Of a DNA stretch of 46,155 nucleotides, positions 1-46,155 are shown one piece after another. The translations under genes were made by a program, and so were the position numbers. Position 1 is the stretch's first letter. Each line of letters starts with the position of its first letter. Origin of the DNA: Planctomycetota bacterium (GTDB taxonomy: Bacteria; Planctomycetota; UBA1135; GCA-002686595); contig JBLHWM010000001.1 of assembly GCA_047629095.1 (NCBI GenBank), positions 1-46,155 of the forward strand, in the 5' to 3' direction. A model generated the notes under the pieces. That model searched no databases and had not been told where the DNA came from. It was given only the letters and a program-made list of their open reading frames with translations.

Positions 1-504
1 AAGCATCCGGGCCACAGCGAGGGCCGGCTCACCGCCGCCAAGGCGTGGCTAGTCTCCCGGGAGACCCTGGCGGAAGCGGCCCGTCACATCGGACTCGCCG
101 AGCAGGCCGACTTCGGCCGCGGCATGTCGGCCGAGACCGCCCCGCGTTCGGTGCTCGCCAACTTATACGAGGCCGTGCTCGGTGCCATCTACCTAGACGC
201 CGGGCTCGAGGCCGCCAGGGCCTGGACCCTGGAGACCTTGGCGAGCGCGTTCGCCTTGGCATCCAGTGCGGGGGAAGAGCGCAACCACAAGCAGCGCCTG
301 CAGGAGTTCGCCCAGTCCGGCGGCGGCGAGCCGCCCCACTACAGCCTGCTCGACCAGCGCGGCGAGGCCCACCGCCGCGCGTTCTTAGTGCAGGCCAGTG
401 TCGACGGCGAGCCCTATCCATCCGCCTGGGGTAGGACGCGCAAGGAAGCCGAGCGCTATGCCGCGATGGAAGCCCTACAGGTCATCGAAACGGAGGCGTC
501 ATGA
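1..504 (+). CDS. rnc: Ribonuclease III, C-terminal part (5' end lies outside the window)
   Basis: Frame 1 is open from base 1. The translation ...HSEGRLTAAKAWLVSRETLAEAARHIGL...NLYEAVLGAIYLDAGLEAA...HKQRLQEFAQ...GEAHRRAF matches the end of the RNase III catalytic domain plus the dsRBD. The TGA stop overlaps the mfd ATG (ATGA). Confidence 0.9.
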   Translation, partial: KHPGHSEGRLTAAKAWLVSRETLAEAARHIGLAEQADFGRGMSAETAPRSVLANLYEAVLGAIYLDAGLEAARAWTLETLASAFALASSAGEERNHKQRLQEFAQSGGGEPPHYSLLDQRGEAHRRAFLVQASVDGEPYPSAWGRTRKEAERYAAMEALQVIETEAS

Positions 505-3500
505 CTGCTACGGAAACCCAGGACGGCATCTACGGCGGCCCCGTGCTCGACACCGAGATCTTCTCAGACCAAGCTTCGTTCCAGACCCTAGCCCGCGAGT
601 TGGCCGGCGGTGGCCGGGTCTCCGCTGGCGGACTCTGGGGATCGTCCCAGGCGCTCTTGCTCGGTGGCCTCGTCAACCACGCGCCTGGTCCCTGGCTCGT
701 GGTCACCTCTTCCGAACCCGAAGCCGAGGCCTTCACGGCCGACCTTGTTGCCCTCGGCATCGAGGTCTGTCACCTTCCCGCTCGGGAGACGTATTCATCG
801 GGCTCGAACCGCAAGGCCCACGCCGACCCCGAGACGATCCGCGGGCGCCTGCAGGTCGCCGGCCTGCTCGGCGGTCCGGCCCCCCGCAGGCCCCGGTTGA
901 TCGTCTCCTCCCTGCTCGGCTGCCTGCAGCCGCTCCCGGTTGCGGACACCCTCGAGAAGGAGTTCCTGCACCTTCAAGTCGGCGGCAAGCTCGACGCCGA
1001 GGCTGTGCTCACGCGGCTGGCCATGGCCGGCTACACGCGCCAACCCCTGGCCGAGACGCCCGGTGAGGTCAGCCTGCGCGGCGACATCTTGGACCTGTTC
1101 CCCTTCGCGAACAAAGAGCCCCTGCGCATCGAGCTCTTCGATGAGGAGATCGAGTCCATCCGCGTCTTCGATCCCGCCTCCCAACGCAGCACCGATACCC
1201 TGACGCGCATTGCCGTCTGCATCGCCAGCGACGCGGGCGACGTGGAGACCGGCCAGGGCAAGCGCGTCGACGAGCTGATCGCGCCGACTGCGGTCATCGT
1301 CCAGGTCGAGCCCCTGCGCATCGCCGACATGGCCGAGGGCCTGCGCGTCCAATCCTCGATGCACGGCGCCGCGCTACTCCAGTGGAATAGAAGCCTAGAA
1401 CGGCACGCATCCATGGATTTGCAGAGCCTGCCCACCCGCGGGCTCGCCTTCGGAGTGCTGTCCGTCCAGGGACTCTCCGTGGGCATGACCGAGGCGGCGG
1501 CAGCTCTGGGTGAGGCCCTGGATCGGGCGGCGAAGAAGAAGGCCCGCGCCATCGTGCTCTGCGCTACCGAAGCAGAGCTCTCGCGCATGTCCGAGGTCTT
1601 CTGCGAGGACGACCGGGTCGAGCTGCGCATGGGCGCCCTTGGACGCGGCTTCCGCTTGACCAAGCCGCCGCTGATCGTCGTGAACCACCGCGAGCTGATC
1701 GGCATCCAGGGCACCAAGCGCATCGAGAAGAGCCAAGCGATCCACAAGGCGCGCGCCCTGCAGTCGTTCTTCGAGCTGCGCCTGGGCGACTATGTTGTGC
1801 ACGCAGTCCACGGGCTCGGGCGCTACCTCGGCCTGAAGCGCATGGACCGCAGCGGCGGCGAGGAAGAGCACCTCTGCCTCGAGTACCAGGACGAGGTCGT
1901 TCTGTATGTGCCCGCGTCGCGGGTCGACCTGGTCCAGCGCTACATCGCCAGCGGCAAGGGCTCCGGCGTCTCCCTGGACAAGATCGGCAGCAAGTCCTTC
2001 AAGAAGCGCAAAGAGAGGGTCGAGAAGGCCCTTGCCGACCTCGCGGCCGAGCTGCTCGAAGTGCAAGCCAACCGCGAGATGAAGAAGCGCCCGGCTTGGT
2101 TTGCGACCGAGGACAACCGAGGTGAGCCGACCGAAGAGCAGGCCATGGTCACCCAGATGCTGGCGGAGTTCCCCTATGTGGACACGCCCGACCAGTCCCT
2201 TGCCGACTCCGAGATCCACGCCGACCTGACCAGCCCCCTTCCTATGGACAGGCTGCTCTGTGGCGACGTGGGCTTCGGCAAGACCGAGGTAGCGATCCGC
2301 GCCGCCTTCCGCGTGGTTGCGGGCGGCGGCCAGGTTGCCGTTCTCGTGCCGACGACGGTGCTCGCCGGCCAGCACGACTCGACCTTCCGCACGCGCCTCG
2401 CCGACTTCCCCGTGCGCGTCGAGTCCCTGTCGCGCTACGTCACCGGCGCCAAGGCGAAGGAGATCGCCGAGGCCACCGGCCGCGGCGAGGTCGACATCCT
2501 GATCGGCACCCACCGCATCCTCTCCAAGGACGTCAACTTCCAGCGCCTCGGTTTGATCATCATCGACGAGGAGCAGCGCTTTGGCGTGACCCACAAGGAG
2601 CACTTCAAGAAGATGCGCGCCCAGGTCGACATCCTGACCCTGTCCGCGACGCCGATCCCGCGCACTCTGCACATGTCCATGTCTGGGCTGCGCGACATCT
2701 CGGCTCTAACCACTCCGCCGCCGGGCCGCCAGGACATCGAGACGATCCTGGCTTCGGGTGCGGACAAGCAGGCCATCCGCGAGGCTCTGCTGCGGGAGAA
2801 GAACCGCGGCGGCCAGAGCTTCTTCCTGCACAACCGCGTGCAGTCCATCGACCGCGTGGCCCGGGAGCTGGCCGAGCTGGTGCCCGAGTGCAGCTTCCTG
2901 GTGGGCCACGGCCAGATGGGCGGAAGGACCCTGCAGAAGATCATGGGCCTGTTCACACGGGGCGAGGCGGATGTGCTGGTGGCGACTACGATCATCGAGA
3001 ACGGCATCGACATCCCAACCGCGGGCACGATCCTCATGGATCGCGCCAACCACTTCGGCCTAAGCGAGCTGCACCAGCTGCGGGGCCGCGTGGGCCGCGG
3101 CTCGCACAAGTCGTACTGCTACCTGCTAACGGACGAGCAAAAGACCCTCACGGAGATCGCCGAGCAGCGCCTCAAGGCCCTCGAAGAGCTCAACCACCTC
3201 GGTTCGGGCTTCGCGATCTCGATGAAGGACCTCGAGCTGCGCGGTGCCGGTAACATCCTGGGTCCGGAGCAGTCGGGCCACATCACGTCGGTTGGCTACG
3301 ACCTGTATTGCCGCCTGCTGCGCAAGACTGTCGAGCGCATGCAGCGGGGCGGCGACGTGAAGTCGACCGAGATCCGGCCGGACGAGTTTGTGGATCCGGG
3401 CGAGGTCGAACTCGAGCTCGGTCTCAAGGCGTACCTCTGCGACAAGTGGATTCCGTCTTCGGACTCCCGGCTGGAGCTGCTGCGCTCGTTCCACGAGATC

Positions 3501-3860
3501 CGCACGGACGGCGACGGCAAGGAGGCCCTTGCGATGCTGCGGGACCGCTTCGGACGCGTGCCCGCCGAGGCCAAGGAGCTGGTGCGCCAGTTCCAACTGC
3601 GCGTGCTCTTTGGCAGCGCGAGCTTGACCCGGGTCGCCTTGCGCGAAGATCGCTGGCTGATCGCCTTCCGGGACCGTGCCACCCTCGAAGCCGCCCTCGC
3701 CTCCAGCGGCGCCCCCATCGAGATGCGGCCCCAGGGACAAGGCAAGGCCATCCTTATGGTCCCCAAGGGACTCGATGCAAGAAAAGCGACCGAGTGGCTC
3801 GAAGCAGCCTTGCGGGGCGACCCCAAAGCGAAGAGAATCAGCCTAGCCGCCCAAATCTAG
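501..3860 (+). CDS. mfd: Transcription-repair coupling factor Mfd
   Basis: 1119 aa. CarD-like motif YVVHAVHGLGRYLGL, Walker A GDVGFGKTEVA, DEEQRFGV box, helicase C motifs TTIIENGIDIP and QLRGRVGRG, and the length and domain order typical of Mfd. Confidence 0.97.
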   Translation: MTATETQDGIYGGPVLDTEIFSDQASFQTLARELAGGGRVSAGGLWGSSQALLLGGLVNHAPGPWLVVTSSEPEAEAFTADLVALGIEVCHLPARETYSSGSNRKAHADPETIRGRLQVAGLLGGPAPRRPRLIVSSLLGCLQPLPVADTLEKEFLHLQVGGKLDAEAVLTRLAMAGYTRQPLAETPGEVSLRGDILDLFPFANKEPLRIELFDEEIESIRVFDPASQRSTDTLTRIAVCIASDAGDVETGQGKRVDELIAPTAVIVQVEPLRIADMAEGLRVQSSMHGAALLQWNRSLERHASMDLQSLPTRGLAFGVLSVQGLSVGMTEAAAALGEALDRAAKKKARAIVLCATEAELSRMSEVFCEDDRVELRMGALGRGFRLTKPPLIVVNHRELIGIQGTKRIEKSQAIHKARALQSFFELRLGDYVVHAVHGLGRYLGLKRMDRSGGEEEHLCLEYQDEVVLYVPASRVDLVQRYIASGKGSGVSLDKIGSKSFKKRKERVEKALADLAAELLEVQANREMKKRPAWFATEDNRGEPTEEQAMVTQMLAEFPYVDTPDQSLADSEIHADLTSPLPMDRLLCGDVGFGKTEVAIRAAFRVVAGGGQVAVLVPTTVLAGQHDSTFRTRLADFPVRVESLSRYVTGAKAKEIAEATGRGEVDILIGTHRILSKDVNFQRLGLIIIDEEQRFGVTHKEHFKKMRAQVDILTLSATPIPRTLHMSMSGLRDISALTTPPPGRQDIETILASGADKQAIREALLREKNRGGQSFFLHNRVQSIDRVARELAELVPECSFLVGHGQMGGRTLQKIMGLFTRGEADVLVATTIIENGIDIPTAGTILMDRANHFGLSELHQLRGRVGRGSHKSYCYLLTDEQKTLTEIAEQRLKALEELNHLGSGFAISMKDLELRGAGNILGPEQSGHITSVGYDLYCRLLRKTVERMQRGGDVKSTEIRPDEFVDPGEVELELGLKAYLCDKWIPSSDSRLELLRSFHEIRTDGDGKEALAMLRDRFGRVPAEAKELVRQFQLRVLFGSASLTRVALREDRWLIAFRDRATLEAALASSGAPIEMRPQGQGKAILMVPKGLDARKATEWLEAALRGDPKAKRISLAAQI

Positions 3861-3864
3861 AACC

Positions 3865-4950
3865 ATGATCACGAACCTCAGCCTGATTGCCCTCGCCACT
3901 TTCGCCGCTACCGCTGCGCCCCTACCCCAGGACCCGGCCCCTACCCAGGTCGAGGCCGAGGACGAGGGCTGGCAGGTCTTCGACGGCGTTGCGCTGATCG
4001 TGAACGACGAGATCGTGACCCTGCGCCAGCTCAACACCTCTGTGAACGACGCCCGCGGCAACGCCGAGGCCACGACCCAGGAGGACGCCTTCGCCCTTAG
4101 AGACGGCGTCATCAGCGACTCGATCATGATGCACCTCCAGACCCAAGCCGGCCGCTCGCTCGGGGTCGCTGGGTCGGATGTGGAGCGCACGATCAACGGC
4201 TTCCTAGACAACAAGCGCCGCAGCATGTCCGCCACCGACACGACCGACTGGTTCCTGGAGGAGGGCGTTCAGGACCTCGGTCAGATGCGCGAGTCCATCC
4301 GCGAGGAGCTGTACCGTAGCCTCTGGATGCAGAACATCAGCGGCCAGACCAGCGGCGCCGATCGCCCCAGCGAGGATCGCTATGTGCGGCCGGGCCAGCT
4401 GCGGGAGGCCTATTACGTGAACAAGAGCGGCTACGAGACTCCCACCCGCTACATCTTGCAGTACTTGCGCCTGGTGGCCAACGCCTGGGGAGACGCCGAG
4501 ACGGCCCTCGAAGTGGCCACGGACCTGCGCGAGCAGATCGCCGGCGGCGCCGATATGGGCGCCTTCGTCGATGAGTACGGCGCCTTTCTACGCGAGAGGC
4601 GCGGGATCACGGAGCAGGTCGCCCTCGACCAGGTCGCCGAACCCGGCGTGCGCGGATTCCTGGGGGACGCCCGGCGCGGTGCCCTCTCCATGGTCATGCC
4701 GTATTTCGAAGGGGACGTGATCGCCGGTTACGACATCGTGAGGGTGGTTGAGATGCTCGAGGGCCAGGAAGCGCCGGCTTTCAACTCGCCAGGTATCCAG
4801 ATCGCCCTGCAGCGTGGCTTGCAGAGCCGCTGGGACAACATTCGGATCGCGAACGGCGCCGACGAGCTCTGGCGCGCCGCCTACATCCGTTTGCCCAACG
4901 GCATCCGCATCGACCCGCCCTGGGCCCAGCGAGCAGCCGCACGGCGATAG
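3865..4950 (+). CDS. Secreted SurA-N-like / degenerate parvulin-like periplasmic chaperone (tentative)
   Basis: N-terminal signal-like segment MITNLSLIALATFAATAAP. The segment GVALIVNDEIVTLRQLN resembles the start of the SurA N-terminal domain, and the later segment LREQIAGGADMGAFVDEYG resembles a PPIase-domain helix. The position right after mfd is common for SurA-like genes. The function call is soft. Confidence 0.55.
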   Translation: MITNLSLIALATFAATAAPLPQDPAPTQVEAEDEGWQVFDGVALIVNDEIVTLRQLNTSVNDARGNAEATTQEDAFALRDGVISDSIMMHLQTQAGRSLGVAGSDVERTINGFLDNKRRSMSATDTTDWFLEEGVQDLGQMRESIREELYRSLWMQNISGQTSGADRPSEDRYVRPGQLREAYYVNKSGYETPTRYILQYLRLVANAWGDAETALEVATDLREQIAGGADMGAFVDEYGAFLRERRGITEQVALDQVAEPGVRGFLGDARRGALSMVMPYFEGDVIAGYDIVRVVEMLEGQEAPAFNSPGIQIALQRGLQSRWDNIRIANGADELWRAAYIRLPNGIRIDPPWAQRAAARR

Positions 4951-5151
4951 GCGGCAATCGCTTAGCCGGGCGTAGTCTTTCCTGATTCCCTCGATATACT
5001 TTGAACCCCACATTTCGGGCCCCGTTTGGGGTCTGCCGTCGCTACCTCCTTTAATGGAGGTCGGCTGAGCGGCCCCACTGGATATCGAATACATAGGCCC
5101 CTGAAGGCCACCCCCGAGCGCCACCCGGCGCTCAAAAGCCCAACACTAGGC

Positions 5152-6726
5152 ATGAGCAACGCGGACTACAAAAACGTCGAACAGATCGAGAGCACTCTCC
5201 CCCGCCCCTGGGAAGAGGAGACCACCTTCAACGACGTACTCTACGATTGGATGGGACGCGCCCCTTGGCTTGCCATCTCCGGTGCAGCCCACCTGCTAGC
5301 GTTCTTCGTACTTGCAGCCATTCCATGGGACGCCTTCAACAAGCAGGAACCACCCGCGATCACCGCTTCTGTGGAAGCCCCCGCCGACGAGCCCATCGAG
5401 GAGCCCGAAGAGGAGGAAATCCCAGAAGAGGAAGAGGAGATCGAGCCCATCGAGGAGCCGATCCTCAAGGACGCCGAGGTCTCGGACCACAACGAAGAGG
5501 ATGTGGACCAGCCCTTCGAGTCCATGGTCGGTGACCCCGACATGAACTCGGACTCACCCTTCGACTCCGACAACTCCAACGACGTCATGGGCATCGGCGG
5601 CGGCGCCGGTGGCAAGTTCGGTGGACGCCTCGGTGGCCGTAAGAACCTGCGCGCAGCCCACGGTAAGGGTCTCGACCAGGCTCTAAAGGACGCCCTTGAG
5701 TGGCTGAAGAACCACCAGGGCCCCGACGGCTCCTGGGACACGGACGAGTTCAACACCGAGTGCGGCAAGATCGGCAACACGGTCTGCGGCGACCCCGGTT
5801 ACCCCCAGCACGACGTCGGCTCTACGGGCCTGGCCCTACTGGCCTTCCTTGGCGAGGGCAACACCACCGACTCCGGTGACTACAAGGTCCAAGTGGCCAT
5901 GGGCATCAAGTGGCTGCGCAGCGTGCAGGACCCCGACTCGGGCCTGCTCGGCGACAAGTCCAGCCACGAATTCCTGTACAACCACGCCATCGGCACCCTC
6001 GCCCTGTGCGAAGCCTACTACGCGACCAAGAGTCCCCTGCTGAAGCGGACCTGCCAGAACGCGATCAACTACATCAACCGTGCTCGTAACCCCTACAGCG
6101 CTTGGCGCTACGACGAGCCGCCCATGGGCGCGAACGACACCTCCGTCACGGGCTGGATGATCTTCGCGATCAAGGCCGCCGAAGACGCCAAGCTGCAGAT
6201 CGACCCGGGTGCCTACGTCGGCGCTCGCGAGTGGCTCAAGGAAGTCACCGACGAGGCCAACGGCCGCGTGGGTTACAGCGAGTACGGCAACCTGTCCTCT
6301 CGTATCGTCGGGGTCAACGATCACTTCCCCGCCGAGAAGGGCGAGTCCATGACTGCTGTGGGCCTTCTGGTCCGCATGTTCATGGGCGAGACCGATCCCA
6401 AGGAGAGCCCGATCCTCAAGAAGCACGGCGACCTGATGCTGCGCACCCTTCCCGAGTGGGATCCGGACGGCTTCGGCAGTGACATGTACTACTGGTACTA
6501 CGGCTCCTACGCCATGTACCAGCTCGGTGGAACGCACTGGAAGAAGTGGGAGACTGCTCTTAAGAAGACCATCCTCGAAAACCAGCGCAAGGACGGCGAC
6601 GAGAAGGGTTCTTGGGACCCGATCGGACCCTGGGGCTACGCCGGCGGCCGGATTTACTCCACCGCGCTGATGGCGCTCTGCATCGAAGTCTACTTCCGCT
6701 ACGGCAAAGTTGCCGGCGCGCGCTAG
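5152..6726 (+). CDS. Membrane-anchored prenyltransferase/squalene-cyclase-repeat (alpha/alpha-toroid) protein, paralogue 1, with a TonB-like N-terminal anchor
   Basis: ATG at 5152 (MSNADYKNVEQIESTLPRPWEEE) chosen over the upstream ORF extension because paralogue 3 begins the same way. One TM helix (GRAPWLAISGAAHLLAFFVLAAIPW), a Glu/Pro-rich spacer, a Gly-rich tract GGGAGGKFGGRLGG, then QW-type repeats (HQGPDGSWD, NQRKDGDEKGSWDP) and DTSVTGWMIFAIKAAEDA, YYWYYGSYAMYQLGG. Confidence 0.85.
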   Translation: MSNADYKNVEQIESTLPRPWEEETTFNDVLYDWMGRAPWLAISGAAHLLAFFVLAAIPWDAFNKQEPPAITASVEAPADEPIEEPEEEEIPEEEEEIEPIEEPILKDAEVSDHNEEDVDQPFESMVGDPDMNSDSPFDSDNSNDVMGIGGGAGGKFGGRLGGRKNLRAAHGKGLDQALKDALEWLKNHQGPDGSWDTDEFNTECGKIGNTVCGDPGYPQHDVGSTGLALLAFLGEGNTTDSGDYKVQVAMGIKWLRSVQDPDSGLLGDKSSHEFLYNHAIGTLALCEAYYATKSPLLKRTCQNAINYINRARNPYSAWRYDEPPMGANDTSVTGWMIFAIKAAEDAKLQIDPGAYVGAREWLKEVTDEANGRVGYSEYGNLSSRIVGVNDHFPAEKGESMTAVGLLVRMFMGETDPKESPILKKHGDLMLRTLPEWDPDGFGSDMYYWYYGSYAMYQLGGTHWKKWETALKKTILENQRKDGDEKGSWDPIGPWGYAGGRIYSTALMALCIEVYFRYGKVAGAR

Positions 6727-6750
6727 ACGGTCGACAAGACACCAATCGAG

Positions 6751-6790
6751 AAGCCCCCGGGTCCGCAATGCGGGCCCGGGGGTTTCTTCG
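6751..6790 (+). terminator. Rho-independent terminator after paralogue 1
   Basis: The 13-bp GC-rich stem CCCCCGGGTCCGC / GCGGGCCCGGGGG (one G-U pair) has an AAT loop and is followed by TTTCTT. Confidence 0.8.
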
Positions 6791-6826
6791 TGGGCGGCAA
6801 GTCGATCGGGCGCTAGGATTCATGGC

Positions 6827-8041
6827 ATGAAGAACACGCTTTGGATTGGAAGTGCTCTCGCCCTCTCGCTCTCCTGGGTAACCGGCTGCCGCAGCGCCAA
6901 TCCTGTGCCCATCGAGAACGACACCCAACGCATAGTGGAAGAGCCCGCCGAGTCCAGCGCGCCCCTGGAACCTGGGCCGATCAAGGATGCACTGGACTGG
7001 CTCAGCGCTCACCAAAACGAAGACGGGCATTGGGATGCGGATCGCTTTGGCGACGAGTGCGCAAAGGCCAGCAAGACGACCTGCGCAAACCCGGGCTCGG
7101 TCCAGCACGATGTGGCCGCAACGGGACTCTCGCTTTTGGCTTTCCTGAGCGCTGGCCAGTCCGAATATTCTGGCGACTACCGAGACCAGGTTAGCGCTGC
7201 TCTGAGGTGGCTGCGCCATCAACAAGATCCACAGACCGGCCTCATTGGGGAGCGAGTCAGCCACGACTTCCTCTACGGCCACGCGATTGCAACCTACGCA
7301 TTGTGCGAAGCCAACAACGTTGTCCGGGGGAACCCGCTGATCAAGCGCGCCAGCAACCTTGGGATTAGATACATCGCCAACGCGCGCAATCCCTACGGTG
7401 CTTGGCGCTATGACGTGCCGCCAATCGGAGACAACGACACGTCGGTCACCGGCTGGATGATGCTTGCCCTCAAGTCGGCCGAGCGCGGACGGCTGCCCGT
7501 GGACCAAGACGCCTTCAAGGGAGCCCTCTCCTGGATCGACGAGGTCACGGACGAGCAAACCGGTCGGGTCGGCTACAACGAAGTCGGCAGTACCTCCGCG
7601 CGTATCGTCGGGCTCAACGAGCACTTCCCCCCGGAGTCCGGAGAGGCCATGACCGCCATCGGCCTTTCGATCCGTATGTCCCTTGGGCAGATGGAGCCAG
7701 AGCAGTACCCATTGATAGCGAAGGGCGGCGAACTGATCCTGCGCAGCCTACCCACGTGGGAGCAGCAAGAGTTCACCAGCGACATGTACTACTGGTACCA
7801 CGCGACCCGCGCCATGAACGAACTAGGTGGCACCTACGCCGAAAAGTGGAACGCCGCCATGTTGCAAGCCACCACCCAAGGCCAACAAACCTCCGGCCAC
7901 GCGAAGGGATCCTGGGATCCGGTTGGGGCCTGGGGTTCATCCGGCGGACGCGTCTACTCCACCGCGCTCATGACCATGTGTCTTTCATTCCAGCTCGAGG
8001 ATCCGCTCGCCGAAGCTCTCAGCGGTTTGGGTTACCTGTAA
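6827..8041 (+). CDS. Lipoprotein with a prenyltransferase/squalene-cyclase-repeat (alpha/alpha-toroid) domain, paralogue 2
   Basis: MKNTLWIGSALALSLSWVTGC is a signal peptide with a lipobox (V-T-G-C). The rest is collinear with paralogues 1 and 3 (HQNEDGHWD, DTSVTGWMMLALKSAE, YYWYHATRAMNELGG, GSWDPVGAWG, VYSTALM). Confidence 0.85.
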   Translation: MKNTLWIGSALALSLSWVTGCRSANPVPIENDTQRIVEEPAESSAPLEPGPIKDALDWLSAHQNEDGHWDADRFGDECAKASKTTCANPGSVQHDVAATGLSLLAFLSAGQSEYSGDYRDQVSAALRWLRHQQDPQTGLIGERVSHDFLYGHAIATYALCEANNVVRGNPLIKRASNLGIRYIANARNPYGAWRYDVPPIGDNDTSVTGWMMLALKSAERGRLPVDQDAFKGALSWIDEVTDEQTGRVGYNEVGSTSARIVGLNEHFPPESGEAMTAIGLSIRMSLGQMEPEQYPLIAKGGELILRSLPTWEQQEFTSDMYYWYHATRAMNELGGTYAEKWNAAMLQATTQGQQTSGHAKGSWDPVGAWGSSGGRVYSTALMTMCLSFQLEDPLAEALSGLGYL

Positions 8042-8081
8042 GGTCAAGCGCGGCGCGCAGGTGATTCCCTTTTGGGACTTG

Positions 8082-8122
8082 ATTCCCGTTTAGAGGTCTT
8101 CCAGGGGCATCTAAACGGGAAT
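8082..8122 (+). terminator. Perfect 13-bp inverted repeat (hairpin): possible terminator of paralogue 2 or an operator
   Basis: ATTCCCGTTTAGA (8082-8094) and TCTAAACGGGAAT (8110-8122) are exact reverse complements with a 15-nt loop. The downstream sequence TCCCCGTTTGTTGTC is only moderately U-rich. ATTCCC recurs nearby, and GGGAATTCCCC is almost palindromic. Confidence 0.4.
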
Positions 8123-8279
8123 TCCCCGTTTGTTGTCAGGGCGATGTGAACCGAACTCTTGCCTGTCCGTTGTCTCTCTTGTCGCGGCCGCAAGGTTCGC
8201 GGCCGCAGGACACTCTTGGGGTGACTGGTCTCTGATTCCGAGCAGAGGTCCGCACTTGGGGAGACGGCCTTGGTTCCCA

Positions 8280-9845
8280 ATGACAACTTCAGACTACTCC
8301 ACAGTTCAGATTGAATCGACCCTTCCCAAGCCTTGGGAGGAAGAGCACTCCTTCAGTGAAGTGCTGTACGACTGGATGGGCCGCGCACCGTGGTTCGCCG
8401 TTTCAGGTGCCGCGCACTTGCTCGCTTTCTTCGTGCTGACGGCGATTCCCTGGGGCGCTTTCCATAGGGAAGAGGTGCCTGAAATCATCGGCACGATAGA
8501 GAAACCAGCACCCGACATCGTCGATGAGATCGAGCCCGAAGAGCTGCCCCTAATTCCCGAAGAAGCGGAGCTGGTGGAAGACCTGGACGACATGCTTTTG
8601 ACCGAGTCTGTGGACGAGATCTCCGACCAGGATGACCTTGCCTTCGATCCGGTCGTAGGCGAAGTCGCCAGTCCCTTCGAGTCCAATTTGGAAGCCATGA
8701 GTAACGAGATTGGCGTTGGCGGGCCAGGCGGCAATGGTGGAGACTTGGGCGGCGGCAAGGGCGGCAACGGTGGGCGCGGCGGAGTGCAGATGGAGCGCTC
8801 CCTGCATGATGCGCTCGAGTGGCTCAAGCATCACCAGAGCCCCGAGGGCTACTGGGATTCGGACGGCTTCTCCGACCACTGTGGTGGGATTGGCGGCTCG
8901 ATTTGTGAGGACCCCGGCTACGCACAGCACGATGTTGGCGTCACGGCGCTAGCGCTCTTGACCTTCATCGCCGCAGACAACACGACCAACCACGGTCCCT
9001 ACCAAGAGCAGGTCAAGCGGGGCATCAAGTGGCTGCGCACGATGCAAGATCCGGACTCGGGCCTCGTCGGCGAGAAGTCCAGCAAGGAGTTCCTGTACAA
9101 CCACGCGATCGCGACTCTCGCTTTGTGCGAAGCCTACTACGACAACGCGTCGCCGCTGCTGCGCATCACCAGCCAAAAGGCCGTCAACTACATCCAGATG
9201 GCGCGCAATCCCTACGGTGCCTGGCGCTATGACCAGCCTCCGATTGGCGCCAGTGACACCTCGGTCACGGGCTGGATGGTCTTCGCTTTGAAGGCCGCCG
9301 AAGACGCGAAACTCGATGTGGATCAAGGCGCCTTCGACGGTGCGATGGCCTGGTTGAACGCTGTCACCGACACGGCCAGCGGCCGCGTTGGCTACAGCGA
9401 ATACGGCAACCGGTCCTCGCGTATCACGGGCATCAACGATCACTACCCCGCGGACAAGGGCGAGGCCATGACGGCCGTCGGCTTGCTGTGCCGGATCTTC
9501 ATGGGCGAGAGCGACCTGCGCGAGTATCCGATCCTCAAAAAGCACGGCGATCTGATGATGCGCAGCTTGCCCGAATGGGACGACGACGGCTTTGGCAACG
9601 ACATGTACTACTGGTACTACGGTACCTACGCCATGTTCCAACTCGGGGGCAAGTACTGGAAGCAGTGGGAAGCTTCCCTGAAGACGACTCTGCTGGAGAA
9701 CCAGCGCAAGGATGGCGATGCCAAGGGATCCTGGGATCCGACCGGGCCCTGGGGATTCTCCGGCGGCCGGGTCTACTCGACGGCGATGATGGCCCTCTGC
9801 ATCGAGGTCTACTTCCGCTATCCCAACATCACAGGAGCAAGGTAA
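8280..9845 (+). CDS. Membrane-anchored prenyltransferase/squalene-cyclase-repeat (alpha/alpha-toroid) protein, paralogue 3, with a TonB-like N-terminal anchor
   Basis: ATG at 8280 (MTTSDYSTVQIESTLPKPWEEE) parallels the start of paralogue 1. TM helix GRAPWFAVSGAAHLLAFFVLTAIPW, acidic/Pro spacer, GGPGGNGGDLGGGKGGNGGRGG, then the same toroid motifs as paralogue 1. By eye about two thirds of the residues in that domain are identical to paralogue 1. Confidence 0.85.
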   Translation: MTTSDYSTVQIESTLPKPWEEEHSFSEVLYDWMGRAPWFAVSGAAHLLAFFVLTAIPWGAFHREEVPEIIGTIEKPAPDIVDEIEPEELPLIPEEAELVEDLDDMLLTESVDEISDQDDLAFDPVVGEVASPFESNLEAMSNEIGVGGPGGNGGDLGGGKGGNGGRGGVQMERSLHDALEWLKHHQSPEGYWDSDGFSDHCGGIGGSICEDPGYAQHDVGVTALALLTFIAADNTTNHGPYQEQVKRGIKWLRTMQDPDSGLVGEKSSKEFLYNHAIATLALCEAYYDNASPLLRITSQKAVNYIQMARNPYGAWRYDQPPIGASDTSVTGWMVFALKAAEDAKLDVDQGAFDGAMAWLNAVTDTASGRVGYSEYGNRSSRITGINDHYPADKGEAMTAVGLLCRIFMGESDLREYPILKKHGDLMMRSLPEWDDDGFGNDMYYWYYGTYAMFQLGGKYWKQWEASLKTTLLENQRKDGDAKGSWDPTGPWGFSGGRVYSTAMMALCIEVYFRYPNITGAR

Positions 9846-9860
9846 GAGGCGCCTCTTACC
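9841..9860. repeat. Perfect 20-bp palindrome overlapping the stop codon of paralogue 3
   Basis: GGTAAGAGGCGCCTCTTACC equals its own reverse complement, and the TAA stop lies at 9843-9845. Confidence 0.9.
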
Positions 9861-9914
9861 CAGCACGAAATCGTAGGGACGACCAGGTCTCGGAAAGGCC
9901 TCCCTACGGCAAGA

Positions 9915-9949
9915 AAGCCCCACCTGCGCAGGTTGCGCGGGCGGGGCTT
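9915..9949. terminator. Bidirectional terminator hairpin between convergent genes
   Basis: AAGCCCCACCTGCGC / GCGCGGGCGGGGCTT stem (one mismatch, one G-U). On the minus strand it is followed by TTTCTTG, and on the plus strand by GTGCTTGTG. Confidence 0.6.
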
Positions 9950-9971
9950 GTGCTTGTGCCTAGGGGTCGCT

Positions 9972-10316
9972 CTAGCAGATGCGGCGGAAGAAGAGCTTCA
10001 TGAACTCCTCCGCCGTTTTTTGGGGGCGAGCCATCAGGCCGCCCTCCACCTGCACCTTGCAGTTCACCGTAGTGGAGGGATGCTCTTCGGAGCCTGCGAC
10101 GATCACAGTGATCGTTGAGGTTCCTCCAAGGGCTCCACCCTTTTTGGTGCAGTGCAAGGTCGTGTTCTCCTCATCGGTCTGATCGAGGACCCAGCCCTTC
10201 ATATCGGCAACCATCTCCTTAGCAGACGAGAAGATGTACTCCTTCCGCGTAGCAACCTGAATCGGCTGCTGGTAGGTGGAGGAGTGGCTAGGACTAGTCT
10301 CGAAACTGGACGCCAT
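9972..10316 (-). CDS. Hypothetical small protein (114 aa), no family recognised
   Basis: A clean ORF with ordinary amino-acid composition, directly downstream of rpsT on the same strand and followed by a terminator. No motif I can name. Confidence 0.55.
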   Translation of the reverse strand: MASSFETSPSHSSTYQQPIQVATRKEYIFSSAKEMVADMKGWVLDQTDEENTTLHCTKKGGALGGTSTITVIVAGSEEHPSTTVNCKVQVEGGLMARPQKTAEEFMKLFFRRIC

Positions 10317-10330
10317 GGGAAGAGAGCGCG

Positions 10331-10582
10331 CTACTTAGCAGCGGCGGCGAGAGCGACGCGGCTCTTATAGCGAGCAGCGGCGTTTTCGTGGATGACGTTC
10401 TTCTTAGAGGCCTTGTCGATGCGCTTCATAGCGACCGGCAGGGCTGACGTCGCGACTTCAGCGTTCTCAGCTTCCATCACGATGCGAATCGCCCTGCGCA
10501 TGGAGCTGCGGACGATCTTGTTTTCTTGACGGCGGGTCTCGGTGAGACGCACGCGCTTGTTGGCTTGCTTATTGTTCGGCAT
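10331..10582 (-). CDS. rpsT: 30S ribosomal protein S20
   Basis: 83 aa, MPNNKQANKRVRLTETRRQENKIVRSSMRRAIR...KNVIHENAAARYKSR. This is the typical S20 sequence pattern. Confidence 0.95.
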   Translation of the reverse strand: MPNNKQANKRVRLTETRRQENKIVRSSMRRAIRIVMEAENAEVATSALPVAMKRIDKASKKNVIHENAAARYKSRVALAAAAK

Positions 10583-10588
10583 ATCTTT

Positions 10589-11914
10589 CTAAAGTGCTTC
10601 CATCTTTTCAGCCACGTCTCTGTAGCTGATGTCGACCTCGTAGATCCGAATGAAGGCGCCTCGTGCGCTTTCGGGATCTCCTTCGGCCTCTGAAATGAGC
10701 CCAAGGTTATACAAGATTTCCTTGGCCCTGTCATCCACTCCTCGGCATCCCTCAAGCGCTCGCTCATATTCCTTGCGTGCGATGTCTAAAACGCCCTTTT
10801 CATGGAAGCATCGGGCCATTAAGAAAAGTGCCTCGCCCCCCACTCGGGAGTCCCCGTGGGCCTTTTGGAATTCCCCCAGGGCCAAATTGAGCTCCCCACC
10901 ACGCATCAAACGCTTGCCTAAACCCAACCTCAGGCTCATATCGCCCGGTCGGCGCACGACCCGGCGCTGGAAGTCCTGCACCTCGTGCTCCGCGAGCTTC
11001 TTCTCCAGTCGATCCGCCTTAGCTTCGTCCCCGGCCTTGCCAGCCGCGGCAATCTGCTTCTTCAAGGCGCGCACCCCCAGGTCCGCCACGGTGCACTCAA
11101 GGTCGTAGTCGTCGCGGCGGTACTCCAGAGCCCGCTCGTGGAACTCTAGGGCCGCGGGCCAGTCGCGAAGATCCTTGTATAGGCCGCCGATGCGCAGCAA
11201 TAGCTCTGGGTCCGAGGGCGTCTCCGCAAGGGTAGCTTCGAGTCCCGTAACCTCCTCGCGCAGCTCCTCCGGAGTGCGGTGCCGGCGCTGCCGCTGCTCG
11301 AGGCGCTTGGTGTCGTCCTTGTCCTTCAGCGCGTCGCGACTGTGGGCAACGTTGTCGAGCCCCGTCTGCTGCAGGGCGGCCTCGGCGGACAGGTTCTTGC
11401 GTGCCTTGATTGCCTCCTGGTCCCTCGGATCAGCTGCTAGAGCCGCTTCGAAGTACTCAATCGCGCGCATAGGCTCACCTACGCGCTGGGCGAGGAAGCC
11501 GGCCTGCTTGAGGCCCTGCACGTTCTTCGGCGCAATCTCCGCCAAGAATGCATACACCGCAAAAGCGGACTTGTTGTGCCCGGCAGCCTCGAGCATCTGG
11601 CCCAGCATCAGGTTCCCAGCCTCGTCCGTGGGGTTGCCGGAGAGGTAGTCCTCCAGGGCCTTCACGGCCCCGTCGAACTTCTTGACCTTCGCCATGGCCT
11701 TCGCGCGCCCCAGGGGGATTGCGCCCCCCGCCTTGCTGAAGAGCCCGCGCTTCTTGCGCTCGGCCCGCTTGCGGACCGCCTGGCGGAGTCCGGCCCGGGC
11801 CTCGCCCAGATCCGGGTTGATATCCAGCAGAGAACGGTAGAGGTCCACGGCGAAGTCGAAATTGCGGCGACGCATGGACTCGTCGGCTTTCTTAAGTTGC
11901 TTGGAGAAGTCCAA
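10589..11914 (-). CDS. Tetratricopeptide-repeat protein
   Basis: Repeated TPR-like helices (FDFAVDLYRSLLDINPDLGEA..., AIEYFEAALAADPRDQEA..., ALEFHERALEYRRDDYD...). The stop at 10589 is firm but the start is uncertain: TTG at 11914 (LDFSKQLKKADE), ATG at 11875, or the longest ORF from TTG at 12016. Confidence 0.75.
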   Translation of the reverse strand: MDFSKQLKKADESMRRRNFDFAVDLYRSLLDINPDLGEARAGLRQAVRKRAERKKRGLFSKAGGAIPLGRAKAMAKVKKFDGAVKALEDYLSGNPTDEAGNLMLGQMLEAAGHNKSAFAVYAFLAEIAPKNVQGLKQAGFLAQRVGEPMRAIEYFEAALAADPRDQEAIKARKNLSAEAALQQTGLDNVAHSRDALKDKDDTKRLEQRQRRHRTPEELREEVTGLEATLAETPSDPELLLRIGGLYKDLRDWPAALEFHERALEYRRDDYDLECTVADLGVRALKKQIAAAGKAGDEAKADRLEKKLAEHEVQDFQRRVVRRPGDMSLRLGLGKRLMRGGELNLALGEFQKAHGDSRVGGEALFLMARCFHEKGVLDIARKEYERALEGCRGVDDRAKEILYNLGLISEAEGDPESARGAFIRIYEVDISYRDVAEKMEAL

Positions 11915-12075
11915 GGTGGTTGGCGCGGGTGCTGGGCGGCCCGGGATCGAGCTACGGGAAGAGGCGGGGATGAGAAACAGGCACAGACCATACCGCGATA
12001 GGCCGAGTTGCGGCAAGGGCTGGGTTTTGCAAGAGACTGCTAGCGGTTCGATGCGCGGCGGTTTCCAGCGCTACC

Positions 12076-12081
12076 TATAAT
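12076..12081 (+). promoter_or_regulatory. Candidate -10 box (TATAAT) upstream of def
   Basis: A perfect TATAAT lies 42 nt upstream of the def ATG. No convincing -35 box at 17-bp spacing. Confidence 0.25.
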
Positions 12082-12122
12082 GATTGACTTCAAAACCGCC
12101 CCACTTCCTGCCTCCCACTTCG

Positions 12123-12689
12123 ATGACCGAAGAGCTCAACTATATCGTCACCCTCTACCCCACGCCCGTGCTCCGCAAGGAGGCCGTGCCCGTTGAGGAC
12201 TTTGATGAGGACCTAGCCAAGATCGTCGAGGCTATGTATCGCCGCATGTACGATTCGAAGGGGGTTGGCCTTGCCGCGCCCCAGGTTGGACTGCCCAAGC
12301 GCATCCTGGTGATCAATCCCAGCGGCGAGCAAGAGGACAAGTCCGGCGAGCTCGCCCTGATTAACCCGACCATAGTCGAGCGCTTCGGCGACGAGAGCAC
12401 CTATGAGGAGGGCTGCCTGTCCTTCCCCGGGATCTACGCCGAGGTCAAGCGCCCGGACAAGTGCAAGGTCGAGGCCGTAGACATCAACGGCGAGAAGCTC
12501 GAGCTTGAGTTCGAGGGCTTCGCGAGTCGCGTCGTGCAGCACGAATACGATCACCTCCAGGGCATCCTGCTGGTGGACCGCATGTCCGCGGCGGACAAGC
12601 TCAAGCACCGCAACGCCCTCGGCGAGCTGGTGGACGAGTACAAGGCCGCCAACGCGCCGGTCCAGAAGCGTGGCCTGTTCGGGCGCTAG
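12123..12689 (+). CDS. def: Peptide deformylase
   Basis: All three PDF motifs are present: GVGLAAPQVG, EGCLSFPG and HEYDHLQG. ATG at 12123 is preferred over the upstream TTG at 12084. Confidence 0.95.
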   Translation: MTEELNYIVTLYPTPVLRKEAVPVEDFDEDLAKIVEAMYRRMYDSKGVGLAAPQVGLPKRILVINPSGEQEDKSGELALINPTIVERFGDESTYEEGCLSFPGIYAEVKRPDKCKVEAVDINGEKLELEFEGFASRVVQHEYDHLQGILLVDRMSAADKLKHRNALGELVDEYKAANAPVQKRGLFGR

Positions 12690-12697
12690 GCGAATCC

Positions 12698-13660
12698 GTG
12701 AACATAACCCGTGGACTTACGGCTCTGGCAGCGGAGCAGCCTGACGGCCGAGGCGCGGTGGTCTCCATCGGCGTCTTCGATGGCGTTCACCGTGGCCATC
12801 GAGCGATTCTCGCCGCGAATATCGCGCGCGCCCGCAGCCTCGACGCCACTCCTACGGTCGTCACCTTCAGCGGCCACCCCAAGAAGCTGCTGCTCGGACG
12901 CGGCCCCCTGACCCTGACCAGCCTCGATCACCGCCTAGAGCTGTTTGCCGAGGCGGGCATCGAGCATACCCTGGTCCTGGATTTCAACGAGGACCTGCGC
13001 TCGAAGTCCGCCATTGACTTCGTCCAGCGGGACCTAGTGGAGGGCCTCCATGCGAGGGCCTTTGTCCTGGGCTTTGATAGCAAGTTCGGGCGCGATCGCG
13101 AGGGCACACCCGAACGCATGCGCGAGCTCGGGCTCGATGTCGAGGTTGTCGGAGCCGTGGGCCAAGGGGGCCGCGCAGTCTCCAGCACAGCGATCCGCGA
13201 GGCCGTGTCCCTGGGAGACCTGGACGCCGCGGTCCGCATGCTCGGCCGTCCCGTGACCGTCCGTGGCAAGGTCGTGCACGGCAATGGCCGCGGGGCCGGA
13301 ATCGGCTTCCCCACCGCGAACTTAGATCTAGACCACGAGCTGGTACCGCCGAACGGGGTCTATGTGACTCTGATCACGCTGCTGGAGCGCAGGACGGAAT
13401 CGGGACAGCACCCCGTCCTGCACAGTGTCACGAACATCGGACTGCGCCCGACGATCGTCGGGGAGCCCAAGGCCGGCTCCACCCCCGTAGTCGAGGTCCA
13501 TGTGCTCGATTTCCACGAGGACATCTACCACGAGCGCGCCGCCTTGGAGTTCGTCCAATACCTGCGGCCCGAGCAGCGCTTCGAATCCATCGACGCCTTG
13601 GTAGAAGCGATCCGCAAGGACGTCGAGAGCGCTCGGGTGCGCCTGCAGGCCACCGAATAG
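12698..13660 (+). CDS. ribF: Bifunctional riboflavin kinase / FMN adenylyltransferase
   Basis: GVFDGVHRGH nucleotidyltransferase motif, then the C-terminal riboflavin kinase region (GFPTANL, TNIG.RPT, E.H.LDF). GTG start. Confidence 0.93.
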   Translation: MNITRGLTALAAEQPDGRGAVVSIGVFDGVHRGHRAILAANIARARSLDATPTVVTFSGHPKKLLLGRGPLTLTSLDHRLELFAEAGIEHTLVLDFNEDLRSKSAIDFVQRDLVEGLHARAFVLGFDSKFGRDREGTPERMRELGLDVEVVGAVGQGGRAVSSTAIREAVSLGDLDAAVRMLGRPVTVRGKVVHGNGRGAGIGFPTANLDLDHELVPPNGVYVTLITLLERRTESGQHPVLHSVTNIGLRPTIVGEPKAGSTPVVEVHVLDFHEDIYHERAALEFVQYLRPEQRFESIDALVEAIRKDVESARVRLQATE

Positions 13661-13795
13661 GGAATCGAACTCAGGTTCCTTGGGGCGAATGTCGAGGAAT
13701 GCAGAGCATCGGTATTGACGCGCGGCGATTGCGCGGCACAATGCCTCGCCCCGGTCCGAAAGGACCGTGGTCGGTCCCTCCCTCACGGGAACAAA

Positions 13796-13871
13796 GGGCA
13801 GGTAGCTCAGTTGGTAGAGCACTTGACTGAAAATCAAGGGGTCGCCGGTTCAAGTCCGGCTCTGCCCACCA
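13796..13871 (+). tRNA. tRNA-Phe (anticodon GAA), CCA encoded
   Basis: Manual cloverleaf: acceptor GGGCAGG/TCTGCCC, D-arm GCTC-AGTTGGTA-GAGC, anticodon arm CTTGA-CTGAAAA-TCAAG, T-arm GCCGG-TTCAAGT-CCGGC, discriminator A, then CCA. Confidence 0.95.
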
Positions 13872-13936
13872 CCGACCACTTCGCGCAGTACATGGCCGCC
13901 CATGCGGGCGCCAGCAGACCCCAGGCAAGGTCCCCG

Positions 13937-14242
13937 ATGACGAGCCCCTCTCCCCTCGTGATCACCAAGAGTGCTCCCGAGTCACTAACGGTCGAATGGG
14001 CCGATGGCAAGACCACCCATGTGAGCGCTGCAGCCCTGCGCCGCATTTGCCCCTGCGCCCACTGCGTCAACGAGCACACGGGCGTGCGCATGCTCAATCC
14101 GGACTCGGTTCCGGACGACCTGACCCAAACCGACGTGATCCTGGTGGGCAACTACGCCCTGCGAGTCACCTTTGCCGACGGGCACAACACGGGACTCTTC
14201 ACCTGGCCAGTCCTCTACGGGCAGGTCGGAGCCGCGGGATGA
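13937..14242 (+). CDS. DUF971-family protein
   Basis: LTVEWADGKTTHVSAAALRRICPCAHCV...VGNYALRVTFADGHNTGLFTW matches the DUF971 pattern. The upstream part of the long ORF runs through the tRNA and is rejected. ATG at 13892 is an alternative start. Confidence 0.8.
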   Translation: MTSPSPLVITKSAPESLTVEWADGKTTHVSAAALRRICPCAHCVNEHTGVRMLNPDSVPDDLTQTDVILVGNYALRVTFADGHNTGLFTWPVLYGQVGAAG

Positions 14243-14664
14243 GCGCGGAGCCCGGCCTTGAGGTCTTGCCCAGCTTGACCCTTGACCCTGGCGATCTCAC
14301 CGTGACCTATGCCAGATCCGGTGGGCCCGGCGGCCAGAACGTCAACAAGGTTGAGACCAAGGCCGTCCTGCGCATCAATGTTCGCACTTGCTCTTCCTTT
14401 AATGAGAGTCAGCGCCTGAGGCTCCTTGAGAAGCTGGGCAACCGCCTGACCAAAGAGGGCGAGCTTGTACTGCACGCCTCCAGGCACCGCACGAAGGAGC
14501 GCAACCGCACGGATGCCGTGGAGCGCTTGGTGGCCATCCTGCGGGGGGCGCTCGCTGTTCAGAAAAAGCGTCGCAAGACCAAGCCCACCCGGGGCTCCAA
14601 GGAGCGCAGGCTCAGTTCTAAGAAACAGCGCGGCGACACCAAGAAGATGCGCCGCAAGCTCTAA
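14239..14664 (+). CDS. arfB: Alternative ribosome-rescue factor ArfB (peptidyl-tRNA hydrolase, GGQ domain)
   Basis: SGGPGGQNVNKVETKA motif, about 140 aa in length, and a basic C-terminal tail (KKRRKTKPTRGSKERRLSSKKQRGDTKKMRRKL). ATGA overlap with the preceding gene. Confidence 0.9.
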   Translation: MSAEPGLEVLPSLTLDPGDLTVTYARSGGPGGQNVNKVETKAVLRINVRTCSSFNESQRLRLLEKLGNRLTKEGELVLHASRHRTKERNRTDAVERLVAILRGALAVQKKRRKTKPTRGSKERRLSSKKQRGDTKKMRRKL

Positions 14665-14773
14665 ATGACGGGGTGCTTGCGCGGCCAACTGTTGGGACCT
14701 CTCCCCCGTCCAAAATCACCGAATTCGGGAATAGGTCCCGATTTCGGCACTTATCCAGACCCTCGACCCCTCC

Positions 14774-15226
14774 ATGACTAATCAAGACAGCAATCCAGCC
14801 GCCGAACTCAAGGACGCACTGACCGCGATTGCGGTCCTGACGAAGGAAGAGCGCAAGCCCAGCCGCTATGACGCGCGCATGCTCCTGCTCCCCCTCGGAT
14901 CGCTGATTCTCGAAGGCGAATCGAGCGGACTCAGCGTGACGCTCGAGCTCATTTTGAAGGCCGTTCAGCCGCAGAACGAAGCGTGGGCGACTGCGGTTGC
15001 GGACGAACTCGGCCTCGCCGGGGACGAATTCTGCCTCTCAATCAACCCGGACTACTTAAAACATCCAAGGTACGATTTTGCTTATGCGGCGGCCTCCAGG
15101 CAGCAACTTGAGCAGCGAATCCAAGCAGCCGAGCACCTCGGATTTCCCCTCTCAGAGGTACTTCGGGGCCGAATTCAGGCGGCTGACGAAGCATTCGATC
15201 CCTACCTCGACAAGCTCGACGAGTAG
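14774..15226 (+). CDS. Hypothetical protein (150 aa), no family recognised
   Basis: ORF with plausible composition in a locally less GC-rich stretch. No motif recognised. Confidence 0.5.
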   Translation: MTNQDSNPAAELKDALTAIAVLTKEERKPSRYDARMLLLPLGSLILEGESSGLSVTLELILKAVQPQNEAWATAVADELGLAGDEFCLSINPDYLKHPRYDFAYAAASRQQLEQRIQAAEHLGFPLSEVLRGRIQAADEAFDPYLDKLDE

Positions 15227-15300
15227 CTCTCCAAGATCCGCCCACGAGCGTAAGCCATTTTCTCAAAAAGGCTTATGCCCGAATATAGCCCCTTCCAAAT

Positions 15301-15334
15301 CGACATTCTGGCTCAGCCGCCCCCGACATTCTGG
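15301..15334 (+). repeat. Two copies of the 11-nt direct repeat CGACATTCTGG in the porin leader
   Basis: Exact copies at 15301-15311 and 15324-15334, 23 bp start to start, inside a roughly 350-bp non-coding leader upstream of the porin gene. Confidence 0.6.
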
Positions 15335-15577
15335 GGCGAATCTCGCACCTAAGCCCATACTGCAAAATGACTTACGGGCCCACCTCAACAAGAGTTTGCA
15401 AATGAGGGGCACGGTGTAGGACCCTCTCACCGATCTCTTTGTCTGGAGCATAACCCGAAGGAAATTTGCCGCAAGGTCTTCAATCGGGCGCGGGTGCACG
15501 GCATCCTCTCCGCCTCAATAAGTTCCCCATCCCTGACGGAACAACCATTCCCATTGCATTTCGGAGTGCACATACGA

Positions 15578-16558
15578 ATGAACAAGATCATCACTACGTC
15601 GATCGCCCTTGCGGTCGCATCTACTGCCAGCCTCGCCAACGGCGACTGGCTTCAACTTGACCAGGACATCGCGTCCCTTTCCAGCACGGTAGCTGCTGAC
15701 GGAGGCGCCACAGTCGGCGCTCTTCTTCGCAACTCCTACCGCGACGGTGGCACCACCGGCGGCTGGGCTTTCGAAGACGTCCTCGTCAACGCGACGGGCT
15801 CTCTCGAAGAGTTCTCTTGGCGCATCAGCTTCAACCTCGAAGGCGGCACCGCTGTCCTCGAGGACGCTTACGTCACCTGGGACTACGATGGCGACATCAC
15901 CAGCACCTGGGGCCAGTTCGTTCTGCCCATGTTCCGCAGCGCCACGATTGGTCAAGAGTCTATGCTCTTCATCGATCGCAGCCTTCTCGGTGCGAACTAC
16001 TACTCACACGATCAAGGTGTTTCGGTTGCTGGCTCCATGAATGGCCTCGACTGGACCATCGCTGCTCAAAACGGCGCCGACGCTGCTGGCGAAGACCTCA
16101 ACCTGTTCGCCCACGTCGAGTACAACCTCGGCAACGGCGCTAACACCTGCTGCGACGGCGCAATGCACGGTGGCGACGAGCTTGACGGCACCATTGGCGT
16201 CAGCTACATGGACATGCAGGACGACAGCCTTGACGCTGTTCTCGGCATCGACTTCGCCATGACCATGGGTCAGTTCAGCCTTCAGGCCGAGCTTGCCGAT
16301 GCTGGTGACGACACCGTCGGCGCTGGCCTTGGTGAGGCACCCTTTGCCATCACCTTCGGCTACCTCTTCGCTGACAACATGGAAGCCGCTTACCGCCACG
16401 AAGATCGTGACGACGCAGCCGACACCAGCGTTGAGAGCTTCGGCCTCAACTACTACCTGCACGGACACAACGCCAAGTGGCAGATCAACTACATCGACGA
16501 CGACGCCGCCGCCGACGAAGTGATCGCTGTTGGCCTTACGGTCGGCGCATCCAGCTGA
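15578..16558 (+). CDS. Outer-membrane porin, phosphate-selective porin O/P-like
   Basis: Signal peptide MNKIITTSIALAVASTASLANG, alternating beta-strand pattern, and FIDRSLLG and NYYLHGHNAKWQINYI motifs typical of the Porin_O_P family. Confidence 0.75.
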   Translation: MNKIITTSIALAVASTASLANGDWLQLDQDIASLSSTVAADGGATVGALLRNSYRDGGTTGGWAFEDVLVNATGSLEEFSWRISFNLEGGTAVLEDAYVTWDYDGDITSTWGQFVLPMFRSATIGQESMLFIDRSLLGANYYSHDQGVSVAGSMNGLDWTIAAQNGADAAGEDLNLFAHVEYNLGNGANTCCDGAMHGGDELDGTIGVSYMDMQDDSLDAVLGIDFAMTMGQFSLQAELADAGDDTVGAGLGEAPFAITFGYLFADNMEAAYRHEDRDDAADTSVESFGLNYYLHGHNAKWQINYIDDDAAADEVIAVGLTVGASS

Positions 16559-16598
16559 GTCTTTCTTCCCGGGCGCGTCCCGGGAGATGACCAATAGG

Positions 16599-16645
16599 CC
16601 AGGGGGCCCTCCGCGCGTCGGAGGGCCCCCTGGTTCCTTTTTTGG
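16599..16645 (+). terminator. Rho-independent terminator after the porin gene
   Basis: 15-bp perfect stem CCAGGGGGCCCTCCG / CGGAGGGCCCCCTGG with a 5-nt loop, followed by TTCCTTTTTT. Confidence 0.9.
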
Positions 16646-16682
16646 TAGGCTTGCCGAAGCCCACCTACCCTAGATTCACCCC

Positions 16683-18794
16683 ATGCTCTCGCTCCTGCTC
16701 AGCCTCGCCCTCGCCCAGCCCCAGGACATCCCCGTGGAATCCGAGCACACCAACCATCTGATCGGGGAGACGAGCCCCTACCTGCTCGCCCACGCGAACA
16801 ACCCCGTGGACTGGTATCCATGGGGCCCGGAAGCGCTGGAGCTCGCGAAGAAGCTCGACAAGCCAATCTTCCTGTCCATCGGCTACTCCGCATGCCACTG
16901 GTGCCACGTCATGGAGGAGGAGTCCTTCGAGGACGAGCGCATCGCCGCCCTGATGAACGAGAACTTCGTCTGCATCAAGGTCGATCGCGAGGAGCGCCCG
17001 GATCTCGACGAGATCTACATGACCGCGGTCACGGCCCTGACCGGACGAGGCGGATGGCCCATGAGCGTGTTCCTCACGCCGGGCCTGCAGCCGTACTACG
17101 GCGGGACCTACTTCCCTCCGTCAGCGCGAGGTGGGCACAGTGGCTTCGACGATGTGCTCACGACCATGCGCGACCACTGGGACAACAACCGCGAGCAGGT
17201 CTTCGAGCTGGGCAAGGAGATCACGGCACACATGGAGGAGGTCAACCGAGCCGGCGGGAAGGCCTCGCTGGATGTGAGCGTTCTCAATCGCTCGCTGGCC
17301 CACATGAAGACCAGCTTCGATCCCGTCTGGGGCGGCTTCGGGCAGGCGCCGAAGTTCCCGCATACGATGGACCTGCGCCTGGCTCTTCGGCACTGGAGCC
17401 GAACCCAGGACCACACGGTCCTGCAAATGGTCACCACGACCCTGGACCGAATGGCTGAGGGTGGAATCTATGACCAAGTGGGCGGCGGCTTCGCCCGCTA
17501 CAGCACCGACGAGAAGTGGCTCATTCCCCACTTTGAGAAGATGCTTTACGACAACGCTCTGTTGGTCCCCGTCTACCTCGACGCTTATCTGATCACGGGT
17601 GACGAGACCTATGCGCGGGTCGCCCGGGAGACCTGCGAGTGGGTCCTTGAGGAGATGATGACCGACTCAGGCGGCTTCGCCAGCAGCCTCGACGCAGACT
17701 CCGAGGGCGAAGAGGGGCTCTTCTATGTGTGGGACAAGGCCGAGCTTCAAGCTGTACTAGGAGATGAGCGAGGCACGTGGGCGGCCAAGTGGTTCGGAGT
17801 CACACCCACCGGCAACTTCGAGGACGGCAAGAGCGCCCTCTGGCGCCACGAGAGCGCCTCGGACGTCGCGAAGGCCCTCGGCGTTGAACAAGAGCGGCTC
17901 GAGGCCGCCATGGGCGATTCAAGGGACCTCCTGTACAGGGCCCGGGAGACCCGGATTCATCCGGCCCGGGACGACAAGGTACTCGCCTCCTGGAATGGCA
18001 TGATGATCTCAGCCCTCGCCCAGGCCGGCCAAGTCCTGGGGGAGCCACGCTACGTGGATGCCGCGAGTGGGGCGGCCAACTACATCCTCCAAGGGATGCG
18101 CCAGGAGGACGGGCGACTCTTCGCTACGGCCCGCAATGGCAAGGCCCATCTGAATGGGTACCTGGACGACTACGCCTTCGTCATCGCTGGCTTGATCGAC
18201 CTGTACGAGTCCGACTTCAACCCCAAGTGGATCCACCAGGCGCTCGCCCTTAACCAAGTCGTCGAGATCGAATTCGCCGCGCCCGACGGTGGCTTCTACA
18301 GTACCGGTGACAGCCACGAGACCCTGCTCCTCAGGCTGCAGAGCACGACGGATGGAGCGATCCCCGCCGGCCTAGCGATCCAGACCATGAACCTACTTCG
18401 CCTTAGCGAGCTCACGGGAGACCCCAAGCTTGGGGTCCGGGCCAACGAGGCGCTGGAGTCGAGCGGAGTGGCCGCAAAGGAGAGCCCCACCCGGTTTAGC
18501 CAGCAGCTGCTTGTGCTCGACACGCTACTGGCCAAGCCCTTCGAGATCGTAGTCGCCGGTGAGCTCACCAGCCCGAGTACCCAAGCGATGCTCACCGCAA
18601 TCCGAAGCGCTTACCTGCCCCACCGCGTCGTAGCCTTGGTGGACGGGCGAACCGACTTCGAGCTCATGCCGGTCCTGAAAGAGAAGACCAACGACGGTCC
18701 CGCAAGGGCCTTTGTCTGCCAAGACTTCACCTGCCAGGCTCCGACGGAGAGCGTGCCCACGATGCTCGAGCTGCTCGGGCTAAAGCCCAAGTAA
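16683..18794 (+). CDS. Thioredoxin-domain (DUF255) / N-acylglucosamine-epimerase-like protein, YyaL family
   Basis: [56 protein letters not shown] is the hallmark N-terminus of this family. 703 aa with an alpha/alpha-barrel-like remainder. Confidence 0.9.
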
Positions 18795-18802
18795 GCCAGA
18801 GC

Positions 18803-19234
18803 TCAAGCCCCGCAGTACTCCACGATGTTGCCACGGCTCTCGTGGATCCGGATCTTGGCCAGCTCCACACCGGGGAACGGACCGAGTTGAGCAAGGACGA
18901 TCCCCCAGAAGACCAGCGCAAGGTTTTCAGCAGTCGAAGTGCGCCCTCCCAGGATATCGAGGTCCTCGTCGAGGTGCTTGTGGTCCACCACGTCGAAGAT
19001 GTGCTCCTTGACAATGGTGTGTAGGTCAAAGAGGTTCATGACCATGCCCGTCACGGGATCCACGGGCCCTCGCACCGTCACAAACAGATCGTAGTTGTGC
19101 CCGTGCCCGTTCTTATTGTTACACGGTCCGAAGAGCCGCGCATTCTCCTCATCACTTAGCTCGCGTGCGTGGAGTCGGTGGGCGGCGGCGAACTCAGTTC
19201 GTACGGTGATCTCTACTATGGGGTTCTTCTTCAT
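18803..19234 (-). CDS. queD: 6-carboxy-5,6,7,8-tetrahydropterin synthase (6-pyruvoyl-tetrahydropterin synthase family)
   Basis: EFAAAHRL...CNNKNGHGHNY...H.ESRGN motifs, 143 aa. Confidence 0.9.
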   Translation of the reverse strand: MKKNPIVEITVRTEFAAAHRLHARELSDEENARLFGPCNNKNGHGHNYDLFVTVRGPVDPVTGMVMNLFDLHTIVKEHIFDVVDHKHLDEDLDILGGRTSTAENLALVFWGIVLAQLGPFPGVELAKIRIHESRGNIVEYCGA

Positions 19235-19480
19235 AATTTACTGGGCTAGAGAGTAACCGAACCACCGACCTGATCTAGGCACCAGATTCCAGAATCAGGC
19301 TTTCGGAAAAACCGAAAGAGTTCTCGAAATCATGAGAGCCGGAGATGCCTTGAAATCACCGTTTGCTGCTCCCTGCTGGCACTTTAGGTCTGAGGCCACG
19401 AAGTCTGTACAAAATTGAACGAATCAATTCCGTGCGGATCTCCGTCCTTTCTGGCTCTAAGAGTCACCAAGGAAGACCCC

Positions 19481-19834
19481 ATGAAAAACAACAAATATAC
19501 GCGTACCCAAGCACTCAGCCTGATCCCGCTTCTCAAAGGGATCACTGTCGAAATCGCAGACCGTCAAACGAAGGTGCTCACGATCGAATCCATGATTCAA
19601 GCCCTTCGTCCGACGGCTCGAGTCCACAAAGACGACATCCAAAGCCATCAGGCGGAGCTCGCCAGTCAGCGCATGGAACTGCGTCGCGCTGGAAAAGAAC
19701 TCGACCGCCTTGGATGTTCGCTTGCCCTAACCGACCCCCTTGAGGTCTTCATCCCCGGCATGGATGAGAACTTCGGCTGGCGTCCGGGCGAGGCCTTCCT
19801 TCGCGAGGCGGCTATCGAGCCCTTCGCAGCCTAA
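19481..19834 (+). CDS. DUF2203-like small protein (tentative)
   Basis: About 117 aa, MKNNKYTRTQALSLIPLLKGITVEIADRQ..., with a coiled-coil-like middle and a C-terminal GWRPGE segment resembling DUF2203. ATG at 19481 preferred. Confidence 0.5.
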   Translation: MKNNKYTRTQALSLIPLLKGITVEIADRQTKVLTIESMIQALRPTARVHKDDIQSHQAELASQRMELRRAGKELDRLGCSLALTDPLEVFIPGMDENFGWRPGEAFLREAAIEPFAA

Positions 19835-19852
19835 ACAAGAGTCCCACTTAGA

Positions 19853-19917
19853 AGCCTCCCGTTCCACGGCGCTCTCCTCCGAAGGGGTTGCCGCGGGACG
19901 GGAGGCTCTTTTTTTGG
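19853..19917 (+). terminator. Terminator after the DUF2203-like gene
   Basis: 10-bp stem AGCCTCCCGT / ACGGGAGGCT enclosing a structured interior, followed by CTTTTTTT. Confidence 0.7.
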
Positions 19918-19948
19918 GGGGGCACGCTCGACGTTGCTACCTAAGCGA

Positions 19949-19983
19949 AGCGCCCCAACCTGACCTTGTCAAGTTGGGGCGCT
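19949..19983 (-). terminator. Hairpin downstream of katG (no U-tract)
   Basis: Perfect 11-bp stem AGCGCCCCAAC / GTTGGGGCGCT with a 13-nt loop, 26 nt past the katG stop. It lacks a clear U-run on the minus strand. Confidence 0.4.
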
Positions 19984-20008
19984 GGCAGGAGCTTGGTCCT
20001 AGCTTCGG

Positions 20009-22255
20009 TTAGCGGGCTGGGCGGTGCAGGTCGAAGCGATCGAGTTGCATGACCTTGGTCCAGGCCGTGGCGAAGTCATTGACTAGCTTTTGCTGGCCAT
20101 CGCTGCTTGCGTAGACTTCGGAGATCGCTCGGAGTTGGGAGTTCGAACCGAAGAGTAGGTCAACGGAGGTTGCGGAGTACTTTTCCTGGCCGCTCGCTCG
20201 ATCGAAGCCGGTGTAGTTGCCCTGATCGGACTCTGACTTTTTCCACTCCGTGTTCATATCCAGCAGATTGACGAAGAAGTCGTTACTCAGAACTCCGGGG
20301 CGGCCTGTAAAGACACCGTGACTTGAACCTTCGTAGTTCGCTCCGAGCACCCGCAATCCGCCGACCAAGGCCGTCATTTCGGGGGCACTGAGTGCGAGTT
20401 GGTTGGCGCGGTCCACCAAGGCTCGCTCGGACCGGAAGTAGGATGCCGAAGAGTGGTAGTTCCTGAAGCCATCGGAGAGGGGCTCCAGGACATCGAACGA
20501 GTCGGTGTCGGTCCACTCTTGGGTCGTGTCCGCTCGGCCGAGGGCAAAGCCCACAGTGACTTCATAGCCGGCTTCCTTTGCGGCGACCTCGATCGCAGCA
20601 CTGCCGCCCAGCACGATGACATCGGCGAGGGAGACCTGCTTGCCCTCGGGAAGCTTGGCATTGAACTCGGCGTGCACAGACTCCAAGACGCCCAGTGCGC
20701 TCGCGAGCTTGGTCGGCTCGTTCACAGCCCACGCGTTTTGAGGCGCAAGACGCAAGCGAGCCCCGTTGGCTCCACCGCGCTTGTCGCTATCCCGGTAGCT
20801 GCCGGCCGATGCCCAAGCCGTCGAGACCAACTGCGAAACGGACAGGCCCGAGTTGAGGATCGATGACTTGAGCTCGCTAAGCTCGGCTGCGCTCAACAGC
20901 TCATAGGACACCGCGGGGACGGGATCCTGCCACAGCTGTGCCTCGGGGAGATCCTTGCCAAGCAGTCGGGTCACCGGTCCCATATCGCGGTGCGTGAGCT
21001 TGTACCAGGCACTCGCAAACGCGGCGTTGAACTGATCCGGGTTCTCGAAGAAGCGCCGGGAGATCTCCCCATAAATGGGGTCCATCCGCAGGGCCATATC
21101 GGTGGTCAACATGACCGGGTTGTTGTACTTACCGGCGATGTGGGCATCGGGCACGATGGCGGCGCCTCCGATCGGAGTCCATTGGTGCGCGCCAGCCGGG
21201 CTCTTGGTGAGCTCCCATTCGAAGCTGTACAGGTTGGCCAAGAAACCATTCGACCACTTGGTCGGCGTCGCCGTCCAAGCGCCCTCGAGTCCGCTGGTGA
21301 TCGTATCGGCTCCCTTGCCGGTACCGTGGCTGTTCTTCCATCCTAGGCCCTGGTCTTCCAGACCGGCGCCTTCGGGATCGGGGCCTACATTGCCGTCCGG
21401 CTTGGCGGCGCCGTGGGTCTTGCCCAGGGTGTGGCCACCGGCGATCAATGCGACCGTCTCCTCGTCACCCATGGCCATGCGTGCGAATGCCTCGCGGATG
21501 TCGCGGGCCGCGGCAAGGGGGTCCGGCTTGCCGTTCGGGCCCTCGGGGTTCACGTAAATGAGGCCCATCTGCACGGCGGCCAGTGGCTTCAACAGCTCAC
21601 GATCGCCTGTATGCCGATCATCCCCCAACCACTCGCCCTCTGGCCCCCAGAAGATGTCGTTCTGGGGTTCCCAAACGTCCGCGCGGCCACCGGCGAATCC
21701 AAAGGTCTCAAAACCAGATGACTCCAGAGCAACGTTGCCGGCGAGGACCATCAAGTCGGCCCAAGAGATGCTCTGGCCATACTTCTGCTTGATCGGCCAC
21801 AGCAGTCGACGAGCCTTGTCCAAGTTGGCATTGTCCGGCCAACTGTTCAGGGGCGCAAAGCGCTGAGTTCCATCCGAGGCGCCGCCGCGGCCATCGCCAA
21901 CTCGGTAGGTACCAGCACTGTGCCAGGCCATGCGGATGAAGAGCGGGCCATAGGTTCCCCAGTCCGCGGGCCACCAGTCCTGGGAAGTGGTCAACAGGCT
22001 GGCCAGGTCTTGCTTGAGAACATCGAGGTCGATCTTCCCGAACTCTGCCGGGTAATCGAAGTCACTGCCCAGGGGATTCCCCATAGGCGAGTTGTGATGA
22101 AGGATGCTCAAGTCAAGTTGCTCGGGCCACCAGTCCCTATTCGTTGCCTCTTGGGGCGTATAGGGATTCATGCGTTCCTGGGCAGAGACTCCATAGCTAC
22201 CGGCTACAAGGGCTAGGCCTAGGAGTACTGGAAGTGGGGTAAGGCGTTGGTTCAT
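20009..22255 (-). CDS. katG: Catalase-peroxidase KatG with an N-terminal signal peptide
   Basis: [25 protein letters not shown], and a two-domain length. ATG at 22255 gives [27 protein letters not shown], a Sec-type signal peptide. Confidence 0.95.
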
Positions 22256-22372
22256 GGCGTTTCCATAGGTCGATTGAGACACGGATCTCGGGTGCACCGC
22301 TACGACTGCGTGCAACCGCGAGGCGCCTAGAGTAGACCGCCACCCCGGTGGATGCAAATGATTACCGTTGAG

Positions 22373-22395
22373 GAATACTATGCGTCTGGGTATTC
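22373..22395. promoter_or_regulatory. Candidate operator: inverted repeat GAATAC-N11-GTATTC in the katG/fur-family divergent region
   Basis: GAATAC at 22373-22378 and GTATTC at 22390-22395, preceded by AAATGATTAC, which loosely resembles a Fur-box half site. Confidence 0.25.
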
Positions 22396-22454
22396 TGTGC
22401 GGCTTGACCACAGGGGTGCGCTAGACTAGGGATGCCCTATAGACCACCTAGACG

Positions 22455-22901
22455 ATGAATCCAACACACCATAAATCGAGGCTTGAGAAGCTGACGCGCG
22501 GCTACGCAGAAGCCGGTCTGCCGCTAACTTCACAGCGCCGCACGCTGCTCCATGTGCTCGCGGGCCGTCCGGACCACCCGACAGTCGACCAGATCTATGC
22601 GGAGTTGACCCTCACGCTTCCTGAGGTCTCTCGGACCACCGTCTACCGCTCCTTGGAGGTGCTCACCAAGCTGAACCTCCTCAAGCGCGTCGAGCACCCC
22701 GGTGCATCTGTGCGGTTTGACCCCAACACCGAGCCCCACCACCACTTCCTATGCACTGCCTGTGGAGCCCTATCGGACTTGCCCGCTAGTGCCCTGAGCG
22801 GCACGGGCGAGCTCGATTGCAAAGAGCTGAGCCAGGGACAGGTCGAAGAGGTCTCAGTGCTCGTCCGAGGGCGCTGTCACGGCTGCCAAGACGTCCAGTA
22901 G
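22455..22901 (+). CDS. Fur-family transcriptional regulator (PerR/FurA-like by context)
   Basis: Winged-helix N-terminus (RTLLHVLAGRPDHPTVDQIYAEL), HHHFLCTACG and RGRCHGC metal-site motifs. Divergent from katG. Confidence 0.85.
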   Translation: MNPTHHKSRLEKLTRGYAEAGLPLTSQRRTLLHVLAGRPDHPTVDQIYAELTLTLPEVSRTTVYRSLEVLTKLNLLKRVEHPGASVRFDPNTEPHHHFLCTACGALSDLPASALSGTGELDCKELSQGQVEEVSVLVRGRCHGCQDVQ

Positions 22902-22961
22902 ATCCGATTTCCCGGTGGCTCTCCGTGACTCGAGATTTACAGCGGCCCCAACTCTCGAGAT

Positions 22962-23002
22962 TAAATAAAAGAGAGGCGCCACTCCCCCCGAGCGACGCCT
23001 CT
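22962..23002 (-). terminator. Rho-independent terminator of the EF-hand gene
   Basis: 8-bp stem GAGAGGCG / CGCCTCTC. On the minus strand it is followed by CTTTTATTTA. Confidence 0.55.
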
Positions 23003-23040
23003 CGATTGGGACACATTGACCCAATCACAGTGATTTTGGT

Positions 23041-23622
23041 TTAGGGCTTACGCCGGCTTGGACGTTGGGCCTCGGGGCGATTGCCCGGACTGATCTGGCC
23101 GGCCCGCTTACGCTTGGCTTCGGCCTGCTTCTGGGCTGCCCGCTTAGCTTCCTTTCGTGCGGTCTCAACGGCATCCTGGCGGCGCTTGGCCTGTGCCCGT
23201 TCGTTGGCGGACTGCTTGTCCTTGGCTGCGTCGAGGCGGCGGTTGTACTTGGCCCGCTGGGCCTTGAGCTCGGCGGCCTCCTTGGCGGCAGCGCGCTGGG
23301 CGGCTTGGATTCGAGTTGCCTGCTTGGCTAGGTCTCTGGAGACGGTGGAGCCGTTGGCCTCCGCCATTGCCTTGAAGGCCAAGAGGAACTCGGACTCGCT
23401 GAACTTGCCATCACCGCTGTGGTCGTGGGCCTTGAGCAGAGCAGCGGTCAGTCCGTGGGGACGAGCCTCTGCTTGGGTAACCTGCTGGTCTTGGTTGACG
23501 TCGATACGACGGAAGAGTGCGGTCGCGTCGGCTGAAGTAAGGGGCTGGGCTTGTTCCTGGCCGGAGGCGGCAAGGGGGAGCATGGCTGCGGTAAGCAGGG
23601 AGAGCAGTGCGGTCTTCTTCAT
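23041..23622 (-). CDS. Secreted EF-hand pair protein with a basic Ala/Lys/Arg/Gln-rich C-terminal tail
   Basis: Signal peptide MKKTALLSLLTAAMLPLAASG, two canonical 12-residue loops (DVNQDQQVTQAE and DHSGDGKFSESE), then AQRAAAKEAAELKAQRAKYNRRLDAAKDKQ... Confidence 0.75.
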   Translation of the reverse strand: MKKTALLSLLTAAMLPLAASGQEQAQPLTSADATALFRRIDVNQDQQVTQAEARPHGLTAALLKAHDHSGDGKFSESEFLLAFKAMAEANGSTVSRDLAKQATRIQAAQRAAAKEAAELKAQRAKYNRRLDAAKDKQSANERAQAKRRQDAVETARKEAKRAAQKQAEAKRKRAGQISPGNRPEAQRPSRRKP

Positions 23623-23772
23623 AGTCAGTCTCGTGGGGCATTTGTCGCTCCACTTCGAAGCGACCCTTGGCTTATGCGACTTGCGTGCCAAGGGGCATCC
23701 CTGGACAGGTTGCGACCATAAACTCTAACCAGGAATAGACTTACAGGTGCAGAGCGCAGCAGGCATGACCGA

Positions 23773-23891
23773 CCAGCGCCTCAATCCGCCGTGCCCGAAA
23801 GTGGACACCCCCTGTCCTCGGGCGACTCCGATCTCTCCCAAATGGCGCCCCTTGACCACTCAGGTACAGCCAAGGCCCAGCGCCTCAATCC
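23773..23891 (+). repeat. Two copies of the 15-nt direct repeat CCAGCGCCTCAATCC upstream of the protease gene
   Basis: Exact copies at 23773-23787 and 23877-23891 in the intergenic region between the EF-hand gene and the S41 protease gene. Confidence 0.6.
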
Positions 23892-23950
23892 CACCAGAGT
23901 CCTAGGCCCCACTAGAGCCCCAGCTCGAACCTCTCGCTACAATCTGCGCC

Positions 23951-25273
23951 ATGACCGCGGACCAACCACCCACCTTTCGCCAGGACGCCAAGGGCCCCAT
24001 CGCATTTGTGATTGGCGGCTTCGTCGGTGCCTTTATCTTCGCCATGGGCACGATGACCTTAAAGGATCGGGACACCATGGACTCGGACCTCGCCTTCTAC
24101 CGCGAGGTACGCGAGATCGTGGGCGCGGAGTTTGTGCAGGAGCGCACGGACGAGCAGCTGCTGATCTCCGCGGTGAAAGGCATCGCGGGCGACCTGGACA
24201 TCTACTCCAGCTACTACTCTGGCGATGACCTCGCCCGCGTCGAGCGCTCCACATCGGGCACCTTCCTTGGCCTCGGCGCCATCTTTGCCGAGCCTATCGG
24301 AGAGGGCCTGCTGCTCTTCCCCATGGTGGACTCCCCGGCGCAGAGAGCCGGGCTCAGCGTTGGCGACCGCATCCTTGCGATCGACGAAGAGTCCTTGGAT
24401 GGCATGGCGCCGGGCGAGTTCCGCGCGATCCTGCGCAGCTTGACCGCAGAACCCCTGGAACTGCTGGTCGAATCCAGCACGGGTGAGACCCGCAATCTAA
24501 CGGTGCAACCAGAGAGCATCGTCGATCCAACCGTGCGCCACGGCGAACTCCTAGGAGACTCGGTCGGCTATCTGGCGATCACGTCCTTCAGCCGGCGCAC
24601 TCTCGAAGAGTTCGACACGGAGATCGAGCAACTCCAAGCCGAGGGCATGACGGGGCTCGTGCTTGACCTGCGCAATAACCCCGGTGGCGTACTGCGCATT
24701 GCCCTGTCCATTGCCAACCGCTTTGTCGACGAGGGTCCGCTGCTCTACACCGACTCCCGCATGGGGCGCGAGGAGAAGCGCGCCGACCCGGACGAGGCGA
24801 GCCTCTTGGGTTTGCCCCTAGTGATCCTGATCGATCGGGACTCCGCCAGCTCCAGTGAAGTGCTTGCGGGCTCCCTCCAAGATCACCGAGCCGCGGTCGT
24901 CGTCGGCATGCCTTCCTATGGCAAGGGCACGGTCCAGACCCTCACCACGTTGGAGCGCCCCCACAGCATCCTCAAGGTGACGACGGCCTTCTACACGACC
25001 CCATCCGGGCGCCAAATCGATCGCCACTACAGTGGTGATGAAGAGGCCGCCATCACGCCCGACCTGCTCGTCGCCCAGGCCACCGAGCGCGAGGACTTGG
25101 TCCGGACGCGCCTCCGCTCCTACTCGGCACCCCGTGCCTACCGGACCGCGGTCGGCGATCTGCGCGACTCCCTTGGCCTGCCGAGTGCCCCCCTTTGGAG
25201 CGCGGACGAGCAGCTTGTCGCCGCGGTCGACTTGCTACTTGGAAAGCAGCCCTTATACATGGAGAGCCTGTGA
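23951..25273 (+). CDS. ctpA: S41-family C-terminal processing peptidase with a PDZ domain
   Basis: N-terminal TM helix, PDZ segment (PAQRAGLSVGDRILAIDE), and S41 motifs LDLRNNPGGVL, DRDSASSSEVLAG, YGKGTVQ. Confidence 0.88.
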   Translation: MTADQPPTFRQDAKGPIAFVIGGFVGAFIFAMGTMTLKDRDTMDSDLAFYREVREIVGAEFVQERTDEQLLISAVKGIAGDLDIYSSYYSGDDLARVERSTSGTFLGLGAIFAEPIGEGLLLFPMVDSPAQRAGLSVGDRILAIDEESLDGMAPGEFRAILRSLTAEPLELLVESSTGETRNLTVQPESIVDPTVRHGELLGDSVGYLAITSFSRRTLEEFDTEIEQLQAEGMTGLVLDLRNNPGGVLRIALSIANRFVDEGPLLYTDSRMGREEKRADPDEASLLGLPLVILIDRDSASSSEVLAGSLQDHRAAVVVGMPSYGKGTVQTLTTLERPHSILKVTTAFYTTPSGRQIDRHYSGDEEAAITPDLLVAQATEREDLVRTRLRSYSAPRAYRTAVGDLRDSLGLPSAPLWSADEQLVAAVDLLLGKQPLYMESL

Positions 25274-26322
25274 GCGGTCTAATCCTCGGAATCGAGAGCT
25301 CCTGCGACGAGACGGCCGCGTCGGTTGTGCAGCGCGGCAAGCGCATTCTCTCGTCGGTCGTCCACAGCCAGGTGGCGGAGCACGCCGCCTTTGGAGGCGT
25401 CGTCCCTGAGATCGCGGGGCGCTCGCACCTGCGTGAGGTTCATCGAGTCATCGAGCAGGCGCTCGCCGAAGCCGCGGTCACTCCCGACCAGCTCGATGCC
25501 GTCGCCGTCACGGTCCAGCCAGGCCTGATCGGGTCCCTGCTCGTCGGGCTCTCCGCGGCCAAGGGCTTCGCCCTGCGCCACAATCTTCCCATCGTGCCCG
25601 TCCACCACATCCACGCTCACGTTTGGGCGGCAACCATGGAGCTGCCCGTGGACGACGCGCCCTTTCCCGCCGTTGCCCTGGTGGTGTCCGGCGGGCACAC
25701 CGCCTTGTACTTGGTCAAGGGTCCAACCGAGTTCGACCCCATCGCCCAGACCCTAGACGACGCCGCGGGCGAAGCCTTTGACAAGGTCGCTTGGATCTTG
25801 GGGCTGCCCTATCCCGGTGGACCGTCCCTCTCCAAGTTGGCCGAGTCGGGCACCGCGGACGCCTTCCGCTTTCCGCGTTACCGCCCAAAGGCCCTGCCCA
25901 ACTCCAAGGAGCTCGGACTGCTGCGTCCACTCGGCTTCAGCTTTTCGGGGCTCAAGACTGCGGTGCTCTACCACGTGCGCGGTCAGGACGCCTTGGCTCC
26001 GACGCCAGCCGCCGAGGACATCCCTCGCCGAGCCGATGTAGCGGCATCCTTCCAGGAAGCCGTGGTGGATGCCCTCGTGACCCAGACCATTGAAGCGGCG
26101 AAGCGCGAGCAGCTCGAGCGCGTCTTTGTGGCCGGCGGCGTGGCGTGTAACACGCGGCTCCGGGAGAAGATGTCCGCGGCTGCGACGGCCGCTGGCATGA
26201 CCGCCGTCTTCCCCTCGCCGGCTTACTGCTCGGACAACGCCGCCATGATCGCGGGGCTGGGCTGGCCCCTTTGGGAGGGCGGTAAAGTTGGCGACATGAC
26301 CCTGGACGCATCGCCTCGATAA
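25270..26322 (+). CDS. tsaD: tRNA N6-adenosine threonylcarbamoyltransferase TsaD
   Basis: GTG start giving [26 protein letters not shown] metal motif, GGVACN. GTGA overlap with the ctpA stop. Confidence 0.93.
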
Positions 26323-26422
26323 GGACTTGGGGACGCCAGCCCCAAAGATGCAAAGTCCGGTCGAAAAAGCACCAGCTTCGACTAGCGTTGGGGGCTCCGA
26401 TGCATTCCAATTCGCAGCCGAC

Positions 26423-27547
26423 ATGAGCACAACTCAAAAAGCGTGGCTGGCCCTCGAGACCGGCGAAATTATGGAAGGCAGGGCTGCTGGCGCTTTAGGC
26501 GAAAAGAGCGGCGACCTCGTCTTCAATACGGCCATGACTGGCTACCACGAGATCCTCACGGATCCGTCTTACTCGGGCCAGGTCGTACTCATGACCTACC
26601 CCATGATTGGCAACTACGGCGTTGCCGAAGAGGACGCTGAGAGCAGCGGGGCCTGGGCAGAAGCCTTCATCTGCAAGGAGATGTGCCAGACCCCCAGCAG
26701 CCACCGTGCTGACCTCTCCCTACCCGACTGGCTTAGGCGCGAGGGCATTGTCGCCATCGAGGGCATCGACACCCGCAAGCTCACCCGCATTGTTCGCGAG
26801 GCCGGCTCTCTGCGCTGCGTCATCTCGACCGAAGAGAGCAACCCCGAGGTCCTTGTGCAGAAAGCCCGAGACGCGGTCACCACGACCGGCTCCAACCTTG
26901 CCGAGGTCGTCAGCTGCAAGGAGCCCTACACCTGGGAGGAGGGCTACCAGGACTCGTATCCCTTCCTTGCGCCCGCGACGACCTCGAAGCGTCTGCGCTG
27001 CGTCGCCTATGACTTTGGAGCCAAGCGCAACATCTTGCGCAGCCTGGTGCACGCTGGCTTCGATGTCACCGTTGTGCCCGCTGGAACTCCCGCCGACGAG
27101 GTGCTCGCCATGGACCCCGATGGCATCTTCCTGTCGAACGGACCGGGCGACCCCTCCGCGGTCACGCCGGCCATTGATGCCGTCGCGAACCTGATCGGCA
27201 AGAAGCCCATCTTTGGCATCTGCCTCGGCCACCAGATCCTCTCCATCGTGCTGGGCGCGAAGACCTACAAGATGCCCTTTGGCCACCACGGCGCGAACCA
27301 TCCCGTGCGCGACATCCTGACGGGCAAGGTCGAGATCACCTCGCAGAACCACTCCTTCGCCGTGGACACGGACACCCTGCCCGCTCACTTGGAGATGACC
27401 CACGTCAACCTCAATGACGGGACGGTCGAGGGATTGAAGCACCGCACGGAGCCGATCTTCAGTATTCAGTACCACCCCGAGGCGGCACCTGGCCCCTTGG
27501 ACTCGACGCACCTCTTCTCACGCTTCGGCGCTCTACTGCGTAAGTAG
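26423..27547 (+). CDS. carA: Carbamoyl-phosphate synthase small (glutaminase) subunit
   Basis: [27 protein letters not shown] catalytic Cys, [14 protein letters not shown]. Confidence 0.95.
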
Positions 27548-27574
27548 CCCGCTGCGATCATCGGCCACAAACAG

Positions 27575-27614
27575 AGCGAGGCCCCCCTGTTCTAGACAGG
27601 GGGGCCTCGCTTTT
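27575..27614. terminator. Terminator between convergent carA and the secreted repeat gene
   Basis: 15-bp perfect stem GCGAGGCCCCCCTGT / ACAGGGGGGCCTCGC, followed by TTTTT on the plus strand and TCTGTTTGT on the minus strand. Confidence 0.88.
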
Positions 27615-27659
27615 TATTAGCCCTCGATGGAGAGGGCCAACCTGGTCAAACGCCTGCGA

Positions 27660-29123
27660 CTAAAAGCCGGTGGAAGACAGGGCGTTCGTCAGGGTCACGT
27701 TGTCAGGCACGGAGAAGTCCAACGTTGCCATCTGAGAGTAGATGGTTACGCCAGCGAGCCCAGTGGGCCAGGTCAAGTCAAGCACGGCACCGCCAGCTGC
27801 ATTCGTGTTGAAGTTGACCAGCTTGAAGTAGTTGGTGGTGTGGAGCACGCCACCCCAGAGGGGCACCGGGTTGTCCGTGGCGGAGAGCGCCAAGAAGACC
27901 GGGCTGCTAGCAGCAGCTTGGGAGAGGGTCAGGCGGGCGGGAGCACCGTCCGTCAGGTAGCCGAAGCCCTGAAGCTGCGGGATGCCGTTGGCGCCACTAG
28001 GAGAGTTGCCACCAAGGTTGCCCCAGCTGTTGGGCAGGGTCACGATGAACGAGTCACCGTAGCCGAAGAACATGGGCGGCTGTTGGACGAGGAAGGTGTG
28101 GCCGTCAAGGGAGACACCGGGCACGCGGTTGATCGTGTTGCCGGTCGGGAGAGTGATCCCGTAGTTTGCGAAGAGGTCGTTGATGTTCTGCCCTCCGGTC
28201 CACGCGGTCCAGATTAGGCCCGTATCGGGGGAACCGAAGGGACCGCTTGCGCCGCCACCAGCACCAACAGCCACGCGGCCATCAGCGGAGATGTCGAGCA
28301 TGCCCTCACCGGAATTGTTGAGGCCAGCTTCGCCTGCGGGGAAGTGCAGAGCGCCGCCGCTGGCGACAACAGGACCGTCAAAGGTGGTGCCCACGAAGGA
28401 TTCACCGGTGAAGTCCGTAGCGAAAACCTCGCCACCTCCAGTCGGGTTTGCGACGGTCAGGTAGGGGAAGGAGAGAGTTCCTGCTTGGTCCCAAACGGCG
28501 CCAGAACGGCTAGTTGTCTGAATCCAACCAGCACTGACCAAACCGTCGCCAGAGGTCGCGGAGACCCTAGCGCTAGGCTGAGCAGTGGGAACGATGAACG
28601 AACTCGTGTCGAGCAGTTGGTACGTGTTGTTGACGATATCCCAGCGAAGAGGCCACAGATTGCAGCCCTGAACGGCGCTGACGCCGCCGACAGTTCCAGC
28701 CCAGTTGACGGAGCTGTTTGTCGAGGTAATGCTGCAACCATCGGCGTAACCCGGAGGGAACTGTGCGGTGGTGCTGCCACTGCCCGCGCCAGCTTGCCAG
28801 AAGCCGGGGGCGGCAGCGCCGATGTTGGGATCCTCAAAAGCACCAGCGATGATGCTGCCGTCGAAGTTCATGCGGCCGGCGAAGGACCCAATGTTCGTCA
28901 TCGTGCCGGGCAGAGTGATCTGGTTACCGGCCGGGTTCCAAGGGGCGACCAATCGAGCGGCACCGCTGACATCCTCACCCGAAACAGCGGTTCCGCTTGG
29001 CGAGAGGTGGTAGGCCGTGAAGCCGCTGGGCAGCGGAGTGATGGTTGCTTGAGCTGCGGCTGTGGTCGTCGCAAGGGTGAAGGCACCGAGCGTGATCAGT
29101 GAGGTAGAAAGGAAGGGCTTCAT
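27660..29123 (-). CDS. Secreted Gly/Thr/Ala-rich repeat protein, possibly HAF-like extracellular repeats (tentative)
   Basis: Signal peptide MKPFLSTSLITLGAFTLATTTAAAQA. Recurring segments such as SATSGDGLVSAGW, ISADGRVAVGAGG...GLIWTAWTGGQNINDL and VSLDGHTFLV. No catalytic motif seen. Confidence 0.6.
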   Translation of the reverse strand: MKPFLSTSLITLGAFTLATTTAAAQATITPLPSGFTAYHLSPSGTAVSGEDVSGAARLVAPWNPAGNQITLPGTMTNIGSFAGRMNFDGSIIAGAFEDPNIGAAAPGFWQAGAGSGSTTAQFPPGYADGCSITSTNSSVNWAGTVGGVSAVQGCNLWPLRWDIVNNTYQLLDTSSFIVPTAQPSARVSATSGDGLVSAGWIQTTSRSGAVWDQAGTLSFPYLTVANPTGGGEVFATDFTGESFVGTTFDGPVVASGGALHFPAGEAGLNNSGEGMLDISADGRVAVGAGGGASGPFGSPDTGLIWTAWTGGQNINDLFANYGITLPTGNTINRVPGVSLDGHTFLVQQPPMFFGYGDSFIVTLPNSWGNLGGNSPSGANGIPQLQGFGYLTDGAPARLTLSQAAASSPVFLALSATDNPVPLWGGVLHTTNYFKLVNFNTNAAGGAVLDLTWPTGLAGVTIYSQMATLDFSVPDNVTLTNALSSTGF

Positions 29124-29380
29124 TTGGTGTTCTCGGGTTCGAAAGGGGCCAGGTCCAGGCCCGTCGGAGTTCATCAATCCACGTACCTCTCTTGAGGTAG
29201 ACGCGAAACATCATTAGTTCGAACTCAACTCTACATCGAGATCCGAATAGAGGGGGAGATTTTCCCCAGGGAAGCTCCCGGCTTGTAAATTCCATAACTT
29301 AGGCGCAGGAATCAAGGTGCCCCATCCACCGAACCGTCGCTCTGGGCCAAGCGTCGAGCTTCCAAACCAAATGCGCCTCC

Positions 29381-31744
29381 CTAGAAAAGCGAAGCGGGAT
29401 CCACATCCACCACGACTTTAGTAGCCCGTTGCGTTTGGGCAAACTCGACAAGCTGCTGTCTGGCGATGCCAAAGGCCTCCGGTCCAGTCACCGAGCGGGC
29501 CGACGCCTTAATAAGGATATGCCGGCGATGCCGCCCACGGAGTAGCGACATCGGTGCAGGCGCCGGGCCAAGTACAGGCACATGGAAATCCCTCAGAGCT
29601 TCAGTGAGAAGCCCCGCACACTGGGTCGCCACCTGGTCGACGCGCTCGGCATCCTCGTCCTCGAAGATCACTCGCAGAAGCCGACCCGTGGGCGGGTAGC
29701 CGAGTTCGTCGCGCAGCTCGCACTCCTGCTTGGCAAAACCCTCGAAGTCGTGCTTGGTAGCGAAGCGCAGGGCGGGATGCTCGGGAGAGTTTGTCTGCAC
29801 GTAGATGCGCCCCTCGAGTGCGCCGCGACCGGCGCGGCCCGCGACCTGGGACACAAGCTGGAAGGTGCGCTCTGCGGCGCGGAAATCCGGCAGGTGAAGG
29901 GACGTATCCGCGGAGACGATGCCGACCACGGTCACGTTCGGGAAGTCGAGTCCCTTTGCAATCATCTGGGTTCCTACCAAGAGGTCGATCTCACCCTTGC
30001 CAAAGGCCTCGAGACAGCGCTCGTAGTCCTCGCGACGGTGCATCGTGTCCGAGTCCATGCGCTGGATACGCGCGTCCCCGAACTCATCGCGCAGCGCGGC
30101 CTCCACCTGCTCGGAGCCAGCTCCGAGCATGCGCAAACCGGGCGCCGTACATGCCGGGCATGCCGTGGGTGCGGACTGCTCTTCGCAACAGGCGTGGCAC
30201 ACCAAACGGTTCACGCGCCGGTGCCAAGTCAGGCTCACATCGCACTGCTCGCAAGTCACGGTCTCCTTGCAGTTGGGACACCACATCACCGGCGAGAAGC
30301 CGCGCCGGTTCAGGAATAGAATGCCCTGCTCCTTGCGCTTGATCGCTGCGCCGAGCTCCTGCACGAGATGGCGCGAGAAGAGTCGCGACTCACCAGGACC
30401 CGGTTTTTCGAGCTTCATGTCGACGATCTCCACCCGGGGCATGCGGCCGCCACCCACGCGCTCGTCCAGGATCAGTCGCTCGTACTCACCACGGCGCGCC
30501 CGGTCCCAGGCTTCTAGGGAAGGCGTCGCGGAGCCGAGGATGCAGAGCGCGCCCGATCGCCGAGCGCGCTCCACAGCAACGTCGCGGGCGTGATAGCGCG
30601 GGCTCGACTCCTGCTTGAACGACGGCTCGTGCTCCTCGTCCAAGATGATCACGCCCAGGTCTTCCACCGGGGCAAACAGTGCCGAGCGAGCGCCGACGAC
30701 GACACGCGCTGCGCCGCTCTTCACACGCATCCACATGCCTAGGCGCTGCACGTCGGTCATGCGGCTGTGTAGCACAGCGACCTCGCCGAAGCGCGCCCGG
30801 AACCAGGCGACAGTCTGGGGTGTGAGCACAATCTCTGGAACCAACAAGATCGCGCCGCGCCCCTGGTCGAGGGCGGCTTGGATCGTGCGCAGGTAGACCT
30901 CGGTCTTGCCACTGCCGGTGACGCCTTGAAGTAGGAACGTACGAGCCTCGCGCTTGTCGAGTACCTCTCCGATGCGCTTGGTTGCGGCGGCTTGGCCTTT
31001 CGAGAGCTCCTTGTGGGTCGGGCGCTCTGCGGCCTCGTCGGTCCACAGTGGGTCGCCAGTCTGCTCGACGTACTCGATGACCACTAGGCCGCGCTTGGCT
31101 AGGGACTTGGCCGGCGCATCCGATAAGTTCGTCTTGCGCAGAAGCTCGACCAACTCCATGCGGCCGCCGACCTCCATCAAGGTTCGCAGCAGGCGGTGCT
31201 GCTTCGCGTGCTTCTTTTCGAGTTCGTGGTAGACCTCGGCCGGGATCTTCTCCGCGTACTCCTTGTGCACGGCGAGGAAGCGAACCCGGCGGCGCTTGCT
31301 CTCGCGCTTTAGAGGCGCGGGCAACAAGACGGCCAAGGCCTCGCCCCAAGCGCATGCGTACGTCTCGGCCATCCACGCGGTGAGACCCAACAGCTCGGTT
31401 CCAATCAAGGGCGCCTCGTCGAGAACCCGCGTGATCGGGCGCAGCTTGCGCAGGTCGAAACTGCAATGAGGCGAGGTCGAGACCACGACGCCGACCTCGC
31501 GCTTAGCCACGCCGCGCGCACCGAACCCAACGGCCACGCGCATGCCCTCTTCCACCTTGCCAAGCAGCTCGTCGGGCACACCGTAGGTGAACTCCGTGTG
31601 CACCGGGCGGTTTAGGGCGACCGTGCAATAGAGGCCATACTCCTTCGCCGGACGCTTGGGCTTGGGCTGCTTCGGCTTCTTCGCCGGAGCCTCGGGAAAG
31701 GCATCGGGAAACAGGCTACCGGGAGTGAATCGTTCTTCGGCCAA
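29381..31744 (-). CDS. priA: Primosomal protein N' (replication restart helicase PriA)
   Basis: GVTGSGKTEVY Walker A, LDEEHE box, Cys-rich zinc region CPNCKETVTCEQCDVSLTWHRRVNRLVCHAC...CPAC. The TTG start at 31744 is uncertain. Confidence 0.93.
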   Translation of the reverse strand: MAEERFTPGSLFPDAFPEAPAKKPKQPKPKRPAKEYGLYCTVALNRPVHTEFTYGVPDELLGKVEEGMRVAVGFGARGVAKREVGVVVSTSPHCSFDLRKLRPITRVLDEAPLIGTELLGLTAWMAETYACAWGEALAVLLPAPLKRESKRRRVRFLAVHKEYAEKIPAEVYHELEKKHAKQHRLLRTLMEVGGRMELVELLRKTNLSDAPAKSLAKRGLVVIEYVEQTGDPLWTDEAAERPTHKELSKGQAAATKRIGEVLDKREARTFLLQGVTGSGKTEVYLRTIQAALDQGRGAILLVPEIVLTPQTVAWFRARFGEVAVLHSRMTDVQRLGMWMRVKSGAARVVVGARSALFAPVEDLGVIILDEEHEPSFKQESSPRYHARDVAVERARRSGALCILGSATPSLEAWDRARRGEYERLILDERVGGGRMPRVEIVDMKLEKPGPGESRLFSRHLVQELGAAIKRKEQGILFLNRRGFSPVMWCPNCKETVTCEQCDVSLTWHRRVNRLVCHACCEEQSAPTACPACTAPGLRMLGAGSEQVEAALRDEFGDARIQRMDSDTMHRREDYERCLEAFGKGEIDLLVGTQMIAKGLDFPNVTVVGIVSADTSLHLPDFRAAERTFQLVSQVAGRAGRGALEGRIYVQTNSPEHPALRFATKHDFEGFAKQECELRDELGYPPTGRLLRVIFEDEDAERVDQVATQCAGLLTEALRDFHVPVLGPAPAPMSLLRGRHRRHILIKASARSVTGPEAFGIARQQLVEFAQTQRATKVVVDVDPASLF

Positions 31745-31759
31745 GGCGCGTGGAGTGGA

Positions 31760-32053
31760 CTATTTGGCGTGGGGGCAGGCGCAGGGTGTCGCTTCGCAGC
31801 GCGGGCAGCCCTTGCCGTACTTCTTCTCGACGGCAGCGGTCAGGTCGATACCGGCCATCGATGCTAGGGTCGACATCCAAGCGAAGACGTCGGCGAATTC
31901 GCCTTCGAGCTCATCCTGTTGGCCGCGGCGCAGGGCGCGAGTGAGCTCCCCCACCTCCTCCGCGAACCACATGTGAGTGGCATGGAGACCGCGCTCGTTG
32001 TCGCGCTCGAAATAGATGGCTTCGATCAGCTTTTGAAACTCGGCGATTTGCAT
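31760..32053 (-). CDS. MazG-like nucleotide pyrophosphohydrolase domain protein with a Cys-rich tail
   Basis: FAEEVGELTRAL...EGEFADVFAWMSTLA (EExxE...ExxD MazG pattern). C-terminal tail GKGCPRCEATPCACP. Confidence 0.75.
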   Translation of the reverse strand: MQIAEFQKLIEAIYFERDNERGLHATHMWFAEEVGELTRALRRGQQDELEGEFADVFAWMSTLASMAGIDLTAAVEKKYGKGCPRCEATPCACPHAK

Positions 32054-32151
32054 GGTTTAGCAGTCCGTTGGTAGAGAGTCCCTGGGGGACGAAGGCGATG
32101 CCGTCGAAGCAAGGCGGGCGAAATCGTTGTGGGGCACCATAAAGAGCCCGG

Positions 32152-33510
32152 CTATTCCGATTCGCGCAGGACAGTGATGATGGAGATGTCGAAGGGGATC
32201 GGCTCGTCGCCGGCGAAGTCGTCGATGCAGGTCCGTAGGGCCCGCAGAAACTTCGGCGTGGGCAGAGCGGCGGAGCGACCAAAGGCCCGGAACCACTGCT
32301 CTTCACCGAGCTCTACGCCCTCCGCGTTGGAGACCTGCACGGGTCCCTGGTTGGAGAGCATCAAGCGATCGCCGGCCGCAAGGTCCAGCTCGATCACTTC
32401 AAGGCTGCGGTCGAAGACGGGGCCCTTGTCAAAGCCGAGGGCAAGCCCACCGGGGTGAACCTTGCGCAGCTTCTTCTCGGCGGCGTAGTAGTGCAGGAGC
32501 GGAACCTTGTGCCCGGCGCAGACGACCTGGGCCTTGGCCTGTGTCGGATCCAGCAGCAGGTAAAAAGCCGTCACGTACATGCCGCGGCGAACATCCTGCT
32601 GCAAGGTGCGGTTCACATACTTGAAGGACTCCGCAACGTCACCGCCGCGCACTAATTCTGCGGCGAGATAGGCGCGGGCCGTCGCACCCACAAGGGCCGC
32701 TGGGACTCCCGTGCCGCTGACGTCGCAGACCAGCACGCCCACACGGCCGTCCTCGAGTTCGATGAAGTCGTAGAAGTCGCCGAGCAGCTCACCCGACGGT
32801 AGGTGGCTCGAGCGGATGTCGTAGCCCACCACATCCGGGGTGCCGAAGGGCATCAGAGCTTCGCGGACTCCCGACGCAAGCTCGAGCTCGCGCTCGCGCA
32901 TGTTGAGTTCAAGTTCGGACTCGCGGGCACCTTCTAGGTCCGCGCCCATGCGGTCGATGGCCCTGGCGAGCAGCGCGATCTCGCCGCCACCCTTGGAACG
33001 CGTTCGGTGCCCAAAGTTGCCCCGGGCGATCTGGCGGATGTCGTCCACGATGCGCCGCAGGGGGCCGGTCACCTGTCCGGCTACAAACATCGAAACACCT
33101 GCGCCAGCCAGGATCACCAGCAGGATGATGATGCCGATCACCTTCGCCAGCTTAGAGCCGAGGCTCTCCGCCTCGAGGGGCACCAGCCATTCGGTCTTGC
33201 GGCCGTTTCGCTCGGTGCGGTAGAGCAGAGCCTTCTTGCCCCCACTGTGGGTCACGTTGAAGACCTGTACGCCGTGGAAGCCGGGCACCAGCCAACCCGT
33301 GGTGTCTAGGTCGTAGTCCGGATCGTCCAGGGTCAGCTCGATGCCGCCAGCTAGGGCGAAGTCGCGTCCCTTGGCCGCGAGATTGTCCGCGCTTGTGTGG
33401 ATCCAATAGCCAGCTGCAATCATAACGACCGCGAGGGCAATCGTCATGGCCAGGGCGAACCGAGCCGCCAAGCCAAGTCCCTTCACACGTACGTCATTCG
33501 AGCGAGCCAT
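32152..33510 (-). CDS. Membrane sensor PP2C-type (SpoIIE/RsbU-like) serine phosphatase with a HAMP domain
   Basis: Two TM segments flanking an approximately 110-aa outside loop, a HAMP segment (VTGPLRRIVDDIRQIARGNFGHR), then GDFYDFIELEDGRVGVLVCDVSGTGVPAAL. Confidence 0.85.
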   Translation of the reverse strand: MARSNDVRVKGLGLAARFALAMTIALAVVMIAAGYWIHTSADNLAAKGRDFALAGGIELTLDDPDYDLDTTGWLVPGFHGVQVFNVTHSGGKKALLYRTERNGRKTEWLVPLEAESLGSKLAKVIGIIILLVILAGAGVSMFVAGQVTGPLRRIVDDIRQIARGNFGHRTRSKGGGEIALLARAIDRMGADLEGARESELELNMRERELELASGVREALMPFGTPDVVGYDIRSSHLPSGELLGDFYDFIELEDGRVGVLVCDVSGTGVPAALVGATARAYLAAELVRGGDVAESFKYVNRTLQQDVRRGMYVTAFYLLLDPTQAKAQVVCAGHKVPLLHYYAAEKKLRKVHPGGLALGFDKGPVFDRSLEVIELDLAAGDRLMLSNQGPVQVSNAEGVELGEEQWFRAFGRSAALPTPKFLRALRTCIDDFAGDEPIPFDISIITVLRESE

Positions 33511-33519
33511 GGGCAGAAC

Positions 33520-34059
33520 CTAAACGGCGACGACCCACGCGGTGGGCTCCAGGACATAAGCGCGCAGCAGCGCCATCACAGCGAAGCCGTAGATCCCCGC
33601 CATCACATCGTCCAGCAAGATGCCGTCGCCGGGGCGGAAGGCGCTGGACTCGGTCTTGCCCACACGCTCGAGCCAGTGGCAGGGCTTGGGCTTCCAAATA
33701 TCGAAGAGCCGGAATGCGAAGAAGGCTGCCGCGAGGGACAACAAGGTCGGCTCCCCAATCCACGCGACGGTGATCAGGTAGCCCACCACCTCGTCCTGTA
33801 CGAAGAAGCCCGGGTCCTTCTGGCCGCCGTGCTGTTCTGCCCACTCGCCCAGGGTTCTGGACACAAGATAGATCACAAGGGCGAGCCCGAGACACCAGGC
33901 CCAGAACGGTTCGGCGCCGCGCATCAGGTACGCGAAGAGCACGCCGCCCAGGGTCCCGACGGTTCCCGGCATCACAGGCGAAAGGCCCAGGAACCCGCAA
34001 GAGACAAAAGCTAGCTTAAGGCGATCCACGGCAAACTGGGCGTTACTCGTCGCCCTCAA
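33520..34059 (-). CDS. pgpA: Phosphatidylglycerophosphatase A
   Basis: GFLGLSPVMPGTVGTLGG, FRLFDIWKP, DDVMAGIYG. The start is ambiguous (TTG at 34059 overlapping pgsA, or GTG at 34029). Confidence 0.88.
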   Translation of the reverse strand: MRATSNAQFAVDRLKLAFVSCGFLGLSPVMPGTVGTLGGVLFAYLMRGAEPFWAWCLGLALVIYLVSRTLGEWAEQHGGQKDPGFFVQDEVVGYLITVAWIGEPTLLSLAAAFFAFRLFDIWKPKPCHWLERVGKTESSAFRPGDGILLDDVMAGIYGFAVMALLRAYVLEPTAWVVAV

Positions 34060-34663
34060 AATAGGCGCGGGCTTTGATCACATAGGAGATGCCCGAGCCT
34101 ATGGATGTGACCAAGGTGGCCCAGACCAGAACGTGGGTACACCACGACAACCAGGCCAACTCGATGCCGATGGCCTCCCAGTCGAAGCTGATCCGCCCCA
34201 GTGCGAAGCCGATGGCGAAGCACTGCACCACCATCTTGATCTTGCCGAACATGTCGGCTGCGAAGGAACCACCCTGACTCTCGACATAGCTCCGGATTCC
34301 GGTCACAAGGAATTCGCGTGCCAAGACGATCACCACGATCCACGCAGGAAACCAAGGTTGGGACCAAGGCATCACGGCCAGGAAGATCATCGAGCCAAGC
34401 ACCAGGACCTTGTCCACGAAGGGGTCCGCAATGCGGCCGAAGGCGCTGACTAAATTATCCCGCCGAGCGAGGTAGCCATCCAGGTAGTCCGTCAGGGCCG
34501 TCACAATGAAGAGCCAGAAGGCAATCTGTGTCGAGGTCTTCCGAACCACGTCCGCCTCGCCAGGGTCTCCCCAGCTTGCGAAGATTCCGAACAAGACGAT
34601 AGCGCCCACAAAACGGACCGCGGTAATGCGGTTGGGCCAGTGCTTAAAAACGCCTTGTGTCAT
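34043..34663 (-). CDS. pgsA: CDP-diacylglycerol--glycerol-3-phosphate 3-phosphatidyltransferase
   Basis: CDP-alcohol phosphatidyltransferase motif DYLDGYLARRDNLVSAFGRIADPFVDK. ATGA overlap with the rimO stop. Confidence 0.92.
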   Translation of the reverse strand: MTQGVFKHWPNRITAVRFVGAIVLFGIFASWGDPGEADVVRKTSTQIAFWLFIVTALTDYLDGYLARRDNLVSAFGRIADPFVDKVLVLGSMIFLAVMPWSQPWFPAWIVVIVLAREFLVTGIRSYVESQGGSFAADMFGKIKMVVQCFAIGFALGRISFDWEAIGIELAWLSWCTHVLVWATLVTSIGSGISYVIKARAYFEGDE

Positions 34664-36030
34664 GCTTGAAGTTCGGAGAGGGTCCCGATCAGGTTGAACT
34701 CATCATCCACTTCCGACACCCTCATGGGCAACCTCGAACCCACAGCAACTTGAACTCCTTCGATAATCGCAAAGGGATCGACCTCGGGAGCATCCTTGAC
34801 GGTGTGTCCCACCACGCGGCTCTCGTGAATCTCATCCACAAGCACCTCGACTTCCTGGCCAACGAAGCGCGCTTGGTCTTTGGCGAGCACGATATCGCGG
34901 GCCTCGAGCACGGCTCGGCGCCTGCGCTCGGCCTCGGCAGCCGGCACGCGGTTCGGTAGGTCGTAACCCGTGGTGCCCTCTTCCGGTGAATAGGTGAACA
35001 CGCCCATGCGGCCCAGGTTGTAGTCGTGCACAAAGTCCACGAGGTCGGCGGCGTCCTTCTCGGTCTCGCCAGGGAAGCCGACCAACAGGGTCGAGCGCAG
35101 AGTCACGCCAGGTACGGCCTCGCGCACATGGTCCAGGGTCCGGCGCACCACGTCGCCGTTGCCGGCACGTCGCATCGACTTCAGGACGCCCGACGCAATG
35201 TGCTGCACGGGAATATCCAGGTAGGGTAGGACCCGTGGATGATCGCGCATCAGGTCGAGCACTCCGCCCGGGAACTTGTTCGGGTACGCGTACATGAGGC
35301 GCAACCCGAAGTCCGGATCAGCACCCTCATCGAGTTCCTTGTTCGTGAGCTTGATGTCAGCGAGGGCGCGCACCAGGCTCGACAGGTCGTCGCCGTGCTC
35401 GCGGCCCCAGGCCGTAGAGTCTTCCGCCACGAGCATCAGCTCGCCGACACCGCCGCGGATCAGATCGCGCGCTTCGGCGACGACACCCTCGAGTCCCTTC
35501 GAGCGGTGCGGACCGCGGATGCCCGGGATCGCGCAGAAGCTACAGGTGTGATCACACCCGTGGGAGATACGCAAGTAGGCGTAGGAGCGCGGCGTCGCGA
35601 GTAAACGCGAACCTTCGCGTTCTTCGCCCGGACGCTCCGACGCGATGTACCGGTCAACCTCACCGCCCTCGAGCAGCGTGCTCAAGGAGGTGGCTAAGGC
35701 CGAATAGTCGGAGATCTCCGAGAAGAGATCGATCTCGGGAAAGCGCTTCTCGAGGTCGCGTGCGTAGCGCTGCACCATGCAACCCGCGACGACCACGGCG
35801 CGGATTTCGCCGCTCTTCTTGCGCGCAATCAGGTCGCGCATAGCCGTCTCGGATTCCTCCCGGGCGGGCCCGATGAAGGAGCAAGTGTTGAGCACAATCG
35901 CATCGACACCGCGGTCGTCGCCACTGACGGCGAGGCCGGCTTCGGCGAAACGAGCGAGCATCAGCTCTGAGTCAATTAGGTTCCGGGCACACCCTAGGTG
36001 TACAAGGGAAACCGCTGCTGGTTGAGTCAT
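34660..36030 (-). CDS. rimO: Ribosomal protein S12 methylthiotransferase RimO (radical SAM)
   Basis: VSLVHLGCARNLIDSELM N-terminus, radical SAM CDHTCSFC, C-terminal TRAM-like segment (VGQEVEVLVDE). ATG at 36030. Confidence 0.88.
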   Translation of the reverse strand: MTQPAAVSLVHLGCARNLIDSELMLARFAEAGLAVSGDDRGVDAIVLNTCSFIGPAREESETAMRDLIARKKSGEIRAVVVAGCMVQRYARDLEKRFPEIDLFSEISDYSALATSLSTLLEGGEVDRYIASERPGEEREGSRLLATPRSYAYLRISHGCDHTCSFCAIPGIRGPHRSKGLEGVVAEARDLIRGGVGELMLVAEDSTAWGREHGDDLSSLVRALADIKLTNKELDEGADPDFGLRLMYAYPNKFPGGVLDLMRDHPRVLPYLDIPVQHIASGVLKSMRRAGNGDVVRRTLDHVREAVPGVTLRSTLLVGFPGETEKDAADLVDFVHDYNLGRMGVFTYSPEEGTTGYDLPNRVPAAEAERRRRAVLEARDIVLAKDQARFVGQEVEVLVDEIHESRVVGHTVKDAPEVDPFAIIEGVQVAVGSRLPMRVSEVDDEFNLIGTLSELQA

Positions 36031-36032
36031 GT

Positions 36033-38720
36033 TTAGCGTGCGGCGCCAAGCGCCTCCCACTCCTCGGTGGTCATTAGAATGTCACGGCGGGTTCCGCCGA
36101 GATACGGGCCGATGAGGCCCATGGATTGGAGTTCGTCGAGGATGGCCGTGGCTTCTTGGAAGTCCATGTCGAAGTTGCGCTGCAACATCGAGACCGCCAC
36201 CCGGCCTTGATCTAGGAAGAGTGCGCCACTGCGGAAGATCTTCTCCTCCTGGGAGAGTTCAACCACGGGCTCGTTCGGAGCCTGCTCGGGCTCCGATTCA
36301 GACTTGGCCTCGTCGGGCACAGCAACCGCCTCTTGGGAAGGTAGCACATACGACTCCTCTTCCTCGGCAGCCTCAGCTTCAGCCTTGGCAGCAGCTTGCT
36401 CGGCAGCCTTGGCCTCAGCCTTGGCCTCAGCCTTGGCAGCTTTCGCTTCTGCCTTCGCCTCGGCTTTCGCAGCCTTGGCCTCAGCATCCGCCTTCGCTTT
36501 TAGCTCGGCCTTTTCAGCGGCCTTAGCTTCCGCCTCAGCTTCTGCAGCCTTGGCTTCCGCCTCAGCCTCTGCGGCCTTGGCTTCTTCAGCGGCCTTAGCT
36601 TCCGCCTCAGCCTCTGCAGCCTTGGCTTCTTCTGCGGCCTTGGCTTCCGCCTCAGCCTCTGCGGCCTTAGCTTTTTCAGCGGCCTTAGCTTCCGCCTCAG
36701 CCTCTGCAGCCTTGGCTGCTTCTGCGGCCTTAGCTTCCGCCTCAGCCTCTGCGGCCTTAGCTTTTTCAGCGGCCTTAGCTTCCGCCTCAGCCTCTGCAGC
36801 CTTAGCTTCCTCTTCCGCCTTGACCTTGGCGGCCTTAGCTACAGCTTTCGCCTCGGCAGCCTGTGCTTCTTCAGCTGCCTTGGCCGCGGCCAATGCCGCG
36901 GCTTCCCTTGCGGCCTTAGCTTCGGCTTTTGCCTTAGCTTCAGTCGCAGCTTGATCTTCGGCCTTGGCCTGGGCGGCTGCCTCTTCGGCCTCGATGGCTT
37001 CGAGCTCCCGGAGCAATGCCATGTCCTCTTCGGTCTCCGCTTCCTTAGAAGGGTCTTCGGCGACAGTCGAGGCCTCGGAAGCTTGGTCCATCTCTACGAG
37101 AGACTTCTCTTCTACTTCAAACCGGCTAACGGGCTGAGCGGGCTGAGCGGGCTCATCGGAGTCGAACAGGCCCGGCTGCTCCCATGCGGGCCTGGGAGTC
37201 GAGTTCTCCACTTCGTCAAGATCCCCAAGGATCTCATCGTCGTCCTCGAGGCTTGATTCGATGCCCTCTTCGATTTCCGCGGATGGGGACTCCACTTCGG
37301 CTAGCTCGTCTTCGTCGAGCTCGGCGACTAGGTCGTCCTCGAGCTCGGCTGCTTCTTCCTCTTCGTACTCTTCCTCGTCCGCTTCGTCTTCGTCAAGCTC
37401 TGCGACTAGATCGTCCTCAAGCTCGGCTTCCTCTTCCTCTTCCTCTTCCTCTTCGTACTCTTCTTCGTCCTCGTCGAGTTCGGCGACTAGGTCGTCCTCA
37501 AGCTCGGCTTCCTCTTCCTCTTCCTCTTCGTACTCTTCTTCGTCTTCGTCGAGTTCGGCGACTAGGTCGCCCTCGAGCTCGGCTGCTTCTTCCCCTTCCT
37601 CTTCTTCCTCTTCGTATTCTTCTTCGTCTGCTTCGTCTTCGTCGAGTTCGGCGACTAGGTCGTCCTCAAGCTCGGCTGCCTCTTCGTCCTCGTACTCTTC
37701 TTCGTCCGCTTCGTCTTCGTCGAGTTCGGCGACTAGGTCGTCCTCAAGCACAGCGGCATCTTCGGGCTCCTCGGCTGCGGTCTCCCAGCTAGGGGCGCTG
37801 GGGATGGACGCCTCGAGCACAGTCACGCTTGCGTCACCCGAATCGAGGGGCCTTACTTCGTCTTCGTCGGTGCGAGTCCAGACTCCGTCGGCGAGCTTAC
37901 CCGTGACGGCACGGGCTTTCGGGGTGCCAGCGGAATCCGCGGGCTTGGTGTCAGCCAGATTTGAGCCAAGCGGCTTGGGCTGGGTTGCGCCTTCGGTAGA
38001 CCCTTTTTGGTCTGCCGTAGATGAACGGTCACTTTTGGATTCGGCTGGGGCATGATTCTCTTGGGTGGGCGCGCCGAGGGGGCGAACCCCATCGGGTAGT
38101 TCGCCTCGTGCGCGCTGCTCGTGAACGGTGACTCCCGGCGCAGCGGCGATCGGAGCGGGCAGTTCGGGGAAGAGTGCCTCGGCTTCCGCCTCGGACACTC
38201 CATCAGTCTCTACCTCACTCAATGCGGCAGCAACGGAACTCGACTCCACCACTTTTGACCTTTTTTGAGGCATGGGAGCTCCAATCGAGAGCCATGCCCC
38301 AAGAAATACGACTCCAAATGCCAGCAAAGCGTTCATGATGCCGCCGCCGATGCCGCCAAGGGCACCGGGGAGGAAGCCGCCGAGTGCGCCACCGGCCGCA
38401 ACGCTAAACACGCCGACCAAGAGGCTCAGGGCGAGTCCACCGCCGGCAATCATCGCTAGGGGCATGGAGAGCTTCAAGGCACCCGGGCGCAGGAACATGA
38501 TCCCGCCCAGCACAGTGCAGCCCGCCGACAGACCGAAGGCCGCGATGTGCCCAAGTCCAAGGATCAATGCACCGATCGCCGCCGTGGAAAGGTTGCCGGC
38601 ATCACCGGAGTCCGAGTACATGGACATGCCCGCGGACACCGCGCAGAATGCGCCGCCCAGGAAAAAAGCCATGGACAGGAGTTCGTAGCCAATGTGCTTA
38701 CTGTTCTTCGAATTACTCAT
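36033..38720 (-). CDS. FtsK-like membrane protein lacking the motor: polytopic N-terminus, long repeat-rich linker, FtsK-gamma-like C-terminal winged helix
   Basis: ATG at 38720 overlaps the ftsK stop (ATGAGTAA). The N-terminal roughly 150 aa form 4-5 Gly/Ala-rich TM helices. The C-terminal segment RVAVSMLQRNFDMDFQEATAILDELQSMGLIGPYLGGTRRDIL aligns with the gamma domain of the neighbouring FtsK. I found no Walker A or B motif anywhere in the protein. Confidence 0.8.
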   Translation of the reverse strand: MSNSKNSKHIGYELLSMAFFLGGAFCAVSAGMSMYSDSGDAGNLSTAAIGALILGLGHIAAFGLSAGCTVLGGIMFLRPGALKLSMPLAMIAGGGLALSLLVGVFSVAAGGALGGFLPGALGGIGGGIMNALLAFGVVFLGAWLSIGAPMPQKRSKVVESSSVAAALSEVETDGVSEAEAEALFPELPAPIAAAPGVTVHEQRARGELPDGVRPLGAPTQENHAPAESKSDRSSTADQKGSTEGATQPKPLGSNLADTKPADSAGTPKARAVTGKLADGVWTRTDEDEVRPLDSGDASVTVLEASIPSAPSWETAAEEPEDAAVLEDDLVAELDEDEADEEEYEDEEAAELEDDLVAELDEDEADEEEYEEEEEEGEEAAELEGDLVAELDEDEEEYEEEEEEEAELEDDLVAELDEDEEEYEEEEEEEEEAELEDDLVAELDEDEADEEEYEEEEAAELEDDLVAELDEDELAEVESPSAEIEEGIESSLEDDDEILGDLDEVENSTPRPAWEQPGLFDSDEPAQPAQPVSRFEVEEKSLVEMDQASEASTVAEDPSKEAETEEDMALLRELEAIEAEEAAAQAKAEDQAATEAKAKAEAKAAREAAALAAAKAAEEAQAAEAKAVAKAAKVKAEEEAKAAEAEAEAKAAEKAKAAEAEAEAKAAEAAKAAEAEAEAKAAEKAKAAEAEAEAKAAEEAKAAEAEAEAKAAEEAKAAEAEAEAKAAEAEAEAKAAEKAELKAKADAEAKAAKAEAKAEAKAAKAEAKAEAKAAEQAAAKAEAEAAEEEESYVLPSQEAVAVPDEAKSESEPEQAPNEPVVELSQEEKIFRSGALFLDQGRVAVSMLQRNFDMDFQEATAILDELQSMGLIGPYLGGTRRDILMTTEEWEALGAAR
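36515..36815 (-). repeat. In-frame tandem repeat, about 45-nt (15-codon) unit encoding AEAEAEAKAAE(K/E/A)AKA, about 6-7 copies
   Basis: The unit GGCCTTAGCTTCCGCCTCAGCCTCTGCAGCCTTGGCTTCTTCTGC recurs with small variations. It sits within a larger Ala/Glu/Lys-rich tract at about 36355-37000. Confidence 0.85.
37295..37760 (-). repeat. In-frame tandem repeat, six variable-length units (about 75-93 nt) encoding (E/A)ELEDDLVAELDEDE(ADE)EEYEEEE...
   Basis: The core GCGACTAG(G/A)TCGTCCTC recurs near 37325, 37403, 37484, 37559, 37651 and 37730. Unit length differs through the number of Glu codons. Confidence 0.85.
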
Positions 38721-41289
38721 CTGTTTCACCTGCGGTTACGCCTTGCATTTCATCCCAGTCCTCGACGGTCAAAAAGACCTCCCGAGCCTTGCTTCCTTTG
38801 TGGGGCCCGACGATGCCGGACTCCTCCATCATCTCAAGCAGCCTGGTCCCGCGGGTATAGCCCACGCCCAGGGAGCGCTGGAGTAGGCTCGCGGAGCCAC
38901 GCTTGGCCTTCACGATGACGCGCACTGCCTCATCCCAAAGTTCGTCGCGCTCGGCGGGATCCTGGTCACCGGGCTTGCCGGCTTTCGGGGTACCCGTTGC
39001 ACTCTGCACGAGCTCTTGATTGAAGTTCTGCGCCGAGTCCTTCGTGACAAAGTCGACAATGGCCTGGAGCTCGTCATCCTCGGCCCAAGCACCCTGGACG
39101 CGAATCAACGCCGACGAAGCCGGCGGAGCGTAGAGCATGTCGCCGCCACCGAGCAGCTTCTCTGCGCCACCCTCGTCGAGGATCACCCGGCTGTCGACTT
39201 TACTTGCGACCTGGAACGCGATCCGGGTCGGCAGGTTGCCCTTCAGCACGCCGGTGATCACATCCGTCGAGGGACGCTGGGTCGCCACGATCACGTGGAT
39301 GCCAACGGCTCGTGACTTTTGGGCCAGACGCGTGATCGCCATCTCGGCCTCTTTCTTGGAGACCATCATCAGGTCGGCGAGCTCGTCGATCACAATCACG
39401 ATGTAAGGCACCGCGCGTGGCGTACGCTCTTCGCTGAAGTTCTCGCCGAGCTTCTCGCGCAGCTTCTCCTCGCCGAGCTTGTTGTAGCCCTTGATGTTCT
39501 TCACACCCGCGTCCTTGAACAGCTCGTAGCGGCCGTCCATCTTCTCGCAGGCCCACAGCAGCACATTCGTCGCCTGGCGCGCATCGGTCACCACGGGAAG
39601 CATCATGTGCGGCACGCTGGTGAACATCTGCAGCTCGACCATCTTGGGGTCGATCAGCACCCACTGCACCTCGTGGGGAGAGCGCGTCAGCAGCATCGAT
39701 GCAAGGATCGTGTTGATGCAGACGGACTTGCCCGAACCCGTGGTTCCGGCGATCAGCAGGTGTGGCATCTTGGCCAGGTCGCCGATAATCGGCTCGCCCT
39801 CGGCGTCCATGCCCAGGAAGAGCGGCAGGGCGTACTTCTTCATGTCGTACGCCTCTTGGCGCACGAGCTCGCGCAGGGTCACGATGGCGCGGGTCTTGTT
39901 CGGAATCTCGATGCCAATGGTCGAGCGGCCCGGGATCGGCGCGATGATGCGAACGCTCTTTGCGAGCAGGGCTCCCGCGATCTCCTGGGACAGCTGGGTG
40001 ACCTTGTTCATGCGCGTACCCTGGGCTACTTCGAGTTCGAAGAGCGTGATCGCAGGACCAACTCGGGCGCCAACGACGTGGGCTTCGACGCGGAAAGAGG
40101 CAAGCGCGTTCTCAAGCTTAGTTGCGGCCTCTTCGAGCTCCTTCTCGTTAGCGTTCGAGACGCCAACGCCTTTCTTCAGTAAGGAGAGAGGGGGCAGCTT
40201 CCAGGGACCGGCGGGTGGAGTGACAGGCTCGAGGGGCAGGGACGGCTGCGTGCTCGTCTTGACCACGGGCTTCTTGCGGGGCTTCGGAGTGACGACAACC
40301 TCTTCGGGCTCGTCCTCTTCTTCCTCGTATTCCCACTCCTCATCCTCATCGTCCTCTTCCTCCTCGTCTTCCTCTTCCTCGACTTCCTCGTATTCCCACT
40401 CCTCGTCCTCTCCTAGCTCTTCGTCCTCATCCTCTTCCTCGTCATCCACTTCAACGACAGGCTTCTTCGCCGCTTTCTTGGCTGGCTTCTTCTTAGCGGG
40501 TTTCTTAGCGCCGTCCTTGATGTCGGTGCCGCGGATGAAGCGCCAGAGCCCAGCGAAGAGTCCGACGGTCCACTCGGAAACCGCAGCGACAAAGCCCTTG
40601 CCTCGCTTCTCGCTCTGCTCCGCAAACCAGTCGCGCATGGAGCCAAGGGCCGGGAAGAAGGCCATCTCCGTGGCGAGCATGAACGAGACCAGGGAGACCA
40701 GGCCCATGATCATCCACATGCCCGGGCCACCGAGCTTGGTCACCAGGAATTCGACGGTCGAAGAGGCGAAGTAGCCGCCCGGCCCATAGGGCGTGGTGCT
40801 TGAGACGCCGTAGCTCTCGCCAAAGGCAAGTTGGAAGAGGTAGGCGCTTGAGACCAAGAAGCACAAACCGCCGAAGACACGCAACACGGGGACGCTGAGC
40901 TCCTTTTGAGTCACGATCACGAAACCCCAAGCGCACATGAGGAAGCCAATCATGTAGCCCGCCCACCCGAAGAGGATGAACACATAATCAGCGAGATAGA
41001 AGCCGGTCTGGCCACCCCAGTTGTGACCCTCGGCTAGAGCATCGTCGATGGGCTTGTAGAAGGTCGCCATGGAGACCACGAGCCACGCCGCGAATCCCAA
41101 CATGAGCAGGCCCTTGATCTCTTGAAGATGCTCGCCGACCTCTGGCTCAGCGGCCTTCTTCTTGGAGGCTTTCTTCTTAGCCTTCTTCTTGGACTTCGAA
41201 GCGCCGCCACCGAATAGGCCCATAAGCCAGTCGTTGGTTTGCTCGAGGAGGCTAGACCCCTTCTTCTTTTTTGCCTTTCGCTTCGCCAA
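38713..41289 (-). CDS. ftsK: DNA translocase FtsK
   Basis: Lys-rich N-terminus, 4TM region, acidic linker, motor with Walker A GTTGSGKSV and VIVIDELADLM, C-terminal gamma domain GSASLLQRSLGVGYTRGTRLLEMMEESGIVGP. TTG start at 41289. Confidence 0.93.
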   Translation of the reverse strand: MAKRKAKKKKGSSLLEQTNDWLMGLFGGGASKSKKKAKKKASKKKAAEPEVGEHLQEIKGLLMLGFAAWLVVSMATFYKPIDDALAEGHNWGGQTGFYLADYVFILFGWAGYMIGFLMCAWGFVIVTQKELSVPVLRVFGGLCFLVSSAYLFQLAFGESYGVSSTTPYGPGGYFASSTVEFLVTKLGGPGMWMIMGLVSLVSFMLATEMAFFPALGSMRDWFAEQSEKRGKGFVAAVSEWTVGLFAGLWRFIRGTDIKDGAKKPAKKKPAKKAAKKPVVEVDDEEEDEDEELGEDEEWEYEEVEEEEDEEEEDDEDEEWEYEEEEDEPEEVVVTPKPRKKPVVKTSTQPSLPLEPVTPPAGPWKLPPLSLLKKGVGVSNANEKELEEAATKLENALASFRVEAHVVGARVGPAITLFELEVAQGTRMNKVTQLSQEIAGALLAKSVRIIAPIPGRSTIGIEIPNKTRAIVTLRELVRQEAYDMKKYALPLFLGMDAEGEPIIGDLAKMPHLLIAGTTGSGKSVCINTILASMLLTRSPHEVQWVLIDPKMVELQMFTSVPHMMLPVVTDARQATNVLLWACEKMDGRYELFKDAGVKNIKGYNKLGEEKLREKLGENFSEERTPRAVPYIVIVIDELADLMMVSKKEAEMAITRLAQKSRAVGIHVIVATQRPSTDVITGVLKGNLPTRIAFQVASKVDSRVILDEGGAEKLLGGGDMLYAPPASSALIRVQGAWAEDDELQAIVDFVTKDSAQNFNQELVQSATGTPKAGKPGDQDPAERDELWDEAVRVIVKAKRGSASLLQRSLGVGYTRGTRLLEMMEESGIVGPHKGSKAREVFLTVEDWDEMQGVTAGETDE

Positions 41290-41301
41290 GTGTGGTGCCT
41301 G

Positions 41302-42012
41302 CTACTCCGCCTGAGCGGAGCTAGAGTGATGGAGTTGGACTAGGGCGCGAGCAACGTCGCGCTTGGTCTTGTTCTTGATGTCGACTCGGCTGCCATCCTT
41401 GCCCAGGATGGTGACCGTGGTCCGATTCGACCCGAGGGCCGTCTCGTTGTTGAGCACGATGTAGTCCGCGCTCTTCCTAATTAACTTTGCCAGAGCACGC
41501 TTCAGCCCCGAGCCGGTCTCGAGGGCAAAGCCCACCACCAGCCGGCGACCCTTGCGGCGTCCGACACCTGCCAGAATATCGGGGTTCTTGACCAACTCCA
41601 AGGATGCAACTTCGTCCCCGCCATCCTTTGCTCGCCACTTCCCAGAAAGTCTGCGTTTAGGGCGCCAATCGCCTACCGCCGCGGCCATAAACAGGGCGTC
41701 GGCGCCCTTCTTGCCAAAGCTGCCCTTGGCCCGAGATTCCGATCCAAGGAACGCAGTTTTGACCGCAGCCAGCATGTCGCGGGCGCTCTCGACGTCGACG
41801 CGGGTCACCCCCGGCGGAGTTTCCAGGGTCACGGGACCAGCGATCAGGATCACCTGGTCCCCGCGCTCAGCGGCGGCCCGGGCAATCTCAAAACCCATCT
41901 TGCCGCTGGAGTCGTTCGAGAGGTAGCGCACCGGATCGATGCGCTCCCGGGTTGGGCCCGCGGTGATGACGACACGGCGCGGAGCCGATTGTTTTGTCTT
42001 AGCGGCGCGCAC
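41302..42012 (-). CDS. coaB: Phosphopantothenate--cysteine ligase (CoaB domain), a separate reading frame from CoaC
   Basis: VVITAGPTRERIDPVRYLSNDSSGKMGFEIA motif. A candidate GTG start at 42012 lies 14 nt after the coaC stop. The longer ORF up to 42153 overlaps coaC out of frame. Confidence 0.7.
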   Translation of the reverse strand: MRAAKTKQSAPRRVVITAGPTRERIDPVRYLSNDSSGKMGFEIARAAAERGDQVILIAGPVTLETPPGVTRVDVESARDMLAAVKTAFLGSESRAKGSFGKKGADALFMAAAVGDWRPKRRLSGKWRAKDGGDEVASLELVKNPDILAGVGRRKGRRLVVGFALETGSGLKRALAKLIRKSADYIVLNNETALGSNRTTVTILGKDGSRVDIKNKTKRDVARALVQLHHSSSAQAE

Positions 42013-42025
42013 TTGCCCCGCGGGA

Positions 42026-42568
42026 CTAGGCACGAAGCAGGTCCCCAAGGCGCGCGAGCACCTCAGCCGTCTCGAGGAAGCGGCCCGGTCCCTCATCGCC
42101 GCAAGCGACCTCGCCCACGTCCGGCTGCTCCACGCGCCAACCGTCGCTCGCAAGGGTCGCCAAGTTCCGCTGGACCGCGGGCTGGCCGAACATGTGCGGG
42201 TTCATCGCCGGGATCAGAACCCGGGGAACATCGGCGGGGATCGCGAGGGTGAGCGTCGTCAAGAGGTTCGGCGCGAGGCCGCACGCGAGTTGGCCAATCA
42301 GGTCGGCCGTGGCGGGCGCAATCAGCAAGAGCTCCGTGCGGCGCGCGAGGTCGATGTGATCCATGGCGCTATTGCGCCCGGGACCGTATTCGTGAACGTG
42401 GGCGGGCTGGCCCGTCAGGGCTTCTAGCAGCTGGGGCGAGATCAGCTCGGCGGCGTGTGGAGTCAAAACGGCGGTGACCTCGTGGCCTGCGCCGCGCAGC
42501 TTACTCGCGAGGTCAGCGGCCTTAGCCACGGCGGCGGATGCGCTAATTCCAAGTAGGATACGTGTCAT
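42026..42568 (-). CDS. coaC: Phosphopantothenoylcysteine decarboxylase (CoaC flavoprotein domain)
   Basis: RILLGISASAAVAKAADL...LIAPATADLIGQLACGLA...PAMNPHMF...ACGDEGPGR. It ends at a TAG just where fused CoaBC proteins continue into the ligase domain. Confidence 0.85.
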   Translation of the reverse strand: MTRILLGISASAAVAKAADLASKLRGAGHEVTAVLTPHAAELISPQLLEALTGQPAHVHEYGPGRNSAMDHIDLARRTELLLIAPATADLIGQLACGLAPNLLTTLTLAIPADVPRVLIPAMNPHMFGQPAVQRNLATLASDGWRVEQPDVGEVACGDEGPGRFLETAEVLARLGDLLRA

Positions 42569-43161
42569 CGGGCTTCTCCTTGGGTACAGCCATTGCCGAG
42601 CCCGACAAGGCCTTGCAGCTCGACGAAGGCGCGGTCGAGGTCGTCGTTCACAATCGTCGCGTCGTAGCGGTGGGCTTCGAGCATCTCGTCGGCGGCCTTC
42701 TTCAAGCGCCGCTCGATCACGGCCTGGCTATCCGTGGCGCGCCCCTCGAGACGCTTCCGCAGAACATTGGCCGATGGTGGCGAGATGAACACGTAGAGCC
42801 CTTCCACCTCGAGTGTCTTGAGCTGCAGTGCGCCCTGGACATCGATCTCAATGAGGAAGATCTTGCCCGCGGCAACCGCGCGATCGAGGGGTGCACGCAG
42901 AGTCCCGTAGAGGTTGCCGTGAACTTCAGCCCACTCGACGAAGTCACCGGCTTCCACGCGCTCGCGAAAGTGATCCGCGTCGAGGAAGTGATACTCGCGC
43001 CCGTCGACTTCGCCGTCGCGTATCGGACGCGTGGTGGCCGAGATCGAAAACTCGACGCGGTCGTCCTCCATTAGACGCTTGCAGAGGGTGCTCTTCCCGC
43101 AACCTGACGGCCCCGAGATCACCAGCATGCGACCCTGGGAACTGCTGCCAAGGGCACTCAT
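42565..43161 (-). CDS. gmk: Guanylate kinase
   Basis: ISGPSGCGKSTL P-loop, TTRPIRDGEVDGREYHF. ATGA overlaps at both ends (yicC stop and coaC start). Confidence 0.93.
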   Translation of the reverse strand: MSALGSSSQGRMLVISGPSGCGKSTLCKRLMEDDRVEFSISATTRPIRDGEVDGREYHFLDADHFRERVEAGDFVEWAEVHGNLYGTLRAPLDRAVAAGKIFLIEIDVQGALQLKTLEVEGLYVFISPPSANVLRKRLEGRATDSQAVIERRLKKAADEMLEAHRYDATIVNDDLDRAFVELQGLVGLGNGCTQGEAR

Positions 43162-44069
43162 TCGACGTTTTGAACCTGTTCGCGCAGGCGCTCGGTGTAA
43201 TTCTTCATGTCCACAACCAGGTGCGCGACCTCGGCGTCGTTGCACTTGGAACCGATCGTGTTTACCTCGCGCAAGAACTCCTGGATCAGGAAATCGAGCT
43301 TGCGGCCGACGGCACCGGCGGCGGCGTTATTCGTGGCCTCGTCCAGTAGGTGGGCGAGTTGGTCTAGGTGGCTGCGCAGGCGCGAGGTCTCTTCGCTCAC
43401 ATCCAGCTTATCGCCGATCAGGGCGATCTCCCGGGCCAGGTCGCCGGAGTCCACGAGGGCCTCCTTGTGGCCGGTCCCGGCGATCAGAGCATTGACGCGC
43501 TTCTGCAACATCTCGCCGTGCTCGCGCACGACTTCAGGCATGCGACCTTCGACCTGTACGAGGCGCGCTTCGAGCGCGGTGGCATTCATGCGTAGGTCGG
43601 CCGCCATGGCGACGCCCTCGCGCTCGCGCATGGTGATCAAGTCCGCCAGCGCTGCGACCACGCACTCGTCGCTGAGGGACTTCGCCTGGTCGCGCCACTC
43701 GTCACCGGACTCGCTGCCGATGACACCGGGTAGGGAGAGAATGCGGTCGAGGCTCACACCCTGATCCGCCTTGCCGAGCTCGATCGCAAGTTGATCGAGT
43801 TGGGAGGCGTAGTGGCGCACGAGGTCCGTGTGGATCGAGGCTGCGGCCAGGGCACCGCCGCGCTCGAGGCGTAGGAACACCGTCACGGAGCCCCGCTCGA
43901 GCTTGTCCTTAACCACCTTCTCCAAGGCGATCTCGTGGGCGCTCAGCTCGGCTGGGCCCTTGACCCGCACGGACAGGTGCCGGTGGTTCACCGAGCGCAC
44001 CTCGCAGGAGAGGCTCAGGCCATCGCGTTCGAGGGTCGCAGAGCCGAAGCCCGTCATGGATCGCAGCAT
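43158..44069 (-). CDS. yicC: YicC-family stress-induced protein
   Basis: MLRSMTGFG start and the C-terminal segment GRKLDFLIQEFLREVNTIGSK typical of YicC/DUF1732. Confidence 0.9.
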   Translation of the reverse strand: MLRSMTGFGSATLERDGLSLSCEVRSVNHRHLSVRVKGPAELSAHEIALEKVVKDKLERGSVTVFLRLERGGALAAASIHTDLVRHYASQLDQLAIELGKADQGVSLDRILSLPGVIGSESGDEWRDQAKSLSDECVVAALADLITMREREGVAMAADLRMNATALEARLVQVEGRMPEVVREHGEMLQKRVNALIAGTGHKEALVDSGDLAREIALIGDKLDVSEETSRLRSHLDQLAHLLDEATNNAAAGAVGRKLDFLIQEFLREVNTIGSKCNDAEVAHLVVDMKNYTERLREQVQNVE

Positions 44070-44100
44070 CTGAGCTCTTCCTAAAGTTGGTGCGTGGCGC

Positions 44101-44706
44101 CTAAGCGCCGGGACGAGAACCAGGCTTGACAGCCTGGGTGCCGGAGGCGCAAAGGGGGCATTCGGTGGGCTGCCAGGTGCGGGCTTCCACGTCGGACAAG
44201 GACACAAGCGGGATGCCCAGGTCCTCGAAGGGGTTGCCCCCGGAGCGGTTCACTAGGCAGCCGGCTACGACAACCTTGGCGCCGAGGGACTCGAGTACCT
44301 GAATCACTTCCCGCGCGCTTCCGCCGGTGGTCAGGACGTCCTCGACCACGAGCACGCGCTCGCCCTCCTTGAGGGTGAAGCCGCGGCGCAGAACCATCTC
44401 GCCGTCTTTCCGCTCGGTAAAGATCGCGCGCGTCCCGCAGGCTCGACCGACTTCGTAGGAGAAGGTCACCGCTCCCATGGCAGGACCAACGACGACATCG
44501 ATGTCTAGGTCCTTAACCACCCGAGCGATGCTCAGGGCCGCGGCGCCTGCCTCCTCCGGGTATTGGAGAAAGAGAGCGCACTGGAAATAGCGGTCACTGT
44601 GGAGGCCCGAAGAGAGCTCGAAGTGGCCCTCGAGCAAGGCTTCTTTACCACGCATAGACTCCAGCAAAGTTGCCGAGTCCATGCCTGCTCCTACGAGTGG
44701 GGCCAT
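44101..44706 (-). CDS. pyrE: Orotate phosphoribosyltransferase
   Basis: GHFELSSGLHSDRYF and the PRPP motif VLVVEDVLTTGGS. Confidence 0.92.
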   Translation of the reverse strand: MAPLVGAGMDSATLLESMRGKEALLEGHFELSSGLHSDRYFQCALFLQYPEEAGAAALSIARVVKDLDIDVVVGPAMGAVTFSYEVGRACGTRAIFTERKDGEMVLRRGFTLKEGERVLVVEDVLTTGGSAREVIQVLESLGAKVVVAGCLVNRSGGNPFEDLGIPLVSLSDVEARTWQPTECPLCASGTQAVKPGSRPGA

Positions 44707-44708
44707 GG

Positions 44709-45017
44709 TTAGTTGTCTCCGGATTCGCTGCCATCAGCGGGAGCTGCGTCGATGGTGACACCGGAATCAAGAACCGACGTCGAGCTGTGCTCGCGGTTCA
44801 TGACTTGGATGCCGAGGGCCGTCACAAGGAAGACCACGGCGACCCAGCCGGTGAAACGGTTGATGCCGGAGGAGCCGACGCCGAAGGTTGCCTGGCCGTG
44901 GCCACCAAGGGCCTCGCCGAAGCCGCCACCCTTGCCCTCTTGGAGCAAGATCACCACGATCAGAACGATCGCGGCGATGACGAAGAGGATGTATGAGAGG
45001 ATTAGAAAAACGGACAT
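44709..45017 (-). CDS. secG: Preprotein translocase subunit SecG
   Basis: 102 aa. TM1 followed by LLQEGKGGGFGEALGG, then a second TM. Classic SecG pattern. Confidence 0.9.
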   Translation of the reverse strand: MSVFLILSYILFVIAAIVLIVVILLQEGKGGGFGEALGGHGQATFGVGSSGINRFTGWVAVVFLVTALGIQVMNREHSSTSVLDSGVTIDAAPADGSESGDN

Positions 45018-45026
45018 GGGAGAAGT

Positions 45027-45782
45027 TTAGTTGTCGAACTCGATGATCGCTGTGAATGAATCGCCCTTTAGGGCCGCGCCCCCGACGAGGGCACCGTCGA
45101 TGCCCTCCACGGACATCAATTCCTTGACGTTGTCGGGCTTGACGCTGCCGCCATACTGGATGCGCGTCATGTCGGCCAGCCCCTGGTCGTAAAGACCAGC
45201 GAGCACGCCGCGAAGGTAGGTGTGAACTTGCCCGGCTTGCTCCGGGGTAGCCGTCAGGCCAGTGCCGATTGCCCAGACTGGCTCGTAGGCAATGGTAACG
45301 CGCTCGGCGTCCTTGCGCGAGACCCCGGCGAGGCCCTCGACCAAGTGGCGCCGAACGATGGCCTCGGTCTGGCCGTCCTCGCGCTCTTCCTGGGTCTCCC
45401 CGGCGCAGAGGATCACGTCGAGGCCGGCTGTCAGGGCCGCCTTGACCTTGGCGTTAATCAGGGCATCGGTCTCGCCATAGACGTGGCGGCGCTCGGAGTG
45501 CCCAAGCACGACGAGCTCGCAGCCCACGTCCTTGAGCATCGCGGCGCTGATCTCGCCGGTGTGCGCGCCACTGGCGGCATCGCACATGTTCTGGGCACCG
45601 AGGCGAACGCGGGAGCCGGCCAAGGCCCGGGCCATCTCGTCGAGGTAGACGAAGGGCGGGAACACGGCGACGTCCACGTTGGCGCGGCGATCGGCCGATG
45701 CGCGCACGGCGGCGACCAGGTCGCTCGCGGAGCGGCGGTCGGTGTTCATCTTCCAGTTACCAGCTAGGAATGGACGTCTCAT
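45027..45782 (-). CDS. tpiA: Triosephosphate isomerase
   Basis: FLAGNWKMN, GHSERR, AYEPVWAIGTG, GGSV. Confidence 0.96.
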   Translation of the reverse strand: MRRPFLAGNWKMNTDRRSASDLVAAVRASADRRANVDVAVFPPFVYLDEMARALAGSRVRLGAQNMCDAASGAHTGEISAAMLKDVGCELVVLGHSERRHVYGETDALINAKVKAALTAGLDVILCAGETQEEREDGQTEAIVRRHLVEGLAGVSRKDAERVTIAYEPVWAIGTGLTATPEQAGQVHTYLRGVLAGLYDQGLADMTRIQYGGSVKPDNVKELMSVEGIDGALVGGAALKGDSFTAIIEFDN

Positions 45783-46155
45783 GGGAGCTCGGGGTGCGGC
45801 GCGGCGACCGCTTCGTTGTCGGGGGAGAGGGAGGCGCCGCCCGTGGCGATGCCTTTATTTTGGGGCAAGACGAGCGTCTTACCGAGGGCCGCGCAGAGGG
45901 CGGCTGTGTCTCGGGCGATGTCCGCGAAGTCGCTGGGAGAGATGGCTTGGTCGGCGTCGGACTTGGCCCGGGCGGGGTTGGGATGGACCTCGACAATCAA
46001 GCCGTCCGCTCCGACCGCGACACCGGCGCGGGCGAGGGGGCGGATCAGATCCGCGCGGCCGGCTGCGTGGGAGGGGTCGACGATCACGGGCAGGTGGGTG
46101 GCGCCCTTGAGGTGCGCGACGGTGCCGAGGTCGAGCACGTTGCGGGTGGCGCTGT
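45779..46155 (-). CDS. 3-deoxy-7-phosphoheptulonate (DAHP) synthase, class I-beta type, C-terminal part (5' end outside the window)
   Basis: NVLDLGTVAHLKGATHLPVIVDPSHAAGR...GLIVEVHPNP. The DPSH motif favours DAHP synthase over KDO8P synthase. The frame is open to the window edge. ATGA overlap with tpiA. Confidence 0.8.
   Translation of the reverse strand, partial: SATRNVLDLGTVAHLKGATHLPVIVDPSHAAGRADLIRPLARAGVAVGADGLIVEVHPNPARAKSDADQAISPSDFADIARDTAALCAALGKTLVLPQNKGIATGGASLSPDNEAVAAPHPELP

Follow-up and report, generated by a model that had tools for sequence, protein, structure and literature searches.

Three consecutive genes on the forward strand of the window, the whole 46,155-nt stretch of DNA from an uncultured planctomycete analyzed here, encode proteins (P1, P2, and P3) that belong to the squalene-cyclase/TED superfamily of alpha/alpha toroids without being cyclases, with the toroid located outside the cytoplasm. 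P2 is lipid-anchored, and P1 and P3 are bitopic proteins of the inner membrane with an N-in orientation. We give a probability of roughly 0.5 to the overall reading, in which these extracytoplasmic toroids would, in P1 and P3, act as ligand-binding heads on a ruler-like linker, with docking on a motor as a guess. The genes and toroid domains are as follows:

5152..6726, + strand: P1, 524-aa bitopic inner-membrane toroid protein; the ORF and start codon match the N-termini of homologues
5671..6723, + strand: (alpha/alpha)6 toroid of P1, aa 174-524, with a conserved C-terminal G-A-R at its end
6827..8041, + strand: P2, 404-aa lipoprotein form of the toroid, its lipobox found by pattern search
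8280..9845, + strand: P3, 521-aa bitopic inner-membrane toroid protein, a faster-evolving paralogue of P1
8790..9842, + strand: toroid of P3, aa 171-521

The arrangement of three consecutive same-strand genes was already proposed in the initial annotation of this DNA, as was an identity of about two-thirds between the P1 and P3 toroids; BLASTP and alignment confirm the former and place the latter at 71% within the toroid and 62% over the full length. P2 is the more diverged paralogue, as had been claimed, with BLASTP identities of 54% to P1 (over 335 aa) and 51% to P3 (about 50-54% overall to either). All pairwise E-values are at or below 1e-134, far beyond chance, and in alignment with P1 and P3 all family-invariant residues are retained in P2. 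The shared sequence blocks and the Cys-x7-Cys pair noted earlier are present in all three proteins, the two cysteines being conserved at only 58% and 67% family-wide. The domains are collinear as described, but they span about 350 aa rather than the 370 aa first suggested. In the same genomes, orthologues of P1 are 96, 87, and 81% identical versus 82, 66, and 55% for those of P3; on these sequence comparisons, P1 appears to be the slow-evolving copy and P3 the one that diverges faster. The tandem copies probably reflect an old duplication, with the ancestral role kept by P1.

HMM searches, structure prediction, and fold searching, all proposed as checks in the initial annotation, uphold its assignment of QW-type repeats and a toroid fold. 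P3 and P2 score above the 26.1-bit cut-off for PF13243 (34.2 and 27.2 bits, respectively; P1 scores 21.3), and family profiles match squalene-hopene cyclase with E-values of 2.7e-10 and 3.9e-14. A family profile also matches the TEP1 thioester domain (E 7.7e-7), and the match to TED_complement is weak (21.9 bits for P2 against a cut-off of 22). In an AlphaFold2 model of P3, 12 helices are seen and pLDDT exceeds 90 over most of residues 168-513. Its Foldseek neighbors are generic toroids only (10-16% identity, TM 0.55-0.67), the best matches being sugar-acting toroid enzymes: AprG with GlcNAc, AGE epimerases, GH76, and a GH8-like amylase.

The extracytoplasmic location put forward earlier is borne out by the P2 lipobox, by signal peptides on other toroid copies at the same locus, and by kinase fusions in which the toroid lies past the membrane helix. 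The mode of anchoring, with P1 and P3 bitopic and bearing a ruler-like linker and P2 a lipoprotein, was absent from the initial annotation. The features involved are:

6887..6889, + strand: Cys21 of the P2 lipobox VTGC; signal peptide aa 1-20, toroid from about aa 47
5263..5328, + strand: P1 membrane helix, aa 38-59, PWLAISGAAHLLAFFVLAAIPW, with Ser43-x3-His47-x6-Leu54-x3-Pro58
5353..5382, + strand: P1 D-box-like strand motif, aa 68-77, PPAITASVEA and then Pro, at His47 +23 residues
5335..5670, + strand: P1 linker, aa 62-173, acidic, Pro/Gly-rich, and disordered
8388..8453, + strand: P3 membrane helix, aa 37-58, with Ser42 and His46
8475..8507, + strand: P3 strand motif VPEIIGTIEKP, aa 66-76
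8460..8789, + strand: P3 linker, aa 61-170

P1 and P3 are built from a conserved cytoplasmic peptide and a Ser-x3-His helix, followed by a linker of 100-112 residues and then the toroid. The 35-aa cytoplasmic motif is very strongly conserved, with invariant F, L, W, P, and W, and the N-terminal 150 aa have no match in Pfam or NCBIfam. The Ser and His of the helix are present in 112 of 113 matches with an intact N-terminus and no signal peptide; the residue at His+7 is hydrophobic in 94% (Leu in 60%), and a Pro occupies His+11 in 98%. At a fixed distance of His+23, 155 of 234 sequences carry I-x-A-x-[ILV], followed within 6 aa by a Pro in 145 of the 155. The linker is 100-112 aa long in 121 homologues (sd 2.4) and consists of 18% E, 13% G, 10% D, and 10% P, with a median net charge of -24; in the model of P3, pLDDT falls below 50 across the stretch equivalent to the P1 linker.

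This architecture shares much with the periplasmic force transducers TonB and TolA, which also possess an N-in single membrane helix with Ser-x3-His-x6-Leu, a Pro-flanked, alternating hydrophobic strand some 23-25 residues past the His, and a Pro-rich spacer of about 100 aa leading to a globular head. The strand occupies the position of the D-box, which in TonB is QPISVTMVTPAD (PMC10907165), and R-x-P-W precedes the helix in E. coli TonB as in P1 and P3. When an HMM built from only 11 genuine TonB, TolA, and vWA transducer helices was searched against 12,862 ORFs, 35 of the top 40 matches were toroid ORFs, with E-values (0.5-8) that are individually not significant; as these matches are homologous, they count as a single observation. 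Alignment of the helix with the TonB/TolA profile by hhalign gave a probability of 77% (P 2e-5), in register on Ser-x3-His. There is a published precedent for an SHLS helix, a motor box, and a spacer of about 100 residues (domain II) joined to a non-TonB-like head: the vWA-headed force transducers of PVC bacteria and others, reported in Planctomycetes too, which were discovered through synteny with tolQ/tolR-like genes (PMC12204202). In P1 and P3, a toroid replaces the vWA head and such motor synteny is not seen: neither the window nor the 10 kb around some 95 related loci, six divergent contexts among them, contains an ExbB, ExbD, TolQ, or TolR gene. P1 and P3 differ from TonB and TolA in having a 350-aa toroid as the head instead of the TonB/TolA C-terminal fold, in carrying Pro instead of Ser at the fourth SHLS position, and in possessing the conserved 35-aa cytoplasmic motif, which has no counterpart there. 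Given the head, the Pro, the extra peptide, and the lack of a nearby motor gene, P1 and P3 are not members of the TonB/TolA family, and at most they may work like these proteins. Since the helix, the His+23 strand motif, and the spacer of about 110 residues copy the TonB/TolA plan, a proton motor of the ExbBD/TolQR type is the best candidate for another membrane protein on which the polar helix might dock. We regard such docking as a tentative possibility, and as no motor gene lies within 10 kb, motor coupling is offered as a hypothesis.

In the arrangement that we favor, the toroid would be a ligand-binding head whose conserved face is formed by the ring of six inner-helix N-terminal ends together with long conserved loops. 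This face is rich in Trp/Tyr, Arg, and Asp/Glu and includes one His, a composition suggestive of a glycan or other invariant envelope component as the ligand. The linker would serve as a ruler that fixes how far the head extends from the inner membrane in the direction of the peptidoglycan or outer membrane, and the polar membrane helix, as our leading guess, would dock on an ExbBD/TolQR-type proton motor. A ligand-binding role is favored by the occurrence of the toroid in Ser/Thr kinases, where it follows the membrane helix, an architecture (kinase, single membrane helix, toroid) found in at least 7 of 150 representative relatives. There the toroid takes the position equivalent to that of extracellular sensor domains such as PASTA, although the fold is unrelated and P1-P3 themselves lack a kinase. 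The ligand, partner, and activity named here are candidates.

The initial annotation also favored binding over chemistry, a preference that the kinase fusions support and that one feature of the toroid weakens. Across 163 divergent domains, a near-invariant polar set (Y273, H275, R316, D326, Y372, R381, E395, D441, and R497) lies where sequence and general fold topology place the N-terminal ends of the putative inner helices, and this set would suit catalysis as well as binding. P1-P3 might then be tethered periplasmic enzymes, perhaps a glycoside hydrolase, lyase, epimerase, or transferase of a new kind whose substrate is peptidoglycan or a different glycan, either imported or belonging to the envelope, with the anchor and linker merely positioning the toroid. 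The His, Asp, Glu, Asp, and Arg that are nearly invariant at the helix ends are in keeping with this, as are the sugar-acting enzymes among the closest structural neighbors; AprG, the AGE-family epimerases, and GH76 mannanases are likewise single-domain (alpha/alpha)6 toroids of similar size. Those structural matches are weak (TM 0.55-0.67, 10-16% identity), however, with no sequence-profile relationship detected and no mappable catalytic residues, and the GH, PL, and epimerase families of Pfam returned no match. The nearest relatives in sequence are squalene-hopene cyclase and TED rather than glycosidases, the same domain recurs as the extracytoplasmic portion of kinases, and positioning alone leaves the invariant polar membrane helix and the fixed linker length unexplained; we consider an enzyme unlikely, yet deserving of serious attention. 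Terpene cyclase or prenyltransferase activity on isoprenoid lipids is scarcely credible. Squalene-hopene cyclase (PF13243; PDB 2SQC) is a homologous QW-repeat alpha/alpha toroid protein (profile E 3.9e-14), and relatives bear the database name "terpene cyclase/mutase family protein", but the cyclase has two toroids where each of P1-P3 has one of 350 aa, extracytoplasmic and membrane-tethered. A pattern search found no D.DD, DD..D, or C[GL]EQ in any of the three toroids (D.DD strings occur solely in the acidic linker of P3), the scores for TIGR01507 and TIGR01787 (18-31 bits) fall far short of the cut-offs (322-431), and no isoprenoid genes were found in the 46-kb window. The lack of cyclase motifs and of nearby isoprenoid genes had been claimed initially; the combination of intact motifs with linked isoprenoid genes, named there as what would overturn the proposal, was looked for and neither was found, which effectively refutes this activity. 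A role as an alpha-2-macroglobulin-like protease trap or thioester protein is just as remote. The thioester domain of alpha-2-macroglobulin, TEP1, and complement C3 belongs to the same superfamily and is a non-catalytic toroid outside the cell, and the near-threshold TED_complement score and the TEP1 profile match point in that direction. P1-P3 consist of anchor, linker, and toroid only, and the absence of the CGEQ/CLEQ thioester motif, the macroglobulin (MG) domains, and the bait region largely refutes such a function.

The upstream gene and the noncoding elements between and after the three genes are as follows:

3865..4950, + strand: SurA/PpiD-family periplasmic chaperone-like gene, 361 aa (SurA_N 32 bits, cut-off 30.8)
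6747..6790, + strand: terminator-like hairpin with a U-rich tail, after P1
8042..8279, + strand: 238-bp spacer with local hairpins (e.g., 8082-8122), assessed by folding against shuffles
9846..9971, no strand assigned: terminator region where P3 converges with the minus-strand 114-aa gene/rpsT (-65 kcal/mol, z -3.5)

The strong terminator reported after P1 is real (-45.7 kcal/mol, z -5.3, with none of 200 shuffles reaching its stability) and is followed by UUUCUUC. The spacer before P3 has exactly the length given previously and does contain hairpins, but its folding is no more stable than that of shuffled sequence (z -1.1 and -0.8) and it has no Rfam match, so its description as structured is unsupported. 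The SurA_N match agrees with the SurA-like identification of the upstream gene, orthologues of which match SurA_N_3 and Rotamase_2 at one locus (L090) and Rotamase_2 at another (L089). The order SurA/PpiD-like gene, one to three toroid genes, and rpsT is kept across the clade; this conserved synteny argues against random paralogue expansion, the other outcome by which the proposal could have failed. Since the block includes the clearly unrelated housekeeping genes mfd, rpsT, def, and ribF, it says little about function, and the chaperone-like gene is a conserved neighbor whose functional link to the toroids is putative. The toroid proteins could be its accessory partners, YfgM-like anchored helical-repeat cofactors at the Sec translocon that handle exported proteins. 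E. coli PpiD partners a bitopic helical-repeat protein, the chaperone-like gene lies immediately upstream of the first toroid gene in most loci, and the pairing persists at L089, where mfd is no longer adjacent, and in the divergent clade of L090. With the whole housekeeping block conserved, this adjacency may be inherited rather than functional; the two genes are separated by 57-250 bp in the loci measured, the chaperone neighbor is missing beside divergent paralogues, and a 110-aa acidic ruler is unexpected in a translocon-proximal cofactor, making this improbable. Similarly doubtful is a transmembrane sensor, in which the toroid would bind an envelope or environmental ligand and signal through the polar helix to the cytoplasmic peptide, recruiting a cytoplasmic partner. 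The very strong conservation of that peptide and the use of the toroid as the outer domain of Ser/Thr kinases would fit, but no known anti-sigma or output domain would fit in so short a cytoplasmic part, no regulator genes linked to the toroids were found at the examined loci, and a disordered linker is a poor transmitter of conformational signals.

The toroid domain family to which P1, P2, and P3 belong is uncharacterized and very large, comprising over 5,000 clusters (50% identity) in a wide range of architectures, and all named matches to it are from Planctomycetota. With a ligand and mechanism that are putative, the trio is a real and new variant of a known fold family.

The three toroid genes lie consecutively on one strand, within a window whose G+C content is 60-68%:

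5152-6726, + strand: P1, a bitopic toroid protein of 524 aa
6827-8041, + strand: P2, a toroid lipoprotein of 404 aa
8280-9845, + strand: P3, a second bitopic toroid protein, 521 aa

Their paralogy, proposed in the initial annotation of 5152-9845, is confirmed by domain identities of 50-71%. P1 and P3 share 62% identity along their entire length and 71% over the C-terminal 350 aa, and P2 is 50-54% identical to either across the toroid domain. All of the sequence blocks quoted for these proteins, and the conserved Cys-x7-Cys pair, were found in P1-P3. The domains are collinear as described, but are about 350 aa long rather than the ~370 aa claimed.

P1-P3 belong to the squalene-cyclase/TED alpha/alpha-toroid superfamily, and the squalene-cyclase-type repeat fold assigned to them from the sequence stands up in Pfam, profile, AlphaFold2 and Foldseek analyses. 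In Pfam searches only PF13243 (SQHop_cyclase_C) exceeded its cut-off of 26.1 bits, with P3 (34.2) and P2 (27.2) reaching the gathering score and P1 (21.3) falling just under it, although P1 is 71% identical to the P3 domain; matches to TED_complement and Prenyltrans were sub-threshold. Profiles of the toroid family matched squalene-hopene cyclase 2SQC (E of 2.7e-10 and 3.9e-14) and the thioester domain of insect TEP1 (E of 7.7e-7), in alignments that pass through the QW repeats. The AlphaFold2 model of P3, which rests on 56 homologs, shows a membrane helix at residues 38-55, a disordered stretch at 81-164, and a 12-helix toroid at 168-513 with pLDDT mostly >90. Foldseek comparison of this model to the PDB returned solely generic single-domain toroids at 10-16% identity and TM 0.55-0.67 relative to the target, namely AprG, AGE-family epimerases, small class II cyclases such as MstE, and GH76, while a search of PDB chains with the P3 sequence returned nothing beyond spurious low-complexity matches. 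There is no close characterized relative of the P1-P3 toroid.

Cyclases, prenyltransferases and thioester proteins do not account for the domain. A class II terpene cyclase of the SHC/OSC type is effectively ruled out by the missing DxDD general acid, by scores of 18-31 bits against the NCBIfam cyclase models TIGR01507 and TIGR01787 (cut-offs 322-431), and by the extracytoplasmic site of the proteins. No D.DD string occurs within any P1-P3 toroid, the sole examples being in the acidic linker of P3, and pattern searches of all three toroids found neither DD..D nor C[GL]EQ; the absence of cyclase catalytic motifs noted from the sequence is thus upheld. A GxNDTS block considered as the equivalent of the cyclase DxDDTA motif was dropped, as the HMM alignment places it on another repeat of squalene-hopene cyclase. 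Class II terpene cyclases also have a two-toroid architecture, whereas P1-P3 each have one toroid of 350 aa, and no isoprenoid gene is present among the sizeable ORFs of the 46-kb window, as the initial annotation had stated. A protein prenyltransferase beta subunit was rejected because PF00432 was matched by P3 alone, at 15.8 bits against a cut-off of 26.5, and no alpha-subunit gene was found in the window. An alpha-2-macroglobulin/complement TED was rejected because the thioester motif C-G/L-E-Q is absent from P1-P3; PF07678 scores (P2, 21.9; P3, 14.3) do not reach the cut-off of 22, and P1-P3 contain no flanking macroglobulin domains or any other Pfam domain.

With terpene chemistry set aside, the proposal that the toroids act in binding holds as a preference, since an enzyme would fit the conserved residues just as well. 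Beyond the QW motifs, about 20 residues, polar or aromatic, are >90% conserved in 163 divergent domains; among them are Y273, H275, R316, Y317, D326, Y372, R381, E395, R405, D441 and R497. Many of them occupy either the first turn of every other helix (H275, D326, E395, D441 and R497) or the long loops leading into those helices. The inner helices of (alpha/alpha)6 toroids run parallel, so these residues would be expected to encircle the central depression on one face, a position we infer from fold topology. A ligand that is polar and perhaps anionic, for example a glycan, is suggested by the mixture of aromatic, acidic and Arg residues, and the same mixture would suit an active site equally well. 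Binding is favored because Ser/Thr kinases use the same domain as their outer part: in seven kinase-fused toroids, H275, D326 and R497 are kept in all seven and R316 and D441 in six. We therefore prefer a binding role.

Several lines of evidence place the toroids outside the cytoplasm, as the initial annotation had proposed. P2 begins with a signal peptide and lipobox, MKNTLWIGSALALSLSWVTG-C21, of the [LVI][ASTVI][GAS]C pattern, and lipoboxes are also found in several orthologous middle or last toroid copies. In other genomes, toroid copies at this locus bear signal peptides or lipoboxes, longer two-toroid relatives carry signal peptides, and in the kinase fusions the kinase precedes the toroid, the two being separated by a single strongly hydrophobic helix in 4 of the 7 examined. 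These same-locus signals, the secreted two-toroid forms and the kinase-fusion layout together support an extracytoplasmic toroid. The initial annotation overlooked the anchoring of the proteins, both the lipid anchor of P2 and the membrane anchors of P1 and P3, in which the toroid is preceded by a cytoplasmic N-terminus of ~36 aa, one membrane helix and a long acidic linker.

The cytoplasmic peptide (P1, 5152-5262; P3, 8280-8387) shows roughly the same conservation as the toroid itself and reads E-S/T-x-L-P-K-P-W-E-E-E-x-T-F-N-D-V-L-Y-D-W-M-x-R-A, followed by P-W. At the opposite end, 114 of 121 membrane-anchored toroid copies terminate in G-[AGS]-R-COOH, which secreted copies mostly lack; this tripeptide matches none of the known sorting or recognition signals. 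The membrane helix contains the pattern P-W-x3-S-x3-H in 112 of 113 matches with an intact N-terminus and without a signal peptide. In 219 sequences chosen by this pattern itself, the module consensus is R-A-P-W-L-A-I-S-A-A-A-H-L-L-x-F-F-I-L-x-A-I-P-W; the seventh residue after the His (His+7) is hydrophobic in 94% (Leu in 60%) and His+11 is Pro in 98%. Of 234 sequences, 155 share a second element, the alternating motif I-x-A-x-[ILV], located exactly at His+23, and 145 of these 155 have a Pro no more than six residues further on; the corresponding stretch is PP-AITASVEA-P in P1 and VP-EIIGTIEK-P in P3. Pfam and NCBIfam searches with the first 150 aa of P1 and of P3 returned no match at E up to 10, and an HMM of the N-terminal module, run over 1.5 Mb of related loci, matched toroid genes alone.

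The linker keeps a length of 100-112 aa (sd 2.4) across 121 homologs although its composition is of low complexity (E 18%, G 13%, D 10%, P 10%; net charge about -24), and this fixed-length acidic segment may serve as a ruler. The linkers (5335-5670 and 8460-8789) contain a conserved P-E-E-[VI]-F-E-[ED] motif at His+31 to His+37, and linkers of the P1/P3 type carry a Gly-rich basic stretch, GGxGGKFGGRxGG, directly before the toroid; secreted two-toroid relatives carry G-[LI]-Y-A-[KG]-R-F instead of these motifs.

A comparison of this anchor with the energy transducers TonB and TolA shows both resemblances and disparities. The corresponding stretch of E. coli TonB is R-F-P-W-P-T-L-L-S-V-C-I-H, and its numbering is confirmed by the published TonB D-box peptide (residues 43-54, QPISVTMVTPAD; PMC10907165). 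TonB and TolA dock on the proton-driven ExbBD/TolQR complexes via a Ser-His-Leu-Ser helix, and the ExbD/TolR dimer captures a short strand known as the D-box or motor box (PMC12204202, PMC10907165). The strand of TonB begins at His+25 with one extra hydrophobic residue, compared to His+23 in the toroid family, and the ~100-residue domain II of TonB/TolA-type transducers is matched by the linker of the P1/P3 family, which is predicted to be disordered. In contrast, the fourth position of the Ser-His-Leu-Ser helix is Ser in transducers and Pro in 98% of the toroid family, and TonB and TolA have no counterpart of the strongly conserved 35-aa cytoplasmic peptide. The heads also differ, as TonB and TolA end in a TonB_C/TolA_C fold that binds by strand addition, whereas P1 and P3 end in an all-helical toroid. 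Lacking the TonB/TolA C-terminal fold, P1 and P3 fall outside the TonB/TolA family.

The resemblance of the helices was also probed with an HMM built solely from the helices of 11 genuine transducers (TonB and TolA of E. coli, one vWA-headed protein and eight TolA/TonB proteins of other phyla, with the non-E. coli sequences taken from the supplement of PMC12204202). Searched against all 12,862 ORFs of at least 60 aa in 1.5 Mb of related loci plus the window, this HMM had toroid ORFs as 35 of its top 40 and 86 of its 120 matches, at E-values of 0.5-8 that are individually non-significant; as these ORFs are all mutually homologous, they count as one observation. Within the ORFs searched, the toroid-family helix is the best match to the transducer helices. 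Alignment of family N-termini with transducer N-termini in hhalign gave 77% probability (P 2e-5) over 12 columns, with Ser-x3-His in register.

No gene for such a motor was found near the toroids. Neither the window nor the surrounding 10 kb in about 95 loci, six of them divergent, non-syntenic contexts, contains an ExbB, ExbD, TolQ or TolR gene; phmmer searches of the ORFs of the window and the 1.5 Mb with sequences of the four E. coli proteins gave no match, and the gene tables of all related contexts retrieved list no motor gene. The absence of a nearby motor weakens the case for coupling, but does not refute it, because E. coli tonB lies unlinked from exbBD. We regard coupling of P1 and P3 to a proton motor as less likely than not. 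Proteins of the same plan with a vWA head have been described as a new transducer class that includes members in Planctomycetes, among others; they were discovered via motor-gene synteny, and their domain II is ~100 residues long (PMC12204202). No pal is known in Planctomycetes (PMC12204202 supplement).

The toroid domain constitutes a very large family without its own Pfam family or a studied member, and a literature search on it in Planctomycetes found nothing relevant. Among 8,000 scored candidates P3 had 1,728 matches, nearly all of them proteins of ~520 aa with no name or a generic one from Planctomycetota MAGs. A profile built from the toroids of P1, P2 and P3 matched 14,132 clusters (50% identity) at E <=1e-3 and 5,492 at E <=1e-30, comprising proteins of 330 to 2,800 aa. 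Their architectures include domain-only lipoproteins, two-toroid secreted proteins, Ser/Thr kinases, and toroids behind unrelated helical or MORN-like N-terminal regions. Names of relatives are limited to "hypothetical," "prenyltransferase/squalene oxidase repeat-containing" and "terpene cyclase/mutase family," and all organism-named relatives are from Planctomycetota. Relatives are encoded in 441 stretches of species-representative genomes, the best 80 of which are all from Planctomycetota or unclassified MAGs.

The cluster sits among housekeeping genes; neighbors in the window include mfd, a SurA-like gene, rpsT, def, ribF, katG, fur, tsaD, carA, priA, ftsK, coaBC, gmk, secG and tpiA. Other features of the window are:

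6747-6790 (core 6753-6782), + strand: hairpin after P1, -45.7 kcal/mol, z -5.3, with a UUUCUU tail
9972-10316, - strand: 114-aa gene between P3 and rpsT, no Pfam match
13796-13871, + strand: tRNA-Phe (GAA), a single tRNA downstream of ribF
16683-18794, + strand: fusion of DUF255 thioredoxin-like and GH88/epimerase-like domains, a second and unrelated alpha/alpha-barrel protein
20009-22901: katG (catalase-peroxidase, - strand) together with the Fur-family gene
22455-22901, divergent from katG: Fur-family regulator gene
36033-38729, - strand: membrane protein of 898 aa adjoining ftsK

Random expansion of paralogs, the alternative raised in the initial annotation, is at odds with the gene order, which is kept at 46-87% identity: rnc, mfd, the SurA-like gene, one to three toroid genes, the 114-aa gene (-), rpsT (-), a TPR gene (-), def and ribF. 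In clusters at <50% identity, one of which (L089) lacks mfd and another of which is L090, the chaperone-toroid pair and the rpsT-TPR-def block are retained. Every locus has at least one membrane-anchored toroid copy and about half have a second, while a secreted or lipoprotein copy is found in 24 of 87 loci, between the anchored copies or after them. Orthologs of P1 in three genomes are 96, 87 and 81% identical and those of P3 in the same genomes are 82, 66 and 55% identical, so that the first anchored copy evolves slowly. The conserved synteny and this divergence pattern indicate that the array arose by an old duplication whose products diverged asymmetrically. Because the block also keeps plainly unrelated genes, the neighboring chaperone gene is a weak sign of shared function.

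The position of the 114-aa gene is kept in at least 17 related loci, and the DUF255 fusion gene, 7 kb downstream of the toroids, belongs to the same conserved synteny block. One related locus (L084) has a PQQ beta-propeller gene after its third toroid (14549-16441), and L089 has a flagellin gene between its second toroid and rpsT (15686-16516). The katG/Fur-family pair is of the same type as the PerR/Fur-katG arrangement. The 898-aa protein has a Gly-rich multi-helix N-terminus, long acidic repeats (AELEDDLVAELDEDEADEEEYEEEE...), Ala/Lys/Glu repeats (AEAKAAEKAKAAEAEAE...) that resemble TolA domain II, and a C-terminal FtsK-gamma domain, and its gene accounts for an AT-skew dip (-0.40) at 36-38 kb.

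Between the toroid genes, folding recovered the strong hairpin predicted after the first gene, which a terminator scan had missed. The spacer before P3 is 238 bp long as reported and contains local hairpins, but the description of it as structured was not sustained, as shuffled sequences fold as well overall (z -1.1 and -0.8). No Rfam family scored above threshold in the toroid-gene spacers; a sub-threshold match to the CcsR1 sRNA at 9955-10021 (+) in the stable convergent terminator region that follows P3 (18.9 bits against 65.3, E 0.4) is probably due to chance. A scan for sigma-70-type promoters, which is uninformative for planctomycetes, found none within 4800-10400.

In conclusion, the toroid cluster is real, conserved and unstudied, and is most safely described as a locus of extracytoplasmic toroids without cyclase motifs, two of which are tethered to the inner membrane by a TonB/TolA-like anchor and an acidic spacer of ruler length, while the third carries a lipid anchor. 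As a working model we consider it most likely that the toroid is a ligand-binding head on a tether and that the polar helix engages a partner in the membrane, with a proton-driven motor as the leading but unproven candidate for that partner. P1 and P3 could represent a further class of proton-motive-force-driven periplasmic transducer with a toroid head gripping a peptidoglycan- or outer-membrane-associated ligand, a reading to which we assign a probability of roughly 0.27. An ExbBD/TolQR-type motor encoded at an unlinked site would serve as the docking partner of the TonB/TolA-style helix and D-box and would pull on the ligand-bound toroid head; P2-type lipoproteins or secreted toroids might be partners or competitors of the anchored copies. 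Such transducers would give Planctomycetota, which are reported to lack Pal, a TolA-like function in their envelope.

Since these toroids are extracytoplasmic and without cyclase motifs, the misleading database labels "terpene cyclase" and "prenyltransferase" can be corrected, and the locus points to a core component of the envelope in a widespread, uncultured clade. Should the anchor indeed be motor-coupled, the toroid would be a new type of head for force transduction by 5:2 motors, and a candidate answer to how planctomycetes without Pal link inner-membrane energy to the outer envelope.

Follow-up and report, generated by a model that had tools for sequence, protein, structure and literature searches.

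Anchored toroid proteins of uncultured Planctomycetota: TonB-like anatomy, a different head and a possible link to proton-driven motors

Three tandem genes in a complete Planctomycetota contig (46,155 bp, referred to below as the window) encode toroid proteins, of which the first and third (P1 and P3) are anchored in the inner membrane and the second (P2) is a lipoprotein copy. P1 and P3 have in common a cytoplasmic motif, one transmembrane helix, an acidic Glu/Pro linker, a Gly-rich tract and an (alpha/alpha)6 toroid. By analogy with TonB and TolA, they would be periplasm-spanning proteins built like force transducers but fitted with a different head, and we tentatively propose, with rather less than even confidence, that they are coupled to a proton motor. 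The relevant genes and the sub-features of P2 and P3 are:

501..3860, + strand: mfd (transcription-repair coupling factor), assigned from its translation and from the domains found in its syntenic counterparts in relatives
3865..4950, + strand: gene for a SurA_N-like periplasmic chaperone (Pfam SurA_N, 1.5e-07), immediately upstream of the toroid genes
5152..6726, + strand: P1, anchored toroid protein of 524 aa (ORF translation, orthologues, Pfam, AF2 model)
6827..8041, + strand: P2, lipoprotein toroid paralogue of 404 aa without anchor or linker (translation); signal peptide and lipobox MKNTLWIGSALALSLSWVTG-C21 (sequence reading)
8280..9845, + strand: P3, second anchored toroid protein of 521 aa (translation)
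8385-8453: transmembrane helix of P3
8475-8507: D-box-like motif of P3, VPEIIGTIEKP
8703-8783: Gly-rich tract of P3

Since orthologues begin at the same Met, positions 5152 and 8280 were taken as the true starts; the translation of P1 from 5152 begins MSNADYKNVEQIESTLPRPWEEETTFNDVLYDWMGRAPWLAISGAAHLLAFFVLAAIPWDAFNKQEPPAITASVEAPADEPIEEPEEEEIPEEEEEIEPIEEP. P3 is 64% identical to P1, and the near-identical N-terminal module that a preliminary description of this DNA had attributed to both paralogues is present in both translations. The order of parts given there (a Glu/Pro spacer, then a Gly-rich tract, then an alpha/alpha toroid) likewise matches the anatomy recovered by translation, Pfam, AF2 and Foldseek. 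The anchored-toroid family occurs in at least 527 species-level genomes and in thousands of metagenomic protein clusters, with P2-like secreted copies in a minority of genomes only; a literature search for the family found nothing on it. The idea in the preliminary description that P2 could be a partner or target gained no support from the analysis.

Parts and topology of the anchored proteins

From the N-terminus to the C-terminus, P1 consists of the following parts:

5185..5256, + strand: cytoplasmic segment (residues 12-35), made up of IESTLPRPWEEETTF and then the amphipathic helix FNDVLYDWMG
5260-5328, + strand: transmembrane helix, residues 37-59, APW-LAI-S43-GAA-H47-LLAFFV-L54-AAI-PW
5350..5382, + strand: D-box-like motif, residues 67-77, PPAITASVEAP
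5383..5577, + strand: acidic Glu/Pro linker in which two short motifs are conserved, ILKDAEVSDHNEE at residues 104-116 and SPFD at residues 135-138
5578..5655, + strand: Gly-rich basic tract, residues 143-168, NDVMGIGGGAGGKFGGRLGGRKNLRA, with nearly invariant G and R columns
5656..6723, + strand: (alpha/alpha)6 toroid, approximately residues 169-524, with Cys204/Cys212 (AF2, Foldseek)

The cytoplasmic segment is strongly conserved: residues W20, E21, E23, F26, L30 and W33 are invariant in an alignment of 30 sequences, a Thr or Ser precedes F26 in the anchored toroid proteins, and the AF2 model of P1 places a helix at residues 26-35. The amphipathic helix recurs in a sister family of FHA-vWA proteins (P0250 and relatives), which carries the toroid-type anchor module (25-36 bits), whereas the PWEEE part does not. 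TonB and TolA have no counterpart of this conserved cytoplasmic motif of ~35 residues (LPKPWEEE-TF), which may mean that the family has a different or a further partner. One alternative is a transmembrane sensor, in which binding of a ligand by the toroid would be signalled through the helix to the cytoplasmic motif and read there by a cytoplasmic partner, possibly via Ser/Thr phosphorylation. The conservation of the segment is in keeping with this view, as is the sister vWA family, where the same helix module is fused to FHA, a phospho-Thr-binding domain on the cytoplasmic side. Nevertheless, we consider a sensor unlikely, given that a disordered linker of ~100 residues would transmit a conformational change poorly, that the toroid gene is present in one to four tandem copies, some of them encoding free lipoproteins, and that its conserved neighbours, in the window and in relatives, include no kinase, sigma factor or response regulator.

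The transmembrane helix, modelled over residues 38-56 (AF2, pLDDT 81-91), carries the arrangement described beforehand, R-x-P-W together with Ser-x3-His-x6-Leu, which we located at R36-A-P-W39, S43, H47 and L54. As a bare pattern, S-x3-H-x6-L is weak evidence, with three occurrences in the 13,834 residues of window proteins, one of them in an unrelated multi-pass protein; its weight comes from conservation. Both Ser and His are kept in 117/117 anchored copies (79 species-level genomes, all of uncultured Planctomycetota), and the helix positions flanking them vary freely. When the module profile was used to collect cluster representatives, distant members included, 125 of the 136 matches retained the His. 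The remaining 11 are, according to a sequence reading made collectively rather than one by one, mostly upstream mis-registrations of the regex, fragments at contig ends that diverge abruptly, or the unrelated repeat protein P0243. Ser43 is replaced by Ala in seven of the 125 His-bearing representatives, and Trp39 is replaced by Phe in all seven (direct reading). Trp39 and Ser43 share one face of the helix.

Outside the membrane, a motif of the form [IVLF]-x-A-x-[ILV] followed by E-Q-P-P-E-E stands at a fixed distance (+11 from W59) in 90 of the 117 anchored copies. The acidic spacer of P1 (residues 78-103) comes next, in a linker region (residues 60-160) that contains 33 D/E and 11 P, has a net charge of -29, and is predicted to be disordered (pLDDT <50 over residues 72-161, AF2). 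In P0250 and in P0272, a motor-linked vWA protein, a Gly-rich tract similar to that of P1 stands ahead of the vWA domain (direct reading).

The anchor is oriented N-in/C-out and the toroid lies outside the cytoplasm. This topology follows from the sister family (P0250 relatives), whose cytoplasmic FHA domain precedes the same helix module, and from the toroid copies that have a signal peptide or lipobox in place of the anchor (21/145, ~15%), together with a Cys-x7-Cys pair found in all three window paralogues (Cys78/Cys86 in P2). The positive-inside rule is not decisive here, with about one K/R on either side of the P1 helix (direct reading). The preliminary description had let its reading depend on three points, namely conservation of the Ser/His pair among orthologues, a toroid placed outside the cytoplasm, and a stator encoded in the genome; the first two come out in its favour.

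The toroid head and its annotation as a cyclase

In the AF2 model, the head of P1 forms a single helical barrel (helices spanning residues 159-516, pLDDT 85-97), and TonB_C has no Pfam match in it. Foldseek searches with this model returned (alpha/alpha)6 barrels only, with a best target-normalised TM-score of ~0.64; the matches comprise AprG, single-domain SHC-like cyclases, GH76 and epimerases, at an rmsd of 6-7 A and 9-18% identity. Single-domain SHC-like class II cyclases, like further (alpha/alpha)6 barrels (8paj, MstE, AprG, GH76, AGE epimerases), resemble the toroid in fold class and in their QW-like repeats; they differ in that the TM-score is ~0.6 at best, the toroid is periplasmic, and no curated cyclase model of NCBIfam is reached. 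An assignment of function from structure was rejected, as Foldseek yields only generic (alpha/alpha)6 barrels at that score. A reading of the head as a thioester (TED) domain was also discarded: Pfam matches to TED are marginal, and direct reading reveals no motif of the CGEQ type.

Databases label these proteins 'terpene cyclase/mutase family protein' or 'prenyltransferase/squalene oxidase repeat-containing protein', which, taken literally, would make the toroid protein an active terpene cyclase/mutase or prenyltransferase. The labels find some backing in matches to Pfam SQHop_cyclase_C (21.3 bits for P1, below the cut-off of 26.1, then 27.2 for P2 and 34.2 for P3) and in a PDB profile match to squalene-hopene cyclase (5.6e-06). 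However, these matches span just a QW-type repeat stretch (residues 165-262), NCBIfam cyclase models reach 18-31 bits against cut-offs of 322-851, and a single barrel is modelled where the cyclase has two domains. The stretch of P1 nearest to DxDD, and to the longer DxDDTA, reads G-A-N-D-T-S-V-T-G-W (consensus G-D-N-D-T-S), which by direct reading would put an Asn where the cyclases have the proton-donor Asp. With the head in the periplasm, apart from the cytoplasmic isoprenoid diphosphate substrates, we regard an active cyclase or prenyltransferase as very improbable.

Resemblance to proton-motor transducers and the search for a motor

P1 and P3 are like TonB and TolA in having an N-in single helix with Ser-x3-His at a similar depth (His47 of P1 lies ~9 residues into the helix, compared with ~8 for TonB His20), a short, putatively beta-prone motif just after the helix, a long, disordered, Pro-containing linker and a globular C-terminal head. 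The E. coli TonB sequence used for comparison in the preliminary description was quoted correctly. [quoted passage not shown] Further along the chain, the TonB D-box QPISVTMVTPAD is bound by the ExbD dimer via beta-strand recruitment (PMC10907165). The membrane-proximal motif of the anchored copies matches this D-box in pattern, position and flanking Pro; the AF2 monomer model of P1 predicts no strand there. The equivalent site in the lineage's own TonB reads NLVIQAVETVALPPPP.

There are differences as well. The head of P1 and P3 is an (alpha/alpha)6 toroid of ~360 aa as opposed to the TonB_C/TolA-III fold of ~90 aa, the linker is purely acidic and lacks a Lys-Pro half, Trp and Ser stand one residue closer together than they do in TonB, and the genes have no synteny with a motor. 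The second half of SHLS (x6-Leu-x3-Ser) is absent from the toroid-protein anchors, where 52% of copies have Leu at His+7 and the others I/V/M/C/F/A (n = 117), and His+11 is Pro, not Ser, in every one of the 117. An alignment of the anchors with those of TonB and TolA had been suggested beforehand, and profile comparisons turned up no detectable homology: the toroid anchor profile retrieved neither protein from the PDB at E-values up to 10, and in hmmsearch it scored 3.9 bits with E. coli TolA, -3.3 with TonB and ~0 with the motor-linked vWA transducer P0272. Searched against 1.84 billion representatives, the same profile matched 137 proteins only, with no TonB-sized protein among the full-length matches. 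Fusion of this anchor to a TonB_C domain was considered and rejected, the 10/10 full-length matches scanned being of toroid or FHA/vWA type or having no Pfam match.

Another parallel comes from SHLS-anchored transducers of PVC bacteria and others, which have a non-TonB (vWA) head and are encoded next to tolQ-tolR-tolR (Williams-Jones et al. 2025, PMC12204202); the study that added them argues that further types await discovery (PMC12204202). We reproduced this arrangement for one example, P0272, which lies directly downstream of ExbB-ExbD-ExbD and, by direct reading, consists in order of an S-x3-H helix, IEINIAVAEPPPEP, an acidic/Pro linker, a Gly-rich tract and a globular domain. The TonB-like reading of P1 and P3 therefore has a published precedent in a motor-linked transducer of the same layout. 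The vWA transducers (PMC12204202) share with P1 and P3 the TonB-like helix, a motor box (putative in P1 and P3), a linker of ~100 residues, a non-TonB head and membership of the same superphylum. They differ from them in the fold of the head (vWA versus toroid) and in gene position, being encoded directly 3' of tolQ-tolR-tolR, a position found neither for the toroid genes nor for the FHA-vWA genes with the toroid-type anchor.

The search for a stator covered the window contig and relatives. In the window, none of the ORFs scanned matched the Pfam models for MotA_ExbB or ExbD, and tblastn with E. coli TolQ and TolR gave no match, in agreement with the earlier statement that exbBD and tolQR genes are missing from it. 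For a test of linkage, E. coli TolQ/TolR and Planctomycetota ExbB, ExbD and TonB were compared by tblastn with 88 related loci (1.4 Mb). Motor genes lay within 10 kb of a toroid gene in a single locus of the 88 (L072), where they make up an entire TBDR-DUF3450-ExbB-ExbB-ExbD-TonB operon that includes a TonB of its own. The neighbourhoods of close and distant toroid orthologues held no motor genes, and neither did those of the FHA-vWA sister family; since that family has the same anchor and is also unlinked to a motor, we count this against coupling. Linkage to exbBD or tolQR is common but not obligatory, as E. coli tonB, which is unlinked, illustrates.

On the matter of a stator elsewhere in the genome, which the preliminary description had left to be searched for, ExbB-ExbD was found in two toroid-bearing relatives, for which the refuting condition of a missing stator therefore does not hold: as ExbB-ExbB-ExbD-TonB on a contig shared with an orthologue (L072), and as ExbB-ExbD in a MAG that also contains another (JACKHS01, where an accession-range match of MCB9914102 with MCB9916353 was confirmed as one MAG). 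A comparison of lengths between ExbB-bearing and toroid-bearing contigs, aimed at shared contigs, gave no match. Canonical TonBs of the lineage have no His in the anchor in the three examined, and the motor found here therefore does not obviously use a Ser-His contact. As regards the Ser-x3-Trp partner of Ser-His, helix 1 of the lineage's ExbB matches S-x3-[WF] in 35 of 120 sequences, and many read F-S-V-G-F, which is ambiguous. Two genes located 3' of a Ton operon in a further locus (L090) were dismissed as candidates, having no Ser-His anchor.

Thus, the earlier proposal of an envelope-spanning toroid coupled to the proton-motive force stands in part. The anatomy, Ser/His conservation, topology, D-box-like motif and vWA precedent speak for it, while motor linkage (none in 87/88 loci), homology to TonB or TolA and a full SHLS motif are missing. 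Motor coupling of the anchored toroids is plausible, if unproven. The single helix has its Trp39-Ser43-His47 stripe in the cytoplasm-proximal half, and the disordered Glu/Pro stalk, with ~100 residues, has the length needed to cross the periplasm. Were coupling to occur, the Ser-His face might dock to the outside of an ExbB/TolQ-type pentamer, after which the periplasmic domains of an ExbD/TolR dimer could capture the strand motif, as happens with the TonB D-box. Proton-driven motion of the stator would then pull or reposition the toroid together with an envelope ligand bound to it, possibly a glycan or an isoprenoid lipid.

Conserved gene neighbourhood and biological meaning

The sole conserved context of the toroid genes is the order mfd, SurA-like gene, toroid gene or genes, which is kept even in the most distant members. 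Among 84 loci, mfd is found upstream in 66 and the SurA-like gene upstream on the same strand in 54, directly so in nearly all of these; in distant members, a gene bearing a PpiC/rotamase domain occupies the SurA-like position. Conservation of the SurA-like neighbour suggests that the toroid proteins serve outer-membrane or envelope biogenesis.

The same observations would also suit a static inner-membrane tether that works without a motor, alongside the SurA-like chaperone, in envelope or outer-membrane biogenesis. Its polar stripe and membrane-proximal motif would bind some other inner-membrane complex or the protein itself, and its linker would be a flexible spacer for a ligand-binding or enzymatic barrel. 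A conserved context limited to mfd and the SurA-like gene, always upstream and on the same strand, speaks for such a tether, as do the missing motor linkage, an anchor with no homology to TonB or TolA, the extra conserved cytoplasmic motif and Foldseek neighbours among glycan and terpenoid enzymes and binders. There is also a known pair of an anchored chaperone and an anchored helical-repeat protein in E. coli, PpiD-YfgM, which is comparable to the toroid locus in combining a gene for a chaperone of the SurA/PpiC family with one for an all-helical periplasmic protein that has an N-terminal anchor. The comparison is limited by the finding of no sequence relationship between the two systems, and YfgM is a small TPR-like protein that has neither a long acidic linker nor a polar helix stripe.

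A static tether would leave several features unexplained: why one face of a single-pass helix keeps an invariant His and Ser, why a strand-like motif is conserved at a fixed spacing directly beyond the membrane, and why the layout agrees point by point with that of a motor-linked vWA transducer. Moreover, the adjacency of mfd and the SurA-like gene may predate the toroid gene or be unrelated to it, and 200 nt separate the SurA-like gene from P1. We view the tether as possible but doubtful.

Returning to the force-transducer reading, a wider form of it can be put forward as speculation, in which we place only limited confidence. In this clade of uncultured Planctomycetota, anchored toroids could represent a third head type of proton-motor transducers, after TonB_C/TolA-III and vWA, with an ExbBD/TolQR-type stator moving a glycan- or lipid-binding barrel that acts with the SurA-like chaperone in biogenesis of the outer membrane or envelope. 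The occurrence of the same anchor with FHA and vWA domains would then suggest a modular, possibly phospho-regulated 'plug-in' for 5:2 motors.

The anchored-toroid family thus combines a TonB-like stalk anatomy with a completely different head and a fixed place beside a SurA-like chaperone. If its members are not motor-driven, they still constitute an unstudied and highly conserved envelope protein, and the invariant, membrane-embedded His needs another explanation. If they are motor-driven, the TonB-type stalk would be a general adaptor for diverse periplasmic tools, the automated label 'terpene cyclase/mutase' would be wrong for thousands of database entries, and energised envelope biogenesis would become open to study in the Planctomycetota, a group whose cell envelope is still debated.

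Toroid genes and their surroundings

The window, one complete metagenomic contig, holds three tandem toroid genes among what a Pfam scan of every substantial ORF of the 46 kb showed to be housekeeping genes.

501-3860, mfd, upstream of the toroid genes
3865-4950, SurA_N-like gene, upstream of the toroid genes
5152-9845 (+), three tandem paralogues, P1 to P3
5152-6726 (+), P1, anchored toroid protein, 524 aa
6827-8041 (+), P2, 404 aa, C-terminal domain only behind a lipoprotein signal peptide (MKNTLWIGSALALSLSWVTG-C)
8280-9845 (+), P3, anchored toroid protein, 521 aa, 64% identical to P1

On their 3' side, the opposite strand carries rpsT and a TPR gene, with def and ribF next. The order mfd, SurA-like gene and one to four tandem toroid genes on one strand was conserved in loci where it was detected (window 501-9845; L001, L003, L005, L011-L089). 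Across 84 loci, mfd was found in 66 and the SurA-like gene in 54, always upstream wherever detected; toroid genes numbered one in 35 loci, two in 39, three in 8 and four in 2, with two anchored copies in half of the genomes. Even the remotest members keep this order, although their chaperone is a version with PpiC rotamase domains.

Elsewhere in the window, an 898-aa protein adjoining ftsK (36033-38729, minus strand) crosses the membrane several times in its N-terminal region, then shows long acidic repeats (DDLVAELDEDEADEEEYE...) and an extended block of KAAEAEAEAKAAE repeats, and has at its C-terminus the FtsK gamma (winged-helix) domain only, without the motor domain; it accounts for the strong AT skew (-0.40) at 36-38 kb. 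At 27627-29177, a 505-aa ORF (minus strand) overlaps two forward ORFs (196 and 252 aa); none of the three matches Pfam, and either strand may be the coding one. A weak Porin_O_P match (2.2e-05) in an ORF at 15494-16558 (+) fits an organism with an outer membrane.

Architecture and topology of the anchored proteins

The P1 anchor reads ...IESTLPRPWEEETTFNDVLYDWMGR-APW-LAI-S43-GAA-H47-LLAFFV-L54-AAI-PW59-DAFNKQEPPAITASVEAPADEPIEEPEEEEIPEEEEEIEPIEEP..., followed by NDVMGIGGGAGGKFGGRLGGRKNLRA and the globular domain. Translation confirmed the Ser43, His47 and Leu54 of the TonB-like arrangement claimed in the preliminary description, whose E. coli TonB string is correct against the TonB sequence; E. 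coli TolA also carries Ser-x3-His-x6-Leu. AlphaFold2, run with 48 homologues, predicted a helix at 26-35, a transmembrane helix at 38-56, disorder at 72-161 (pLDDT <50) and a confident all-helical barrel at 159-516. Foldseek against the PDB matched this barrel to (alpha/alpha)6 barrels only (target-normalised TM-scores ~0.6), with modest similarity to AprG, single-domain squalene-hopene-cyclase-like enzymes, GH76 and sugar epimerases, so that model and matches agree on the proposed C-terminal toroid. Database names for the family ('terpene cyclase/mutase' or 'prenyltransferase/squalene oxidase repeat') and Pfam SQHop_cyclase_C scores of 21-34 bits on the paralogues would suit a genuine terpene cyclase, but scores against curated cyclase models fell short of the cut-offs by an order of magnitude, and we consider this reading very improbable.

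The Glu/Pro-rich spacer and Gly-rich tract described earlier are both present, but the linker is more than a plain spacer: it holds further near-invariant short motifs (P-[VI]-L-K-D-A-E-V-S-D-H-N-E, S-P-F-D and a Gly/Arg tract). The cytoplasmic N-terminus is likewise strongly conserved, with W20, E21, E23, F26, L30 and W33 invariant; TonB and TolA have no counterpart of this segment. That the proteins are sensors is a smaller, distinctly unlikely alternative.

The anchor is oriented N-in/C-out. The positive-inside rule was not decisive; three other lines agree in placing the toroid outside the cytoplasm, as the preliminary description required. Among 145 toroid copies in related loci, 21 (~15%) have no anchor, and many of these start with a signal peptide or lipobox, like P2 (upstream sequence read by eye); a Cys-x7-Cys pair occurs in P1, P2 and P3; and in an FHA-vWA sister family a cytoplasmic FHA domain lies directly N-terminal to the same amphipathic and Ser-x3-His helices.

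This second Planctomycetota family (P0250, P0257-P0269; L006 10001-11848; L007 10001-12112), recognised by the toroid-anchor profile at 25-36 bits, reuses the anchor in the order FHA, anchor, I-E-V-D-M motif, acidic linker, Gly-rich tract and vWA domain. Its gene has a conserved position after pdxJ, no motor genes were seen within 10 kb in these neighbourhoods, and one member, P0262, has Gln at the anchor His position.

Conservation of the Ser-His pair and a D-box-like motif

The window proteins, 13,834 residues in all, contain S-x3-H-x6-L three times, the third time within an unrelated CDP-alcohol phosphatidyltransferase, again in a helix; the bare motif is no more than chance, and its weight comes from conservation. 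The toroid family comprises >5,500 clusters at E up to 0.001, its named members all being uncultured Planctomycetota. Orthologues did keep both residues, in 117/117 anchored copies from 79 species-level genomes; in the same copies, position His+7 is hydrophobic only (Leu in 52%) and His+11 is invariably Pro (117/117), whereas the Ser-x3-His-x6-Leu-x3-Ser (SHLS) motif has Ser. In cryo-EM structures of TonB and TolA it is the Ser-His pair that touches ExbB/TolQ, on helix 1 and close to the cytoplasm, the Leu-Ser half being less conserved (PMC12215075), a pattern that the toroid anchors match.

When 1.84 billion representatives were searched with a profile built on the first 65 residues, 137 proteins matched. 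His was kept in 125 of 136 matches, the other 11 being, as read by eye, mostly fragments that diverge abruptly, matches in the wrong register or an unrelated repeat protein. Ser43 is replaced by Ala in seven (P0153, P0168, P0182, P0183, P0209, P0216, P0219), always together with Trp39 to Phe (7/7, read by eye from the listed sequences). Trp39 lies one helical turn below Ser43 on the face of the invariant His, and the covariation suggests a shared contact.

Eleven residues past the helix-ending Trp59, with zero length variation, 90/117 anchored copies carry [IVLF]-x-A-x-[ILV]-(E/D)-Q-(P/A)-P-E-E (AITASVEAP in P1; family consensus EIQASIEQPPEE). The TonB D-box or 'motor box', QPISVTMVTPAD, has alternating buried hydrophobic residues and flanking prolines, stands immediately before the polyproline linker and is captured by the ExbD dimer through beta-strand recruitment (PMC10907165; PMC12204202); comparable motifs are SIDAVMVD in E. 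coli TolA and NLVIQAVETVALPPPP in a canonical TonB of the same Planctomycetota lineage.

Stators, precedent and possible function

The window was correctly described as devoid of exbBD and tolQR: its substantial ORFs gave zero Pfam matches to MotA_ExbB or ExbD, and tblastn with E. coli TolQ and TolR found no match. In a 1.4-Mb set made up of the window and 87 related loci, ExbB/ExbD homologues lay within 10 kb in L072 only, as a complete operon of Vibrio TonB2 type on the strand opposite to the toroid gene.

L072 470-7950 (-), TBDR-DUF3450-ExbB (532 aa)-ExbB-ExbD-TonB operon
L090 521-9419 and L100 2589-11586, like clusters of uncultured Planctomycetota (TBDR, DUF3450, large ExbB, ExbB, ExbD, TonB)
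L098 6454-9092, ExbB-ExbD-ExbD-vWA operon

The same operon type was found elsewhere without toroid genes; a TPR gene follows TonB in L090 and L100, the two loci whose downstream flank was seen. A stator in the genome, as had been postulated, was present in relatives: in L072, ExbB-ExbD share a contig with a 58%-identical orthologue, and in MAG GCA_020638875.1 the operon lies on JACKHS010000002.1, with two toroid genes on a second contig, JACKHS010000028.1. Three canonical TonBs of the lineage have no His in the helix (for example GVVALTGASGMTLLCFLILPLI), so the one motor type seen need not use the Ser-His contact; its ExbB helix 1 is ambiguous in this respect. Absent motor synteny is not fatal, since tonB of E. 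coli likewise stands apart from exbBD (neighbourhood checked), but it removes the strongest kind of genomic evidence for motor coupling. The main rival, though on the unlikely side, is that the protein acts as a static tether or an envelope factor and that the polar face of its helix has another partner.

The anchor profile recognises neither TonB nor TolA, against homology of the anchors, nor P0272, the vWA protein of L098. Membership of P1 and P3 in the TonB/TolA family was rejected on C-terminal domain, sequence homology and motor linkage alike.

An SHLS helix, motor box, ~100-residue linker and vWA head characterise the proteins described by Williams-Jones et al. (2025; PMC12204202), of which P0272 is an independent example. 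Encoded directly after ExbB-ExbD-ExbD and before a 754-aa gene without a Pfam match, it starts MKRFTTWSVLFAI-S-LIV-H-VIISW...EEIEINIAVAEPPPEP and continues with a D-box-like IEINIAVA, an acidic/Pro-rich linker, a Gly-rich tract and a terminal vWA domain. Its layout equals that of P1 and P3 part for part, except that its head is a vWA domain rather than a toroid. The idea of a TonB-like stalk that bears a non-TonB head is therefore not new, and the toroid would add one more kind of head.

As the best single explanation we tentatively favour a protein that resembles TonB/TolA, spans the periplasm, bears a toroid head and is probably coupled to a stator. Viewed as a mode of working, the likeness to TonB and TolA is specific and has published precedent. 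Motor or no motor, the mfd/SurA-like context suggests that the proteins serve envelope or outer-membrane biogenesis.

Follow-up and report, generated by a model that had tools for sequence, protein, structure and literature searches.

How cells of the Planctomycetota manage to divide in the absence of FtsZ is not yet understood, and the window analysed here (the whole 46,155-nt stretch at the start of contig JBLHWM010000001.1, assembly GCA_047629095.1) raises it in a specific form: what is the role of a large protein that is encoded directly behind a complete ftsK and resembles FtsK at its ends, when the DNA motor is missing? Members of the Saltatorellus clade have no FtsZ and are missing most canonical division genes (bioRxiv 10.1101/817700), ftsK is the sole essential dcw gene of Planctopirus limnophila, and FtsK is the only dcw-cluster protein that is both conserved PVC-wide and essential in Planctopirus (PMC12283558). 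According to work cited in the latter paper, the FtsZ-less divisome of Chlamydia is organised by FtsK. Because the paralogue is conserved, coupled to ftsK and itself FtsK-derived, it stands out as an obvious candidate, as yet without a name, for a part in this machinery.

The paralogue has an intact reading frame of 895 aa counted from its ATG and consists, from the N- to the C-terminus, of a four-helix membrane domain, an acidic disordered linker, an E/K/A-rich helix and a gamma-like winged helix (Table 1); about 50 intact orthologue loci have a matching architecture. The upstream ftsK is complete, matches all four FtsK Pfam domains and encodes a motor region 72% identical to that of Engelhardtia mirabilis FtsK (aligned aa 376-854, 479 columns).

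Table 1. Positions of the motorless ftsK paralogue, its domains and motifs, and its junction with ftsK in the window
Feature	Position	Strand	Evidence
Motorless FtsK paralogue gene, whole	36033..38720	-	ORF list; Pfam; full-length AF2 model
Canonical ftsK, 858 aa, upstream partner gene	38713..41289	-	Pfam FtsK_4TM, FtsK_alpha, FtsK_SpoIIIE, FtsK_gamma
Junction ATGAGTAA, paralogue ATG overlapping ftsK stop by 8 nt	38713..38720	-	sequence
AGGTGA, Shine-Dalgarno-like, 5 nt 5' of paralogue ATG, within ftsK 3' end	38726..38731	-	sequence
N-terminal membrane domain, aa 7-148, four TM helices	38277..38702	-	hydrophobic segments; AF2 pLDDT 90-97
Juxtamembrane motif GV(S/T)xAEAxALxP, aa 173-185, GVSEAEAEALFPE	38166..38204	-	conserved in alignments
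Motif (SPYP)xDVRxxGxIPxGARPL, aa 199-216, VHEQRARGELPDGVRPLG	38073..38126	-	alignments
First P-S-W-E motif copy with acidic LVxEL tail, aa 307-333, PSAPSWETAAEEPEDAAVLEDDLVAEL	37722..37802	-	motif survey
Acidic tandem repeats, 78-nt unit x5.7 (…AELEDDLVAELDEDEADEEEYEEEE…)	37306..37763	-	TRF
Second W-E-Q motif copy, aa 509-525, PRPAWEQPGLFDSDEP, includes Q-x-x-L-F	37146..37196	-	motif survey; sequence
E/K/A-rich repeats, two long alpha-helices predicted (aa 564-704, 715-782)	36375..37031	-	TRF; AF2
Gamma-like winged helix, aa 824-894, remodelled recognition surface	36039..36251	-	Pfam PF09397; PDB sequence matches; AF2; Foldseek

The first-pass annotation had reported neither a RecA-like motor nor a Walker A motif between the two ends, and a search for a cryptic ATPase domain using Pfam, NCBIfam, a Walker A regular expression, AF2 and Foldseek led to the same result. 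The window protein gave no match to FtsK_SpoIIIE (PF01580), FtsK alpha (PF17854) or any P-loop family at E<=1 in Pfam and NCBIfam, and none of the 49 family members searched matched FtsK_SpoIIIE or FtsK alpha, the latter being matched by the neighbouring FtsK at E 6.9e-30. The Walker A pattern occurs in 41/41 cognate FtsKs; the window protein does not have it, and among 52 family members it matches one, incidentally, in the gamma wing. Besides, the full-length AF2 model contains no globular domain in aa 150-820, and its closest Foldseek match was the FtsK gamma domain, with no motor fold. With no alpha domain and no RecA-like beta domain (Walker A/B) at all, the paralogue cannot pump DNA, and its description as a membrane protein that descended from FtsK and lost the alpha/beta motor is supported.

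The identity of the last ~70 aa as a gamma winged helix, proposed from the sequence at first pass, was upheld by several comparisons. Pfam FtsK_gamma (PF09397) matched the window protein over aa 833-884 with 39.4 bits (E 4.9e-10), above the gathering cut-off of 30.6 bits, and was matched in 49/49 family members, while a PDB sequence search with the C-terminus returned only FtsK gamma entries (2j5p, 2j5o, 2ve8). When the paralogue was aligned with the neighbouring FtsK by BLASTP, the gamma region alone aligned (30% identity, E 2e-7). The AF2 model of this domain (pLDDT 89.1; order helix-helix-helix-wing-helix) had 2j5p, 2ve8 and 2ve9 as its top Foldseek PDB matches, the best being E. coli FtsK gamma with an rmsd of 1.5 A over 57 columns and TM-scores of 0.64 (query) and 0.72 (target).

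A column comparison of 52 family members with 41 cognate FtsK gammas indicated that this fold carries a different surface. The basic residues R9, K13, K15, R32, R35, K50 and K53, each shared by 33-41 of the 41 cognate FtsKs and invariant at four of these positions, are replaced in the family (R9 by C, K13 by E/D, K15 by G/Q, K50 by L, K53 by Q, and R32 and R35 by variable residues). Likewise, the invariant G29-Y30-T31 of the cognate proteins gives way to D29 (47/52), F30 (52/52) and a variable position 31. The recognition-helix change from G-Y-T-R-G-T-R to D-F-Q-E-A-T-A noticed earlier in the window was therefore confirmed and extends across the family, where G-Y-T-R-A-S-R becomes D-F-x-x-A-T/C-x. 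In E. coli FtsK gamma, KOPS is read by N1296, R1300 and E1303, and the arginine at the R1300 position (R35, invariant in cognate FtsKs) is lost in the paralogue. Additionally, V17, V19, M21, Q41, Y49 and G52 are newly invariant in the family, which has 20-24 invariant residues in this domain, indicating strong constraint. These alignments support the loss of the KOPS-reading residues and a family-wide remodelling of the gamma surface, and indicate that a gamma winged helix can be repurposed away from KOPS reading.

The N-terminus was more difficult to assign. Its likeness to the FtsK four-helix module, suggested at first pass, stood as regards the four hydrophobic TM helices, which were recovered by hydrophobicity and AF2, and did not stand as regards the Pfam model: FtsK_4TM (PF13491) matched 0/49 family members at E<=0.01, and the window protein did not match it at E<=1. 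Profile-profile alignment of the family with the cognate FtsK N-termini by hhalign gave a local score of 36.3 (41% probability, E 2.8e-4), with TM1-TM3 colinear over 92 columns; this score lay above all controls (20 block-shuffles, maximum 31.0; reversed profiles, maximum 20.5). Homology to FtsK_4TM is thus weakly suggested by the sequence profiles. The AF2 model places an extra short helix (aa 107-121) between TM3 and TM4, and Lys and Arg concentrate in the N-tail, in loop 2 and in the C-flank of the membrane domain (48 members), a pattern from which, by the positive-inside rule, we infer an N-in/C-in topology with the linker and the gamma domain in the cytoplasm.

The first-pass annotation also described some 650 aa of low-complexity repeats between the termini, and TRF did detect repeats in this region. 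In the window protein the linker of ~650 aa combines acidic disordered sequence with E/K/A-helical repeats, and across the family it spans 269-794 aa with medians of 26% D/E and 7% K/R. The acidic part has AF2 pLDDT values mostly below 50, with a weakly predicted helix at aa 395-440, and the E/K/A helices reach ~80-91 for aa 570-690 and ~53-80 for aa 690-782. The latter region includes 45/90-nt AEAKA-type tandem repeats at 36539-36822 (unit x6; 90-nt unit x3.2 with 94% matches), and matches over all repeats range from 80 to 94%. Because the repeat units are near-identical (89-94%), their copy number in the window is uncertain. The acidic linker is general in the family and the long E/K/A helix is not.

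Three short linker motifs are conserved amid otherwise fast-evolving sequence, and two family motifs are degenerate in the window protein. In the juxtamembrane motif V175, E179 and L183 are nearly invariant (48-80 members), and in (SPYP)xDVRxxGxIPxGARPL R203, G206, P209 and G211 vary hardly at all, the SPYP part being degenerate in the window. The sequence PSAPSWETAAEEPEDAAVLEDDLVAEL corresponds to the family motif RPSWEQxxLF(D/E)EPVDAYGTPLxLVExLR, in which E313 never varies and P307 and W312 rarely do (80 members). The Q-x-x-L-F within RPSWEQxxLF is shaped like a beta-clamp-binding pentapeptide.

The start of the paralogue had been proposed to overlap the ftsK stop, allowing co-translation, and this is borne out by the junction ATGAGTAA (in the context ...AGGTGAAACAGATGAGTAA), where the paralogue ATG occupies 38720-38718 and the ftsK TAA 38715-38713, by the AGGTGA element and by a start/stop overlap in 34/48 related loci. 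An 8-nt ATGAnTGA/TAA overlap occurs in 25 of the 48, nine others overlap by 4, 11 or 14 nt, an SD-like purine motif precedes the paralogue start in 29/48, and ftsK lies immediately upstream in all 48 assessable loci. With its start codon overlapping the ftsK stop, the paralogue is made together with FtsK from one transcript. An alternative GTG start is located at 38729. The link between the paralogue and FtsK is one of gene order. The earlier description of the gene as embedded with division genes is overstated, as the neighbours besides ftsK are housekeeping genes (rimO, pgsA, pgpA, coaB/C, gmk and priA), and neither the window nor the conserved gene neighbourhood contained a xer gene.

Pairs of ftsK and a motorless paralogue, for which a survey of relatives had been suggested, are a conserved feature of at least 114 species-level genomes from FtsZ-less Planctomycetota, a complete genome among them. 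A lineage-private degenerate duplicate is ruled out by this distribution. The complete genome is that of Engelhardtia mirabilis Pla133 (protein QDU69686.1 / WP_419191888.1), a cultured strain, which therefore offers a concrete starting point for localisation and pull-down experiments. In total, 498 clusters (50% identity, E<=1e-10) match the paralogue; every one of the best 150 of these matches at the extreme C-terminus, and within the same 150 the long entries have 470-980 aa and the shorter ones resemble fragments. The gene is thus conserved yet undescribed, and its product is a candidate for partnering FtsK when cells divide or chromosomes segregate.

The gamma domain keeps the Q-R pair discussed below and the wing arginines, so it may still activate Xer in the canonical way or bind DNA to some degree. 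A tether with new specificity, in which the winged helix would bind a non-KOPS sequence or bind non-specifically and so fasten a portion of the chromosome to the membrane or the site of division via a long spacer, would suit a DNA-binding fold with other DNA-binding wHTH proteins among its Foldseek matches, the wing arginine that is invariant and shared with FtsK, the second arginine gained at R54 in 41/52 members, and the Lys-rich stretches found just N-terminal to gamma in some members such as Engelhardtia. However, the seven conserved basic positions of the DNA face are gone, the recognition helix is altered to D-F-x-x-A-T/C-x, the domain is net acidic (median charge -2, as low as -8, vs 0 in cognate FtsKs) and the polyanionic linker should repel DNA, making this tether unlikely. 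A membrane-tethered Xer regulator, whose gamma-like domain would contact a XerD-type recombinase through the Q-R pair without translocation and would activate or sequester it, so that dimer resolution is uncoupled from the FtsK motor or gated, is in our view quite improbable. Residues 1289-1297 of E. coli FtsK gamma alone activate XerD, the contacts being Q1288, R1289, R1292, I1293, G1294 and N1296, with R1289 critical and Q1288 bonding XerD E184 (PMC5052618, Table 1), and the family keeps an invariant Q23, R/K24 and an aromatic at the F1291 position. Free-standing Xer activators that are not noted as FtsK-related, such as XafT of TLC-phi, set a precedent (PMC9226527). Against this, the remainder of the nine-residue peptide is altered (G1294 to D in 47/52 members, N1296 to D, K or E; the R1292 position is already G in cognate FtsKs), the canonical gamma of the cognate FtsK could already serve, and the loci lack a xer gene.

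An envelope spanner of the TolA kind, with linker and C-terminus in the periplasm and the ftsK link an accident of the operon, would draw on the resemblance of the ~220 aa of E/K/A repeat helices to TolA domain II and on the short helix at aa 107-121, which makes a five-segment topology conceivable. Nonetheless, the positive-inside pattern favours four TM helices, no TolA or other periplasmic domain was matched by Pfam in the window protein or the members, the long E/K/A helix is not shared by the family in the way the acidic linker is, and a periplasmic gamma winged helix has no known precedent, which leaves this option highly improbable. Relatives' short-read assemblies break or contain N-gaps in this gene, and its repeat units are near-identical, as repeat-driven mis-assembly would lead one to expect; yet the window, ~50 independent loci and a complete genome all carry an uninterrupted frame, the gamma domain and motifs are under strong purifying selection, and the start/stop overlap is conserved, by which both an assembly artefact and a functionless, decaying ftsK copy are effectively refuted.

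We favour, with a probability of roughly one half, a motorless FtsK-derived membrane adaptor working with FtsK. An FtsK-like origin is indicated by the tandem position, the shared domain order and the colinear TM1-TM3 alignment above controls; moreover, both proteins have acidic linkers with W/Y, and both gammas end in a T-x-E-x-W helix. The gene may have arisen by tandem ftsK duplication followed by deletion of the motor. Such an adaptor, long and flexible, would sit beside FtsK in the division-site membrane, possibly because the two paralogous TM domains associate, its remodelled gamma and linker motifs would bind partner proteins and not KOPS DNA, and it could recruit or regulate segregation or division factors in a lineage without FtsZ. 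An extended form of this adaptor reading, a core FtsK-partnered organiser of FtsZ-independent division and segregation in Planctomycetota of the Saltatorellus clade, is doubtful as a whole. The paralogous 4TM domains would co-assemble, the polyanionic, length-tunable linker would keep a fixed spacing to DNA or other components, and the remodelled gamma and the RPSWEQxxLF...EPVDAYGTPLxLVExLR motif would dock specific partners, candidates being a Xer recombinase or the replisome clamp. If true, a stripped-down DNA pump would here have been turned into a divisome organiser of a new kind.

Comparison with known systems places the paralogue closest to the FtsK/SpoIIIE translocases, with which it has in common four membrane helices as an N-terminal anchor, a gamma domain at the C-terminus and, between the two, a long linker of acidic low-complexity sequence; it shares strand and operon with its cognate FtsK, and its gamma fold fits solved FtsK gamma structures. 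In contrast, it has no alpha and beta motor, its KOPS/XerD surface is remodelled, and its TM domain is too diverged for the Pfam model. With the isolated gamma domains of E. coli (2j5p) and P. aeruginosa (2ve8, 2ve9), a KOPS reader and XerD activator, it has in common the three-helix winged-helix fold, the S-x-L-Q-R helix 2 and the G-x-x-G-P...R-[DE]-[IV]-L wing, whereas the helix-1 and wing lysines (cognate K13, K15, K50 and K53) are lost, R-N-F-D-M-D-F-Q-E stands in place of the E. coli peptide RQFRIGYNR, and only the Q1288 and R1289 equivalents remain among the XerD contacts. Functional analogies can be drawn to other proteins. In Streptomyces coelicolor the small membrane protein SmeA, encoded in an operon with the FtsK/SpoIIIE-family ATPase SffA, targets the ATPase to septa; the likeness lies in a membrane protein that shares a transcript with an FtsK-family translocase and serves as that translocase's partner, and is an analogy only, as SmeA is small, not FtsK-derived, without a gamma domain and encoded upstream of its ATPase. 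The E/K/A repeats, predicted as long helices, are similar in composition to TolA domain II and recall ER/K single alpha-helix spacers, although the paralogue has no TolA family match, its helix is not family-wide, and it has four TM helices, not a single N-terminal one, and the cytoplasmic placement inferred above. XafT, the free-standing Xer activation factor of the Vibrio TLC-phi satellite phage, likewise provides a gamma-like regulatory activity without a motor in a non-FtsK protein, again as a functional analogy only; unlike the paralogue it is a small soluble phage protein with no anchor or linker, and it is not noted as FtsK-related (PMC9226527, PMC6744903).

The paralogue is named "DNA translocase FtsK" or "hypothetical" in the databases, and the former label is functionally wrong. 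Short-read assemblies of relatives have breaks or N-gaps within the gene, and in fragmented assemblies its 3' end is annotated as separate FtsK/SpoIIIE proteins of 60-130 aa.

The 895-aa protein encoded directly after ftsK holds a single Pfam domain, FtsK_gamma (aa 833-884, E 4.9e-10, 39.4 bits against a cut-off of 30.6), an NCBIfam search of it gave no match, and BLASTP against the neighbouring FtsK aligned the gamma domain alone (30% identity, E 2e-7). FtsK_gamma was passed by 49/49 members of the family formed by its orthologues, while none of the 49 matched the Pfam motor models FtsK_SpoIIIE or FtsK_alpha, and the Walker A pattern present in 41/41 cognate FtsKs (those encoded directly upstream of family members) was not found in the window protein. 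A full-length AlphaFold2 model, built on a family alignment of 80 sequences, matched only gamma and other winged helices in a Foldseek search of the PDB; no ATPase fold was among these matches, the transmembrane (TM) bundle and the linker drew no PDB match, and no solved FtsK N-domain appeared among the matches. When the last 80 aa were modelled separately (pLDDT 89), the best PDB match was the E. coli FtsK gamma domain (2j5p, rmsd 1.5 Å over 57 columns), with P. aeruginosa FtsK gamma, free (2ve8) and KOPS-bound (2ve9), among the other top matches. The family thus carries an FtsK gamma domain, as the first-pass annotation had claimed for the C-terminus, and its claim of a missing motor holds for all 49 members examined; a cryptic ATPase, which that annotation had named as a finding against it, is rejected by the lack of a P-loop, of an FtsK_SpoIIIE match and of an ATPase fold in the structure search.

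The paralogue is co-transcribed with ftsK. The two genes overlap, as had been read from the DNA: the junction runs AGGTGAAACAG-ATG-AG-TAA, with the paralogue ATG at 38720-38718 and the ftsK TAA at 38715-38713 (8-nt overlap), and the ATG is preceded, at a distance of 5 nt and within ftsK, by a Shine-Dalgarno-like AGGTGA. Scanning one genome per species with family-specific gamma motifs retrieved the family in at least 114 species-level genomes, among them that of the cultured strain Engelhardtia mirabilis Pla133, which is complete; there a 922-aa member comes after ftsK (945 aa), and its ATG and the ftsK stop again share an 8-nt overlap. All 48 loci that retain the upstream region have ftsK directly before the family gene, and at 34 of these the family start codon overlaps the ftsK stop (by 8 nt in 25, 4 nt in four, 11 nt in four and 14 nt in one), so that the pairing of ftsK with a motorless paralogue, proposed earlier as a matter for survey, proved to be conserved. 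The gene is intact and full-length (509-1034 aa) at about 50 loci, where it encodes four TM helices within the first ~160 aa and gamma as the final part of the protein. Additionally, a HMMER search with the family gamma profile against 1.84 billion representative proteins found 498 clusters (E<=1e-10), and in all of the best 150 the match lies at the extreme C-terminus. The 80 genomes listed are labelled Planctomycetota or unclassified, save one 1.5-kb contig (L078, CADEHD010000377.1, 1539 nt) binned as 'uncultured Chloroflexi bacterium'; since all other listed carriers are labelled Planctomycetota or left unclassified, this label is most likely a binning error.

Features of the ftsK-paralogue pair and of the family linker (nucleotide positions refer to the window, aa positions to the window protein unless stated)
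Feature	Position	Strand	Remarks
ftsK, 858 aa	38713-41289	-	Pfam FtsK_4TM, FtsK_alpha, FtsK_SpoIIIE and FtsK_gamma all present
Paralogue ORF, 895 aa counted from ATG	38720 down to 36033	-	directly after ftsK
Membrane helical bundle	aa 7-146		AlphaFold2 pLDDT 90-97
No confident structure save a weak acidic helix	aa ~150-560		AlphaFold2 pLDDT mostly <50
Two long E/K/A helices	aa 564-704, 715-782		pLDDT ~80-91 to aa 690, ~53-80 after
Compact helix-helix-helix-wing-helix domain	aa 824-894		AlphaFold2 pLDDT >90
Linker motif 1, GV(S/T)xAEAxALxP	just after TM4
Linker motif 2, SPYPxDVRxxGxIPxGARPL
Linker motif 3, RPSWEQxx(L/M)F(D/E)EPVDAYGTPLxLVExLR	L013 aa 338, L024 aa 467 (example loci)		most conserved; present in most loci
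Window motif copies	aa 173-185, 199-216, 307-333		recognisable but partly degenerate
Second WEQPGLF	aa 512-518
Motif 3-type sequence in window	37722-37802, 37146-37196
Tandem repeat, 78-nt unit x5.7	middle of protein		encodes ...ELEDDLVAELDEDEADEEEYEEEE...
Tandem repeat, 45/90-nt unit x6	middle of protein		encodes AEAEAEAKAAEKAKA-type sequence, 89-94% matches

Many database entries retrieved by the C-terminal homologue search are 'gamma-only' proteins of 63-132 aa (P0002-P0020), which are 3' ends of the gene deposited under 'FtsK/SpoIIIE' names. A stand-alone mini-gamma protein is rejected, since the contigs show N-gaps, contig ends or a frameshift within the repeats of full-length genes, which indicates that these repeats are hard to assemble: short-read breaks, N-gaps or frameshifts fall in the gene repeats of the related loci L001 (8555-10273), L003 (3405-5911) and L006 (8535-10300), and contigs L002, L007, L008 and L009 start inside the repeat region. 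Spurious antisense genes have also been called over the repeats (e.g., L001 8596-9318 and L003 3525-3869). In two long-read contigs of 0.8-1.0 Mb, L012 (JADJQU010000001.1) and L064 (JADJLZ010000002.1), the gamma-ending ORF measures 294 and 178 aa, which probably reflects frameshift errors in the repeats and no real shortness of the genes. In L039, the third long contig, the gene is intact (829 aa). The repeat number in the window may therefore be inexact, and the gene itself is real, being intact in about 50 loci and in the complete Pla133 genome, which settles the earlier concern over mis-assembly. NCBI lists the Pla133 protein as 'DNA translocase FtsK' and UniProt as 'FtsK-like domain-containing protein', while copies in metagenome-assembled genomes are annotated 'hypothetical protein'. 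Neither this family nor any other motorless FtsK paralogue is described in the literature searched; the family is best regarded as a motorless FtsK-family derivative that databases mis-name.

The membrane domain consists of four hydrophobic helices, and among 48 family members the Lys and Arg residues cluster in the N-tail, in the loop between TM2 and TM3 and directly behind TM4, a distribution that under the positive-inside rule predicts the N-in/C-in topology of FtsK, with linker and gamma in the cytoplasm. The first-pass annotation had likened this region to the FtsK 4TM module; the four helices stand, and homology to that module, with Pfam FtsK_4TM matching 0/49 members, is a possibility, the exception in an otherwise supported interpretation. 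Profile-profile comparison of family and cognate FtsK N-termini aligned TM1-TM3 colinearly over 92 columns (score 36.3, 41% probability, E 2.8e-4), above all 20 block-shuffled controls (<=31.0) and above the reversed controls (<=20.5), which is suggestive and falls short of proof because TM sequences are compositionally biased. Homologue searches through a word index, in which low-complexity TM words swamp the signal, returned a single fragment (P0001), both for the N-terminal 188 aa and for a 48-sequence N-terminal profile.

The linker, of 269-794 aa, evolves fast: BLASTP between the window and Pla133 proteins aligns gamma alone (59% identity), against 72% identity for the motor regions of the two FtsKs. 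Its composition is constant across the family (median 26% D/E against 7% K/R), and three short motifs are conserved among 48-80 members. To judge from its sequence, the 78-nt acidic repeat of the window looks like an amplified LVxEL piece of motif 3. The Q-x-x-[LM]-F core of this motif is shaped like a beta-sliding-clamp-binding pentapeptide, a putative lead.

A column-by-column comparison of gammas from 52 family members and 41 cognate FtsKs extends to the whole family the earlier observation that recognition-helix residues are replaced. The cognate FtsKs have an invariant recognition helix, G-Y-T-R-A-S-R, and conserve R9, K13 and K15 as basic positions of helix 1 and K50 and K53 as those of the wing, whereas the recognition helix of the family reads D-F-(D/K)-x-A-(T/C)-x, with C, E/D and G/Q at R9, K13 and K15, and L and Q at K50 and K53. 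Newly invariant are V17, V19, M21, Q41, Y49 and G52, with R54 in 41/52 members, giving the signature RVAVSMLQ(R/K)...(M/L)DF...LD.LQ..GLIGPY(L)GG.RRDIL, and the median net charge moves from 0 in the cognate FtsKs to -2. This pattern is one of strong purifying selection on a new surface, as read from the alignment, with loss of the basic face.

The likely origin of the paralogue is an ftsK copy that arose by tandem duplication and then lost its alpha/beta motor. This is suggested by the tandem position in the same orientation, the common order of anchor, acidic linker and gamma, the W/Y-containing acidic runs in both linkers and the T-x-E-x-W helix that follows the wing at the C-terminus of each protein. 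The family gamma HMM scores a median of 43 bits against cognate FtsK gammas and 22 and 21 bits against hand-entered E. coli and P. aeruginosa gammas (20.8 and 19.1-19.2 bits in a PDB search with a different profile). A B. subtilis SpoIIIE gamma sequence, presumably only approximate, scored 60 bits, above the cognate FtsKs, which cautions against calling the family gamma nearest to its own FtsK. The FtsK of the window has low-complexity features of its own (40309-40452 and 41152-41193), namely a Lys-rich N-terminal tail, KKPAKK and an acidic EEWEYEE-type tandem repeat in the linker, and its acidic W/Y repeats resemble those of the paralogue linker.

Altogether, the protein joins a membrane anchor to a remodelled gamma through an acidic tether with conserved motifs, with no motor; recruitment scaffolds typically carry such short conserved motifs within a charged, disordered tether. 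The new conserved surface and the lost basic face indicate that the ligand of gamma has probably changed, most simply to a protein. Our main reading, held at a probability of about 0.5, is that the paralogue would be produced together with FtsK, share its cytoplasmic membrane, possibly through paired paralogous TM domains, and act as a long adaptor that would bind partner proteins of chromosome segregation or division through its gamma-derived domain and its linker motifs.

Altered DNA binding by gamma is formally possible, as is a Xer contact; a DNA tether with new specificity would have to work through a domain stripped of its basic face, and we hold it to be unlikely. In E. coli this gamma surface binds both KOPS and XerD, the peptide 1289-RQFRIGYNR-1297 is enough for XerD activation, and R1289, together with Q1288, touches XerD E184 (PMC5052618). 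Compared with E. coli, the family retains exactly this Q1288-R1289 pair whereas most other surface residues are changed, so that a membrane-tethered Xer activator or decoy acting through the retained contact may be considered, slightly less likely still. A periplasmic TolA-like spanner is very improbable, TolA membership being rejected for lack of any TolA family match and the linker being predicted to be cytoplasmic, and a decaying duplicate or assembly artefact is hardly credible given the intact full-length loci, by which pseudogene status is rejected.

Engelhardtia mirabilis belongs to the 'Saltatorellota' clade, whose three cultured strains have neither FtsZ nor most canonical division proteins, multiply by budding as well as by binary fission and alter their shape (bioRxiv 10.1101/817700). 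Only three dcw genes are conserved throughout the PVC superphylum, among them ftsK, the only essential dcw gene in Planctopirus (PMC12283558). The lack of FtsZ in this clade and the essentiality of ftsK make a conserved, ftsK-coupled FtsK derivative a concrete and testable candidate component of FtsZ-independent division; as a lead in an open area the family is solid, conserved and within reach of experiments, its function a candidate only.

Neither a xer gene nor, besides ftsK, any other division gene turned up in the window, and genomic context thus gives no clue to the partner. The remainder is ordinary housekeeping (mfd, def, ribF, katG, tsaD, carA, priA, a SpoIIE-type phosphatase gene, pgpA, pgsA, rimO, coaB/C and gmk). 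Downstream of priA, a 505-aa ORF without Pfam match (27660-29177, minus strand) is a conserved unknown, with counterparts of 486-531 aa, likewise without Pfam match, at the same position in L001 (16969-18477), L003 (12785-14245) and L007 (7129-8724). CoaBC is split into separate coaC (Flavoprotein) and coaB (DFP) genes (41302-42153 and 42026-42568, minus strand), as in L001 and L006. At its longest, the coaB ORF shares ~130 nt with coaC, so the real coaB start is probably further downstream. Finally, two adjacent proteins encoded on the plus strand (6710-8041 and 8130-9845), after a 566-aa ORF without Pfam match, show weak SQHop_cyclase_C matches (terpenoid-cyclase or prenyltransferase-like repeats).
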